DNA of 64,000 nucleotides. It comes from Mobula hypostoma. Taxonomy: Eukaryota. Location of the stretch: contig NC_086097.1 in NCBI RefSeq assembly GCF_963921235.1, forward strand, positions 143,406,001-143,470,000, written 5' to 3'. Both the position numbers and the translations under genes were made by a program. Below, one piece after another: positions 1 to 64,000 of the stretch. How positions within the stretch are numbered: position 1 is the first letter of the stretch; every line of letters starts with the position of its first letter. Under the pieces are notes generated by a model. It saw nothing but the letters and a program-made list of their open reading frames with translations, was not told where the DNA came from and did not search any database.

Positions 1-1
1 T

Positions 2-358
<357 letters not shown>

Positions 359-1463
359 TAGTAACTGTTGATAATTGGGTCCTTTAGTGTCATAGACTGC
401 CAACTGTTTAATTAAAACATGGGGATTAGATATACGGGAGGCTCTGCTCTGTATTTGGACTTATCAAATTATGACAGAAACCTTACTATGTATGAGCTCT
501 GTTTTGTAACTGTCCTGGGGACTTCAGTGAGATGGGGAGAACATGAGTATACAGCTGCATTTTTCACTAATTCGAGCTTGTGCTGTCACTGGAGTAAACT
601 GTGGCCAAATTGTCAACTTCTCTGTGTCTTTGTTCCGTATCCCTAAAGAACTTCATCCATTAAAAGAACATCAGCCTCAGTCTTGACTGTTTTATTCTGG
701 TTGTTTGGTTGAGGTGTTGAGGGTGGGAACGCCCATATATCTAGTAAGAAAAAGCAAACAGATTAGGTCGGTGGCCTCTTATAACTGATTTGCCATTCAA
801 TAAGAGCAAGGTTAATCTTTCAGTTCTGCACTGTTTTCCTTTTATTAATTCTATATCCCTTGATTCTCTCAGTATCCAAAACCCTTTTAGTGACTGAGCT
901 CTACAGGCCTGCTAGTCAGTGAATTCCAATGATCCTCTACCCACTGGATGAAAGAAACTACTTCTCATCTGTCCTGAATAGCCAACCCCTTATTTTGATG
1001 CTGCTACCCAGTGTCATCCCAGTATCTTTACAATTAAACCCTGTAAAACTATTTTATGTTGTATTGAAATGGGATGTAGAGAAATAACTAAGCTAAGAAA
1101 GTGGATCAGTGTCTGCTTTTGCAGAAGACAGAGATGTATTGGTTGGTAGTGGTCTCATCACTGAGTTAGAGTTACAACCTCAGTCTTCAGAACTGCTTCT
1201 GTGAACCGGCTGAACTTTAGAGAAATAATTCCCATTACAATCATTAATTGGAACTCCAAAGGGGCCATTAGAGATCCCAAGGTGCTAATAAAAAAATGGA
1301 GAGTTTGTTTGTGCCCTCTCCAATAACTTTACTATTACAACCTGTGTCTTCAAAATCAGATTTTTGACTGATTTATTTTATCGCCATGTTGTGCGTAAGT
1401 TGATGTTTTGTTTATATTGACAAAACTACAGAAGTACTTCAAGAAATCTTGGGTTCTTAATAG

Positions 1464-1688
<225 letters not shown>

Positions 1689-2848
1689 TAGGGCACAAAC
1701 CAGTATCGCCCTTTCCTTCCCCACTTATGTAACGTACAGTAATCTCACATCACAACAGTCTCGGGGAAATACCATTATGAAACTTGCTCCTGACCTTTAT
1801 TGTAGCTTTTACCAATATTATTATTACCTTAGCATACTAAGGAGTAGGTTCTTTGTAGAATGATTGCAAGCAATGACATAAATTAACTTAGTACCTCATG
1901 AGAAGGAATGAACATCGAGATGTAGTCATATGAATAGTATCTGTGACATGACAGCCTCTTTGAGCTTCTACAGATATTACCTAACATCAAAGTACTGCAG
2001 TTGTTGGAAGTCAAAGTATACAATGCTGGAAATAATCAGAAGGCCAGGTAACATCTTTAGAAACAGAAACGGAGTTGATGTTTCAAGGTGATGTACTTTC
2101 CTCTTCCTGATGAAAGGAGTTCAGTTTGGTGTTGATTCTATCTCCATGGATGCTGCCTGACCTGCTGAGTACATCCAGCATTTTCTGTTATTGTTCCCGT
2201 TATTACCCCACAGTCACAATTGAATCTTTGTACTTTGATATTCTTAACTAAACGCCTGATATAAAATGCGATTCTAAAATGAGTTTTTGAAACCAAATGG
2301 TTTCCATAATTATCCTTTGATCATTTCTAATGTGCTGACTACGAAAGGTAGTTAAATCTTAACGGACTCATTAAAACTGAGGAAATTAGGAGTAAGAAGA
2401 AAGGACTCAGGGTGGGGATGATTAATACCCTGTCAAATCTGACTGCAAAATTAATTAACTAGATAAAGACATCAACATAAGGCGAACAAATAGACTCAAG
2501 GCAATCAAACAATGGAAAATTTAAGAAAAGGCGGAGGCTGGAATTCTGAAATGAAAATGGAAATGCTGAAAATTCTCAGCAGGTCAAGTGACGCATCTAG
2601 AAAGAAAACAGAGTTAAAGTTTCAGGTTAACATTCTGATGAAGGGTCTTCAACTTGAAATGTTAATTTTGTTTCTGTTCCAAGAAATGTCGAACCGCCTT
2701 ACGTGCTGAGTGTCTCCAGTATTTTCTGTTTTGAGTTAGATAAATGGAGAGGATGATAGAGTTCACAGGGGTGTTAGGAGATTGAAAATAAATTACTTGG
2801 TTCTGCAGCCTTTTCTGTCCTATAAATTCTTATCTGTCTGTGACAGCT

Positions 2849-5400
2849 AGAACATAGATCATAGAACAGTACAGCACAGGAGCAATGTTATGTTGAACCA
2901 ATTAAATTAGTAATCAAACACTTAACTAAACAAGCCTTTTTTTTGCCTACACAATGTCCATATCCTTCCATATTCCTCACATTCATGTGTCTATCTAAAC
3001 ATCTCATTAAAAGATTCTAAAGTATCTGCCTCTAGCACTACTCCAGGCAGTGCATTCCAGGCACCCACAACTCGCAGTGTGTTTAAAAAAAGAAATAAAA
3101 ACCTTACCCCTCATATCTCCTTTGAAATTGCCCCCTCACCTTTAAATGCATGCCGTCTTGTATTAGATATTTTTCAACCCTGGGGTAAAGATATTGTCTG
3201 TCTACTCTAACTATGCCTTTCATAATCTTATAAACTTCTATCAGATCTTCCCTCTGCCATTCCAGAGAAAACAACCTTAGTTTCACGTGCCTTCTCATCC
3301 AGGCAAAATCCTGGTAAACCTCTTCTGCACCCTCTCCAAAGCCTCGACATCCTTTCTATAAAAGGGTGACGGAACTGGAGACAATACTCCAAATGTGGCC
3401 TAACTAGAGTTTTATAAAGCTGCAACATAACTTTTGAACTCGATTCCTCTACTAATAAGGGCAAACATACTATATGCCTTCTTAACCACCCAATCAACCT
3501 CTGTAGCCACTTTCAGGGAACTGTAAACTTGGACCCCAAGATCCTTTTGCTTATCAGAACTGTTAGGGCTCTTTCTCTTTACAGTGTACTGTTTCTTCAC
3601 ATTTGGCCGTGTTAAACTCTATCAGCCATTTCTCCGCCCAAGTATGCAACTGATCTATATCCTGCTGCATTCTTTGTCATTCTTCTATGCTATCTACAAC
3701 ATCACCAATCTTTGTATCATCTGCAAATTTACTAACCCACTGATATAAATGTTTGACCAGGTAATTAATATATATCACAAAGAGCAGTGGTCCCTGTACA
3801 GATCTCTACGGAATGCCACTAATCACAGACCCCCAGCTAGAATAAGTCCCTTTGACTACTACCCTCTGTCTTTTATGGGCAAGTCAGTTCTGAATCTAAA
3901 TTGCCAATTCACCATGGATCCCATGTATCTCAATCTTCTGGATGAGCCTCCCATGAGAGACCTTGTCAAATGCTTTACTAAAATCCATGTAGACAACATC
4001 CACAACTCCTACCTTCATCAATCACCCTTGTCATCTCATCAAAAAAACTCTATCAAATTAGTAAGACAGTCTTTTCCTGCACAAAACCCTGCTGGTTCTC
4101 CCTAATTAGGCCATGGTTTTCAAAATACTTGTAAATCCTATCCCTAATAATTCTCTCCAGTGTCTTCCCTATAACTGACAAGAAACTCGCTGGTCTATAG
4201 TTTCCAGGATGATCCTTCTTGAATAATGGAACAACATTAGCTTCTCGCCATTCTTCCAGGACCTTGCCTGTGGACAAGATAGTATCGGTTAAGGCTCCCG
4301 CAATCCCTTCTCTTACTTTGTCAATAACCTGGGGTATATCCCATCAGGACCTGGGGGGGGGGGGAATGTTTATGCTCCTTAATGCTCTTTAAGAGTCCCA
4401 ACACTACCTTCTTCTTTACCTCAAAATACCCTAGCATAGCAATGCGATCAGCACTGATCTCCCTATTGTCCATGTCCTTCTCCTTGGTAAATACTGATGT
4501 TAAGTACTCATTAAGGACCTCACCCATATCCTCCACATCTAAGCCAATTTTCTCCCTTTTATACTTGAGTGGTCCTACCTTCTCCCTGGTTATCATCTTG
4601 CTCTTGATGTATGTACAGATTGCTTTGGGATTCTCTTTGATCCTACTTGCCAAGGACTTCTCATGACCCACCCTGGCTTTCCTAATTCCCTTCTTGAGTT
4701 CTTTTCTGCCTTTGTTATAATCCTCAAGGGTTCTGTTTGATTCTAGCTTCTTACTTTTACTTAATTTTCTTTTTTCTTCTTGACTTAATTTATCACCTCT
4801 GTCAACATCCAAGGTCCTCTTGTCTTGCCATCATTATCTTTCCTTCTACTGGAATATACCCGACCTCTCTTCTGTGCATTTTGTCTTTAAATACCCTCCA
4901 GATGTCAGATATGGACTACCTAAAAATAAATGTTCCCAATCAGCTTTCCCTAGTTCCTGCCTAATGTTTTCTTAATTCACCCTGCTCCAAATTAATGCTC
5001 TACTGCAAAGTCCATATTTATCTTTATCTATAGCTGTCTTAAAACAAGGAATTGTGATTACTGTTCCCTAACTATTCACACACTGACAGGTCGGTCACCT
5101 GGCTAGGCTCATTACCCAACACCGGGTCCAGTACAGCCACCGTTCTTGTTGGACTATCTACTTATTGATTTAAGATACCATCCTGGATGCACCTAACAAA
5201 TTTTGCCCCTTTTAAACTGCTTGTCCTATGAAGGACCCAGTTGAAATGAGGGAAGTTGAAGTCCTCCGTTACAACAACCCTATTGTATTAACACTTTTCC
5301 TTAATCTGCCTACATACCTGTTCATCATTGTCCCGGTGGCTGTTGTGGGGGCCTGTAGTACAATTCTATCACCTTCCTATTTTTGAGTTCTACCCACGCT
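2849..5400 (-). mobile_element. Decayed CR1 LINE (ORF2 endonuclease to RT and 3' tail)
   Basis: Minus-strand fragments PGNYRPASF, LVRPHLEYCLQF, NEYLTSVFTKE; tagaacatag-type tail at ~2850; many frameshifts. Confidence 0.85.
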
Positions 5401-5547
5401 GACTCAGTGAGTGAGTCCTCCATGATCTCCCCTCTGTGTGTCACATGTCCATCTGAGTTATAGAACCCAGGAAACTCTTAATTTAATATTATTTAGGCTT
5501 GAAGGTTTCACCTCACCTCTTTAGAGCATCAAAGATAGCCACATATC

Positions 5548-5810
5548 TTTATTTATTTATTGAGATACAACATTGAATAGGCCCTATTGACCCTTTGAGT
5601 CACACTGCCCAGCAGTCCCCTGATTTAATCCTAGCCTATCACGGGACAATTTACAATGACCAATCAACCTACCAACCTGTACGTCTTTAGGCTATGGGAG
5701 GAAATTGGCGCACCTGGAGGAAATCCACGTGGTCACAGGGCGAACGTAGAAACTCCTTACCGACAGCGGTGGGAATTGAACCCTGGTCGCCTGTACTGTA
5801 ACATGTCATG
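5548..5810 (-). mobile_element. SINE (HE1/V-SINE-like)
   Basis: (ttta)n tail, acaatttacaatgaccaatcaacctaccaac core, B-box-like ggttcaattccc on minus strand; related copy at ~31297-31520 (+). Confidence 0.6.
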
Positions 5811-6506
5811 CTGTCAGATAAGATTTAAAAGATAAAGACTGCAGCTGACATTCCATTTGTATACAGTTCTCAAAGGACTTGAATTCATTGCCGTGGCGTA
5901 TTTTGCTGGTTTGGATTCCCTCAGATGAAGGTAAGAGGGGAAACAATTCTCAGTTTGGATGACATGGTTTCCTATGCTCCACAACGAACAAAGTGAACCC
6001 CAGGGTCATTGGGAAATACCAAAAGGTGCTTATTCCAGACTGGCAGTAATCCTTGTTGGGGAGGGCCCAAGAATGAAGAGGGTTGACCGTAATAAAGCTG
6101 TAAAAGGTAGCAGCAAAATTAGGCTATTGAATCTGCTCCACCATTTGATCATGGCTGATTTATTTCCCTCTCAATCCCATTCTCCTGTCTTCTTCACTTA
6201 CTTTTGATGCCCAGACTAATCAGGACCCTATCAACCTCTGCTTTAAATATACCCAGCAACTTGGCCTCTACAGTCATATGAAGCAATGAATTCCACAGAT
6301 TTGCCACCCTCTGGTTTAAGAAATTCCTCCTAATCCCTGTTCGAAAGAGATATCTTTCTTTAACTTAATGACTGCTTCACAAGTGAGGTGCATTGGGAGC
6401 ACGGCTACTATTGTAACCAATTTGATGTAGTTACATCAAATTAACAGCAACATGATGATGATTAAGTCTTTTTTATATATATTGCCCAGACTTGAACATT
6501 TTCTGA

Positions 6507-6701
<195 letters not shown>

Positions 6702-6792
6702 TAGCTGTCTTTGTATTTACTCTTTTCTTTTAAACTATCTTCTTACTTCCTTTGAAAAAGGTGGCTTGCTTTAAGTGGGTTCAGACACTCTT

Positions 6793-8573
6793 TGAATTGA
6801 TTATGGGGAGCAAGGACATGGCAGACCAATTGAATAATTACTTTGGTTCTGTCTTCACTAAGGAGGACATAAATAATCTTCCAGAAATAGTAAGGGACAG
6901 AGGGTCCAGTGAGATGGAGGAACTGAGCGAAATACATGTTAGTAGGGAAGTGGTGTTAGGTAAATTGAAGGGATTGAAGGCAGATAAATCCCCAGGGCCA
7001 GATGGTCTGCATCCCAGAGTGCTTAAGGAAGTGGCCCAAGAAATAGTGGATGCATTAGTGATAATTTTTCAAAACTCGTTAGATTCTGGACTAGTTCCTG
7101 AGGATTGGAGGGTGGCTAATGTAACCCCACTTTTTAAAAAAGGAGGGAGAGAGAAACCGGGGAATTATAGGCCGGTTAGCCTAACGTCGGTGGTGGGGAA
7201 ACTGCTGGAGTCAGTTATCAAGGATGTGATAACAGCACATTTGGAAAGCGGTGAAATGATCGGACAAAGTCAGCATGGATTTGTGAAAGGAAAATCATGT
7301 CTGACGAATCTCATAGAATTTTTTGAGGATGTAACTAGTAGAGTGGATAGGGGAGAACCAGTGGATGTGGTATATTTGGATTTTCAAAAGGCTTTTGACA
7401 AGGTCCCACATAGGAGATTAGTGTGCAAACTTAAAGCACACGGTATTGGGGGTAAGGTATTGGTGTGGGTGGAGAATTGGTTAGCAGACAGGAAGCAAAG
7501 AGTGGGAATAAACGGGACCTTTTCAGAATGGCAGGCGGTGACTAGTGGGGTACCGCAAGGCTCAGTGCTGGGACCCCAGTTGTTTACAATATATATTAAT
7601 GACTTGGATGAGGGAATTAAATGCAGCATCTCCAAGTTTGCGGATGACACGAAGCTGGGTGGCAGTGTTAGCAGTGAGGAGGATGCTAAGAGGATGCAGG
7701 GTGACTTGGATAGGTTGGGTGAGTGGGCAAACTCATGGCAGATGCAATTTAATGTGGATAAATGTGAAGTTATCCACTTTGGTGGCAAAAATAGGAAAAC
7801 AGATTATTATCTGAATGGTGGCCGATTAGGAAAAGGGGAGGTGCAACGAGACCTGGGTGTCATTATACACCAGTCATTGAAAGTGGGCATGCAGGTACAG
7901 CAGGCGGTGAAAAAGGCGAACGGTATGCTGGCATTTATAGCGAGAGGATTCGAGTACAGGAGCAGGGAGGTACTACTGCAGTTGTACAAGGCCTTGGTGA
8001 GACCACACCTGGAGTATTGTGTGCAGTTTTGGTCCCCTAATCTGAGGAAAGACATCTTTGCCATAGAGGGAGTACAAAGAAGGTTCACCAGATTGATTCC
8101 TGGGATGGCAGGTCTTTCATATGAAGAAAGACTGGATGAACTGGGCTTGTACTCGTTGGAATTTAGAAGATTGAGGGGGGATCTGATTGAAACGTATAAG
8201 ATCCTAAAGGGATTGGACAGGCTAGATGCAGGAAGATTGTTCCCGATGTTGGGGAGGTCTAGAACGAGGGGTCACAGTTTGAGGATAGAGGGGAAGCCTT
8301 TTAGGACCGAGGTTAGGAAAAACTTCTTCACACAGAGAGTGGTGAATCTGTGGAATTCTCTGCCACAGCAAACTGTTGAGGCCAGTTCATTAGCTATGTT
8401 TAAAAGGAAGTTAGATATGGCCCTTGTGGCTACAGGGGTCAGGGGGTATGGAGGGAAGGCTGGGTTCTGAGTTGGATGATCAGCCATGATCATAATAAAT
8501 GGCGGTGCAGGCTCGAAGGGCCGAATGGCCTACTCCTGCACCTATTTTCTATGTTTCTATGTTTCTATGTTTC
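6793..8573 (+). mobile_element. Young 5'-truncated CR1 LINE with open RT frame, in last NACAD intron
   Basis: Open RT frame ([24 protein letters not shown]) to 8470 and (tttctatg)n tail; nearly identical to 56773-58551. Confidence 0.95.
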
Positions 8574-9589
8574 TTTCTGACTATTCCCACTGGACCTAAC
8601 GTTGAGTTTGCCCCTACCCAATCAGGCGAATCTCCCATCCCTGCAGGTTGGAAGAGCCTTGAGTGAGAAAAGCCTGTGGCTGTCCATTCCATTGTCTGAA
8701 AGAAAAATAAATTTGCCACATGTGATTGAAATCTAAATTAAAAATTGTGACTGCTGCAGCAACAAATAACAAAAACTGTCACTTTAAACAAATAAGTTGT
8801 GTTTGGAAGTTCAGCAGATTCATTAATCAACCTCTGCAGCTAGGAACTGGAATCTGATACATCCTGGATTCCTTGACTCTAGTCAAACAATATGTGGTCT
8901 GCTATTTAAGCTGTCTCTAGCTTTAGTTAAATACTCAGTTTTTCCCATGAATTGACAATAAAAAACAGCCCTGCTTCCATTGCCCACTATTGGAAATATC
9001 TTTCCCCAGTGCGTGGGTAATAAACAGGAACCCAAGGGAGATCTTATCCATTGGCAGGAATGGTGGACTCAGGCTAGACCTTACTGGCATGGTGCTGACT
9101 AATTCCTGACATCCCTAGTTTAGAATGGTTACATATTTAGAGTCAGTGCGGAAATTTCAGCAGCTATGCATGAACGGATTAGATGGGGTCAGGTGTCAGG
9201 AGAAGTGGTGGAGGCTTGCTGGGTGGCAGTGGTTGGGTTGAGAAAGTGAGCTGACAAGAAGGGTCTCTCTACTTGCTGATGAGTCAAAGGAAAGAATAAG
9301 CAGCAATACACACCTTTAGCTTCCAATTCCCTCTAGATATATTCTCTGCTGGGCTTTCTTCCTCTGGTCAACATTAAACCTGGTTCTCTTATTTGATAGC
9401 TGCTCAGGAAGGCAGCTTTAAATTGAATATGGGAAGCTCCAGATATCACTACTAAAATGTTCATCAATGAGTGGGTTCCCTGCTTATTCATTTTACCTGT
9501 TGAGCAAGTTGGAACCAACTCTTTGGAGTCATATGGATGTGACAATCTGCTGAGTGATTATCTTTAATTCTGTTTTCTTTCTCTTCTAG

Positions 9590-9604
9590 GAATTAACAAT
9601 GTAA
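9590..9604 (+). CDS. NACAD: NACAD terminal coding exon (ELTM-stop)
   Basis: Polypyrimidine tract ending ctcttctag|GAA TTA ACA ATG TAA; the ELTM C-terminus is conserved in NACA/NACAD. Confidence 0.9.
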   Translation, partial: ELTM

Positions 9605-9709
9605 ACTGCAAAATGGAGATCTATTTCTATATATATTCGCTGGATATTATCAACATTATAAAGTATAACCAAATTGTAAATCATACAAGTTTGCATCTGT
9701 AATACTGCT

Positions 9710-9715
9710 AATAAA
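9710..9715 (+). terminator. Putative NACAD polyadenylation signal AATAAA
   Basis: AATAAA about 105 nt after the stop codon. Confidence 0.6.
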
Positions 9716-9835
9716 CTCAATCTATGGAAACCAAGCCAAGAGATTCTTTAAGTGTTTCCTTAGGTAATCACTGGGATGGAGAAGAGTTTTTCATGGGCTG
9801 AAAGCTCACCAGAAACATGTACACACATTGTAGAG

Positions 9836-9915
9836 CAGAGGTTCCCAACTTTTTTTATGTCATGGACACTCACCATTAACTGAGGGGTCTGTGGACCCCA
9901 AGTTGGGAACCTTTG
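9836..9915. mobile_element. ~80-bp hAT-like MITE
   Basis: Terminal inverted repeats cagaggttcccaact/agttgggaacctttg; related copies at ~20432-20518 and ~53544-53621. Confidence 0.55.
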
Positions 9916-10164
9916 GTCTGGACTGACATACTGAAGGGGTATTGGACTGCCAGAAGCACTATCTTTAGGTTAAGATATTAAATCATTTGCATTCTCAGGT
10001 AATTATAAATCTTCCCCAATAGTTGTAGAAGAGCAACAAGAAAATTTGCAGCATCTTGGCCTATTTTATCCTTTAAAACACCCAATTAAAATCCATCATT
10101 TGATCATTATCTCTTTGCCTTTTTATGGAATCATTTTCTTGTGGAACTTCGGCCAGCTTGTAGA

Positions 10165-10660
10165 TGTATGGCTGTTCTGTTACAAGAAGGATGTGGAGGC
10201 TTTGGAAAGGGTACGGAAGAGATGTACCAGGATACTACATGGATTAGAGGGTATGAGCTAAAAGGGGTGGTTGGACAAATTTGTTTTCTCTGGAAAGTCG
10301 GGTGCTGAGGGAAGACCTGGTAGAAATTTAGAAAATTATGAAAAGCATGGGTAGGGTAGACAGAATCTTCCTCCTAAGGTAAAAATGTCAAATTCTGGAG
10401 CATGTGCATTTAGGGTGACAGGGGAAAGTTTAAGGGAGATATGTAGGGCATGACCTTTTCTGGTGTCTTGCTGTAGTGATAGAAACAGATATGATAATGG
10501 CACTTAAGGAACTTGTAGATACACATATAAGTATGCTGAGAATGGAGGGATCTGGATAATAAGCAGGCAGAAGAGATTGCATATTTTGGCATCATGACTG
10601 ACACGAACATAATAGGACAAAGGGCCTGTTTCTCTGCTTTACTGTTTTATGTCCTATTGT
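10165..10660 (+). mobile_element. Decayed CR1 3' fragment
   Basis: YKKDVEALERVRKRCTRILHGL-like translation and a CR1-type 3' end. Confidence 0.7.
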
Positions 10661-11004
10661 GCCTTAGTTAAATCCATGTTCCCTGATGGATTCTCCTTGA
10701 TGTAGTCCTTTTTTCTTCCTGCTTTTGCCTCCTCAGGACTCATCTGTCTTCTTCCTCCTTTCAATCATGTTGGAGATTCAAAGCATCTGACTCCAAAACC
10801 CTCTCCAAATCGGGAGCTTCATCCATCCTATAAATCGAGAAACCTTCAGGTCTTACCTACTTATCCAGTGTGTCCAGATTGAGCCTTATCTCCATGAAAC
10901 AGACCAGTTAGCCTGACCTGAGTCATTGCTAAGATGTCCCCTATTAAGGATGACGTTTTGGGATACTTGGAGGCACAAGAGAAAACAGGCTGATGTCAAT
11001 GGGG

Positions 11005-13497
11005 AAACAAAAGAAAATCTGCAGATGCTGGAAATCCGAGCAACACACACAAAATGCTGGAGAAACTCAGCAGGCCAGGCAGCATTTAGGGAAAGACTAC
11101 AGCCGATGATTTGGACCAAAAACCCTTCGGCAGGACTGGAGAAAAAAGGATGAGGAGTAGATTTAAAAGCTGGGGGGGGGGTGGGGGGAGTGGGGAGAAA
11201 TCATAAGGTGGTAGGTGAAACCTGAAGGGGGAGGGGTGAAGTAAAGAGCTGGGAAGTTGATTAGTGAAAGAAACAGAAGGCTATGGAAGAAAGAAGAGAT
11301 GGGAGGAGCACCAGAGGGAGGCAATGGGTGGGCAAGGAGATAAGGTGAGAGAGGGAAAATAGGATGGGAAATGGTGAAGGGAAGGGTCATTACCAGAAGT
11401 TGGAGAAGTCAATGTTCATGGCATCAGGTTGGAGGCTACCCAGACAGAATATAAGGTGTTGTTTCTCCAACCGAACTGTGACATCATCATGATACTGGGG
11501 GCCATGGATAGACATATCGGAATGGAAAGTGGAATTAAAATGGGAGATCCCACTGCTGCTGTAAAGCCGGTCTCCCCTTCCCCCAACACCACTCCACAAT
11601 CCCGTCTCCTCTTCCCCCACCACCACTCTGCAATCCCGTCTCCCCCTCCCCCACCACCACTCCACAATCCCGTCTCCCCTTCCCCCACCACCACTACGCA
11701 ATCCCGTCTCCCCTTCCCCCACCACCACTACGCAATCCCGTCTTTCTCAGGTCCCACCGCCAGCTCTTGGGTCCTCAGACTCCATCTTCCTCTCACCTTA
11801 CCATCCTTGAACACCCCAAACCTCCTTTCCCCTCAGACATGACCAAACTTTGTCCCCCCTCCGATCCCAACTCTCATCTGTGTTGCTTCTTCACCATTCC
11901 CTCTGACTTTCCCCTCTGAGGCAGAACGTTCTGTCCTCAGTAAGGGCTTCACCTCTGCCCCCCTGCACCTACACCTTAGTAAGTTCCTTGCCCGCTACGA
12001 TGCTGAGCTCTTCTTCTGCTGCCTCCATCTGTGAGCCTATTTCTTTGGCAAGGACTCTTCACTCCGCACCGATGACCCCTTCTCTCATCTTTAACCCTCC
12101 TTCTCTTCCTGGACACCCCGCCCTAGTCTTCTGCCTGCTCTGGATGTTGTCATTGCCAACTGCCGATGGGACATCAGCTTCCAACCTCATTCCAACCTCA
12201 CTCCTTCCAAACGCTCAGCTCTCCACTCCCTGCACACCTATCCTAACTACACCGTCAAACCCGCAGATAAGAGGGTGCTGTAGAAGTTTGCCGTTCTGAC
12301 CTCTACCTTGCTGAGACGCAGCACCAACTCTCAAACACCTCCTCTTACTTACCCCTTGAACATGATCCCACTAAGGAATACCAGGCCATTGTCTCCCACA
12401 CCATCACCAACCTTATTAACTCTAGAGATCTCCCATCCACCTTCACCAGCAGTTCCAGCACCCTGCACCTCCCATTTCTACCTCCTACCCAAGGTCCACA
12501 AACCCACTTGTCCAGGTAGACCCATTGTTTTAGCTTGTTTCTGTTCCACTGAACTCATATCAGCATACCTTGACTCTGTTTTATCCCCCTTAGTTCAGTC
12601 CGTTCCCACCTACATCCATGACACTTCACATGCTCTGGATCTTTTCAATGATTTTAAGTTCCCTGGCCCCCATCACCCTATTTTTACTTTTGATGTCCAG
12701 TCCCTATACATCTCCGTCCCCCACCAGGAAGGCCTCAAAGCTCTCTGCTTTTTTTCTGGACACCAGACCCAACCAGTTCCCCTCCATCACCACCCTCCTC
12801 CACCTAGCGGAACTTGTCTTCACTCTCAATAATTTCTCCTTTGGCTCCTCCCACTTCCGTTAAGCAAAAAGTGTAGCCATGGGCACTTGCATGGGTCCCA
12901 GCTATGCCTGCCTGTCTGTCAGCTATGTGGAACAGTCTATATTCCAAGCCTACACTGGTGACCGTCCCACACTTTTCCTATGCTATATCAATGACTGCAT
13001 TCGTGCTGCTTCCTGCACCCATGCTGAACTCGTTGACTTCATCCACTTTGCCTCCAATTTCCACCCTGCCCTCAAATTTACCTGGTCTATTTCCGACACC
13101 TCCCTCCCCTTTCTTGATCTCTCTGTCTCTGTCTCTGGAGACAGCTTATCCACCGATGTCTATTACAAACCCACAGACTCTCACACCTACCTGGACTATC
13201 CCTCTTCCCACCCTGTTACTTGTAAAAATGCCATCCCCTTCTCTCAATTCCTCCGTCTCTGCTGCATCTGCTCTCAGGATGAGACTTTTCATTCTAGAAT
13301 GAAGGAGATGTCCTCCTTTTTCAAGCAAAGGGGCTTCCCTTCCTCCACCACCAATGCTGCCCTCAACTGCATCTCTTCCATTTTGTGCCCATCTGCCCTC
13401 ACCCCATCATCCTGCCACCCTACCACCCTCCTCTTGTCCTCACCTACCACCTCACCAGCTTCTGTGTCCAGCACATAATTCTCTGTAACTTCTGCCA
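11005..13497 (+). mobile_element. Penelope-like element: inverted 3' end (11005-11550, -) followed by frameshifted RT ORF (+)
   Basis: FYLLPKVHKPTCPGRPIV, FDVQSLY, MGTCMGPSYA, YKPTDSHTYLDY are PLE RT motifs; minus-strand EKQHLIFCLGSLQPDAMNIDFSNF is the C-terminal end of the GIY-YIG domain. Confidence 0.85.
11569..11742. repeat. 34-bp minisatellite, ~5 copies
   Basis: Unit cgtctccccttcccccaccaccactccacaatcc; aatcccgtc recurs at 11598, 11632, 11666, 11700, 11734. Confidence 0.9.
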
Positions 13498-13633
13498 TAA
13501 GGAAATAACAGGCAGATTAGACAAAGGAGTCAGTGGATGTTGTTTACTGGGATTTTCAAAAGGCCTTATCAATTGTGCTGCTAAACAAGATGAGGGCCCA
13601 TGGTATCACAGGAAATATACTAGCACAGCAACA

Positions 13634-14100
13634 AAGTCAAAGTCAATGTAAAATTTATTATCAGAGTACATACATGTCACCACATACAACACTGAAATCC
13701 TTTTTCCTGTTGCATACTCGGCAAATCTACAGAACAGTAACTATAAATAGGATCATTGAAAGAGCAAGAGCATGGAAGACATCTAACTGTGCAAATGCAA
13801 ATATAAATAAATAGCATAAATAATGAGGGTTTAAAAAAGCAAGATAAAGAGAACTTAAAGCTCGGTCATTGCTTGTGAGAACATCTCAATAGATGAAGGC
13901 ATAGTTATCCTCTTGTTTTTTTGAGAGCTTTGTGGTTGAAGGGTAGTAATTGTCCTTGAACCTGGTGGTGGGAGTCCTGAGGCTCTTGTACCTTCTACCT
14001 GATAGCAGCAGTGAGAAGAGAGAATGGCCTGGGTGGTGAGGTTCTTTGATGATGGATGCTGCTTCTCTACAGCAGTGTTTCATGTAGATGCCTTCCTTCG
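13634..14100 (-). mobile_element. Rex1/Babar-type LINE 3' fragment
   Basis: SIIKEPHHPGHSLFSLLLSGRRYKSLRTPTTRFKDNYYP C-terminal motif; (tttgac)n tail and AATAAA on minus strand. Confidence 0.75.
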
Positions 14101-14599
14101 ACAGCGTTTCACGCAAAAGATTGGCTGACTGGCAGAAGACAAAGAGTGGCAATAAAGGGGACCTTTTCGTGCTGACTGCTGGTGACAAGTGGTGTTTTCA
14201 GGTATTGGTGTTGGGTCTGCTATTTTTTGCTTTATATGTTAATGACAGAATTGACGGCTTGTGGACAAGCTTCCAGATGATACAAAAATAGGCAGACAGG
14301 CAGGTAGAGTTGAGGAAACACGGAATCTGCAGAAGGACTTGGACTGATTAGAAGAATGAGCAAAGAAGTAGCAGGTGCATTACAGTATAAGGTATGTATA
14401 GTCATGCAATTTGGTCAAAGAAATAATGACCTGCTCTATTTTCTAACTGGAGAGCAAATTCAGAAATGAAAAGTGCAAAATGACTTGGAAGTCCTAGTGC
14501 AAGATTCCCTAAATGTTAACTTGACTTGGTAGTAAGGAAAGCAAATACAATGTCATTCCAAGAGAACTAGAATAGAAAAACAAGGATGTACAGTAACTT

Positions 14600-16710
14600 T
14601 AGACCATAAGACCATAAGACAAAGGAGCAGAAGTCAGCCATTCGGCCCATCGAGTCTGCTCCGCCATTTTGTCATGAGCTGATCTATTCTCCCATTTAGT
14701 CCCAATCCCCCGCCTTCTCACCATAACCTTTGATGCCCTGGCTACTCAGATACCTTTCAATCTCTGCCTTAAATACACCCAATGACTTGGCCTCCACTGC
14801 CGCCCGTGGCAACAAATTCCATAGATACACCACCCTCTGGCTAAAAAAATTTCTTCGCATCTCTGTTCTGAATGGGCGCCCTTCAATCCTTAAGTCATGC
14901 CCTCTCATACTAGACTCCCCCATCATGGGAAACAACTTTGCCTCATCCACTCTGTCCATGCCTTTCAATATTCAAAATGTTTCTATGAGATCCCCCCTCA
15001 TTTTTCTAAACTCCAAGGAATACAGTCCAAGAGCGGACAAACGTTCCTCATATGTTAACCCTCTCATTCCCAGAATCATTCTAATGAATCTTCTCTGTAC
15101 CCTCTCCAAAGTCAGCACATCCTTTCTTAAATAAGGAGACCAAAACTGCCCACTGTACTCCAAGTGAGGTCTCACCAGCGCCTTATAGAGCCTCAACATC
15201 ACATCCCTGCTCCTATACTCTATTCCTCTAGAAATGAATGCCAACATTGCATTCGCCTTCTTCACCAGCGACTCAACCTGGAGGTTAACCTTAAGGGTAT
15301 TCTGCACGAGGACTCCCATGTCCCGTTGCATCTCAGAACTTTGAATTCTCTCCCCATTTAAATAATAGTCTGCCCGTTTATTTCTTCTGCCAAAGTGCAT
15401 AACCATACACTTTCCAACATTGTATTTCATTTGCCACTTTTTTGCTCATTCTTCCAATCTATCCAAGTCTCTCTGCAGACTCTCTGTTTCCTCAGCACTA
15501 CCGGCCCCTTCACCTATCTTCGTATCATCAGCAAACTTAGCCACAAAGCCATCTATTCCATAATCCAAATCATTGATATACAACATAAAAAGAAGCAGCC
15601 CCAACACGGACCCCTGTGGAACACCACTGGTAACCGGCAGCCAACCAGAATAGGATCCCTTTATTCCTACTCTTTGTTTCCTGCCAATCAGCCAACGCTC
15701 TATCCACGTATGTAACTTTCCTGTAATTCCATGGGCTCTTATCTTGTTAAGTAGCCTCATGTGTGGCACCTTGTCAAAGGCCTTCTGAAAATCCAAATAT
15801 ACAACATCCACTGCATCTCCCTTGTCTAGCCTACTGGTAATTTCCTCAAAAAATTGTAATAGGTTTGTCAGGCAGGATTTTCCTTTAAGGAAACCATGCT
15901 GAGTTCTGGCTATCTTGTCATATGCCTCCAGGTACTCCGTAACCTCATCCTTGACAATTGACTCCAACAACTTCCCAACCACCGATGTCAAGCTAACAGG
16001 TCTATAATTTCCTTTTTGATTCTTTGCCCCCTTCTTAAATAGCGGAGTGACATTTGCAATCTTCCAGTCCTCCAGAACCATGCCAGAATCTATGTACTTT
16101 TGAAAGATCATTGCTAATGCCTCTGCAATCTCCACAGATACTTCCTTCAGAAAACGAGGGTGCATTCCATCTGGTCCGGGAGATTTATCTACCTTTAGAC
16201 TATTCAGCTTCCTGAGTACTTTCTCTGTCGTAATTGTGACTGTGCACACTTCTCTTCCCTGCCACCCTTGAGTGTCCGGTATACTGTTGATTTCTTCCTC
16301 AGTGAAGACTGATGCAATATACTCATTCAGTTCCTCCGCCATCTCCTTATCTCCCATTACAATTTCTCCAGCATCATTTTCTATCGGTCCTATATCTACT
16401 CTCACCTGTCTTTTACTCTTTATATATTTGAAAAAGCTTTTAGTATCCTCTTTGATATTAGTTGCTAGCTTCCTTTCATAGTTCATCTTTTCCCTCTTAA
16501 TGACCTTCTTAGTTTCCTTTTGTAAGGTTTTAAAAACTTCCCAATCCTCTGTCTTCCCACTAATTTTTGCTTCCTTGTATGCCCTCTCCTTTGCTTTAAC
16601 TTTGGCTTTGACTTCTCTTGTCAACCAGGGTTGCATCCTTTTTCCACTCAAAAATTTCTTCTTTTTTGGAATATAGCTGTCTTGCACCTTCCTCATTTCT
16701 TGCATAAACT
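14600..16710 (-). mobile_element. CR1 LINE, 5'-truncated ORF2
   Basis: ORFs 15446-16705, 14972-15430, 14696-14968 encode a colinear CR1 RT; (cttatggt)n tail at ~14600. Confidence 0.92.
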
Positions 16711-18386
16711 TGCAGGAGTTTAGAAGAATGAAGGAAGATCTTAGAGACAGAGTGGACGTGGAGAGAATATTTCCACTAGTGGGAGAGTTTTGGACTAGAG
16801 AGTATAACCTCAGAGTACAAGAAGGTCCCTTTAGAGCAGAGATGAGGAGGAATTTCTTTAACTAGTGAGTGCTGAATCTGTAGAACTCATTCCCACACCT
16901 GGCAGTGGAGGCCAAGTCATTGGGTATAATTAAAAAGGAGGTTAATCTGAACTTAATTAGTATGGGGTTCAAACGTTACTGGGAAAATGCGGTTGAGGGG
17001 GAAAAATCAGCCATGATTAAATCGTAGAGAAGACTTGATGGGCTGAATGGACAATTCTGCTCCTGTTTTATGGTCTTATGATTTATTTCAACTAAATGGC
17101 CTTTTTTCCTTCTCCCCCATCTCCCAATATCTCAAGGGATGTTCTAAAAGCACAGAGGAGCTTGGAGTTGCCCACTAAAACAATAAAATCTCCATAACAG
17201 GTTTAATGCACTTAATTGTCCCAAAGTGTTGTACCAGAACATCAAGCTGATAAGAAAATGTGCTTACAAACATTTCAGGAGCAGAAGCATGCCACTTGGT
17301 CTCCCTGTTCTTCTACTTGACAGCATCATGGCTGATCTGAAGCCAAAAAACAAATCACCGGAGGAACGCAGCAAGACAAGCTGCTGTGGAGGCAGAGATA
17401 TTATTGACATATTGTGTTGCGACCCTGATGCACCATCTCAAGCTGAAATGTTGACCATCCCTCTGCTTCTGCAGATGCTGCCTGACCTATTGAGTTCCTT
17501 CAGCAATTTGTTTGCATTTCAATTTAGAGCTTCTGCTCTCTTGTGTATCCAAGATTAATCTGACAGCAATTACAACTCTGCACTGCCATCTACTCAAGGT
17601 ACTTTTAGGAGGCTTCAAGGAGCTTCCTAAATGTGGAAAGATAGGTAGCCAGAATTCTAAAGTTTAGGGTTTTGACGGTTGCAGGGACATCTGTCTGTGA
17701 TAGAATGATTCAATTAAAGGATTTGCATTGGGAGATCATATCTCTCAGTGAGTTTTAGTGTGGTGGAGATTTCAGAGGTAAGGAGGTTTGATACAATATT
17801 ATTCCAGCATCATATGGCCTTAGCTTTTGGAATTCTCTCCACTGTTGCACATCAGCAAGGCTTTTATTTGCTGTTCCTGTCGCAGGTGGTTGCAGCTCTC
17901 TGTGTGGAGTCCTTTTCAGAATCAAGGTCAGACAGAAAATTCCATTTGTCACCTTAATTTTAAATGTCGTTTATCACAACTCTCGATATGACAACATAAG
18001 AAATAGAGTAATCCATAATGAAAATCGGCCCTTTTGGCCAACTCATTCATGTCAGCCATGGTGCCTGCCAAAGTAATCCCATTTGCCTGCTTTTGACCTA
18101 TATTGCTTGAACACCACTCCTTCCCACCACATCCATATACTTATCCAAATGTCCTCTAAAGTGAAAAAAGATTTATACCCCTTAAACCTGATCTGACATT
18201 TCACCAAGCTCTGACAAATCATCTACCTTGGCTCTATTTCCCTGGACAAGTCTTTAATTCCCTTAACGTTCATACTCTGCTCTGAATGAAATCAAGTACC
18301 AAATCTACATAGCCTTCTAGGGCAGAGAGTTCCAAAGATTCACAGCCCACTGCTTTGCATTCTGCCATTTATTCTGAGACAGTGAT

Positions 18387-19311
18387 ACACACAAAATGCT
18401 GGAGGAACTCAGCAGGCCAGGCAGCATCTATGGTCAAAAGCACAGCCAAGAGGTAATGTTGCAGCTATATAGGACCCTGGTCAGACCCCACTTGGAATAC
18501 TGTGTTCAGTTCTGGTCACCTCACTACAGGAAGGATATGGAAACTATAGAAAGAGTGCAGAGGAGATTTACAAGGATGCCGCCTGGATTGGGGAGCATGC
18601 CTTAAGAGAATAGGTTGAGTGAACTTGGCCTTTTTCCCTTGGAGCGACGGAGGATGATAGGTGACCTGATAGTGGTGTATAAGATGATGAGAGGCATTGA
18701 TCGTGTGGATAGTCAGAGGCTTTTTCCCAGGGCTGAAATGGCTAGCATGAAAGGGCACAGTTTTAAGGTGCTTGGAAGTATGTACAGGGGAGATGTTACA
18801 GGTAAGTTTTTTTTACACAGAGAGTGGTGAGTGTGTTGAATGGGCTGCCGGCGATGGTGGTGGAGGCAGATATGATCGGGTCTTTTAAGAAACTCATGGA
18901 CAGTTACATGGAGCTTAGAAAAATAGAGGGCGATGGGTAACCCCAGGTAATTTCTACGGTAAGGATATGTTTGGTATAGCTTTGTGGGCCAAAGAGCCTG
19001 TATTGTGCTGTAGGTTTTCTATGTTTCTATGTTTCTTAGTCGACATTTTGGGCTGAAACCCTTCGCAGGACTGGAGAGAAAATGCTTAGGAGTAGATGTA
19101 AAAGGTGGGGAGAGAGAAGCACAAGATAATAGGTGAAACCTGAAGGGGAGGGATGAACTAAGGAGCTGGGAAGTAAATTGGTGAACGAGACAGAGGGCTG
19201 TGGAAGAAAGAAAAGGGAAGAGCACCAAAGGGAGGCTATGGGCGGGAAGGAGATAAGGTGAGAGAGGGAAAAGGGGATGCTCAGATTTCCAGCATCTGCA
19301 GCTTTTCCTTG
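18387..19311. mobile_element. Penelope-derived short element (14-bp TSD) containing a CR1 3' fragment (~18438-19035, +)
   Basis: tctgagacagtgat at 18373-18386 and 19312-19325; CR1 motifs LVRPHLEYCVQFWSPHYRKD and a tttctatg tail inside. Confidence 0.8.
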
Positions 19312-20137
19312 TCTGAGACAGTGATCCCTGGTTTGAGGCTCCTCAGCTGGGAGAAACATCATCCCTACATTTACTCTGTCAAGCTCTGAAATAATATTTC
19401 TAAAGTTGATGTACAAAACAATTTATACATCTGAACATTAATAACCATCATATAGGATCTAGAATCTAGGACTGGAGTTACATGGCAACTAATGAAGTGA
19501 GACTAACAGCCAATCGTTTCATAGTAGAGCAATGGTAATGGAACATAGGATAGTACAGAACAGGAACAGGCCCATCACCACACAATTGTGTGCTGAACTG
19601 GCTAAGCTAATAGCACCTAATTAAACCAGTTTCTTCTGTCCATTAATCATTCATATGCTTCCATTCACTGCAAGTTTATGTGTCTATCTAACACCACCAC
19701 ACTGGCAGCTCATTGTGGGACCTGCCACTCTCTCTGTAAAATAAATTTTCCCTGCTCTTACCTTAAAATGCATATTCTCTCGTTCCTGACATGTCTATCT
19801 TGTGAACAGATTCTGGCTCTCCACCCTATATATCCCTCTCATTTTATAAGCTTCTATAAGATGGCCAGCATTTTGTATGTGTTGCTCAGAGTTCCAGCAT
19901 CTGCAGATTTTCTCATGTTCAAGACCAAAGTTGATGGTTGGGGGGAGGGGAAAGTAAAGAAAAATACGTGTATAGAGGAAGTATAAATATGGCAGGTAGA
20001 GTCATTCTGTGAAATTGCTGAACTCAATTAACTCGGTATTGTTCTAGCTTCAACTGTTTGGGCTGTCAGTTCATTACCAAGTTTGTTAACATGAAGGACA
20101 AACTGTACAGGAAGTGAAGTTACTTCAAGATGTACTT

Positions 20138-20316
20138 GCAACATACATCAAAGTTGCTGGTGAACGCAGCAGGCCAAGCAGCATCTATAGGAAGAGGCGC
20201 AGTCGACGTTTCAGGCCGAGACCCTTTGTCAGGACTAACTGAAGGAAGTTCACCAGCAACTTTGATGTATGTTGCTTGAATTTCCAGCATCTGCAGAATT
20301 CCTGTTGTTCAAGATG
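20138..20316. mobile_element. Miniature Penelope-derived element with 28-bp perfect inverted repeats and 15-bp TSD
   Basis: gcaacatacatcaaagttgctggtgaac (20138-20165) is the reverse complement of 20248-20275; ttcaagatgtacttg at 20124-20138 and 20317-20331. Confidence 0.85.
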
Positions 20317-23300
20317 TTCAAGATGTACTTGATTTGTTTTACGAGACTGCCAATACTTGTTCAGGATATGGCAGAGTAGTGTTGGATTGCTTCAATAATG
20401 CCTTTCAAGAAATAGAACCTAGTTCCTTACTGAGGGGGTTTCCAAACTGGGGTCCATGGACACTTCCTCCCCGGTTAATGGATGGGGCCCATGACATAAA
20501 AATGGCTGGCAGCCCCTGCCTTACTGGGTCTCACCCACACAAGAGATTCATCATTAACTCTCAGTTTCATCATACAAAATATGAGCAATAGAAGTGGCCT
20601 TGTCTGTGTCACCTTAATACCAAGAACAAATTGAGAAAGTTTAGAAGACATCAAGGTTGAGAAAATTATACACTAGGATAAACAATAAATTATTATTAGC
20701 ATGCTTCTCTGCATCCGCTGTTATCTTGGGAGAGGAAATGTCGTAGCCTGGAGTGAAACATTAGATTTCCATTGTCGTCAGGAGACAAGAGGCTAAAAAG
20801 GAAAATAGTTTGTTTTATTTTCAAATGGCCTTGTAATGACTTTGCTTTGCAGTAAAATGTAGGAACCAAATAAAAAAGCGGATACCATTGCATAACTTAT
20901 CTGTAATCCAACACTTTAAAATAGACTTTGCAGGTTGAGTTACTGAGGGACAGATGGTGAGCAGACTATTAATTTGTACCCAGTGCTTGATGCCATCAGA
21001 AAGTGCTGACTGACTCCCAATGTGATTTTATTTACACTGAAGTGATGCTTGCCAAGATCAAGGTCATGCCAGGCTCAATTACTCAGCACAACAGATAGGA
21101 TGCTTCTGGCTTCTGTCCTTGCACTTGCTCACATCAAAAGAGCCTACTTGTTTTTTTGGGAAAAAAAGGGAAACAGAGCCCCATTCCTTTCTCATTTTGT
21201 TTTCTAATATTACAATGCAGCCAGCAATTTCTATGAATACCCCTGATGCACTTTGGGAAAAGGTACAGCGCTACACGGGGTTGGATATAAACTGGAAACA
21301 TTGGCTTCCAAACATCCTTTTAAATGACTTTATTCAGCCTGCGTAACAGTTTGCTTCAATCTCATCCCATCCATCTGAGCACAGAAATTAATTAATATCA
21401 TTTCCGGTTAATTCTTCAGAATTCCTGGCAACCTACTCTTCCAGAAGATCTCTATTCAGATCCAAGCATTTATTTAGCCAAGGAACAATGCAGGGTACCA
21501 CAGTATGTGCCAGGGCAAATCTTTACTTCAGCAGCATGCATCTGGAGGTTGAATGGTTGTGGCTGGATTACACAAATAATTCCCTAACACTTATTCCTAG
21601 GTAAAAAGACTTCAAGGGTCATATGCTTGAGCTGTGTAAAGCTCACTTTTATCAAGAAGAAATTATTGAATAGGTTTGTGTGTTGTCATTTCTTACCTTT
21701 AAAAGGGAGGTATACCAGCTCATGGGTAGGATATAAATAAATAATTTTAACATACTAGGTAATATTAACAGTATTGAGACAATTCATTATCCTGGCTTTG
21801 ATCATTTAAGGGACCCAGAAAGGAACATTCAAGAAATTTCTCCCAATTTATCTTGTTTTTTTTGCACTCAACTATGTTGAGTATGGCCTATCTAATCTTG
21901 ATCCTTAAGACATCACAAAAACTAGGATGAGGCTAAAGGAACAAAAAGTTATTTTTCTGGTCAATATAGTTTTCCCCTCCAATTCCCTTCCATTGATTCT
22001 GCTTGATCTGCTAATTCCTCCAGTAGATTGCAACTTTTTTTTGGATGTCTGTCTATACCAAAAGCACAAGTCACAGGGTGATGAGTAGTAGAATTTTGTA
22101 TTCAGTGAGGCAATACAGGGATCAGTCCAAGGGTTCTAGCTGGTTACAATATTTATTGATGACTTGGATGGTGAGATCAGGGATAATACATCCAAGGTTG
22201 ATGATGCAAAGAAAATCCCATATGGACTGTGAGGAAGCTGCAGTAAACCACAGACAGGTAAAATGAATAGGCGAAGGCTAAGTGACAGAATACACAGAAA
22301 ATAAAAAGGCAGGCCACTATGGTAAAGATGCCTTGGAACATGAATCACTGAAAGTTTACATGTAAGGACTTTATGGCAAGGTCGTTTGAGGACAAAAGTA
22401 TAATTGCAGTGGAACATTGTTAAATAGCCATGACAAGACCACATTTGGAATATTGTGCACAGATCTGGTTGCCCCACCCAACGATGATATAATTGAGACA
22501 GAGTGTAATGAAAAGTTTGTTCCCCAATTTGTAGGGAATGAGGTAGATGCAGAAGTGGAAGGGGAAAATAGTTTTGCTGTGGAAGGGAGGTCAGAAGAAT
22601 GAGAGATAATTTCATTGAAACATAAAAGTTCTCTTTTAAAAAACAAAACCGTACTTTAAAAAAGGTAGATGCATTGGTATGAAACAGGGCTAGGTATCCA
22701 CATTAGAAAGGCAGCCATTCAGAGCAGGCCAGAAGAAATCAGTTCATACTGAGAGAAGGAACCCTTTGGAATTTTCTACCAATGGGAAATTGATTGTTAA
22801 ATATATTTGTTTTGATGTTAAATGTATGATTCTTACTATCAACCACTAAAGTTGGTTAAATAAAAGTTCAGGAAAGGGATATGCACAGTTAGGAGAATAT
22901 CTGGCTAAGTTGCCAGGAGGTGGTGGTGCAGGCAGATACATAATGTTCAGAAGTATTTAGGAGAGGTACCTTGTCATTTTCCTATGCAAGGATATGGGCT
23001 TATGGCAGGTAAGCAGGGCTCATGTAGATAGACATCATGGGTAAGATGGGACAAATTCTGTGCTCTTCAAATTTTAAGAGGAGCCTTATATATCCTGAAG
23101 TGAAGAATGATGGAAGAGAGCTTATCAAGCATCCCAGTTTCATTTCAGTGCAAATTTGAGTTACCTTAAAAGGACTACTCCATAGATGAATCAGAAATCA
23201 TGGATTCAAGTCCCATGCAGATGGGAAAAATGTGGTCTAGACCACTGGTTCAATCCCTGCCATTTGTTGGGAGAAAATTTGCAGCCAAGCTCCTGAATGT

Positions 23301-24051
23301 CTAATGTCCAGAGGATTCAAACAGCTATAAGTGGTCATTGTAAGAAGATCTAACATCATTCTGTTCTATATGTTCAGCAAGTCACTCGAAGTAGATAGAC
23401 AACAGAGTCCACCCTAACTAAGAGAGAAGTAGTTTAGTGTTGTCATTTATACGAAGCAGCTCCATAATGTATTACACTATCAAATTTGGGTAATGGATCA
23501 AAAGAAATTCCCCATTTTACAAATTTCATTGTTGTTTCAGTCATACTAGTAGTGACTTGGGAAGGAGGAAAGTAACCAAGAACAAAGTGTGATTTAAGAT
23601 TTATTTACTGTGTTATATAGAGTTCCATACTTTGATAATAACGTACAGATTAGTTCAGATTTGGACATCGAAAAAGGCCATCAAAACACACATTTGGAAG
23701 AAGAGTCAAAAACTGGCAGCCTAGAAGAACAAAGCTTGTACAATATTTAACTGGAGTACTACATTCATTAGACCATTTACATCAATAGCTTGTTGACAAA
23801 GCAGACTGCACTTCTCTTCTTTAAGAGATTCAGTGGGATTCAAGGCAAGTGAAGGATAAAGTTAATACAAGTTATGCCATTGATTAAAAAATTTAATAAA
23901 TATGGATGCAAAGAAAATCAGTTCTGGTAGAAAATAAATGTCACATTGTCAAACCCTAACCATGGGAATTGGCATGTCGAGATCTCATTTCCCGTGCTAA
24001 CTTCCAGAGCACATTTCAGTAGTGTACAGAGAATCTAAAATCATTTCAAGT

Positions 24052-24660
24052 TGTAGAACAGAAAGAGGGCCTTTGACCCTTACGGTCTGTGCCAAACTAT
24101 TAAGCTGCCTCGTGCCATTGACCTATATCCAAACCATACCCTTCCATACCCCTCCCAACCATGTACCTATCCACATTTCTCTCAAGTGTTGACATTGACC
24201 CTGCATCTACTTGCATTGGCAGTTCATTCTACACTCACATCCCCGAGTGAAGAAATTTCCCGTCATTTTCCCCTTAAGCATTTCACCTTTAACCCAAGAT
24301 GTTGAGTTCTAATCTTACCCAACCTCTCTGAAAAAAAAACTTGTTTGCATTTATCCTATCCATACCCCTCAATTTTTTACACCTCTATTAAATCTCCCTT
24401 CCTTCTTCTATGCTCTAGGGAATGAAGTCTTAACCTATTCAATCTTTTCCTATAACTTGGGCACTCAAGTGCTGGAAACATCCTTGTAAATTTTCTCTGC
24501 GTCCTTTCAAGCTTATTGATATATCTCCTCTAGTAAGTGACCAGAACTGCACACAATACTCCAAATTAGGCCTCACCAACATCTTATACAACTTCCACAA
24601 AACTTCCCAACTCCTGTACTCAGTACTTTGATTTATGAAAGCCAATGTGCCAAAAGCTCT
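24052..24660 (-). mobile_element. Decayed CR1 3' fragment downstream of, or within the 3'UTR of, the actin gene
   Basis: LYKMLVRPNLEYCVQFWS translation on minus strand. Confidence 0.75.
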
Positions 24661-25246
24661 GAGACAGCCAAATGCAAATCATCCCTATTTACTTCATCTC
24701 TAAACCCCTTCACTAAAATGTAAGTCTACAATAAGCACACTTTGAAGCGAGCTCAGCAGCAACGTATACTTTGAACAAGCTCATGGAGATGCGAGGAACA
24801 AAATCTACATTTAAAACAGGAAATACAATGAAACTGGTACTGTACAATTTCAAATCATTACCTAACATTTTTTAAAAGAACAAAATTCAGTTGTCACTTT
24901 ACTGCATAGAGATCATGACTAATTGCAAAAAGCTCTCAAGCAAATGTTAGTTGCCCAAGGTGACTTAGAAACCCTTGGTTCCAATTGTGTACACTATGAA
25001 AGAGTTGGTTTAACAATTTTGTACTGCCAATGATCAGCCAAACATGTCAAGGGCAGTGCATGATAATAGAAAGATTTGCAAGGGTGCGTACAATTTTTGA
25101 TAGGACTAAACCAAGACACCTCTAGGCACAAACTGGAAAACCTGCCTACAAGATAGATATCAATACGCATTTCAAACAGCATAGACAAAAAACAAAATTT
25201 AGCAGCTTGAAGAAAATGTTCTACATAGAACACAGCTCAATTAAAC

Positions 25247-26353
<1,107 letters not shown>

Positions 26354-27464
26354 TTACTTTGTCATTTCAGAAATCAGCCAATCAAAGTCAAGGAAATAGA
26401 ACTGCATTTACAATTAAGCAGGGTTTCTTTTGTTTAGGGGTGTTCCCAGCATGGAGTAGACAATTTAAAAGTAAATACATTTTTATAAGTTAGATTTAAA
26501 ATCCTGTATCCTCTAGTTTATAGCCTAGGTGTTTAGACACCATCCCAAAATTTAATAAACTGCAAACTTCAGTTTGAACCTTGGAGGACAGTAAACACAA
26601 ACAGGTTTGTGTACGTCAACTCTTGATGCAAACACAATGTGAAAAAAAAAGGAAATAAAGAACCATATTGATGCACAGGAGTCACTTGCGGGAAGCAAAA
26701 TCTATTGATTTGCAGGTAATGAGAGAGATTCATAATGCAAGCACCTCGGGCAGCCTTGTGCCATCAATAAAAAAAGTTAAAAAAATTATAATCAAGAAAT
26801 ATGAAGATCCAATTGAAAACAGGACAAGAAAATTCTTTCCATCTGATGTAATATGGCATGAAGAAAAATGTATTTCATCAACATTTATTTAATTTCAACT
26901 AGCACCATAAAAGCAACACAATTTTAAATTAATTCTCAGATCCTCCATTTTCAAGAGTTGGCCTTTAAGGAACACTGGACCCAGAAATGTGGTACTAATT
27001 GTAGACAGCAAGCACCATTCAGGTCTCCTAGCAACCCAGAATTTCACATCTTCTGATGAATAAGATTTTGGGCAAGGTGGGAGGGAGTGGAGAAGCAATT
27101 TATTACCCAATCCTATAATAGCTCAATTGACAATAGAATTTTTTTGTTAAATTCTGGACATTTTCAAAAGTAGGGAAGAACCATGCATGTTGGTCTCGGT
27201 ACAAGTCTCCTCTCTCATTAAATAAGCATGCTATTCTCGATCCATTTTTCAAAGACCAGCATTTTGAAAGAAGGGCTTCTAGGCTTTAAAATTTTATTAG
27301 CATTTAATACCAAAGTTATAAAACCATAATAGTGAAATGTAGATTCTAGAATGTTAATCTACACATCTGAAGTGTTAAATCAATAACAGAAATAAGAAAG
27401 AAAATTCAAAAATCTATTAGCCACATATTCAGGTCCAGAGCACAAATGAATTAATTTGTACTCA

Positions 27465-27686
<222 letters not shown>

Positions 27687-27716
27687 TTACATTTGCAATT
27701 GACTAGTAAAGCTTAC

Positions 27717-27765
27717 CTTTGAGAAGGCTCTCATTTAAGACCTCTCTGTACTTAAGATTAAGAAC
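27717..27765 (-). other. Putative non-coding first exon of the actin gene
   Basis: Donor AAAG|gtaagc at 27717/27716, acceptor ttattcctatctgcag| at ~27635; start inferred ~25-30 nt from the TATA box. Confidence 0.5.
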
Positions 27766-27790
27766 ACATTCCTTACCTTAGTCACTGTTC

Positions 27791-27797
27791 TTTTATA
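27791..27797 (-). promoter_or_regulatory. Putative TATA box of the actin gene
   Basis: TATAAAA on minus strand ~180 nt upstream of the ATG and upstream of a consensus splice donor. Confidence 0.55.
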
Positions 27798-28020
27798 CTG
27801 CACAGGGTTCCCGTTCATCTAAAATCACATGAGCCAGGCATAGGGGAGGAGCTAAAAATTAGCTTAACCACACATCATTATATTTATTTTAAACCTGGAA
27901 TTTTCTTGAAAATTGTTTTTCTTTTTATTTGTTACAAATAGAAATGACTGAATCTTTCCTCTAAATCTGGTACTGAGTTTAACCTCTTCGTTGCCTGAAT
28001 TCAATTACCAGGAATATTTA

Positions 28021-29009
28021 GAAACATAGAAACATAGAAAATAGGTGCAGGAGTAGGCCATTCGGCCCTTCGAGCCTGCACCGCCATTTATTATGATCAT
28101 GGCTGATCATCCAACTCAGAACCCCGCCCCAGCCTTCCTTCCATACCCCCTGACCCCTGTAGCCACAAGGGCCATATCTAACTCCCTCTTAAACATAGCC
28201 AATGAACTGGCCTCAACAGTTTGCTGTGGCAGAGAATTCCACAGATTCACCACTCTCTGTGTGAAGAAGTTTTTCCTAATCTCGGTCCTAAAAGGCTTCC
28301 CCTCTATCCTCAAACTGTGACCCCTCATTCTGGACTTGCCCAACATCGGGAACAATCTTCCTGCACCTAGCCTGTCCAATCCCTTTAGGATCTTATACGT
28401 TTCAATCAGATCCCCCCTCAATCTTCTAAATTCCAATGAGTACAAGCCCAGTTCATCCAGTCTTTCTTCATATGAAAGTCCTGCCATCCCAGGAATCAAT
28501 TTGGTGAACCTTCTTTGTACTCCCTCTATGGCAAAGATGTCTTTCCTCAGATTAGGGGACCAAAACTGCACACAATACTCCAGGTGTGGTCTCACCAAGG
28601 CCTTGTACAACTGCAGTAGTACCTCCCTGCTCCTGTACTCGAATCCTCTCGCTATAAATGCCAGCATACCATTTGCCTTTTTCACCGCCTGCTGTACCTG
28701 CATGCCCACTTTCAATGACTGGTGTATAATGACACCCAGGTCTCGTTGCACCTCCCCTTTTCCTAATCGGCCACCATTCAGATAATAATCTGTTTTCCTA
28801 TTTTTGCCACCAAAGTGGATAACTTCACATTTATCCACATTAAATTGCATCTGCCATGAGTTTGCCCACTCACCCAACCTATCCAAGTCACCCTGCATCC
28901 TCTTAGCATCCTCCTCACTGCTAACACTGCCGCCCAGCTTCGTGTCATCCGCAAACTTGGAGATGCTGCATTTAATTCCCTCATCCAAGTCATTAATATA
29001 TATTGTAAA
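28021..29009 (-). mobile_element. Young 5'-truncated CR1, same family as 6793-8573 and 53696-58551
   Basis: Open RT C-terminal frame (FTIYINDLDEGIKCSISKFADD...) nearly identical to the other two copies; same 3' tail. Confidence 0.95.
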
Positions 29010-30700
29010 GGAAGACTTGAGAAAGCACTGGTCGGAAGCACTTGACAAACATCGGATTTCTTTGAGGTAGGCAGCCTATTAGGCGGTTTAAAAAAAGTAC
29101 CTACTGTATGGTAGACTATAGGATGTCCCCACAAATTCAATGTTCAAGATTGAAGACTGGCTACTGTCATTCTCCAGTATGCAAGTGTACAAGAGAACAA
29201 AATGATTGTTACTCTGGATCTGATATAGCATTGAAAATGCAATAAACATAAATATAAAAACAAATAAAAATACACTGGAAATAACTCATATTCTTCAGCA
29301 GCCCTGATTAAAATTGAGTGATAATGAAAATGTTATCTAACCTTTGTTGTGAAAAGGGTCTCGGTCTGAAACGTCGACTATCTATTCATTTTCATAGATG
29401 CTGCCTGACCTGCTGAGTTCCTCCAGTATTTTGTGTGTGTTGCATTGTAATCAATTAATCTATCAAAGATCCTGAAGTGACACAGGTATAATCCCTGTGG
29501 TGGAAAGTTGGCAAAGAGAGTTGTTCCTCAGCCTGCATTTACAACACCTTATGCCTGACATTACTCAAAGTTATTTGACTTCTATTGAATGTTGTCCATT
29601 TCTAGTATATCTCTAATGTTTCCCTGAAACTGAAAATTCACATTTTGGAAAGGTAGGGATGAGGCGTATTCCCTCATTTAAAAGGTGATACCACTGACAG
29701 TTCAGCATTCCCTCAGCACTGCTTTAAGGTGTTAACCTCATCTACACTCCTAAATTGCCGATTCCACGTGAAATGAGAAAACATTATCATTGGAGATAAA
29801 GGACTGAAACCTTTGTACTGTATGATAAAGCATTCTTTTTTCACTACATCATTACCTTGCTAATTGCAGCTATCATGGAGTAAGGAAGAAATAAATCAAT
29901 TTAAAGGGAGAAAAGATCAGTACGTTTCCGTTTCTGGTTCCCAGGAGATGCTTTAAATATGCACAGTTCTGTTCAAAGTGTCACAGATGTCCTTGAGGCA
30001 ACAACCGGCTTCTCAATTACAAACAGCAGCCTTTTCCAACCATGATCTAGAAAGTGTTACTTGTTTCTGCTCTGGGGGAGCGAAAACAGCAAATAGCCAT
30101 TATCTTCACAAAGTTCTGCTTCTTTCTCTGAATAAAAAGCACCCAATTAATATCTAGTGAGCTTTATGGGATGATTGGTGTGACTGTGATCAAAGTCATG
30201 GGAGAGACACTGAAGCTGGTGATATAGAAGTCTTTACTTGTCACAGCAAGCACACATTCTTGTGGAGACACTCATAATAGAGTCTCATAAACTCGAATGT
30301 ATATCACATTTTAATACCTTTAAGATCAAAGATAACAGTAGGTGATACAATGCAACTTCAATAATTACAATGACATTGTTTACTTCAATACTTTGGGTTG
30401 ACAATGCTTCCTTTGAATTACATATCTACAGGGGAGACACCTCTGAACATTCGAACACCTGCTGGGACAAACTAACTAGCACAGATATTCTAAAAACCTC
30501 TTAAGAGTCCAATGCCTAAGATTAGTGTTGTCAGGGGTGACACTGAGAACAGCTACTAATTGCAATTATATCTGTGACAACATCAGCCTGGTGTGACAGC
30601 TTGAACTCAAGACATAATGGAGCAAGTAACTTAACTATGTAATACACACTAAATGCTGGAGGAACTCAGCAGGCCAGGCAGTATTTATGGAAAAGAGTAC

Positions 30701-30735
30701 AGTCGATGTTTCAGGCCATGACCTTTCATCAGGAC
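30701..30735 (-). ncRNA. Minimal type I hammerhead-ribozyme motif in a Penelope-derived repeat
   Basis: Minus strand gtc-CTGATGA-aaggtcatggcct-GAAA-c-ATC-gac: both catalytic-core strands, stem II and a short stem I. Confidence 0.55.
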
Positions 30736-31524
30736 ATATTGCCTGATTTGATGCAAGCCAATTAACATAACTCCATTGTCTTCATGCTTGGCTGATGCAT
30801 ATGTGAACGTCTCATGGTCGCCATTTTGCAAACTATATCTCTTAGTCCGTGAGCATCCTGTGCTCCACTGACAGTGCAAAGGCATGCTTCTAACTTCAAT
30901 TTACTGTTTACAATTTATAATCCACATTAAGACCTGAATACTGGTTCTTGTTTGCAGTAATATCTGCTATGTTCACATAACTCCAGAATACTGCCTAACA
31001 ATGGTTATAATAATCAATATTGTTAACAGCTAAGAATTAGTGATCTTTCTCGTAAATTGGCATGGAAATAAGCTGGAGGAAATGTAGTGGGTAACTAGTG
31101 TTATTCCCAAGTCAATTAATGTTCTTAGGCTGCATATGGTGACAATACTAAAGCCAGCCAAAATGGCTTGGGTAAGGAAAACTCCCAGCCAATGATTACC
31201 TGGCTACCTGATTGAGATTGATTTTATACATAGAATTAATATATAAATTCTCACTCATTTTATTTTCTGGATAAAAATCTTTGTTTTTACTAGGAGATTC
31301 CCACTGCTGTCTGTAAAGAGCTTGTACATTCTCCCCACGAATGTGTGGAATTCCCCTGGTGTTCCAGTTCTTTCCCACAATCCGAAGACGTACCAGTTGG
31401 TAGGTCATTGTAAATTGTCCTGTGATTAGGCAAGGGTTAAATTGCGAGTTGCTGGCCGGCGTGGATGGAAGGGCTGGGAGGTTCTATTCCACGCTGTATT
31501 CCGATAAATAAAATAAATACCCAG

Positions 31525-32559
31525 CAACACACACAAAAAATGCTGGTGAATGCAGCAGGCCAGGCAGCATCTATAGGAAGAGGTACAGTCAACGTTTCGG
31601 GCCGAGACCCTCTGTCAGGACTAACTGAAAGAAGAGATAATAAGAGATTTGAAAGTGGGAGGGGGAGGGGGAGATCCGAAATTATAGGAGAAGACAGGAG
31701 GGGGAGGGATGAAGCAAAGAGCTGGAAATTTGATTGGCAAAAGGGATATGAGGCTGGAGAAGGGGGAGTATCATGAGACAGAGGCCTACCCAGACAGTCC
31801 TTCCAGGTGAGGCAACACTTCACCTGTGAGTCGGCTGGGGTGATATACTGCGTCCGGTGCTCCCGATGCGGCCTTCTATATATTGGCGAGACCTGACGCA
31901 GGCTGGGAGACCGTTTCGCTGAACACCTGCGCTCTGTCCGCCAGAGAAAGCGTGATCTCCCAGTGGCCACACATTTTAATTCCTTGTCCCATTCCCATTC
32001 TGATATTTCTATCCACGGCCTCCTCTACTGTAAAGATGAAGCCACACTCAGGTTGGAGGAACAACACCTTATATTCCATCTGGGTAGTCTCCAACCTGAT
32101 GGCATGAACATTGACTTCTCCAACTTCCGTTAATACCCCACCTCCCCTTCTCCCCTTTGTACCCCATCCGTTATTTATTTATTTATTTATTATTATTATC
32201 AATTTTTTTTCTCTCTCTCTCTCCTTTTTCTCCCTCTGTCCCTCTCACTATACTCCTTGCCCATCCTCTGGGCTTCCCTCCCCCTTTCTTTCTCCCTAGG
32301 CCTCCGGTCCCATGATCCTCTCCCTTCTCCAGCCTCATACCCCTTTTGCCAATCAACTTTCCTGCTCTTAGCTCCATCCCTCCCCCTCCTGTCTTCTCCT
32401 ATCATTTTGGATCTCCCCTCCCTCTCCCACTTTCAAATCTCTTACTATCTCTTCTTTCAGTTAGTCCTGACGAAGGGTCTTGGCCCGAAACATCGACTGT
32501 ACCTCTTCCTATAGATGCAGCCTGGCCTGCTGCATTCCACCAGCATTTTGTGTGTGTTG
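31525..32559 (+). mobile_element. Penelope-like 3' fragment (GIY-YIG) flanked by ~263-bp inverted repeats
   Basis: 31525-31788 is the reverse complement of 32297-32559; the interior translates HFTCESAGVIYCVRCSRCGLLYIGET*RRLGDRFAEH...EEQHLIFHLGSLQPDGMN. Confidence 0.9.
32463..32498 (+). ncRNA. Minimal type I hammerhead-ribozyme motif in Penelope 3' repeat
   Basis: agtc-CTGACGA-agggtcttggccc-GAAA-c-ATC-gact; stem I agtc/gact, stem II gggtc/ggccc. Confidence 0.65.
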
Positions 32560-34524
32560 AATAAGCTAAATATACTTCTGCCAGTTGTCAGCAGTATGAA
32601 TATTATAAGTATAAATTCAGCACAGCAGCTTTTATTATTTTGTGAGCAATGACTGATTTCCATATATACACCTTTTCCCATATTCTTTAATCTCTTTGGC
32701 AAATTAGATATGCTGTCAGGTTTAAATAATTGACCTGGCATTGATTCACATTTTTGGAAGAGTTGCAAACATCTTTTCCATCTGCCTGCTAAATCGCATC
32801 TTGCTTCACTTCTAAAAGGCCCTGGCTTTAATTTTTAGATGACTTTCACTTCTCTGATACCATCCAATTAGTGGAACCACCTTCTGTCTCCTCGATGCCA
32901 CTAATATCTTGGAAGATGATCAAATCGACCTTCAAGCTTCTGCCTTCCAGGGGATGCAAATCTCTTTAACTCTTGGAATGCAGAGATCACTTAATGAACC
33001 TATACATCAATCCCTCCAAGAAATTTAATGGAAGGAGGATTAAAGGATTAATGAAAAGCGTAAATTTAAGCAACACCAGGGGTTGAATTAGTAGGTTAGG
33101 ATTCAAGCTTCACTTCCAAGGTTTGAGTAATTAATAGATGTGTTTAATTTGACAATCCAGTGCAGTATTGCAGGTGTGCTGCATTGTCAGAGCACTGTCT
33201 TACAATCAAAAGATCTTACAGAACAATTGAAAGACAACTGCCTGGTTTCCTTGGCCAAATTCCACTCTCAATTAATATCACAAACAGGTACTATGTAATC
33301 ATTTACTTTGTTGTTATGTGGCAATTAGCTCCTATTACTACACTGCACCACTACCGTGACCTTAAATCAACAAGATGCCATCGATTTTGAAATGTTTCGT
33401 AAATATGAAGGGCGTTGTTTTTTTAAAATTTAGATGGATAAAACAGATGGCCAATTACTGCTTTCTCTTTTCTTCGTAAACTGTCCAAGTAAATGATCTT
33501 TGCTTTATCATCAGCTCTACATGCAGCCATTTGCTTTTCTTCCCTGCATTATTTGTAATGCTCTGGTACTTTGTGTTTCCAATGCAACTGCCTGAGGCCC
33601 CTTCTGTCTCCAAATATTAGTCACTTTATATAAAATCTGGGGCAGAGACAACATCACAGCATACGCGAGACGGGAAAGATTAGGGAGCTGATTTTATTTC
33701 TTTTTGCTTTTTTCCTTTTGATAATCACTTTGATATTTCAATTAAATTTAAATGTACTGTAGCTTATTTTATCATGTAACATTTGATCAGCTATTACTCT
33801 GCTCAGATATAAATTTAAAAAGTTAAACTGTCATTTCCCAAAAATAGAGTCATCACATTTCTACAATTATTGCTGGAGTTATGATTTTTTATTCATATTT
33901 GTATATTTCTACCACATTGAGCCTGTTGTGATCTAAGGGATATGGGAACATAGAGCACAGCACTGTTTGGGCCCTTCGACACATAATGTTGTGCTGTCAT
34001 ATAAACCTTCTCCAGAACCTCTCCTTCACAGCCCATAGCCCTCCATTTTTCTTACATCTGTGTACCTATCTAAGAGTCTCTCAATTGTCCTGCCGTACCA
34101 GCCTCTACCACCACTCCAAGCAGTGCATCCCTACCACCATCTGTATAAAAAACCTACCTCCGAATCTCCCCTAAACTTTCATCCACTCTCCTTAAACACA
34201 TGCCCTCTGGTATTGATAATTGCCACACCGGGGTAAAGGTGCTGGCTGTCCACTCTATCCATGCCTCTCATAATCTTATCAAGTAGCCTCCCTTCCTCTG
34301 TGGCTCCAAAGGAAAAAAAGCATTAGTTCATGCAAACTATCTTCATAAGATACATTCTCTAATACAGGTAGAATCCTGGTAAATTCCTCTGCACCCTATC
34401 TGAAGTTTCCACATCCTTTCTATAATGAGGTGACTAGAAATGAACACAATACTCCAAGTGTGGCCTAACCAGAGTTTTACGGAGCTGCAACATTACTTCA
34501 CAGCTCTTGTACTTAATCTCCCTG

Positions 34525-37289
34525 CAGAGACTTGGCTGGCACCAGGGCAGGAATGGATTCTCAATATTCCTGGATTTCAGTGCTTTGAAAGGGATAGAGA
34601 AGGGAGAAAAAGGGGAGGAGGGGTGGCATTACTGGTCAGGGATACTATTATAGCTACAGAAAGGGTGGGTAATGTAGCAGGATCCTCTTTTGAGTCAATA
34701 TGGGTGGAAGTCAGGAACAGGAAGGGAGCAGTTACTTTACTGGGGGTATTCTATAGGCCCCCTGGTAGCAGCAGAGATACTGAGGAGCAGATTGGGAGGC
34801 AGATTTTGGAAAGGTGCAACAATAACAGGGTTGTTGTCATGGGTGACTTTAACTTCCCTAACATCGATTGGCACCTGATTAGTTCCAATGGCTTAGATGG
34901 GGCAGAGTTTGTTAAGTGTTTCCAAGATGGATTACTGTCACAGTATGTTGGCAGGCTGACTAGAGGGAATGCCATACTTGATCTAGTATTAGGTAACGAA
35001 CCAGGTCAGTTCACAGATCTCTCCATGGGTGAGCATCTGGGGGACAGTGACTACCGCTCCCTGGCCTTTAGCATTATCATGGAAAAAGATAGAATCAGAG
35101 AGGACAGGAAAATTTTTAATTGGGGAAGGGCAAATTATGAGGCTATGAGGCTAGAACTTGCGGGTGTGAATTGGGATGATGTTTTTGCAGGGAAATGTAC
35201 TATGGACATGTGGTTGATGTTTAGGGATATCTTGCAGAATGTTAGGGATAAATTTGTCCCGGTGAGGAAGATAAAGAATGGTAGGGTGAAGGAACCATAG
35301 GTGACAATTGAGGTGGAAAATCTAGTCAGGTGGAAGAAGGCAGCATACATGAGATTAGGAAGTAAGGATCAGATGGGTCTATTGAGGAATATAGGGAAGC
35401 AAGAAAGGAGCTTAAGAAGGGGCTGAGGAGAGCAAGAAGGGGGAATGAGAGGGCCTTGGCGAGTAGGGTAAAGGAAAACCCCAAGGCATTCTTCAATTAT
35501 GTGAAGAACAAAAGGATGACAGGAGTGAAGGTGGGACTGATTAGAGATAAAGTTAGGAAGATGTGCCTGGAGGCTGTGGAAGTGAGCGAGGTCCTCAATG
35601 AATACTTCTCTTCGGTATTCACCAATGAGAGGGAACTTGATGATGGTGAGGACAATATGAGTGAGGTTGATGTTCTGGAGCATGTTGATATTAAGGGAGA
35701 GGAGGTGTTGGAGTTGTTAAAATACATCAGGACGGATAAGTCCCCGGGGCCTGACGGAATATTCCCCAGGCTGCTCCACGAGGTGAGAGAAGAGATTACT
35801 GAGTCTCTGGCTAGGATCTTTATGTCCTCGTTGTCCACGGGAATGGTACTGGAGGATTGGAGGGAGGCGAATGTTGTTCCCTTGTTCAAAAAAAGTAGTA
35901 GGGATAGTCCGGGTAAATATAGACCAGTGAGCCTTACGTCTGAGGTGGGAAAGCTGTTGGAAAAGATTCTTAGAGGTAGGATCTATAGGCATTTAGAGAA
36001 TCATGGTCTGATCAGGGACAGTCAGCATGGCTTTGTGAAGGGCAGATCGTGTCTAACAAGCCTGATAGAGTTCTTTGAGGAGGTGACCAGGCATATAGAT
36101 GAGGGTAGTGCAGTGGATGTGATCTATATGGATTTTAGTAAGGCATTTGACAAGGTTCCACACGGTAGGCTTATTCAGAAAGTCAGAAGGCATGGGATCC
36201 AGGGAAGTTTGGCCAGGTGGATTCAGAATTGGCTTGCCTGCAGAAAGCAGGGGGTGGTGGTGGAGGGAGTACATTCAGATTGGAGGATTGTGACTAGTGG
36301 TGTCCCACAAGGATCTGTTCTGGGACCTCTACTTTTCATGATTTTTATTAACGGCCTGGATGTGGGGGTAGAAGGGTGGGTTGGCAAGTTTGCAGATGAC
36401 ACAAAGGTTGGTGATGTTGCAGATAGTGTAGAAGATTGTCAAAGATTGCAGAGAGACATTGATAGGATGCAGAAGTGGGCTGAGAAGTGGCAGATTGAGT
36501 TCAACCCAGAGAAGTGTGAGGTGGTACACTTTGGAAGGACAAACTCCAAGGCAGAGTACAAAGTAAATGGCAGGATACTTGGTAGTGTGGAGGAGCAGAG
36601 GGATCTGGGGGTACATGTCCACAGATCCCTGAAAGTTGCCTCACAGGTGGATAGGGTAGTTAAGGAAGCTTATGGTGTGTTAGCTTTCATAAGTCGAGGG
36701 ATAGAGTTTAAGAGTTGCGATGTAATGATGCAGCTCTATAAAACTCTGGTTAGGCCACACTTGGAGTATTGTGTCCAGTTCTGGTCACCTCACTATAGGA
36801 AGGATGTGGAAGCATTAGAAAGGGTACAGAGGAGATTTACCAGAATGCTGCCTGGTTTAGAAAGTATGCATTATGATCAGGGATCAAGGGAGCTAGGGCT
36901 TTACTGTTTGGAGAGAAGGAGAGTGAGAGGAGACATGATAGAGGTGTACAAGATAATAAGAGGAATAGATACAGTGGATAGCCAGCGCCTCTTCCCCAGG
37001 GCACCACTGCTCAATACAAGAGGACATAGCTTTAAGGTAAGGGGTGGGAAGTCCAAGGGGGATATTAGAGGAAGGTTTTTCACTCAGAGAGTGGTTGGTG
37101 AGTGGAATGCACTGCCTGATTCAATGGTGGAGGCAGATACACTAGTGAAGTTTAAGAGACTACTAGACAGATATATGGAGGAATCTAAGGTGGGGGCTTA
37201 TATGGGAGGCAGGGTTTGAGGGTCGGCACAACATTGTGGGCCGAAGGGCCTGTACTGTGCTGTACTATTCTATGTTCTATATTCTATGT
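34525..37289 (+). mobile_element. CR1 LINE, nearly complete ORF2 (endonuclease and RT), disrupted between domains
   Basis: ETWL, GVFYRPP, MGDFN endonuclease motifs to 35300; 587-aa RT frame 35456-37219; (ttctatg)n tail. Confidence 0.93.
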
Positions 37290-38932
37290 TCAATGAATAC
37301 TTCTCTTCGGTATTCACCAATGAGAGGGAACTTGATGACAGTGAGGACAATATGAGTGAGGTTGATGTTCTGGAGCATGTCGATATTAAGGGAAAGGAGG
37401 TGTTGGAGTTGTTAAAATACATTAGGACAGATAAGTCCCCGGGACCTGACGGAATATTCCCCAGGCTGCTCCACGAGGTGAGGGAAGAGATTGCTGAGCC
37501 TCTGGCTAGGATCTTCATGTCCTTGTTGTCTACGGGAATGGTACCGGAGGATTGGAGGGAGTCGAATGTTGTTCCCTTGTTCAGAAAAGATAGTAGGGAT
37601 AGTCTGGGTAATTATAGACCAGTGAGCCTTGCATCTGTGGTGGGAAAGCTTTTGGAAAAGATTCTTAGAGATAGGATCTATAGGCATTTAGAGAATCATG
37701 GTCTGATCAGGGACAGTCAGCATGGCTTTGTGAAGGGCAGATCGTGTCTAACAAGCCTGATAGAGTTCTTTGAGGAGGTGACCAGGCATATAGATGAGGG
37801 TAGTGCAGTGGATGTGATCTACATGGATTTTAGTAAGACATTTGACAAGGTTCCACACAGTAGGCTTATTCAGAAAGTCAGAAGGCATGGGATCCAGGGA
37901 AGTTTGGCCAGGTGGATTCAGAATTGGCTTGCCTGCAGAAAGCAGGGGGTGGTGGTGGAGGGAGTACATTCAGATTGGAGGATTGTGACTAGTGGTGTCC
38001 CACAAGGATCTGTTCTGGGACCTCTACTTTTCATGATTTTTATTAACGGCCTGGATGTGGGGGTAGAAGGGTGGGTTGGCAAGTTTGCAGATGACACAAA
38101 GGTTGGTGATGTTGCAGATAGTGTAGAGGGTAGTCTGAGAAGTGGCAGATTGAGTTCAACCCAGAGAAGTGTGAGGTGGTACACTTTGGAAGGACAAACT
38201 CCAAGGCAGAGTACAAAGTAAATGGTAGTGTGGAGGAGCAGGGGGATCCGGGGGTACATGTCCACAGATCCCTGAAAGTTGCCTCACAGGTGGATAGGGT
38301 AGTTAAGAAAGCTTACGGTGTGTTAGCTTTCATAAGTCGAGGGATAGAGTTTAAGAGTTGCGATGTAATGATGCAGCTCTATCAAACTCTGGTTAGGCCA
38401 CACTTGGAGTATTGTGTCCAGTTCTGGTCACCTCACTATAGGAAGGATGTGGAAGCATTGGAAAGGGTACAGAGGAGATTTACCAGGATGCTGCCTGGTT
38501 TAGAAAGTATGGATTATGATCAGAGATTAAGGGAGCTAGAGCTTTACTCTCTGGAGAGAAGGAGGATGAGAGGAGACATGATAGAGGTATAAAAGAAATT
38601 AAGAGGACTAGATAAAGTGGATAGCCAGCGCCTCTTCCCCAGGGCACCACTGCTCAGTACAAGAGGACATGTCTTTAAGGTAAGGGGTGGGAAGTTCAGG
38701 GGGGATATTAGAGGAAAGTTTTTTACTTAGAGAATGGTTGTTGCATGGAATGCACTGCCTGAGTCAGTGGTGGAGGCAGATACACTCGTGAAATTTGAGC
38801 GACTACTAGACAGGTATATGGAGGAATTTAAGGTGGGGGGGTGGGTTATATGGGAGGCAGGGTTTAAGGGTCGGCACAACGTTGTGGGCCGAAGGGCCTG
38901 TACTGTGCTGTTCTGTTCTATGTTCTATGTTC
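37290..38932 (+). mobile_element. Second CR1 copy head-to-tail with the first
   Basis: Begins at sequence equivalent to 35595 (offset 1695); internal deletions near 38130 and 38225; own 3' tail. Confidence 0.9.
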
Positions 38933-39502
38933 TAATGAAGGTCAGCATATTATATGGCTTTTTAACCTCCCCATGAAATTGTGCAGCATTTTTGAGGGAT
39001 CTATGGACTTGGACCCTAAGATCGCTCTGTTCCTTCACACTGCAAAGAGTCCTACCAGTAGTCTTGTACACAAACTTCAAGTTCAACCTTCCGAAGTGTA
39101 TCACTTTATATTTTCCTGGATTGAACTCTACCTACCACTTCTCTGCCCAACTCTGTATCCTGTCTGTAAACTTCTGACAACTTTCTACACTAACCACCAA
39201 CCTTCATGTCATCTGCAGACTTACTGGCCCACCTGCCCACTTCCTCACTTCCTCATCCAAATCATTGATGAAAATCATGAACAGCAGGGATCCCAGAACA
39301 GATCCCTGTGGAACACTGCTGATAGCTGACAGAACACAGAATACAATCCATCTACTGCCATGCTTCCCTGGGTCCCGTGTTTCATGACTTTCTGGAAGAA
39401 CCTTCGATAGGAAAGTTGACCAGAATTTTACTGAAGAATGAGAAGCTGCAGTTATATGGAATGACTAGGATTGCTCTCCTGAGTTACTGACGGCTACTGT
39501 AT

Positions 39503-39971
39503 GAGGAACATCTCGCATCTCTTGGGCTGTATTCCCTGGAGTTCAAGAGAATGAGGGGGATCTCATAGAAACATTCTGAATGTTAAAAGGCCTGAACAGA
39601 TTAGATATGGCAAGGTTATTTCCCATGGTAGGGGAGTCTAGGACAAGAGGGCATGACTTCAGGATTGAAGGACGTCCATTTAGAACAGAGGTGCGGAAAA
39701 ATTACTTTAGTCAGAGGGTGGTAAATCTGTGGAATTTGTTGCTGAGAGCAATTGTGGAGGCCAAGTCATTGGGTGCATTTAAGGCAGAATTTCTTGTGTT
39801 TGCGTTTTTAAGGCAGAGATAGATAGGTTCTTAATTAGCCAGGGCCTCAAAAGGTATGGGGTGAAGGCAGGGGAGTGGGGGTGACTAGAAGAATTGGATC
39901 AGCCCATGATTGAATGGTGGAGCAGACTTGATGGGCCAAATGGCCTACTTCTTTTCCTATACCTTATGGTC
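39503..39971 (+). mobile_element. CR1 3' fragment
   Basis: LKGLNRLDMARLFPMVGESRTRGH...FSQRVVNLWN; cttatggt tail. Confidence 0.8.
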
Positions 39972-40292
39972 TAACTGGCAGGCCTAAGAAGTTACGTAAG
40001 AAGTTAAAGGGTTTTGAAGTAGAGATTAACTGTGAATCTGTACAAAAGGACATAAGTTTAAGGTAATCTGCAACATTTTTGATGGCATGAATTATGATTT
40101 GGAGTACAGAACGATTGATAAAATTAGATTCAAGAGTAACTTCCAAACAAGGGAATTGGCGAGCTCTTTGCAGTGCGGTTGTGATGAAATGAATCATCTC
40201 CTTCTGGCTGTGAAATTTTATGCAAACATACGGAAATTGCAAGAGAGAAACAAATGACTACAAATGGCAACGTTTCAGCTGTATCTCCTTTT

Positions 40293-40410
40293 GCTAAAAT
40301 GGCGCTGTAAACAACTTTGAAAGCACAATCCCCTGCAAACCCTGACTTGTATGTTACTTATTCATTATCCATTATCTATAACCAGGGCTGCAATCTCAAA
40401 TCCCTTGTGA
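40293..40410 (-). pseudogene. Relic of an actin first coding exon
   Basis: Minus strand reads EIAALVIDNG* then, after an indel, YKSGFAGDCAFKVVYSAIL; DNA match atccattatctataaccagggctgcaatctca vs atccattatctacaaccaaggctgcaatctca at 27571-27600. Confidence 0.8.
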
Positions 40411-40454
40411 TTCAGAGTGTTCAAAATTCATTAGCAATAATAAAAGGTGATTAG

Positions 40455-41338
40455 AGGGATACACACCGTGCAAGCAGTCCAAGTGCTCTACCTGCTGATT
40501 CACCTCCTCCCTCACTTCCATTCAGGGCCCCGAACAGTCCTTCCAGGTGAGGCAACACTTTACCTGCAAACCTGCTGCTATCATCTCCTGATACGGGCTC
40601 CTCTACGTCGGTGAGACCCGTCGTAAATTGGGGGACTGCTCCATCGAGCACCTTCGCTCCATCGCCAAAGATGGAACTTCCCGGTGGCCAAACATTTTAA
40701 TTCCAATTCCCATTCCTGTTCCAACGTGTTGGTCCATGGCCTCCTCTTGTGCCATAATCAGGCTACGTTCTGGGTGGAGGAGCAACACCTTATATTTCAT
40801 CTGGGTAGCCTCCAACCTGATGGCATACAAAAATATTGATATCTCCTTCTGGTTAAAAAAATCCCTCCAACTCCTCTCTTCTTCAATTCCCCACTCTGGC
40901 CTCTTACCTCTTCTCACCTGCCTACCGCCTCCCCCCGAGTCCCCTCCTCCTTCCCTTTCTCCTATGGTCCACTCTCCTCTCTTATCAGATTCCTTCCACT
41001 CCAGCCCTTTACCTTTGCTACCCACCTGGTTTCACCTATAAACTTCTAGCTATCCTCATTCCTCTTTTATTCTGACACCTTCACCCTTCCTTTCCAGTCC
41101 TGAAGAAGGGTCTCAGCCCAAAACGACAACTTGACTGGAGGAACGTTATTTCGTTTTAACTGTATACTGTACCAGCAGCTTATAGTCGAAATGACAATAA
41201 ACTTGACTTGACTTGACTTGTCTTATTCATTTCCATGGATGCTGCCTGACCTGCTGAGTTTCTCCAACATTTTGTGTGTGTGTGTGTGTGTGTGTGTTTT
41301 GCTTTGGATTTCCAGCATCTGCAGAAATCCTCATGTTT
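40455..41338 (+). mobile_element. Penelope-like 3' fragment (GIY-YIG, 3' repeat, decayed hammerhead)
   Basis: cagtccttccaggtgaggcaacactt...ctctacgtcggtgagacc homologous to 31790-32130; ctgaagaagggtctcagccc at ~41100; (TG)12 at 41273-41297. Confidence 0.8.
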
Positions 41339-42799
41339 ATAATTCGCACACCCAGAGCTTTATATAATCATAATTCTTAATTATTTTATCACTCTGTCAT
41401 CCGACAATGAGTTAATGATGATACTGTACCATTCGTATATTCTTAGTGCCAATGTTTCCCAGTGCCTCACTGGGGCAGGTGATATGAGGATTGGAGGTGA
41501 AGTGGACGACGAAGTATGTTGTACATCCCACTGCTGAGTCTTGGAAAGTGGAGAGCTCAGGTACAGAAGTCGCATTGCTGTTGGATCTCTGTTTATTTTC
41601 TGATCCTTAGGGTTCTTCTGGGAATCAGGAATGACGAGCAGTCTTAATTCCAAGATTTTGGTTTGTTTTGGAGCACAATTAAACATACAAACACTAAGCA
41701 AACTAAATAAAGAGCTGAAAAACAATGCTGGGAGGTGAATGTGAAGACAAGAGAATATAGAAGCAAAGAAGCCAAGACGACACCTCTGAAAAATCCATCA
41801 CTTTTATAGATAAGGAAAATTCTTTGGATAGACAATGAACTAGTTACTGTATAATCTACATAATTAAAACAATTACATCACATGGATAATGTGCTAATAC
41901 TTAGCCAATGAAAAATGAGGAAGGTGAGAAACCGTTAACTGCTATACCGCTTTCTGCCAGTGAGTGGTGCTGCACCACCACATATTGTGAAAAATACGTG
42001 AATTTGTTAAGAAGTATTCTTAAAAAAAAGTGGTTTCCAACACTGAGTACAGTTTTTTGCTACAGTGCTTTCATTATGGCTCTTTATTTGTTGGGAGGAA
42101 ATGAGAAGCAAACGGGATTACATCTTCTTGCTGCTTCTTCACCGCTGTGAAAAACACACACTCTGCCTGCCTGCAGGCAGACCTGGCATCATGGAGACAA
42201 GCTTCCTCCATTGTATCCTCTGCTTCCAGACCGCCACAGGGCTGGAGTCCTGAGGGAAAGTTAAACATCTACCACTAGAGATCACTTCCTGTATCTTTTG
42301 GACATATTTGCCTGCAAGCCTGTTGAGCAGATTGCAGGAGGTGCTGGAATCGAAGATTATGAGAAAATGCCTGATGAGTCTGTTCCAATTCCTTTTAAAT
42401 TGCATCCTGTGCCCATAATGTCACCTCTCAAATGAATCACTGTGCACATCTTGTGGAGTCCCAGCACCATATAGCACAGAAATAGCCCTTCGTCCCAGCT
42501 TGTCCAGCTCATCCCAACTATTGTACTCATTGTCTTGTTCATTGAAGGCAAGTGTGCCATTTGCTTTTATTCTCACTTTGTCTACCTGTGTCACCACTTC
42601 CAAACCATCAGATTTCTGAACGTCCATCAACTCATGAACACCACCTCGTTATTCCTCTTTTGCACTATATATTTATTTTTGAAATTTACAGTGATTTTTA
42701 TGCCTTGCAACGTAATACACTGCAAAAGAGCAAATCTCTTGATGTATGACAGTGACGGTGAACCTGATTCTAATTCTAATGATTCTAATTTGTTCTGGT

Positions 42800-43645
42800 T
42801 TAAGATGGCGCTGGTGAAGCTCAGTGACTACTTACTGCTGGCAAACAAAATAAAGAGAAATACTAACTAGTTCATTAATCACACTTCTGGTAAACAATCA
42901 CTGCAATCAATAACCCGTTACTTCCCTTTTGGAGCTGAGCTTTTGAACCGCCTGTACAGCTGCCATTTTTGCAGTGTGAATTGAAGTTTCCAAGGAGCAG
43001 GACGGTTGTGGCATGGTGTGAATTGAGGTGGCGGGGCCCGGCCCTGAGGGTGGGCAATGAGCCAATATTTGCCCATAGCTGGAGCGGACATGGAGGCGAT
43101 TCTATGCGGTAAAACTGAGGTGAGGCAGAGTCAAGGTGGCGAGGCCCTAGCTCGGAGCCAAGAACGAGGAAAGAACCGAGGATTAATTGATTTAAGCACC
43201 AGGCTGAATTGAAAAGATCAGGTAAGGTGCAAGTAGAGGTTCAAGAGCGAATTGAAGTGTCCAAGAGTGAGGAGCAGCCCCAGGTTTGGATGATTTAAGC
43301 TCCGGGCCAGATTGTAAAGGTCAGAGTGTCAGAGCCAGAGCCGAGGGTTGGGCCAATTCATCTCACTGCTGTGCGAGGTTTCCTCGTCCCTGTGCTGGGC
43401 TGAGACCACAGACATGACTGCTTCATGATTGTGGATTCAGTTTTGTGAACTCCAGTTGCTTTCTTGCTTTTGTTGTTGCACGATTTGTTTTTTTTCCCTG
43501 CGCATTAGGTGTTTGGTGGCTTTCGTTTTTTTTAAATGAATTCTATTAGGTTTCTCTGTTTTGTGCCTGCCTGTAAGGAGATGAATCTCAAGGTTGTATA
43601 TAGTATACATACTTAAATAATAAATATACTTTGACTTTGACTCTG
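42800..43645 (+). mobile_element. Unclassified non-autonomous retroelement
   Basis: Starts aagatggcgc, GC-richer body, ends aataataaatatac(tttgac)n like the Rex1-type tail at 13634. Confidence 0.45.
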
Positions 43646-46629
43646 ATGTTCTTGAATCCTTAGGTCTCTGTCTACAACGCTCTTCTAGGCCCTGTCATTT
43701 ACTGTGTAAGTGTTTGCTTGGTTAAATTTCCAAAATGCATCATTTTACACATGCCTGAGTTAAAACCATATGGTGTTTCTTTACCCACTTTCCCATTTGA
43801 TGAAGATCCTATTGTAATCTTAGACAATCTTCTGCACTGTCACTACATCACCAATTTTAGTGTCACCAGAAAACTCAGATATTATGTCACATACACTCTT
43901 AGACAGATTATTAGCACACTTCACCAACAACAGGGGCCCTGCGGCACACCACAGGTCACACAACTGAAAAAATTCTCTGCTACCACTCCTTGCCTTCTAC
44001 CTTGTGGGACCTTGTCAAAAGCCTTGCTAAAGTTCCTGTTGACAATGTCTATTGCCTTGCCTGGTCAAACTCCTTAGTCACTTCTTCAAAAAACTCAGCT
44101 AAATTTGTGTGACACAATTTCCCATGCACAAAGGCATACTGACTATCCTTAATCTGTCCTTGCATTTCCAAATACAGATAGATCACTCTCCCAGCATCTG
44201 GTCCAGCAAATTTCCCATCCCTGATGTTTGATTCACTGGCCTATAGTTCCATGGTTTATCCTTGCAGCACCTCTTAAATAAAAGTTAAAACCTAAGCATT
44301 AGTGTTCTCCAGCCTTCTGGTACCTACACATGGCTAAGAAGGATACAAAAATCTCTGCATTTTTATCTGCCCTATGGCTCCCAACTTCACATGTCTAATC
44401 GATTTCTTCCTGAAATCTGTCACCATTCTTCTCTGTTCCATCTTTCTGAGTTGGGTTTCATTTGCATCCTCTAAAATTAGGCTCTGATTTAAACATCCAA
44501 GATTGTCTCCTAAATTCTTCTCATGTACGACCACAACTGGTTCAAATGGTTCCGTTTATTATCAGAGAATTTATACAGTGTACAACCTGAAACACTTGTC
44601 TTCACAGACACCCATGAAGAACCCCAAAAGAATGAACAACAGCAAAACGTTAGAACCTAAAGCCCCCCCTCTCCCCCTTCCCTGCACAAACAGCATCAAT
44701 GCATCGGCCTTCCCCCACCCATTTCAGCAAAAAGCATCAGGATACACCACCCGCCAAACAACAGCAAAGCACCCAAAGAGAGACCATGATCTGCAATCAA
44801 CAAAAATGATTGTTTACCCGATAGTTCACCATGCCCCACTAACAAAGGACAGAGCGGCATCTCCCATTTTCACAGCGAAGGAGGAGAACGAGAGTCGCTG
44901 TTACAATGTCACAGTCTGCCACGTCGCTTCTTATACCGGGATTCTCCTACAGGAGAATCAGCAGCAAACTCTCCCACCATCATCAGAGGAAGAGAGAGAG
45001 GATGCAACCATTCAACAACAGAGACCTCCGTCCATACATCTGCCTCAGCGAAATCCTGGTGTTCCAAATCTCGTGGCAAAACCGGCCTGGAATTGGTCGT
45101 CCACAGGGCCGCAATATTGCACATTAATAGAATGCTTTGTCTCCACTCTTGTTTAAGCTGCAATGTAAGTTCGATTTGCCATTGTTATTCCATCACGTTC
45201 GTGGTGTGGGATTGTCTTCCTCTGCAAAGGGTCACAGAATTAGTCATTACCTGGTTAAGCTTTAGTTTCAGCTAAATGAAGCATCATTACAGGAATTCCC
45301 ATCACATTAATAGTGATTCACCTATACATACAAATATGCAAGTTTCCTCTATTGTTGCTAAGCTCCTCTCTTCTGGATCTGTTTCTTGAATCCTAAGCTC
45401 AATAAAGATCTCTTTTTCTTTGACCTTCAATAACTAAGACAAGAGCCATTCTATCATGATCGATGATGAGGAGCTACTTGGGGAAAAGGTGGAACATAAG
45501 AGAATAAAAAGGACACCGCTTATTGTACATTGACTTTTTTGAGACCAGGACATAGTGTTCATAATCATAATGGGACACTTCCCTGAAGGCGTATTGAAAC
45601 TCCTAGACTCCTACAGAAGACAGGGGGTAGTTCAACTTATGATCATCCATATCATGAATATGATGTCATACGATGACACTGGTGGCAACCTAATTCAGTT
45701 GCTCATGCATACATGTTAGGGCAAGAAATTTCTGATTCAAGTCCTTCTATGGGATATGATTCAAGGCGTTGCTTTTCTGATAAGTTGTTAAATGATCCTT
45801 TAGGCAGTAAAACTATGAGTTAACTAGAAGTCTCTTACTCAGTGATTCCAATATGGCAGGATATTGGAATGAGAAAGACACCGGAACAGAGGGTTACTAT
45901 TTCAATAGTTCCATTTAATATCAGAGAATGTATACTATAGACAACCTGAAATTCTTGTTCTTCACAGACATCCACGAAAACAGTACCCCAAGGAATGAAT
46001 GACAGAAAAAACTTTAGAACCCCAAAGCCCCCTTACTCCCTTCTCCCACACGCAAACAGCAGCAAAGCATCAACCCTTTGCCTGCCCCGCTAGTTAACAG
46101 CATACATAACCACAGATGTAGACACGGAAAAGGTGGCTTGTATTAAACGAAAACTTTGCATCTATCTTCACGATGGAATCAGATGGTGTGAAGCTCCTCT
46201 AAAACTTGGGAGGATATTTATTGGCAAGATAACAGCGCACAGAGAAGATGTATAAAGGCTGACATTACTGAAAGATGGTAAGGTACCAAGAAAAAGAAGT
46301 CAAGTTCCCTTGAGAATGTTTTTTGGTGTTAATAAATATCATATCAGTACCGCTAACCTGTCTGTCTCACAGAATGCTCAGTGTCATACAGGTGATATTA
46401 ACATCTGCAATTATGTAGAGCTAGAGATAATACATTACAGTTTGCAAAGGAGGTCATCAGGGGTGTCTGTTTAAAGAGAGCTGGCCATGTTTGATATATG
46501 TCAGAGAAGAGTGAGTGGGGCAAGGCCCCATCAGGCTTCCCATGGTGCAAGGTGCTAGTGAGCACAGAAAACCTTCAAGGTGTAGTTTACTGAAAACACT
46601 CCCTCAATATCAAGCTGTGGTAACTGTCA

Positions 46630-47360
46630 AACATGGAATTACTTTCTAAAGTGGCTGAGGGGCCTATGTGGGATCTACAAACTCTTCCAGTGGAGGATTT
46701 GCTTGCTAAGGCAGGTTGGCGAGTGCTTTCAGGACGATGTGTATTCCTCTTACTGTTTTTATTTGACTTCTGCATGCTCTCGTCAGAGAGATTCACGATG
46801 CTCAGCACCTTCTCTTTGTGGATGCTCGTGGGCCAGGGATACCTGTGATCCTGCAAGGGTATTACGATTTTCGATTAGACCTCAAGCATTTTCTCTATCC
46901 TTTCTGAAATCTCATGGTGTGACAGAGTTCCCGCTTCTGGAGTCTGTTGTCAGCTACTGGAGCTGGATGGGCTGGATCAAAGCCTCAGTGCAAGGATGTG
47001 GCCTTGGAGGTGATATTGGTTTGTGGAATTGGAGGTGTTTTGCAGGGATACCTTTGGTGGTATCTCCCCGAATACTTTGAGATTTCTGCTCTAGGTTGCC
47101 CATGCCCCCTTAGCATACGGGAGGATTTGGCTCATTGTTATCTGGTGTCAATAACAAACTCAGTTTATCCATTTCCAAAATTAAAAACCTGGAATCTGAC
47201 TTCATAATTCACAACTCCGATATTGTGATCGAGGTGTCAGGGCATGCTTTGCACTGCCTCTGGTGCAACATATCCCTCTAATCACTGTACAACCAGAAAC
47301 AGATCAATATGAATTCAAGTCTGATCAAAGCCCTGTATGACTGGATCATTGTGTTTTTAA
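46630..47360 (-). mobile_element. Highly decayed RTE-like LINE 3' fragment
   Basis: GRVCRSHIG C-terminal motif on minus strand; boundaries uncertain. Confidence 0.4.
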
Positions 47361-47960
47361 CAAGGACTTTCCTTTTGGCTTTTTACTTGCTTTGTCACTC
47401 TGCACTTCTTGGACATACTTAGCATCATACCTGTAGGGCTGCTAGATCTTTTTCAGCTTCAGTTTTTACTATTTCAACATAATTTGCAAATTGTGTTATC
47501 TAGGGTTCATTCATAGTGCAATACCTTAGGAGCTGTTTGCATTAAATCTCATCTGTTACTGTTTTGCCAATTTGTGTACAGTACTTAGTTCAACTCATTT
47601 TGTAACTCCTGAGCTACGATCCAACTGTCCACCTGCATAATTTGTCTAAATTATAATCAACAGTTGACCCACCAATGAGGATGCCCATTCAGTGTTTTCC
47701 CCCCTATGTATTTCTTAGCAGTGATGTCACGTTTCCAGCAATTGGCCACTACTTCAGAGAATGGTCAGCAAATAACACACAAAATGCTTAGCTTCAGAAA
47801 TAGGTTGACCAAGTCAGAATTCCACAATTATTGTGAAAATTGATTGGCCTTATTAATCTCACAGAAAAAAAAAGATTTTATTTATTTAATTATTTAAGGA
47901 TATTCCAGCAATGTTCATCTCTAGGTGAGTTCAGCAATGGCGGTAGCCAGGGACAACCTT

Positions 47961-48267
47961 TTTCTTCCCAAGTCTTTTTTATTAATTTTCGAAATTATAA
48001 ACGTAACAATGACATTGATAAACAGAGAACGGGATTACATTATTAATAGCTAACATTTGCAAATATAAATTGCTGATAATACAAGTATATTAGATCACCC
48101 CAACTCTATATACAATTGAACATGGTAAAAGCTAAATGGAAAAAAAACTAAAAAAAAAACCCAAACTGGAAAAGAAAAAAAACACACTAAATTGAGCTAA
48201 GCAAAACTAAACAAAACTCAAACAAAGTCGGGCTAACATATTACATTGGATACAATCATTGATGGCA
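47961..48267 (-). mobile_element. Short retrotransposed insert with 12-bp TSD
   Basis: agggacaacctt at 47949-47960 and 48268-48279; AATAAA and A-rich end on minus strand at the left boundary. Confidence 0.65.
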
Positions 48268-49822
48268 AGGGACAACCTTAACCGAGCTTGGCAAAATGGC
48301 TTTACTGAATCTTTTCCTGGGTAAAAGAAGTATCAGGAGGTAAATATCTCAGTCCTCCGATAGAGCTAAATGAAGTTAAAGACACCTAAGAACATGACTA
48401 CTGATTGCTTCAACTAGTAGCAATGGTTAGTGAGGACCTGTTTTGCCTCTCGCTGTGAGGTGTGTTCACTGCTCCCTGTTCATAGGTTCTTCATTCCAAT
48501 CCCCTCGCAGTGTGTGAGCTGCAGTTACTGCACAGTTCTACAGATCTGTGTTGGTTATTGAATGATATTAAAGGATTATAGTTAAGGTTATTATCCAGCA
48601 CTTGCTGGACTTGCCTGCTGTTGATTGATCCATTATTCTGCTTAACATAGTGTCAGTCTACTGGCACTATCTCTAGGCTAGCCCAGGGTTTCACTCATCA
48701 CTGTCTTGGTCTCAATCCATGAACTCCCTCACTGCTGCCTGGACGTTTAAAGCACTGGTTAAAAGAATGTGCCAAATAATGATGTGCTGGATAACCAGGA
48801 CTCTACCATTACTATCCACGGATCACTAAGATGAAAAATTCCAATGTCTTGAAAATGGAAGCCCTCTCAATTTTAATACAAAATGCTCAGCCCACTTTCC
48901 AGTGATCACCCTCCCTGCAGCTTCTGTCAAAGAGACTTTAACCTGAAACACCAACTCTGTTTCACTTCCCACAGATGCTGCCTGACCTGCTGAGCAGTTC
49001 CTGCTTTTTCTGTGTGTATTTCCAGTGCCTGCAGTTCTTTTGACAATCTATACAAGCTTGCTGCAGTTTTGTAGCCATAACATAAAACAACAGACATGAA
49101 GTCTCAAACAGTTCGATTTAATATCGGTGAATGTATACAGTACACAACCTGAAATTCTTACTCTTCACAGACATCCACGAAACAGAAAAAAACCCCAAAA
49201 GAATAAATGACAGAAACATTAGAACCGCAATAGAGAAACAAGTCTACCTTTCCCCAAGGTCTGGATGTCATGGCTGCCATTCAAGTTAGTGGAGGATTTC
49301 CTTGGATCAGGTGCAGTTAAACTGTAGTCTACAGCAAAGTAATTATTGCTCGATCAAAACTGACTTCAGAAAGTCATCAGTTAGAAGAGTGAGGTGATCA
49401 CTGAATGGCTGGAACTGTGAAAGTGGATTCGCAGCAGGTTAAAATTATGCACGCCAGAACTGAAAAACCAAAGCAGTAAAACAGCAACTCCCAATTATTG
49501 ATTGATCATTAATATTCATTGTTGGGTTTTTCTGCTTACCTTTATTCCCTGTTTGTAAATTTCTAAACACAAATAGATTAAGAAAAAGATTGTTAGGGCA
49601 GACACCAACAGGAGTTTGTTTTGGTTGACAACCATCCAGGACTAGAATACAGAATCTATCTGAAAAACAAACAGAGCTGGTCATTCTTGCCATCAAAGAG
49701 ATATTCAAGGTCAGGGATAATAATTAACCTCAGCAACAAATATGTAACTTAGTAGAAGGAAGCCTTTGCTGGTGTGTTGCAGCAGTTTTGACTGGACTGT
49801 TACACAGGAGGCCTCTGACGGG

Positions 49823-50002
49823 ATGAGATCCTGGTTGACTGCCCTTGTGTGTGTCGCTGCGGCTGCAGTGGGGCATGGCGGCCCGATCCTACGGAAACCA
49901 ACATCCAAGGATGCTCTGCAAGCTGCCATCCACAAATACAATGCAGGGTCTGGCCAGGAAAACCTCTATAAGCTCACGGGAGCATACTGCATCGCAATGA
50001 AG
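49823..50002 (+). CDS. Cathelicidin-like precursor exon 1 (signal peptide and N-terminal cathelin)
   Basis: MRSWLTALVCVAAAAVGHGGPILRKPTSKDALQAAIHKYNAGSGQENLYKLTGAYCIAMK|gtatag; 180 nt, phase 0; hydrophobic leader; ALQAAIHKYN...ENLYKL parallels cathelin AVLRAVDxxN...ANLYRL. Confidence 0.82.
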
Positions 50003-51040
50003 GTATAGAAGTACCATTGAACTAATGGGATTGTGAAACTGGATTCACAATGATTTTTAATGCTTCAGGATTGGCAGCTGGTTTAGAGCCAGCAGGCCAT
50101 GCCATTCTCTTGTATCTTGCCAGAGGCAAGGGAAAGCCATGAAGCTAGCTTCCCCTGGCTGCTTATGGTTTTGAGAGGTAGTGAAAGCTTCAAGTTAGAG
50201 TTGGCACCACTCCCACCTAATTATCAGTGAGGATGTGGCCTGCTCCAAGATGAACTGCTCTTTGGCCAGATGTCTAAAGTTCATGCCTGTTTTGTGCCAT
50301 TGGCCTGTTTAAAATGGACGCTGGAGTCATGTGATGTAAATAGGGAACAGATTATTATTTATTTTGTAACCTGCACTGAGCACAATCCAAACAATTCCTG
50401 GTCTTTTTCAGCTCAAGAGGAGATCAAAAGGAAAGTGTTCAGTTATCTCTAAATAAGCTTTTATTAGTCACAAATATAGCCCGAACCTCTAACTCCATTC
50501 AGCGAACATATACCTTGCTGATGGCAGCCCTGACACAATTGAGAAGCTTCTACCCAGTGAGATGTATCAGTTGCTTTTTTCAGAAACTAATCAGCTTTCA
50601 AGGACATCAGAAGCAAGTCTGAACTTGTACTTCCCTGATTTGGTTACAGTCCCTCCCCAGTGTTAATTACAGAGCAATAATCAAGAGTTGTTCACTAAAC
50701 TGGTTTGCATTTCCTTCTGTATTCTGGTGAGAAATTGAGCTTTATAAACTTTCACACATCCAGGGACAAATTTGGTCCAGGCAGATGGTGTGGCTGGGAG
50801 CTGAGGAAATGTCGTTTCTGTTTTATGTAGTGTGACAATGGATGAAGTTCAATTTCAGATGCAAATCTGCTTTCTGCTGTTTTCTATTTTTATTCAGAAT
50901 TGTTACTTTTCTGTTCAGAGGTTTGATTTTTATTTTGAATGTCTTCTGGTGCTTTTAAATTCGTTATTTGTAAATTTGTCAATGTATCAGTCTGAAGCCC
51001 ATGGCACAGGCCTGAAAACTCTTATAGAAACACAGTAAGT

Positions 51041-51350
51041 GTGGGCATGTGGCCAAGTGGTTAAGACACTTGACTAGCGACCTGAAGGTCATGAGTTCGA
51101 GCCTCAGCTGAGGAAGCGTGTTGAGTCCTTGAATAAGGCACTTAACCACACAGTGCTCTGCGACGACACCGGTGCCAAGCTGTATCTGCCCTTTCCCTTC
51201 CCTTGGACAACATTGGTGTCGTGGAGAGGGGAGACTTGCAGCATGGGCAACTGCCGGTCTTCCATACAACCTTGCCCAGGCCTGTGCCCTGGAGAGTGAA
51301 GACTTTCCAGGCGCAGATCCATGGTCTCGCAAGACTAACGAATGCCTTTA
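51041..51350 (+). mobile_element. tRNA-derived SINE
   Basis: A box tggccaagtgg (51050-51060) and B box gagttcgagcc (~51093-51103), followed by ~240 nt of non-tRNA body. Confidence 0.8.
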
Positions 51351-53119
51351 ATAGGATGAAACTCTATTCTCCTAGTGAATGCAAGGAGCAATACTGATTT
51401 ACCCATGGAGCAGAATCTCTGAAGGTTTTCATCATTCTGGACAAGCAGATATCTGAGAATAATGGTGGAGGGCCATAGTCTAATGCAGTGTCCTCCTTCC
51501 TTCCCCTCCCTGTGTCACCCTGCCCTGCCACTTTTCTATTTCTATACCAGGAAACCCAAAACACAGTTCTTGAGTTGGGCTGTATCTTACTGCAGGCTGC
51601 TGTACCTTTAAAGACTCAGAAATGAGTTTGTTTAACACCACAGGTCAGCAGATATGCTAAATCCATACAGAATAGGCACCTGGTCTTTAACCCAGGCCAT
51701 AATGACCTGAGACAGCATCCCCACTACCCCTGTACAAAATGCACAGTGTAGTTTTTGCCAAACAAGTCCCGAGGCTATGGTGTACAAATCTAATGATCTC
51801 CTTAAGGTGGCAGTAAGGGTAGATAGTGTTGTCACGAAAGCATGTTGGATGCCGGTCTTCATTAGCTGGGGAATAGAATATAAGAGAGGGCAATTATGCT
51901 ACAACAGCAAGTTGTCGGCATCTTGGATGAAAGCCTCGCAGTGCTGAGGATAGCATGGGGTGGGTGCGGGGGCAGTGGGAGGAAAGGATAACATCTTCAC
52001 CATTTCTTAAAGTGGAGCGGTACTATGGGATGACTAGACCATACAGATGCCTTGTTCATGATTCAGTCAAAATGAGGCACGTTCAGGCAAGTATCAATGT
52101 TACAGTGGCATTTGTTACAGAGGAAGGGCATGCATACTCTCTTGTACAGGTCACGCGAACTTAGCTGATGAACTCCTATACAGTAATATTATTAAATTCA
52201 CAAGCCCCATGTATGGACCCACTCCTAGTTCCTGCAAATGGCAGTGTGAATTTTCTCTCTCACTCTCCACTTTTAGTAATTGTCACAGTAACAATGGAGG
52301 TATGGTTACCTTATCAAATAATATTTGTGTATTTTCCGACTTATGGACAGAATTGACTTGCGGACATCTGGAGAAACAGGACCTGTCTCTTTACTTTAGA
52401 ACAGCCTGGGCTGAACAACATTCCTCATCGAATAAGACCATTAAAGTGCAGATCAACTGGCCTATTGGTCAGGACATCTTGCAGCTACATAAGTGAAAGC
52501 TCTACCCTGAGGATTCTAGAGACGAGGGATAGTAGAAGCTCGGGGAAAGTGGGAGTGGGGCAGGGTGGGTGACAAACCTACCATGGGCCAGACCCTGGCA
52601 ATGTATGTGGACCACTATAAAGCCAAGAAGGCTCTTAATGGAGATACTGATGGGAAAGTACAGTGATGGAAAAGAGCAAAAGGACCCACGGTCTGCTTTT
52701 AATAGACGGGGAACTGCCGAGGCAGTATTAGTTTGTATCTAACTGCTGCAGTATCTGCCCCAGAACTATTTGATGAGCAACGTACTGTAATTGGAACTTC
52801 ACCCTGTATTTTTCCCTGCTTTATTTGTTGTGTTTGGAAGGGAATCGTGGGGAACTTTACTCCAAATCTGACCTGCCTTGGAAATATCTGATGGGGAAAA
52901 GTGGAGGTAACTTTACCCGGTGTCCATAGTGTGGAAGTTTATGTTGTGGAATAAAGTTATTAGATTTTTAAAAATACTGTTTCTCTGAAAAAAAAAGTCT
53001 CAGCTGGTGAACAGATCAGTCCATTGAAGAAAATAAAGCAAACGTATATTAACAAACTTGATTCACTGGGAGGCACTGCTGAGAGTATGCAATGACTTCA
53101 CAATCTCTTCTTTCTGTAG

Positions 53120-53227
53120 GAACTAACACAAGGCAGGGAATACGAGATTGGATTTTCCCTCATGGAGACTGTATGCACTAAGGGAATGGAGGACAGAATG
53201 CAACAGTGTGCATTTATGGAGAATGGG
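53120..53227 (+). CDS. Cathelicidin-like precursor exon 2
   Basis: tctcttctttctgtag|GAA...GGG|gtacgt; 108 nt, phase 0/0; ELTQGREYEIGFSLMETVCTKGMEDRMQQCAFMENG matches cathelin F-x-x-x-ETVC-x10-C-x-F-x-x-x-G. Confidence 0.88.
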
Positions 53228-53695
53228 GTACGTGTGCTTCTGCTGTCACTGTGTCAGTGTCTCTTTGACAATGGTGACCTGATGGGATTGCCTGTATTTC
53301 ACAGATTTCCCCTTTTGACTTCGGGTGATAGAGGGGGGAGAGATCCTGGTTCTAGGCCAGTGGGTAGTCTATCCACTTTGCTGCAGTGATGAATATTGTT
53401 GATTCTAAACCTCCCACTGGGAACCAAGCAAGTATAGTAAATGCAGGTTCAAGCATCCAAACACCCTTGCTCTAGGGATTGTCTTTTGTCTTTAATATGG
53501 AAAATCTTGCAAATTACAGATGGAGAGAGGGATTGTCTGAACAAGAGATTCCCAGCCAAGGGTCCACTGAGCCCTCAGTTAATGGTAAGGGCCCATGGCA
53601 TAAAAAAGGTTGGGAACCCTGGTGGTTCCTGTGTTGATTTATAAAGATGCATTGAACCCCTTGCTACTGTCTGTATTATGTCTTTCCCATGTAGG

Positions 53696-54351
53696 TTCGA
53701 AGAAGGAGTCTGAGAGGGAGTGCCGAAAAAGAGATTTTTGAAATTTTCGTTATTTTTTTTCTCCAACGGCTTTCTGAGAGGCGGGACTGCGCAGGCGTGT
53801 GACGTCGGGCAGTGCAGCGCGGCAGATTTAAAAGGGCAGACATCCTGCTTCGGATTTGATTCGAAGAAGGAGTCTGAGAGTCTGAGTGGGAGTGCCGAAA
53901 AAGAGATTTTTGAAATTTTCGTTATTTTTTTTCTCCAACGGCTTTCTGAGAGGCGGGACTGCGCAGGCGTGTGACGTCGGGCAGTGCAGCGCGGCAGATT
54001 TAAAAGGGCAGACATCCTGCTTCGGATTTGATTCGAAGAAGGAGTCTGAGAGTCTGAGCGGGAGTGCCGAAAAAGAGATTTTTGAAATTTTCGTTATTTT
54101 TTTTCTCCAACGGCTTTCTGAGAGGCGGGACTGCGCAGGCGTGTGACGTCGGGCAGTGCAGCGCGGCAGATTTAAAAGGGCAGACATCCTGCTTCGGATT
54201 TGATTCGAAGAAGGAGTCTGAGAGTCTGAGTGGGAGTGCCGAAAAAGAGATTTTTGAAATTTTCGTTATTTTTTTTCTCCAACGGCTTTCTGAGAGGCGG
54301 GACTGCGCAGGCGTGTGACGTCGGGCAGTGCAGCGCGGCAGATTTAAAAGG
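53696..54351 (+). repeat. 172-bp tandem array (~3.9 units) at CR1 5' end
   Basis: ttcgaagaagg starts at 53696, 53860, 54032, 54204; units almost identical (first has an 8-nt deletion). Confidence 0.95.
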
Positions 54352-54513
54352 CACAGAACCTCAGAGAGCGGGCAGCGTAGTTTGCGGGCGGCGGAGTGAG
54401 CCGGGAGCAGAGTGAAGACTTAAGGGCTTCGGCTCACCGGGCTTAGGCGGAAGCGGGCGAGGCGAGGAAGGTTTGACATTCATTTTCTGTTGCTATTTGA
54501 GGAGAGGGGCATT

Positions 54514-55449
54514 ATGACTGTGAGGGCAGTTTGCTGTTCTCGGTGTCGGATGTGGGAGGCCCTGGAGTCTCCAAGCCTCCCGGACGTCTACATCTGCGCC
54601 AAGTGCATCGAGTTGCAGCTCCTAAGGGACCGCGTTACGGAACTGGAGCTGCAGCTCGATGACCTTCGTCTGGTTAGGGAGAGCGAGGAGGTGATAGAGA
54701 GGAGTGGAAGGCAGGTGGTCACGCCGGGGCCACGGGAGGCAGACAAGTGGGTCACGGTTAGGAGGGGGAAGGGGAAAAGGAAGGTGATGGGGAGTACCCC
54801 GGCGGCTGTGCCCCTTAACAACAGGTACTCCTGTTTGAGTACTGTTGGGGGGGACAGCTTACCCGGGGGAAGCGACAGTGGCCCTGCCTCCGGCACAGAG
54901 TCTGGCCCTGTAGCTCAGAAGGGTAGGGCAAGGAAGAGGAGGGCAGTTGTGATAGGGGACTCGATAGTAAGGGGGTCAAATAGGCGATTCTGTGGACGCA
55001 GTCCAGAGACTCGGATGGTAGTTTGCCTCCCTGGTGCCAGGGTCTGGGATATTTCTGATCGTGTCCAAGATATCCTGAAGTGGGAGGGTGAAGAGCCAGA
55101 GGTCCTGGTACATATAGGTACCAATGACATAGGCAGGAAAAGGGATGAGGTCCTGAAAGAAGAATATAGGGAGCTAGGAAGGGAGTTGAGAAAAAGGACC
55201 GCAAAGGTAGTAATCTCGGGATTACTGCCTGTGCCACGCGACAGTGAGAGTAGGAATGCGATGAGGTGGAGGATAAATGCGTGGCTGAGGGATTGGAGCA
55301 GGGGGCAGGGATTCAAGTTTTTGGATCATTGGGACCTCTTTTGGCGCAGGTGTGACCTGTACAAAAAGGACGGGTTACACTTAAATCCTAGGGGGACCAA
55401 TATCCTGGCAGGGAGATTAGCGGGGGCTACTGAGGTGACTTTAAACTAG
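54514..55449 (+). CDS. CR1 ORF1p: Cys-rich N-terminus, coiled coil, SGNH esterase
   Basis: CSRC...CAKC, heptad region LLRDRVTELELQLDDL, SGNH blocks GDS, PGA, GTND, DGLH; open from ATG 54514 to TAG. Confidence 0.9.
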   Translation: MTVRAVCCSRCRMWEALESPSLPDVYICAKCIELQLLRDRVTELELQLDDLRLVRESEEVIERSGRQVVTPGPREADKWVTVRRGKGKRKVMGSTPAAVPLNNRYSCLSTVGGDSLPGGSDSGPASGTESGPVAQKGRARKRRAVVIGDSIVRGSNRRFCGRSPETRMVVCLPGARVWDISDRVQDILKWEGEEPEVLVHIGTNDIGRKRDEVLKEEYRELGRELRKRTAKVVISGLLPVPRDSESRNAMRWRINAWLRDWSRGQGFKFLDHWDLFWRRCDLYKKDGLHLNPRGTNILAGRLAGATEVTLN

Positions 55450-55454
55450 AATGG

Positions 55455-56306
55455 TTGGGGGGTGGGAATCAAATTAAAGCGGCTAGGTGTGAGGAGGTTA
55501 GTTCACAACAGAGGGATGGGAACCAGTGCAGAGAGACAGAGATTTGTAAAGTGAGCGTAGAAGCAAAAAGTACAAAGGGGAAAAGTAAAAGTGGCAGGCC
55601 AACAAATCCAGGGCAAGCATTAAAAAGGGCTAAGAGAGTTGTAAAAGAGCGCCTGAAGGCTTTATGTGTCAATGCAAGGAGCATTCGTAATAAGGTGGAT
55701 GAATTGAAAGTGCAGATTGTTATTAATGATTATGATATAGTTGGGATCACAGAGACATGGCTCCAGGGTGACCAGGGATGGGAGCTCAACGTTCAGGGAT
55801 ATTCAATATTCAGGAGGGATAGACACGAAGGAAGGGGAGGTGGGGTGGCGTTGCTGGTTAAAAAAGAGATTAACGCAATAGAAAGGAAGGACATAAGCCG
55901 GGAAGATGTGGAATCGATATGGGTAGAGCTGCGTAACACTAAGAGGCAGAAGACGCTGGTGGGAGTTGTGTACAGGCCACCTAACAGTAGTAGTGAGGTC
56001 GGAGATGGTATTAAACAGGAAATTAGAAATGTGTGCAATAAAGGAACAGCAGTTATAATGGGTGACTTCAATCTACATGTAGACTGGGTGAACCAAATTG
56101 GTAAAGGTGCTGAGGAAGAGGATTTCCTGGAATGTATGCGGGATGGTTTTTTGAACCAACATGTCGAGGAACCGACTAGAGAGCAGGCTATTCTGGACTG
56201 GGTTTTGAGCAATGAGGAAGGGTTAATTAGCGATCTTGTCGTGAGAGGCCCCTTGGGTAAGAGTGACCATAATATGGTGGAATTCTTAACATGGAGAGTG
56301 ACGTAG
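55455..56306 (+). CDS. CR1 ORF2 AP-endonuclease part (before frameshift)
   Basis: NARSI, ITETWL, YRPP, MGDFN, SDHN motifs. Confidence 0.85.
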   Translation: MGGGNQIKAARCEEVSSQQRDGNQCRETEICKVSVEAKSTKGKSKSGRPTNPGQALKRAKRVVKERLKALCVNARSIRNKVDELKVQIVINDYDIVGITETWLQGDQGWELNVQGYSIFRRDRHEGRGGGVALLVKKEINAIERKDISREDVESIWVELRNTKRQKTLVGVVYRPPNSSSEVGDGIKQEIRNVCNKGTAVIMGDFNLHVDWVNQIGKGAEEEDFLECMRDGFLNQHVEEPTREQAILDWVLSNEEGLISDLVVRGPLGKSDHNMVEFLTWRVT

Positions 56307-58450
56307 TTAATTCAGAAACAAAGGTTCTGAACTTAAAGAGGGGTAACTTTGAAGGTATGAGACGTGAATTAGCTAAGATAGACTGGCAAATGACACTTCA
56401 AGGATTGACGGTAGATATGCAATGGCAGGCATTTAAAGGTTGCATGGATGAACTACAACAATTGTTCATCCCAGTTTGGCAAAAGAATAAATCAAGGAAG
56501 GTAGTGCACCCGTGGCTGACAAGAGAAATTAGGGATAGTATCAATTCCAAAGAAGTAGCATACAAATTAGCCAGAGAAAGTGGCTCACCTGAGGACTGGG
56601 AGAAATTCAGAGTTCAGCAGAGGAGGACAAAGGGCTTAATTAGGAAGGGGAAAAAAGATTATGAGAGAAAACTGGCAGAGAACATAAAAACGGACTGTAA
56701 AAGCTTTTATAGATATGTAAAAAGGAAAAGACTGATAAAGACAAATGTAGGTCCCCTGCAAACAGAAACAGGTGAATTGATTATGGGGAGCAAGGACATG
56801 GCAGACCAATTAAATAATTACTTTGGTTCTGTCTTCACTAAGGAGGACATAAATAATCTTCCAGAAATAGTAAGGGACAGAGGGTCCAGTGAGATGGAGG
56901 AACTGAGTGAAATACATGTTAGTACGGAAGTGGTGTTAGGTAAATTGAAGGGATTGAAGGCAGATAAATCCCCAGGGCCAGATGGTCTGCATCCCAGAGT
57001 GCTTAAGGAAGTGGCCCAAGAAATAGTGGATGCATTAGTGATAATTTTTCAAAACTTGTTAGATTCTGGACTAGTTCCTGAGGATTGGAGGGTGGCTAAT
57101 GTAACCCCACTTTTTAAAAAAGGAGGGAGAGAGAAACCAGGGAATTATAGGCCGGTTAGCCTAACGTCGGTGGTGGGGAAACTGCTGGAGTCAGTTATCA
57201 AGGATGTGATAACAGCGCATTTGGAAAGCGGTGAAATGATCGGACAAAGTCAGCATGGATTTGTGAAAGGAAAATCATGTCTGACGAATCTCATAGAATT
57301 TTTTGAGGATGTAACTAGTAGAGTGGATAGGGGAGAACCAGTGGATGTGGTATATTTGGATTTTCAAAAGGCTTTTGACAAGGTCCCACATAGGAGATTA
57401 GTGTGCAAACTTAAAGCACACGGTATTGGGGGTAAGGTATTGGTGTGGGTGGAGAATTGGTTAGCAGACAGGAAGCAAAGAGTGGGAATAAACGGGACCT
57501 TTTCAGAATGGCAGGCGGTGACTAGTGGGGTACCGCAAGGCTCAGTGCTGGGACCCCAGTTGTTTACAATATATATTAATGACTTGGATGAGGGAATTAA
57601 ATGCAGCATCTCCAAGTTTGCGGATGACACGAAGCTGGGTGGCAGTGTTAGCAGTGAGGAGGATGCTAAGAGGATGCAGGGTGACTTGGATAGGTTGGGT
57701 GAGTGGGCAAACTCATGGCAGATGCAATTTAATGTGGATAAATGTGAAGTTATCCACTTTGGTGGCAAAAATAGGAAAACAGATTATTATCTGAATGGTG
57801 GCCGATTAGGAAAAGGGGAGGTGCAACGAGACCTGGGTGTCATTATACACCAGTCATTGAAAGTGGGCATGCAGGTACAGCAGGCGGTGAAAAAGGCGAA
57901 CGGTATGCTGGCATTTATAGCGAGAGGATTCGAGTACAGGAGCAGGGAGGTACTACTGCAGTTGTACAAGGCCTTGGTGAGACCACACCTGGAGTATTGT
58001 GTGCAGTTTTGGTCCCCTAATCTGAGGAAAGACATCTTTGCCATAGAGGGAGTACAAAGAAGGTTCACCAGATTGATTCCTGGGATGGCAGGTCTTTCAT
58101 ATGAAGAAAGACTGGATGAACTGGGCTTGTACTCGTTGGAATTTAGAAGATTGAGGGGGGATCTGATTGAAACGTATAAGATCCTAAAGGGATTGGACAG
58201 GCTAGATGCGGGAAGATTGTTCCCGATGTTGGGGAGGTCTAGAACGAGGGGTCACAGTTTGAGGATAGAGGGGAAGCCTTTTAGGACCGAGGTTAGGAAA
58301 AACTTCTTCACACAGAGAGTGGTGAATCTGTGGAATTCTCTGCCACAGCAAACTGTTGAGGCCAGTTCATTAGCTATGTTTAAAAGGAAGTTAGATATGG
58401 CCCTTGTGGCTACAGGGGTCAGGGGGTATGGAGGGAAGGCTGGGTTCTGA
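56291..58450 (+). CDS. CR1 ORF2 reverse-transcriptase part (after frameshift)
   Basis: 719-aa open frame with [21 protein letters not shown]. Confidence 0.9.
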   Translation: MESDVVNSETKVLNLKRGNFEGMRRELAKIDWQMTLQGLTVDMQWQAFKGCMDELQQLFIPVWQKNKSRKVVHPWLTREIRDSINSKEVAYKLARESGSPEDWEKFRVQQRRTKGLIRKGKKDYERKLAENIKTDCKSFYRYVKRKRLIKTNVGPLQTETGELIMGSKDMADQLNNYFGSVFTKEDINNLPEIVRDRGSSEMEELSEIHVSTEVVLGKLKGLKADKSPGPDGLHPRVLKEVAQEIVDALVIIFQNLLDSGLVPEDWRVANVTPLFKKGGREKPGNYRPVSLTSVVGKLLESVIKDVITAHLESGEMIGQSQHGFVKGKSCLTNLIEFFEDVTSRVDRGEPVDVVYLDFQKAFDKVPHRRLVCKLKAHGIGGKVLVWVENWLADRKQRVGINGTFSEWQAVTSGVPQGSVLGPQLFTIYINDLDEGIKCSISKFADDTKLGGSVSSEEDAKRMQGDLDRLGEWANSWQMQFNVDKCEVIHFGGKNRKTDYYLNGGRLGKGEVQRDLGVIIHQSLKVGMQVQQAVKKANGMLAFIARGFEYRSREVLLQLYKALVRPHLEYCVQFWSPNLRKDIFAIEGVQRRFTRLIPGMAGLSYEERLDELGLYSLEFRRLRGDLIETYKILKGLDRLDAGRLFPMLGRSRTRGHSLRIEGKPFRTEVRKNFFTQRVVNLWNSLPQQTVEASSLAMFKRKLDMALVATGVRGYGGKAGF

Positions 58451-59845
58451 GTTGGATGATCAGCCATGATCATAATAAATGGCGGTGCAGGCTCGAAGGG
58501 CCGAATGGCCTACTCCTGCACCTATTTTCTATGTTTCTATGTTTCTATGTTATCCTACACTTTGCCTCAGGCCCAATTCTGACACAGAGTTTCAACTCAA
58601 AATGTTGACGATTCTTATACCACTCACTGATTTTGCTTGAACTTTTGCGTTTGTCTGCAGATTGTTTGTTGCTCTGGATTCCAACATTTGCAGTCACTTG
58701 TGTCTCTAACTTATCTAGACCATATTTAACACATGTTAGTGAAACAGGAGGCCTGTCAACCCATTAGTTCTGTTCGATCTTTTCTAGGGAATTCTCCATT
58801 TATTGCTCTAATGTCTTCCCATTGCATTAACTTTAAATATTTAATTTTCTCTTAAGTAATGGTATCTATTTCAGCAATTCTCTGGTGAAAATATTTCCAG
58901 GCTCTGTGCATTGAACGTTAAAATAAAGTTTTCCTCGTTGTTTAAATGTCAGTATTACAATGGTGTCCATGGCTGTGCAATCAGAGGTAAAAGTATTCCG
59001 TCAGGCTGTATCAAAACACTTGCATTAAATCTCCCCTAATCTATCATGCTCCAGGGGAAATAATATCTCATCTCAACTGCAGTTAGGTTTTCTGACCTCT
59101 GGCATCGTCCTGAAGAACCTTGTTTTCTCTTTTCTATAACAGTGCAGACAAAAATGTATTTGTTATTAACTGTCAAGGAACCAACATATGCAACACTTAG
59201 TATGACTCCTTCACTTCTGTTTTTGAAGAGATTTCAGATAACTGGTTTTCATTGCCGGTATCAGAACGGGCTGCCTCTTCAGTAAGTATTCCATCTGTAA
59301 TACTGCCTCAGTCGTTTACTCTGCCTTAGCACTAACTGACCTGCTGGGAACGTCCAAGTACTGAAATTTGCAATTTTCCACATTCCTCTGTTTATATTCT
59401 CAGTTCCCGCCCCCCCCCACCTCCACCACCATTTACCCATTGACCGATGACCTCTAGCACCTATACCCATGGCAACTTTGGCCTTACTATATTACCAATA
59501 TTTCCTTTAGTTTTTCCATCCATCCTTTAATTTCTCTCATACCAAATTCTTATGAAAGGCCCTCAGCTTGAAAGATTTACCCTGTTTTTTTTCCCTACAG
59601 ATTCTGCCTGACCTGCTATGTGTTTCTAACATTTTCTGTTGTATTCATTTCCCTTTTACCAACCCCTAAATACCCTTGGCAATTTTGTAGCCTGATTAGA
59701 CTTTTAGGGAATTATACATTGGGATGCCTAGTTTGCTGTCTTTAATCAGGCCACTCACTTCAAGGCACAAGTATGGTCTTTGGTTAAGTGAAGAAACTAA
59801 CTTAAGTTAAAGACATCACACCTGTCACAGAACACTGTTCTACCT

Positions 59846-60811
59846 TCAACAAGAGAAAAATTGCAGATACTGGATATCCGAGCAACACACACAAAATGGT
59901 GGAGGAACTCAGCAGGCCAGACAGCAGTCCTGCCGAAGGTTTCAGCTCGAAACTTGGACTGTACTTTTTTCCATAGATTGAATTGAATTAACTTTATTTC
60001 TTACATCCTTCACATACATGAGGAGTGAAAATATTTATGTTACGTCTCCATCTAAATGTGCCATCTGCAATCATAGTAATTTGTAATAAATAGAACAGTC
60101 AATGTAATACACCCAAATCAGTGTGAGTTCAGCAGTCTGATGGCCTGGTGGAAGAAGCTGTCCCAGAGCCTGTTGGTCCTGGCTTTCATGCTGCAGTACC
60201 GCTTCCCGGATGGTAGCAGCTGGAATAGATTGTGGTTGGAATGGTTTGGGTCCCCAACGATCGTACAGACCCTTTTTACACACCTGTCCTTGTAAATGTC
60301 CTGAATCATGGGAAGTTCACAACTACAGATGCGCTGGGCTGTCCGCACCACTCTCTGCAGAGTCCTGCGATTAAGGGAGGTACAGTTCCCATATCAGGCA
60401 GTGATACAGCCAATTAGGGTGCTCTCAAAATTGTGCCCCTGTAGAAAGTTCTTAGGATTTGGGCACCCATACCAAACTTCCTCAACTGTCTGAGGTGAAA
60501 GAGGCACTGTTGTGCCTTTTTCACCACACAGCTGCTGTGCATGGAGCATGTGAGGTCCTCGGTGATGTGGATGCCAAGGAGCTTGAAGCTGTTTACCCTC
60601 TCAACCCCAGATCCATTGATGTCAATAGGGGTTAGCCTGTCTCCATTCCTCCTCTAATCCACAGCCAGCTCCTTTGTTTTTGCGACATTGAGGGAGAGGT
60701 TGTTTTCTTGACACCACTGTGTCAGAGAGATGACTTCTTCCCTGTAGGCCACCTCATTATGCTCAGATGCTGCCTGGCCTGCTGAGTTCCTCCAGCATTT
60801 TGTGTGTGTTG
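59846..60811. mobile_element. Miniature Penelope-derived inverted element (13-bp TSD) interrupted by a Rex1/Babar fragment (~59978-60760, -)
   Basis: cactgttctacct at 59833-59845 and 60812-60824; inner minus-strand HNLFQLLPSGKRY...DSFFHQAIRLLN. Confidence 0.8.
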
Positions 60812-61540
60812 CACTGTTCTACCTCTCATCAGTGATCTTTGCTCTTCTTTGAGCTTCTACAAATTGGATTACCTACAGCAAGAATCTCAAGAGACCGGAA
60901 AAACAATACCAACCCAGTCACTGCAGGATTCCTCAAAATCATTGGAGTGATGTAAACTAAAGTCTGCATCCTGTCCCAGGTCAACATCCCCAGCACTGAG
61001 GCACTGATACACCCAGTCACCTCTGTCGGGCAAGCCACATCATTGAGATACCCAACAGCAAACTCCTGAAACAGGAATACTTGTCAGTTTCTTTACATTG
61101 ATTACAAAATCACAGTTGCTGTAGTTCTTATGAGCAAGGCATTTAAGGGTTCATATACAGAAATAACTGAAACCTGTTGATCATTTGCAAAAGATCATTT
61201 AAGTAGACCTAAAATATTTCAGTCTTTAACTAAAATGGACTGGAACACAAAGGTTGTTAAAAGCTCTATATAGATTGCATTTGAAATTCTTTGTTGGCTT
61301 GGAGGAAAGGCAGCTTAAATTGTTCAGGAAGAGGAAAGTTCTAACAACAATGCCAAGGCTGGGACACCGTTAAGATGAGACAGGATGACTTAGTGTAGGG
61401 TTGGTTTTCTGGAAAGAAGTCTAAAGGCCTTTTCATTCCAAACCTTTTGTAATGAATATAACATGCCTCTAGGTATGAATGGATTCTGAAAATTGAAAAT
61501 GTAACTAATTATTCCATTTATTGTGCCAATTTCCCAATAG

Positions 61541-61621
61541 ACGGCACTGACCTGTAATGGAGAGATTACAATTCAATACGATGTCCCAAGACCAGTAAGA
61601 ACTTCGGTCACCTGCGTACAG
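61541..61621 (+). CDS. Cathelicidin-like precursor exon 3
   Basis: atttcccaatag|ACG...CAG|gtaaga; 81 nt, phase 0/0; TALTCNGEITIQYDVPRPVRTSVTCVQ supplies cathelin Cys3 (C-x-G-x-I/V) and Cys4. Confidence 0.82.
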
Positions 61622-62200
61622 GTAAGAATTTTTTTCCATGATGACTTCACTAGAGATGGCTACAAATCGATGGTGTATGTAAAGGAATGCTGATTGGACA
61701 AACCAGATGTAACTTCTCAGATTGGAGATAGTAATCATTAGTTGTTAGTGCTTCAAAGAGAGGGCAATTAATTGAAAGTTAATATCAGGCAAAGACTATA
61801 TCTGGTGATACAGGGCCTAATGGAAACTGTTGGTATCACTGCCACTAAGTCCCCACAGATCCAAGGTCTTGCCAGTGACTGAACGGACAGATTTATCCAC
61901 CACATAAATACATGACTACTACAGCAAGCTAGTGTTGCGCTTTGCAATTCCAAATCATTAAACTAATTAAAAGAAAGACACAGGACTGGGAATGCAAGGC
62001 TAACTTCATTTTTTACTTTAAGCAAAAAATGAAGTTAGACTTGCATTCCCAGTCCTTGCATTTCCAGTATCGCATGGTAGCGTCCTGACATATGCAGTTC
62101 ACTTATTTTCACATGAAAAGCCTGAAATGAATTATATAAACAAACAAAAATGCTTAATCAAACAATATATTTACAGTATTACCCAAATACTACTGAAATA

Positions 62201-62890
62201 GGAGGAGAACATGGCGGTGCGACGGAGCGCGCGCGGCCTCTCCGGTGATGAATATCTGTTATCTGTCAAGTAGGGGACCGTGCACAATTCTGATTTGATG
62301 GAGATTGATGTGAGAGTACGAAGGAACATCTGGAAAACTTCTGAAATGCCCGCTTTGCTGCCGCTGCTACTGTGTGGTAACCGGAATCTCCGGAGCAGAA
62401 GACCCCGAAATCCTCGGCTTTGCTTGTTTCAGTGGCCGGGGCTAGGTCGAAAGCGCTCGGCAGAGGATAGCGCTCGGGAGGCTGTATTGGAGGGGCTGGT
62501 TGGAGGCTCGGAGTTTTCGGACAGATGGACTCAGTGTCGGCTGTGGTCGGCTGCTTCCAAGGCATCGGCAAGTTGACGGTGCCTGGAGGTTTATGGCAGG
62601 GAGTTTCTCCCTTTTGCCACCTGCTGTCGGGTACTCGGGAGTTGATCGACTCGGGGATTTTTGAGACTTTTTTTACCGTACCCATGGTTTGTTCTTCATC
62701 GAATTATGGTATTGCTTTGCACTGCTGTAACTATATGTTATAATTATGTGGTTCTGTCAGTGTTAGTCTTTGGTTTGTCCTGTTTTCTGTGATATCACTC
62801 CGGAGAAACATTATATCATTTCTTAATGCACGTATGCATTTCTAAATGACAATAAAAGAGGACTGAGTGTTCTCATAATCTAAATGTAAA
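62201..62890 (+). mobile_element. Young CpG-rich unclassified retroelement inserted in the LTR
   Basis: Starts aacatggcgg, retains CpGs, ends gacaataaaa...aatctaaat; flanked by aaata on both sides. Confidence 0.55.
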
Positions 62891-63224
62891 TATTAAATAC
62901 ACAATTTAATATTCCCTGTTCAGCTATAAACTCCAACTCAATACAGAATGCATCTCAACTATATAATTCAACTACTATACAGATGTCCATAGCATAGTAA
63001 CTTTTAAATGGTCCTATTCAGTTCTAAAGGTTCAATTGCTGTGGAGGATTTCTTACTCTTGTGGGATAACTTGTTCCCTGACTAGGGGGATCACTCTGCT
63101 TGGCAGGTGAGACTTATGGCTGTGAAACAATCCCAGGTTCTGAGGCCTTTTCTGTGGTGGTTGTAGGAGTTGACTCTGGGACTGCAGGAAGTGGTTCTGA
63201 CAGCTCTGACCACCTTTCTACTCT

Positions 63225-63891
63225 ATAGCAATAATAACAGGGTTGTTGTGATGGGAGATTTTAACTTTCCTAATATTGATTGGCATCTCCTTAGTGCAAG
63301 GGATTTAGATGGGGTGGAGTTTGTTTTGTATGTTCAGGAAGGTTTCTTGAAGCAATATACAGATAAACCTCACTACAGGAAGAATGTGGAAACCATAGAA
63401 AGGGTCCAGAGGAGACTTACAAGGATGTTGCCTGGATTGGGGAACATGCCTTACGAGAATAGGTTGAGTGAACTTGGCCTTTTCTCCTTGGAGTGATGGA
63501 GGATGAGAGGTGACCTGATAGAGGTGTATAAGGTAATGAGAGGCATTGATCATGTGGATAGTCAGAGGCTTTTTCCCAGGACTGAAATGGCTAACACGAG
63601 GGGGCATAGTTTTAAGGTGCTTGGAAATAGGTTCTGAGGGGATATCAGGGACAACTTTTTCCTACACAGAGAGTGGTGGGTGCGTGGAATGCACTGCCAA
63701 TGGTGGTGGTGGAAGTGGATACGATAGGGTCTTTTAAGAGACTCTTAGAAAGGTACATGGAGCTTATAAAGAGGAAGGCTATACAGTAGGGAAATTCGAG
63801 GCAGCTTCTAGAGTAGGTTACACGGTCAGCACAATGTTGTGGGTTGAAGGGCCTGTAATGCGCTGTAGATTTCTATGTTCTATGTTCTATG
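63225..63891 (+). mobile_element. Internally deleted CR1 fragment
   Basis: Endonuclease motif VVMGDFNFPNIDW fused directly to 3' RT motif PHYRKNVETIERVQRR; (ttctatg)n tail. Confidence 0.8.
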
Positions 63892-64000
63892 ACATCAGAC
63901 ACAATCTCCACTGTTCTGTCCTTAAACTTTCTGAGATTGTTCTTTTGATCACCTCTGTAGTCCCTCAACAGGACTGTTTGTCTAGGACTGAAATATTGAA

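What the first reader, a model, noticed from the sequence alone, without database searches (positions are those of the whole stretch)
49823..61621. Hidden cathelicidin-like gene with a complete cathelin domain in a probable cartilaginous fish
Seen: three exons (180, 108, 81 nt) with canonical GT-AG sites, all phase 0, splice into an open 123-aa chain: MRSWLTALVCVAAAAVGHGGPILRKPTSKDALQAAIHKYNAGSGQENLYKLTGAYCIAMK-ELTQGREYEIGFSLMETVCTKGMEDRMQQCAFMENG-TALTCNGEITIQYDVPRPVRTSVTCVQ. Established: cathelicidin genes have four exons; exons 1-3 encode the signal peptide and four-Cys cathelin domain (exon 2 typically 108 nt ending CxFxxxG) and exon 4 the antimicrobial peptide. Inference: this is a divergent cathelicidin precursor spread over >11.8 kb by TE insertions. 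To my knowledge chondrichthyan cathelicidins are poorly characterised, so the exon-4 peptide may be new.
Basis: partly seen in the sequence, partly recalled or inferred. Interest (0 to 1): 0.9.

Follow-up and report, generated by a model that had tools for sequence, protein, structure and literature searches.

The report
Cathelin-domain gene without antimicrobial peptide
The three exons are real and belong to an already annotated devil-ray gene for a small secreted cathelicidin-like protein, but its last exon adds only one amino acid before the stop, so there is no hidden antimicrobial peptide to find.

Summary

The window is Mobula hypostoma DNA, 100% identical to GCA_963921235.1. The spliced chain equals residues 1-123 of the 124-aa NCBI model "cathelicidin-related peptide Oh-Cath-like", so the gene is not hidden.

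Exon 4 lies 9.9 kb past exon 3, about 7.5 kb beyond the window end. It carries only AAC TGA (Asn, stop). The same 180/108/81/6-9 nt structure was mapped exon by exon in six species. Ten of eleven elasmobranchs have TGA at this position. Proteins are 124-128 aa and end 3-5 residues after the fourth Cys.

A skate RNA contig joins all four exons. Pairwise dN/dS is 0.14-0.40. The frame after TGA is not conserved as coding.

By sequence the domain is nearest cathelin domains (Pfam Cathelicidins 46.9 bits; PDB protegrin and LL-37 pro-domains E about 1e-6). Cystatins come second and SPP2 is below threshold.

Verdict: a conserved, expressed, cathelin-domain-only secreted protein. It is cathelicidin-related by domain and gene structure, but it is not an antimicrobial-peptide precursor. 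Its function is inferred, not shown. Interest is modest.

The parts
49704..49822 (+). Conserved 5' flank / 5'UTR of the gene, including the block TTCAAGGTCAGGGATAATAATTAAC at 49704-49728
   Evidence: aligned across 11 elasmobranch loci; ATAATAATTAAC is invariant and further invariant blocks run up to the ATG. In skate this stretch lies inside the transcript.
49823..50002 (+). Exon 1 (coding part, 180 nt): signal peptide plus the N-terminal helix and strand of the cathelin-like domain, including the extra invariant Cys56
   Evidence: exhaustive search with this exon found P0001 and P0002.
50003..53119 (+). Intron 1 (3117 nt), with a 310-nt segment at 51039-51348 that is absent in Hemitrygon
53120..53227 (+). 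Exon 2 (108 nt): ...ETVC...C.F..NG, holding Cys79 and Cys90. The N of the NGT sequon (95-97) sits here and the T in exon 3
   Evidence: This exon alone hits Pfam Cathelicidins at E 4.5e-4. Sequon.
53228..61540 (+). Intron 2 (8313 nt)
53698..58545 (+). Mobula-specific CR1-type LINE insertion inside intron 2, with 172-nt tandem monomers at its 5' end and ORFs for GDSL esterase, AP endonuclease and reverse transcriptase
   Evidence: Pfam on ORFs 54490-58450; repeat spacing; boundaries from collinearity with Hemitrygon.
61541..61621 (+). Exon 3 (81 nt): Cys101 to Cys121, then Val-Gln; donor GTAAGA
61622..64000 (+). First 2379 nt of intron 3 (9877 nt in all), including a LINE 3' fragment near 63170-63790. 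Exon 4 (AAC TGA plus 3'UTR) is outside the window, at window-equivalent 71499-71504 = L002 31677-31682

Best explanation
These are exons 1-3 of a four-exon, single-copy Mobula hypostoma gene that NCBI already annotates as 'cathelicidin-related peptide Oh-Cath-like'. It encodes a 124-aa precursor made of a signal peptide of about 19 aa and a 105-aa cathelin-like (cystatin-superfamily) domain, and nothing else. The fourth exon, 9.9 kb downstream and outside the window, contributes a single Asn codon and the stop. The protein therefore ends three residues after the fourth cysteine, and no antimicrobial peptide is encoded or released. Shown here: gene structure, identity to the annotated model, orthologues with the same truncated end across sharks, rays and skates, splicing in a skate transcript, and purifying selection. 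Inferred: the protein is secreted as an intact folded domain with two disulfides (79-90, 101-121 by homology), probably N-glycosylated at Asn95, and has a fifth invariant Cys56 that is free or makes a dimer. Because it carries no cargo peptide, it must act as the folded domain itself. My preferred mechanism, about 40% likely, is cystatin-like binding or inhibition of papain-type cysteine proteases. This rests on the conserved N-terminal G-x-P-V/I segment, the first hairpin (QMPQG/QIPQG in sharks, aligned to cystatin QxVxG) and the V-P-x-P second hairpin. The alternative is another extracellular binding or host-defence role, like the uncleaved mammalian cathelin-type proteins NGP/p15.
For: Exons and translation. 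Window identical to GCA_963921235.1 over 24178 nt, and exon 4 = AAC TGA at L002 31677-31682. 100% identity to P0011 over 123 aa, and NCBI names. Eleven full-length orthologues of 124-128 aa, all ending 3-5 residues after Cys4. The same 180/108/81/6-9 nt structure mapped exon by exon in six species. TGA at the same position in 10 of 11 species. Skate RNA contig L005 joins all four exons, with a 124-aa ORF followed by at least 134 nt of 3'UTR. dN/dS 0.14-0.40 in all 21 pairs, with third-position excess. Pfam on P0011: Cathelicidins 46.9 bits (GA 21), Cystatin 28.2 (GA 22.2); all 11 members hit both. PDB: protegrin and human cathelin-like domains E 2e-6 to 4e-4, best cystatin E 0.02; family profile 4e-6 versus 2e-4. 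HMMER aligns shark QMPQG to chicken cystatin QLVSG and VP to IP(W). Five Cys, NGT sequon in 10 of 11, near-neutral pI. No second copy within 10 kb in any locus or in the window.
Against: Function is untested. No expression data exist for Mobula itself. Both AlphaFold runs failed (pLDDT 44 and 41), so the fold rests on sequence homology only. The putative inhibitory motifs are only partly conserved: Q of the first hairpin is E, A or L in batoids, and the Trp of the cystatin PW loop is absent. The human cathelin-like domain is reported (my recollection) to lack clear inhibitor activity. Pfam's Cathelicidins model also matches kininogen and some cystatin clusters, so that hit alone does not fix the family. 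Orthology to tetrapod CAMP was not tested. No homologue outside elasmobranchs was recovered.
Confidence: 0.82

Rival explanations
1. One reading: a classical cathelicidin precursor whose exon 4 encodes a new cationic antimicrobial peptide released by proteolysis.
For: Four-exon, phase-0 structure with a 108-nt exon 2, and best hits to cathelin pro-domains. NCBI product names say cathelicidin-related.
Against: Exon 4 is one codon plus TGA in Mobula, and 1-2 codons plus TGA in 10 of 11 species. The skate mRNA has the same stop. The frame after TGA is interrupted after 3-11 codons in Narcine, S. torazame, Leucoraja and Cetorhinus and is frameshifted in Mustelus. Its substitutions show no third-position bias, and Mobula-Hemitrygon divergence (14%) is close to intron level, about 10%. 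The only long tail, in Hemitrygon isoform X1, arises from a TGA-to-CGA change plus exon-3 skipping, in a species where exon 3 itself ends in TAG.
Confidence: 0.03
2. It is better classed as a divergent type-2 cystatin. It may be the elasmobranch counterpart of small fish cystatin-like genes such as the clusters named 'zgc:194981' and 'probable cystatin-16'. On this view the cathelicidin resemblance only reflects shared superfamily ancestry, and it works as a cysteine-protease inhibitor.
For: Size and ending are typical of type-2 cystatins: about 105 aa mature, ending a few residues after the last Cys. Pfam Cystatin is above threshold in all 11 members, up to E 1.4e-9. The alignment to chicken cystatin and cystatin F is gapless, with QMPQG on QLVSG/QIVKG. 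The nearest language-model clusters are 123-130-aa proteins that are mostly Cystatin-annotated, with scores 0.90-0.92.
Against: Cathelin domains outscore every cystatin by 5-13 bits in three PDB searches, and Pfam Cathelicidins beats Cystatin by 3-19 bits in the three proteins scanned individually. The gene has a third intron two codons after Cys4, as in cathelicidin genes (four exons, PMC3978490). Type-2 cystatin genes have three exons by my recollection. The inhibitory motifs are incomplete. Atlas hits are leads without alignment.
Confidence: 0.13
3. It is a member of the expanded chondrichthyan Spp2 (secreted phosphoprotein 24) family.
For: Spp2 proteins share the four-Cys cystatin-like domain, and cartilaginous fishes have many copies (PMC13188829). 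Exon 2 gives a weak Spp-24 hit, E 0.032.
Against: Pfam Spp-24 stays below its threshold: only 2 of 11 members reach E<1, best 0.024. There is no serine-rich or SxE-rich tail, which that paper gives as the family hallmark. Three diagnostic motifs of this protein are absent from that paper's 230-sequence Spp2 alignment, which was built partly from BLAST of the same M. hypostoma assembly. No tandem copies are present.
Confidence: 0.01
4. It is a decaying former cathelicidin, i.e. a pseudogene truncated by a nonsense mutation and no longer functional.
For: A terminal exon with a single codon looks vestigial. The 3'UTR just after TGA is alignable between sharks and rays.
Against: The ORF is intact and splice sites are canonical in all six species mapped exon by exon. 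dN/dS is 0.14-0.40. 49 invariant columns include all five mature Cys. The promoter block is conserved and the gene is transcribed and spliced in skate.
Confidence: 0.01

Closest known systems
Cathelicidins (CAMP/LL-37, protegrins, snake Oh-Cath; Pfam PF00666)
   Same: Signal peptide plus a cathelin-like domain of about 100 aa with four Cys at the same spacing. Gapless HMMER alignment to the solved protegrin-3 and human pro-domains, sharing NLY.L, F.v.ETVC and C.F..NG...C.G..T. Four exons, phase-0 introns, a 108-nt exon 2, and a third intron two codons after Cys4 (PMC3978490 for the family rule).
   Different: No exon-4 peptide at all: one or two codons, then the stop. No processing site. An extra invariant Cys56, a conserved NGT sequon, and a first hairpin that looks like cystatin QxVxG in sharks. 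The domain is near neutral (pI 5.3-9.0), whereas I recall cathelin pro-domains as typically acidic.
Type-2 cystatins (chicken cystatin, cystatin C, cystatin F; Pfam PF00031)
   Same: A secreted single domain of about 105-120 aa with two C-terminal disulfides, ending a few residues after the last Cys. N-terminal G-x-P-V/I segment. Q...G hairpin of identical length, and V/I-P in the second hairpin. Glycosylation sequon, as in cystatins F and E/M (my recollection).
   Different: Lower scores than to cathelin domains. Val of QxVxG is replaced by Pro or Thr, Q is lost in batoids, and the PW loop has no Trp. The gene has an extra 3' intron.
Mammalian neutrophilic granule protein (NGP) and rabbit p15
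   Same: Cathelicidin-related proteins that are conserved along their whole length and are active without release of a peptide (PMC3978490). They are the known precedent for a cathelin-type protein that works as an intact domain.
   Different: NGP/p15 keep a C-terminal extension and arose within mammals.
Spp2 / secreted phosphoprotein 24, including the chondrichthyan spp2.1-2.3 and spp2.Like clades
   Same: Signal peptide plus a four-Cys cystatin-like domain with an ETVC-type motif.
   Different: No Ser-rich, SxE or Arg-rich tail. Pfam Spp-24 is below threshold. The protein is absent from the published Spp2 data set for the same genome.

Membership tests
Cathelicidin (antimicrobial-peptide precursor) | N-terminal signal peptide | tested here: inconclusive
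   The sequence shows M-R, then a 14-residue hydrophobic core, then G-H-G; this is conserved in all orthologues. No signal-peptide predictor was available.
Cathelicidin (antimicrobial-peptide precursor) | Cathelin-like domain recognised by PF00666 above the gathering score | tested here: met
   P0011 scores 46.9 bits against a cut-off of 21; 11 of 11 orthologues hit. Caveat: the model also matches kininogens and some cystatin clusters.
Cathelicidin (antimicrobial-peptide precursor) | Four conserved cysteines (two disulfides) at cathelin spacing | tested here: met
   Cys79, 90, 101 and 121 are invariant. Cys79, 90 and 101 align to the cysteines of protegrin and human pro-domains; those alignments stop at residue 108-114, so Cys121 is placed by spacing only. 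Disulfide bonding itself is not testable here.
Cathelicidin (antimicrobial-peptide precursor) | Four-exon gene, with exons 1-3 encoding the signal peptide and cathelin domain | tested here: met
   180/108/81/6-9 nt, all phase 0, in six species. Family rule from PMC3978490.
Cathelicidin (antimicrobial-peptide precursor) | Exon 4 encodes a C-terminal mature (usually cationic) peptide that is released by proteolysis | tested here: not met
   Exon 4 is AAC TGA in Mobula. There are 1-2 codons then TGA in 10 of 11 species. The skate mRNA is the same, and the downstream frame is not conserved as coding.
Type-2 cystatin | Cystatin domain PF00031 above the gathering score | tested here: met
   28.2 bits against 22.2 for P0011; 11 of 11 members hit, best E 1.4e-9. 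Lower than the Cathelicidins score in the three proteins scanned individually (P0001, P0002, P0011).
Type-2 cystatin | Inhibitory wedge: N-terminal Gly, QxVxG first hairpin, PW second hairpin | tested here: inconclusive
   G-x-P-V/I is present in most members. Sharks have QMPQG, QIPQG or QIPPG. One shark (Pristiophorus, EISQG) and all batoids lack the Q (ELTQG, ELSQG, ALPQG, LVPHG, LVTFG). The second hairpin is VPxP without Trp.
Type-2 cystatin | Three-exon gene with the stop in the exon that encodes the last disulfide (rule from my recollection) | tested here: not met
   An extra intron lies two or three codons after Cys4, and the stop is in a fourth exon.
Type-2 cystatin | Inhibition of papain-like cysteine proteases | not testable with these tools
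   Needs recombinant protein and enzyme assays.
Spp2 / Spp24 | PF07448 above the gathering score | tested here: not met
   Best E 0.024 among 11 members; the cut-off is 26 bits.
Spp2 / Spp24 | Serine-rich / SxE phosphorylation region after the cystatin-like domain (PMC13188829) | tested here: not met
   The protein ends 3-5 residues after Cys4.
Spp2 / Spp24 | Location in the sh3bp4/arl4c/nme9/vps8 cluster | not tested
   The window shows a NAC-domain gene and an actin gene upstream instead. Wider synteny could not be examined.

The most novel reading that the evidence does not exclude
The elasmobranch gene may be the true orthologue of vertebrate cathelicidin genes, with its peptide-coding exon cut down to one or two codons by a stop that was fixed before sharks and rays diverged. 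Alternatively it may preserve the pre-peptide state. Either way, a cathelin domain has been kept under purifying selection with no cargo peptide across the whole group. That would be direct evolutionary evidence that the long-debated cathelin pro-domain has a function of its own. It would also mean that elasmobranchs lack classical cathelicidin peptides despite database names that say otherwise.
Probability: 0.3. Interest if true: 0.6.

Novelty: new variant of a known kind. Interest (0 to 1): 0.3.

Why it matters
For antimicrobial-peptide mining it is a caution. Twelve elasmobranch RefSeq/GenBank models are named after snake cathelicidin peptides (Oh-Cath, CRAMP, batroxicidin), yet they encode no peptide at all.

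For evolution of the cystatin superfamily it offers a natural case of a cathelin-type domain maintained without cargo. The domain shows features intermediate between cystatins and cathelicidins. This bears on the old question of whether cathelicidins arose from a protease inhibitor and whether the pro-domain has its own function.

The searched open literature holds no description of elasmobranch cathelicidin-like genes beyond a '+' in a 2009 survey table (PMC2784779). The gene itself, however, is already in public annotation and is an ordinary member of a well-known superfamily.

Tried and rejected
1. I did not type the 123-aa spliced chain into any tool. Instead I searched with exon 1 by reference, which led to stored orthologues and to P0011, which is identical to the window's product.

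2. Structure: two AlphaFold2 runs, on the full precursor and on the mature domain with 11-row alignments, gave pLDDT 44 and 41. They were too poor for fold searches, so none were run.

3. Reaching beyond elasmobranchs failed. The profile search of the 5.8-billion-protein set returned only the family itself, even at E up to 10 (one search was a parameter error).

4. Selenocysteine or read-through at the conserved TGA is rejected. The downstream frame is broken early in four species and frameshifted in one. There is no third-position bias, and divergence is at intron level.

5. SPP2 identity is rejected.

6. I tested whether the catshark 'cstl1' gene with published expression data is the orthologue. 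Its primers find no match within 4 mismatches in five shark loci, so no expression data could be borrowed.

7. Literature look-ups for zgc:194981 and SRR13269313 found nothing.

8. No second cathelin-like copy was found in the window or in any locus flank.


Full report
**Observation**

- Exon 1: 49823-50002, 180 nt, starting at ATG, donor GTATAG.
- Exon 2: 53120-53227, 108 nt, after ...tctgtAG, donor GTACGT.
- Exon 3: 61541-61621, 81 nt, after ...ccaatAG, donor GTAAGA.

All three are phase 0 and give the same 123-aa chain. Exon 2 alone already touches Pfam Cathelicidins (E 4.5e-4), ahead of Spp-24 (E 0.032).

**Whose gene it is**

An exhaustive HMMER search with exon 1 by reference found two stored proteins. 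The sources name them as follows:
- P0001: 'cathelicidin-related antimicrobial peptide Na_CRAMP-like isoform X1', Hemitrygon akajei.
- P0002: 'cathelicidin-related peptide Oh-Cath-like', Mustelus asterias, with an identical-length member in Cetorhinus maximus.

Searching with P0002 returned nine further proteins of 124-128 aa from sharks, rays and skates. One of them, P0011 (Mobula hypostoma, 124 aa), is 100% identical to the window's product over all 123 residues and has one extra C-terminal Asn.

The locus of P0011 (L002, GCA_963921235.1, record OY992592.1) is identical to the window over all 24178 overlapping bases. The window is therefore Mobula hypostoma, and the gene is already annotated. 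It is not hidden.

**The fourth exon**

In L002 the coding sequence ends at 31682. The last exon starts after ...tttcttacAG and reads AAC TGA. That is 9877 nt downstream of exon 3, at window-equivalent 71499-71504, about 7.5 kb beyond the window's end.

I mapped each annotated protein onto its own genomic locus. This gave the same structure in Pristis, Leucoraja, Mustelus, Heterodontus and Chiloscyllium: 180 (192 in the Pristis model) / 108 / 81 nt, then a terminal exon of 6 nt (rays, skates) or 9 nt (sharks, CAG GAY TGA). With four more loci, TGA stands at this position in 10 of 11 species.

A Logan RNA contig from run SRR13269313 matches the Leucoraja erinacea genome at 96-100% in five blocks. 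Its blocks join exon 1 to 2, 2 to 3 and 3 to 4 at exactly these boundaries. It carries the 124-aa ORF, the TGA, and at least 134 nt of 3'UTR contiguous with exon 4. This is direct transcript evidence for the architecture in an orthologue.

**Is anything translated after the TGA?**

In Mobula, Pristis and Hemitrygon the frame stays open for 31 codons after that position, and partly so in some sharks. I tested for read-through or a relic peptide.
- The frame is closed after 3, 4, 8 and 11 codons in Narcine, S. torazame, Leucoraja and Cetorhinus, and is frameshifted in Mustelus.
- Differences are spread evenly over codon positions, for example 6/3/4 for Mobula versus Hemitrygon.
- Divergence there is 14%, no lower than in the introns of the same pair at about 10%. 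The UTR further downstream is more conserved, at about 7%.

It is therefore untranslated sequence.

Hemitrygon is the informative exception. The last codon of its exon 3 is TAG instead of CAG, and its exon-4 TGA has become CGA. The NCBI 'isoform X1' skips exon 3 and reads 33 codons into what is 3'UTR elsewhere. With exon 3 included, the Hemitrygon protein would end one residue after Cys4. The short end is thus the conserved state.

**Is the gene functional?**
- All 21 pairwise comparisons of the 121 shared codons give dN/dS of 0.14-0.40, with an excess of third-position changes.
- 49 columns are invariant, including five cysteines of the mature chain.
- The 150 nt upstream of the ATG contain invariant blocks across all 11 loci.
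- The gene is single-copy within the window and within 10 kb in every locus.

**Family**

| Test | Cathelin / Cathelicidins | Cystatin | Spp-24 |
|---|---|---|---|
| Pfam on P0011 | 46.9 bits (cut-off 21) | 28.2 bits (cut-off 22.2) | below threshold; best E 0.024 in 2 of 11 members |
| PDB, P0011 | protegrin-3 31 bits, E 2e-6; human LL-37 pro-domain E 4e-4 | best is cystatin F, 18 bits, E 0.02 | none |
| PDB, family profile | E 4e-6 | E 2e-4 | none |
| PDB, shark P0002 | E 1.5e-5 | E 5e-3 | none |

All 11 orthologues hit both the Cathelicidins and Cystatin models.

The gene structure also follows the cathelicidin rule of four exons, with the first three encoding the signal peptide and cathelin domain (PMC3978490).

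Two caveats apply. The Pfam Cathelicidins model also matches kininogens and some cystatin clusters. And the nearest language-model clusters are small proteins, mostly annotated as cystatins ('probable cystatin-16', 'zgc:194981'; scores 0.90-0.92), which are leads only.

HMMER aligns the shark hairpin QMPQG on chicken cystatin QLVSG and cystatin F QIVKG, and VP on the IP of the PW loop. The mature N-terminus, G/A/S-P-V/I, recalls the cystatin N-terminal segment. The family therefore looks like a cathelin domain that keeps cystatin-like loops. These loops are degenerate in batoids (ELTQG in Mobula).

**SPP2**

A 2026 paper describes an expanded Spp2 family in cartilaginous fishes. Its members have Ser-rich or SxE-rich tails and sit in a cluster next to nme9/vps8, on chromosome 6 in M. 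hypostoma per its table (PMC13188829).
- The present protein has no tail.
- Three of its diagnostic motifs are absent from that paper's 230-sequence alignment, which was built partly by BLAST of the same assembly.
- Pfam Spp-24 is below threshold.

SPP2 is rejected.

**What the protein is likely to do**

Shown: a 124-aa precursor with a hydrophobic leader ending G-H-G. The mature chain is 105 aa, has five Cys, carries an NGT sequon at 95-97 in 10 of 11 species, and has a pI of 5.3-9.0.

Inferred: it is secreted, takes a cystatin fold with two disulfides, is glycosylated, and has Cys56 free or forming a dimer. With no cargo peptide it must act as the folded domain.
- About 40%: cystatin-like binding or inhibition of papain-type proteases.
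- About 35%: another extracellular binding or host-defence role as an intact protein, for which mammalian NGP/p15 are the precedent.
- Remainder: unknown.

Both structure predictions were too poor to use.

**Context**
- Intron 2 holds a 4848-nt CR1-type LINE (53698-58545) that is absent in Hemitrygon.
- Upstream lie an actin gene on the minus strand, with its first exon at about 27611 and its main exon at 25247-26341.
- At the window start lie the last exons of a NAC-domain gene (170-352, Pfam NAC E 6e-20).
- An actin gene also ends 10 kb upstream of the Chiloscyllium orthologue. That adjacency is therefore shared by this shark and ray, although the orientation differs.

**Literature**

A 2009 survey scores cathelicidin as present in Chondrichthyes (PMC2784779). 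A 2019 review says shark antimicrobial peptides are little studied and names no cathelicidin (PMC6795676). Other searches found no description of these genes.

**Verdict**

The gene is already annotated, however, and the exciting part, a new exon-4 peptide, is refuted. What remains of interest is that elasmobranchs conserve a cathelin-domain-only protein under selection.

Noticed in passing
window 49704-49822 (and -260..-1 of L001-L012): The proximal 5' flank is conserved across 11 sharks, rays and skates. It has an invariant ATAATAATTAAC inside GATAATAATTAAC, which is one mismatch from the HNF1 consensus as I recall it. A CCAAT-like block and an invariant run before the ATG follow. This may point to a liver-type promoter. 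In skate the block lies inside a 5'UTR that is spliced from an upstream non-coding exon.
   Followed up: partly
L003 16539-16619 and 22249-22350 (Hemitrygon akajei): The stop codon has shifted. Exon 3 ends in TAG (CAG elsewhere), and the exon-4 TGA is CGA. The NCBI isoform X1 therefore skips exon 3 and reads 33 codons of sequence that is 3'UTR in other species.
   Followed up: yes
window 25247-27611 (-): An actin gene with a single coding intron at the codon 41/42 position. Exon 1 starts [16 protein letters not shown] near 27611, and the main exon is 25247-26341. An actin gene also lies about 10 kb upstream of the Chiloscyllium orthologue (L008 1-118), but on the same strand as the cathelin-like gene.
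   Followed up: partly
window 170-352 and about 1524-1655 (+): The last exons of a NACA/NACAD-type gene: a NAC domain (Pfam E 5.9e-20) followed by an IEDLSQQ...EKFKVP exon. From memory the residues look more like NACAD than NACA.
   Followed up: partly
window 53698-58545 (+): A full-length CR1-type LINE inserted in intron 2 and absent from Hemitrygon. It has 172-nt tandem monomers at its 5' end (about 53750-54300) and ORFs with GDSL-esterase, AP-endonuclease and reverse-transcriptase domains. Several other RT-bearing LINE copies lie elsewhere in the window (6752-8470, 15446-16705, 35456-38221).
   Followed up: partly
window 51039-51348: A 310-nt segment of intron 1 with no counterpart in the otherwise collinear Hemitrygon intron. 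It is probably a short interspersed element insertion.
   Followed up: no
P0011 residue 56 (window exon 1, codon at 49988-49990): There is a fifth cysteine, invariant in all 11 orthologues, on the strand just before the first hairpin. It has no partner in the mature chain, so it is either a free thiol or makes an intermolecular disulfide.
   Followed up: no
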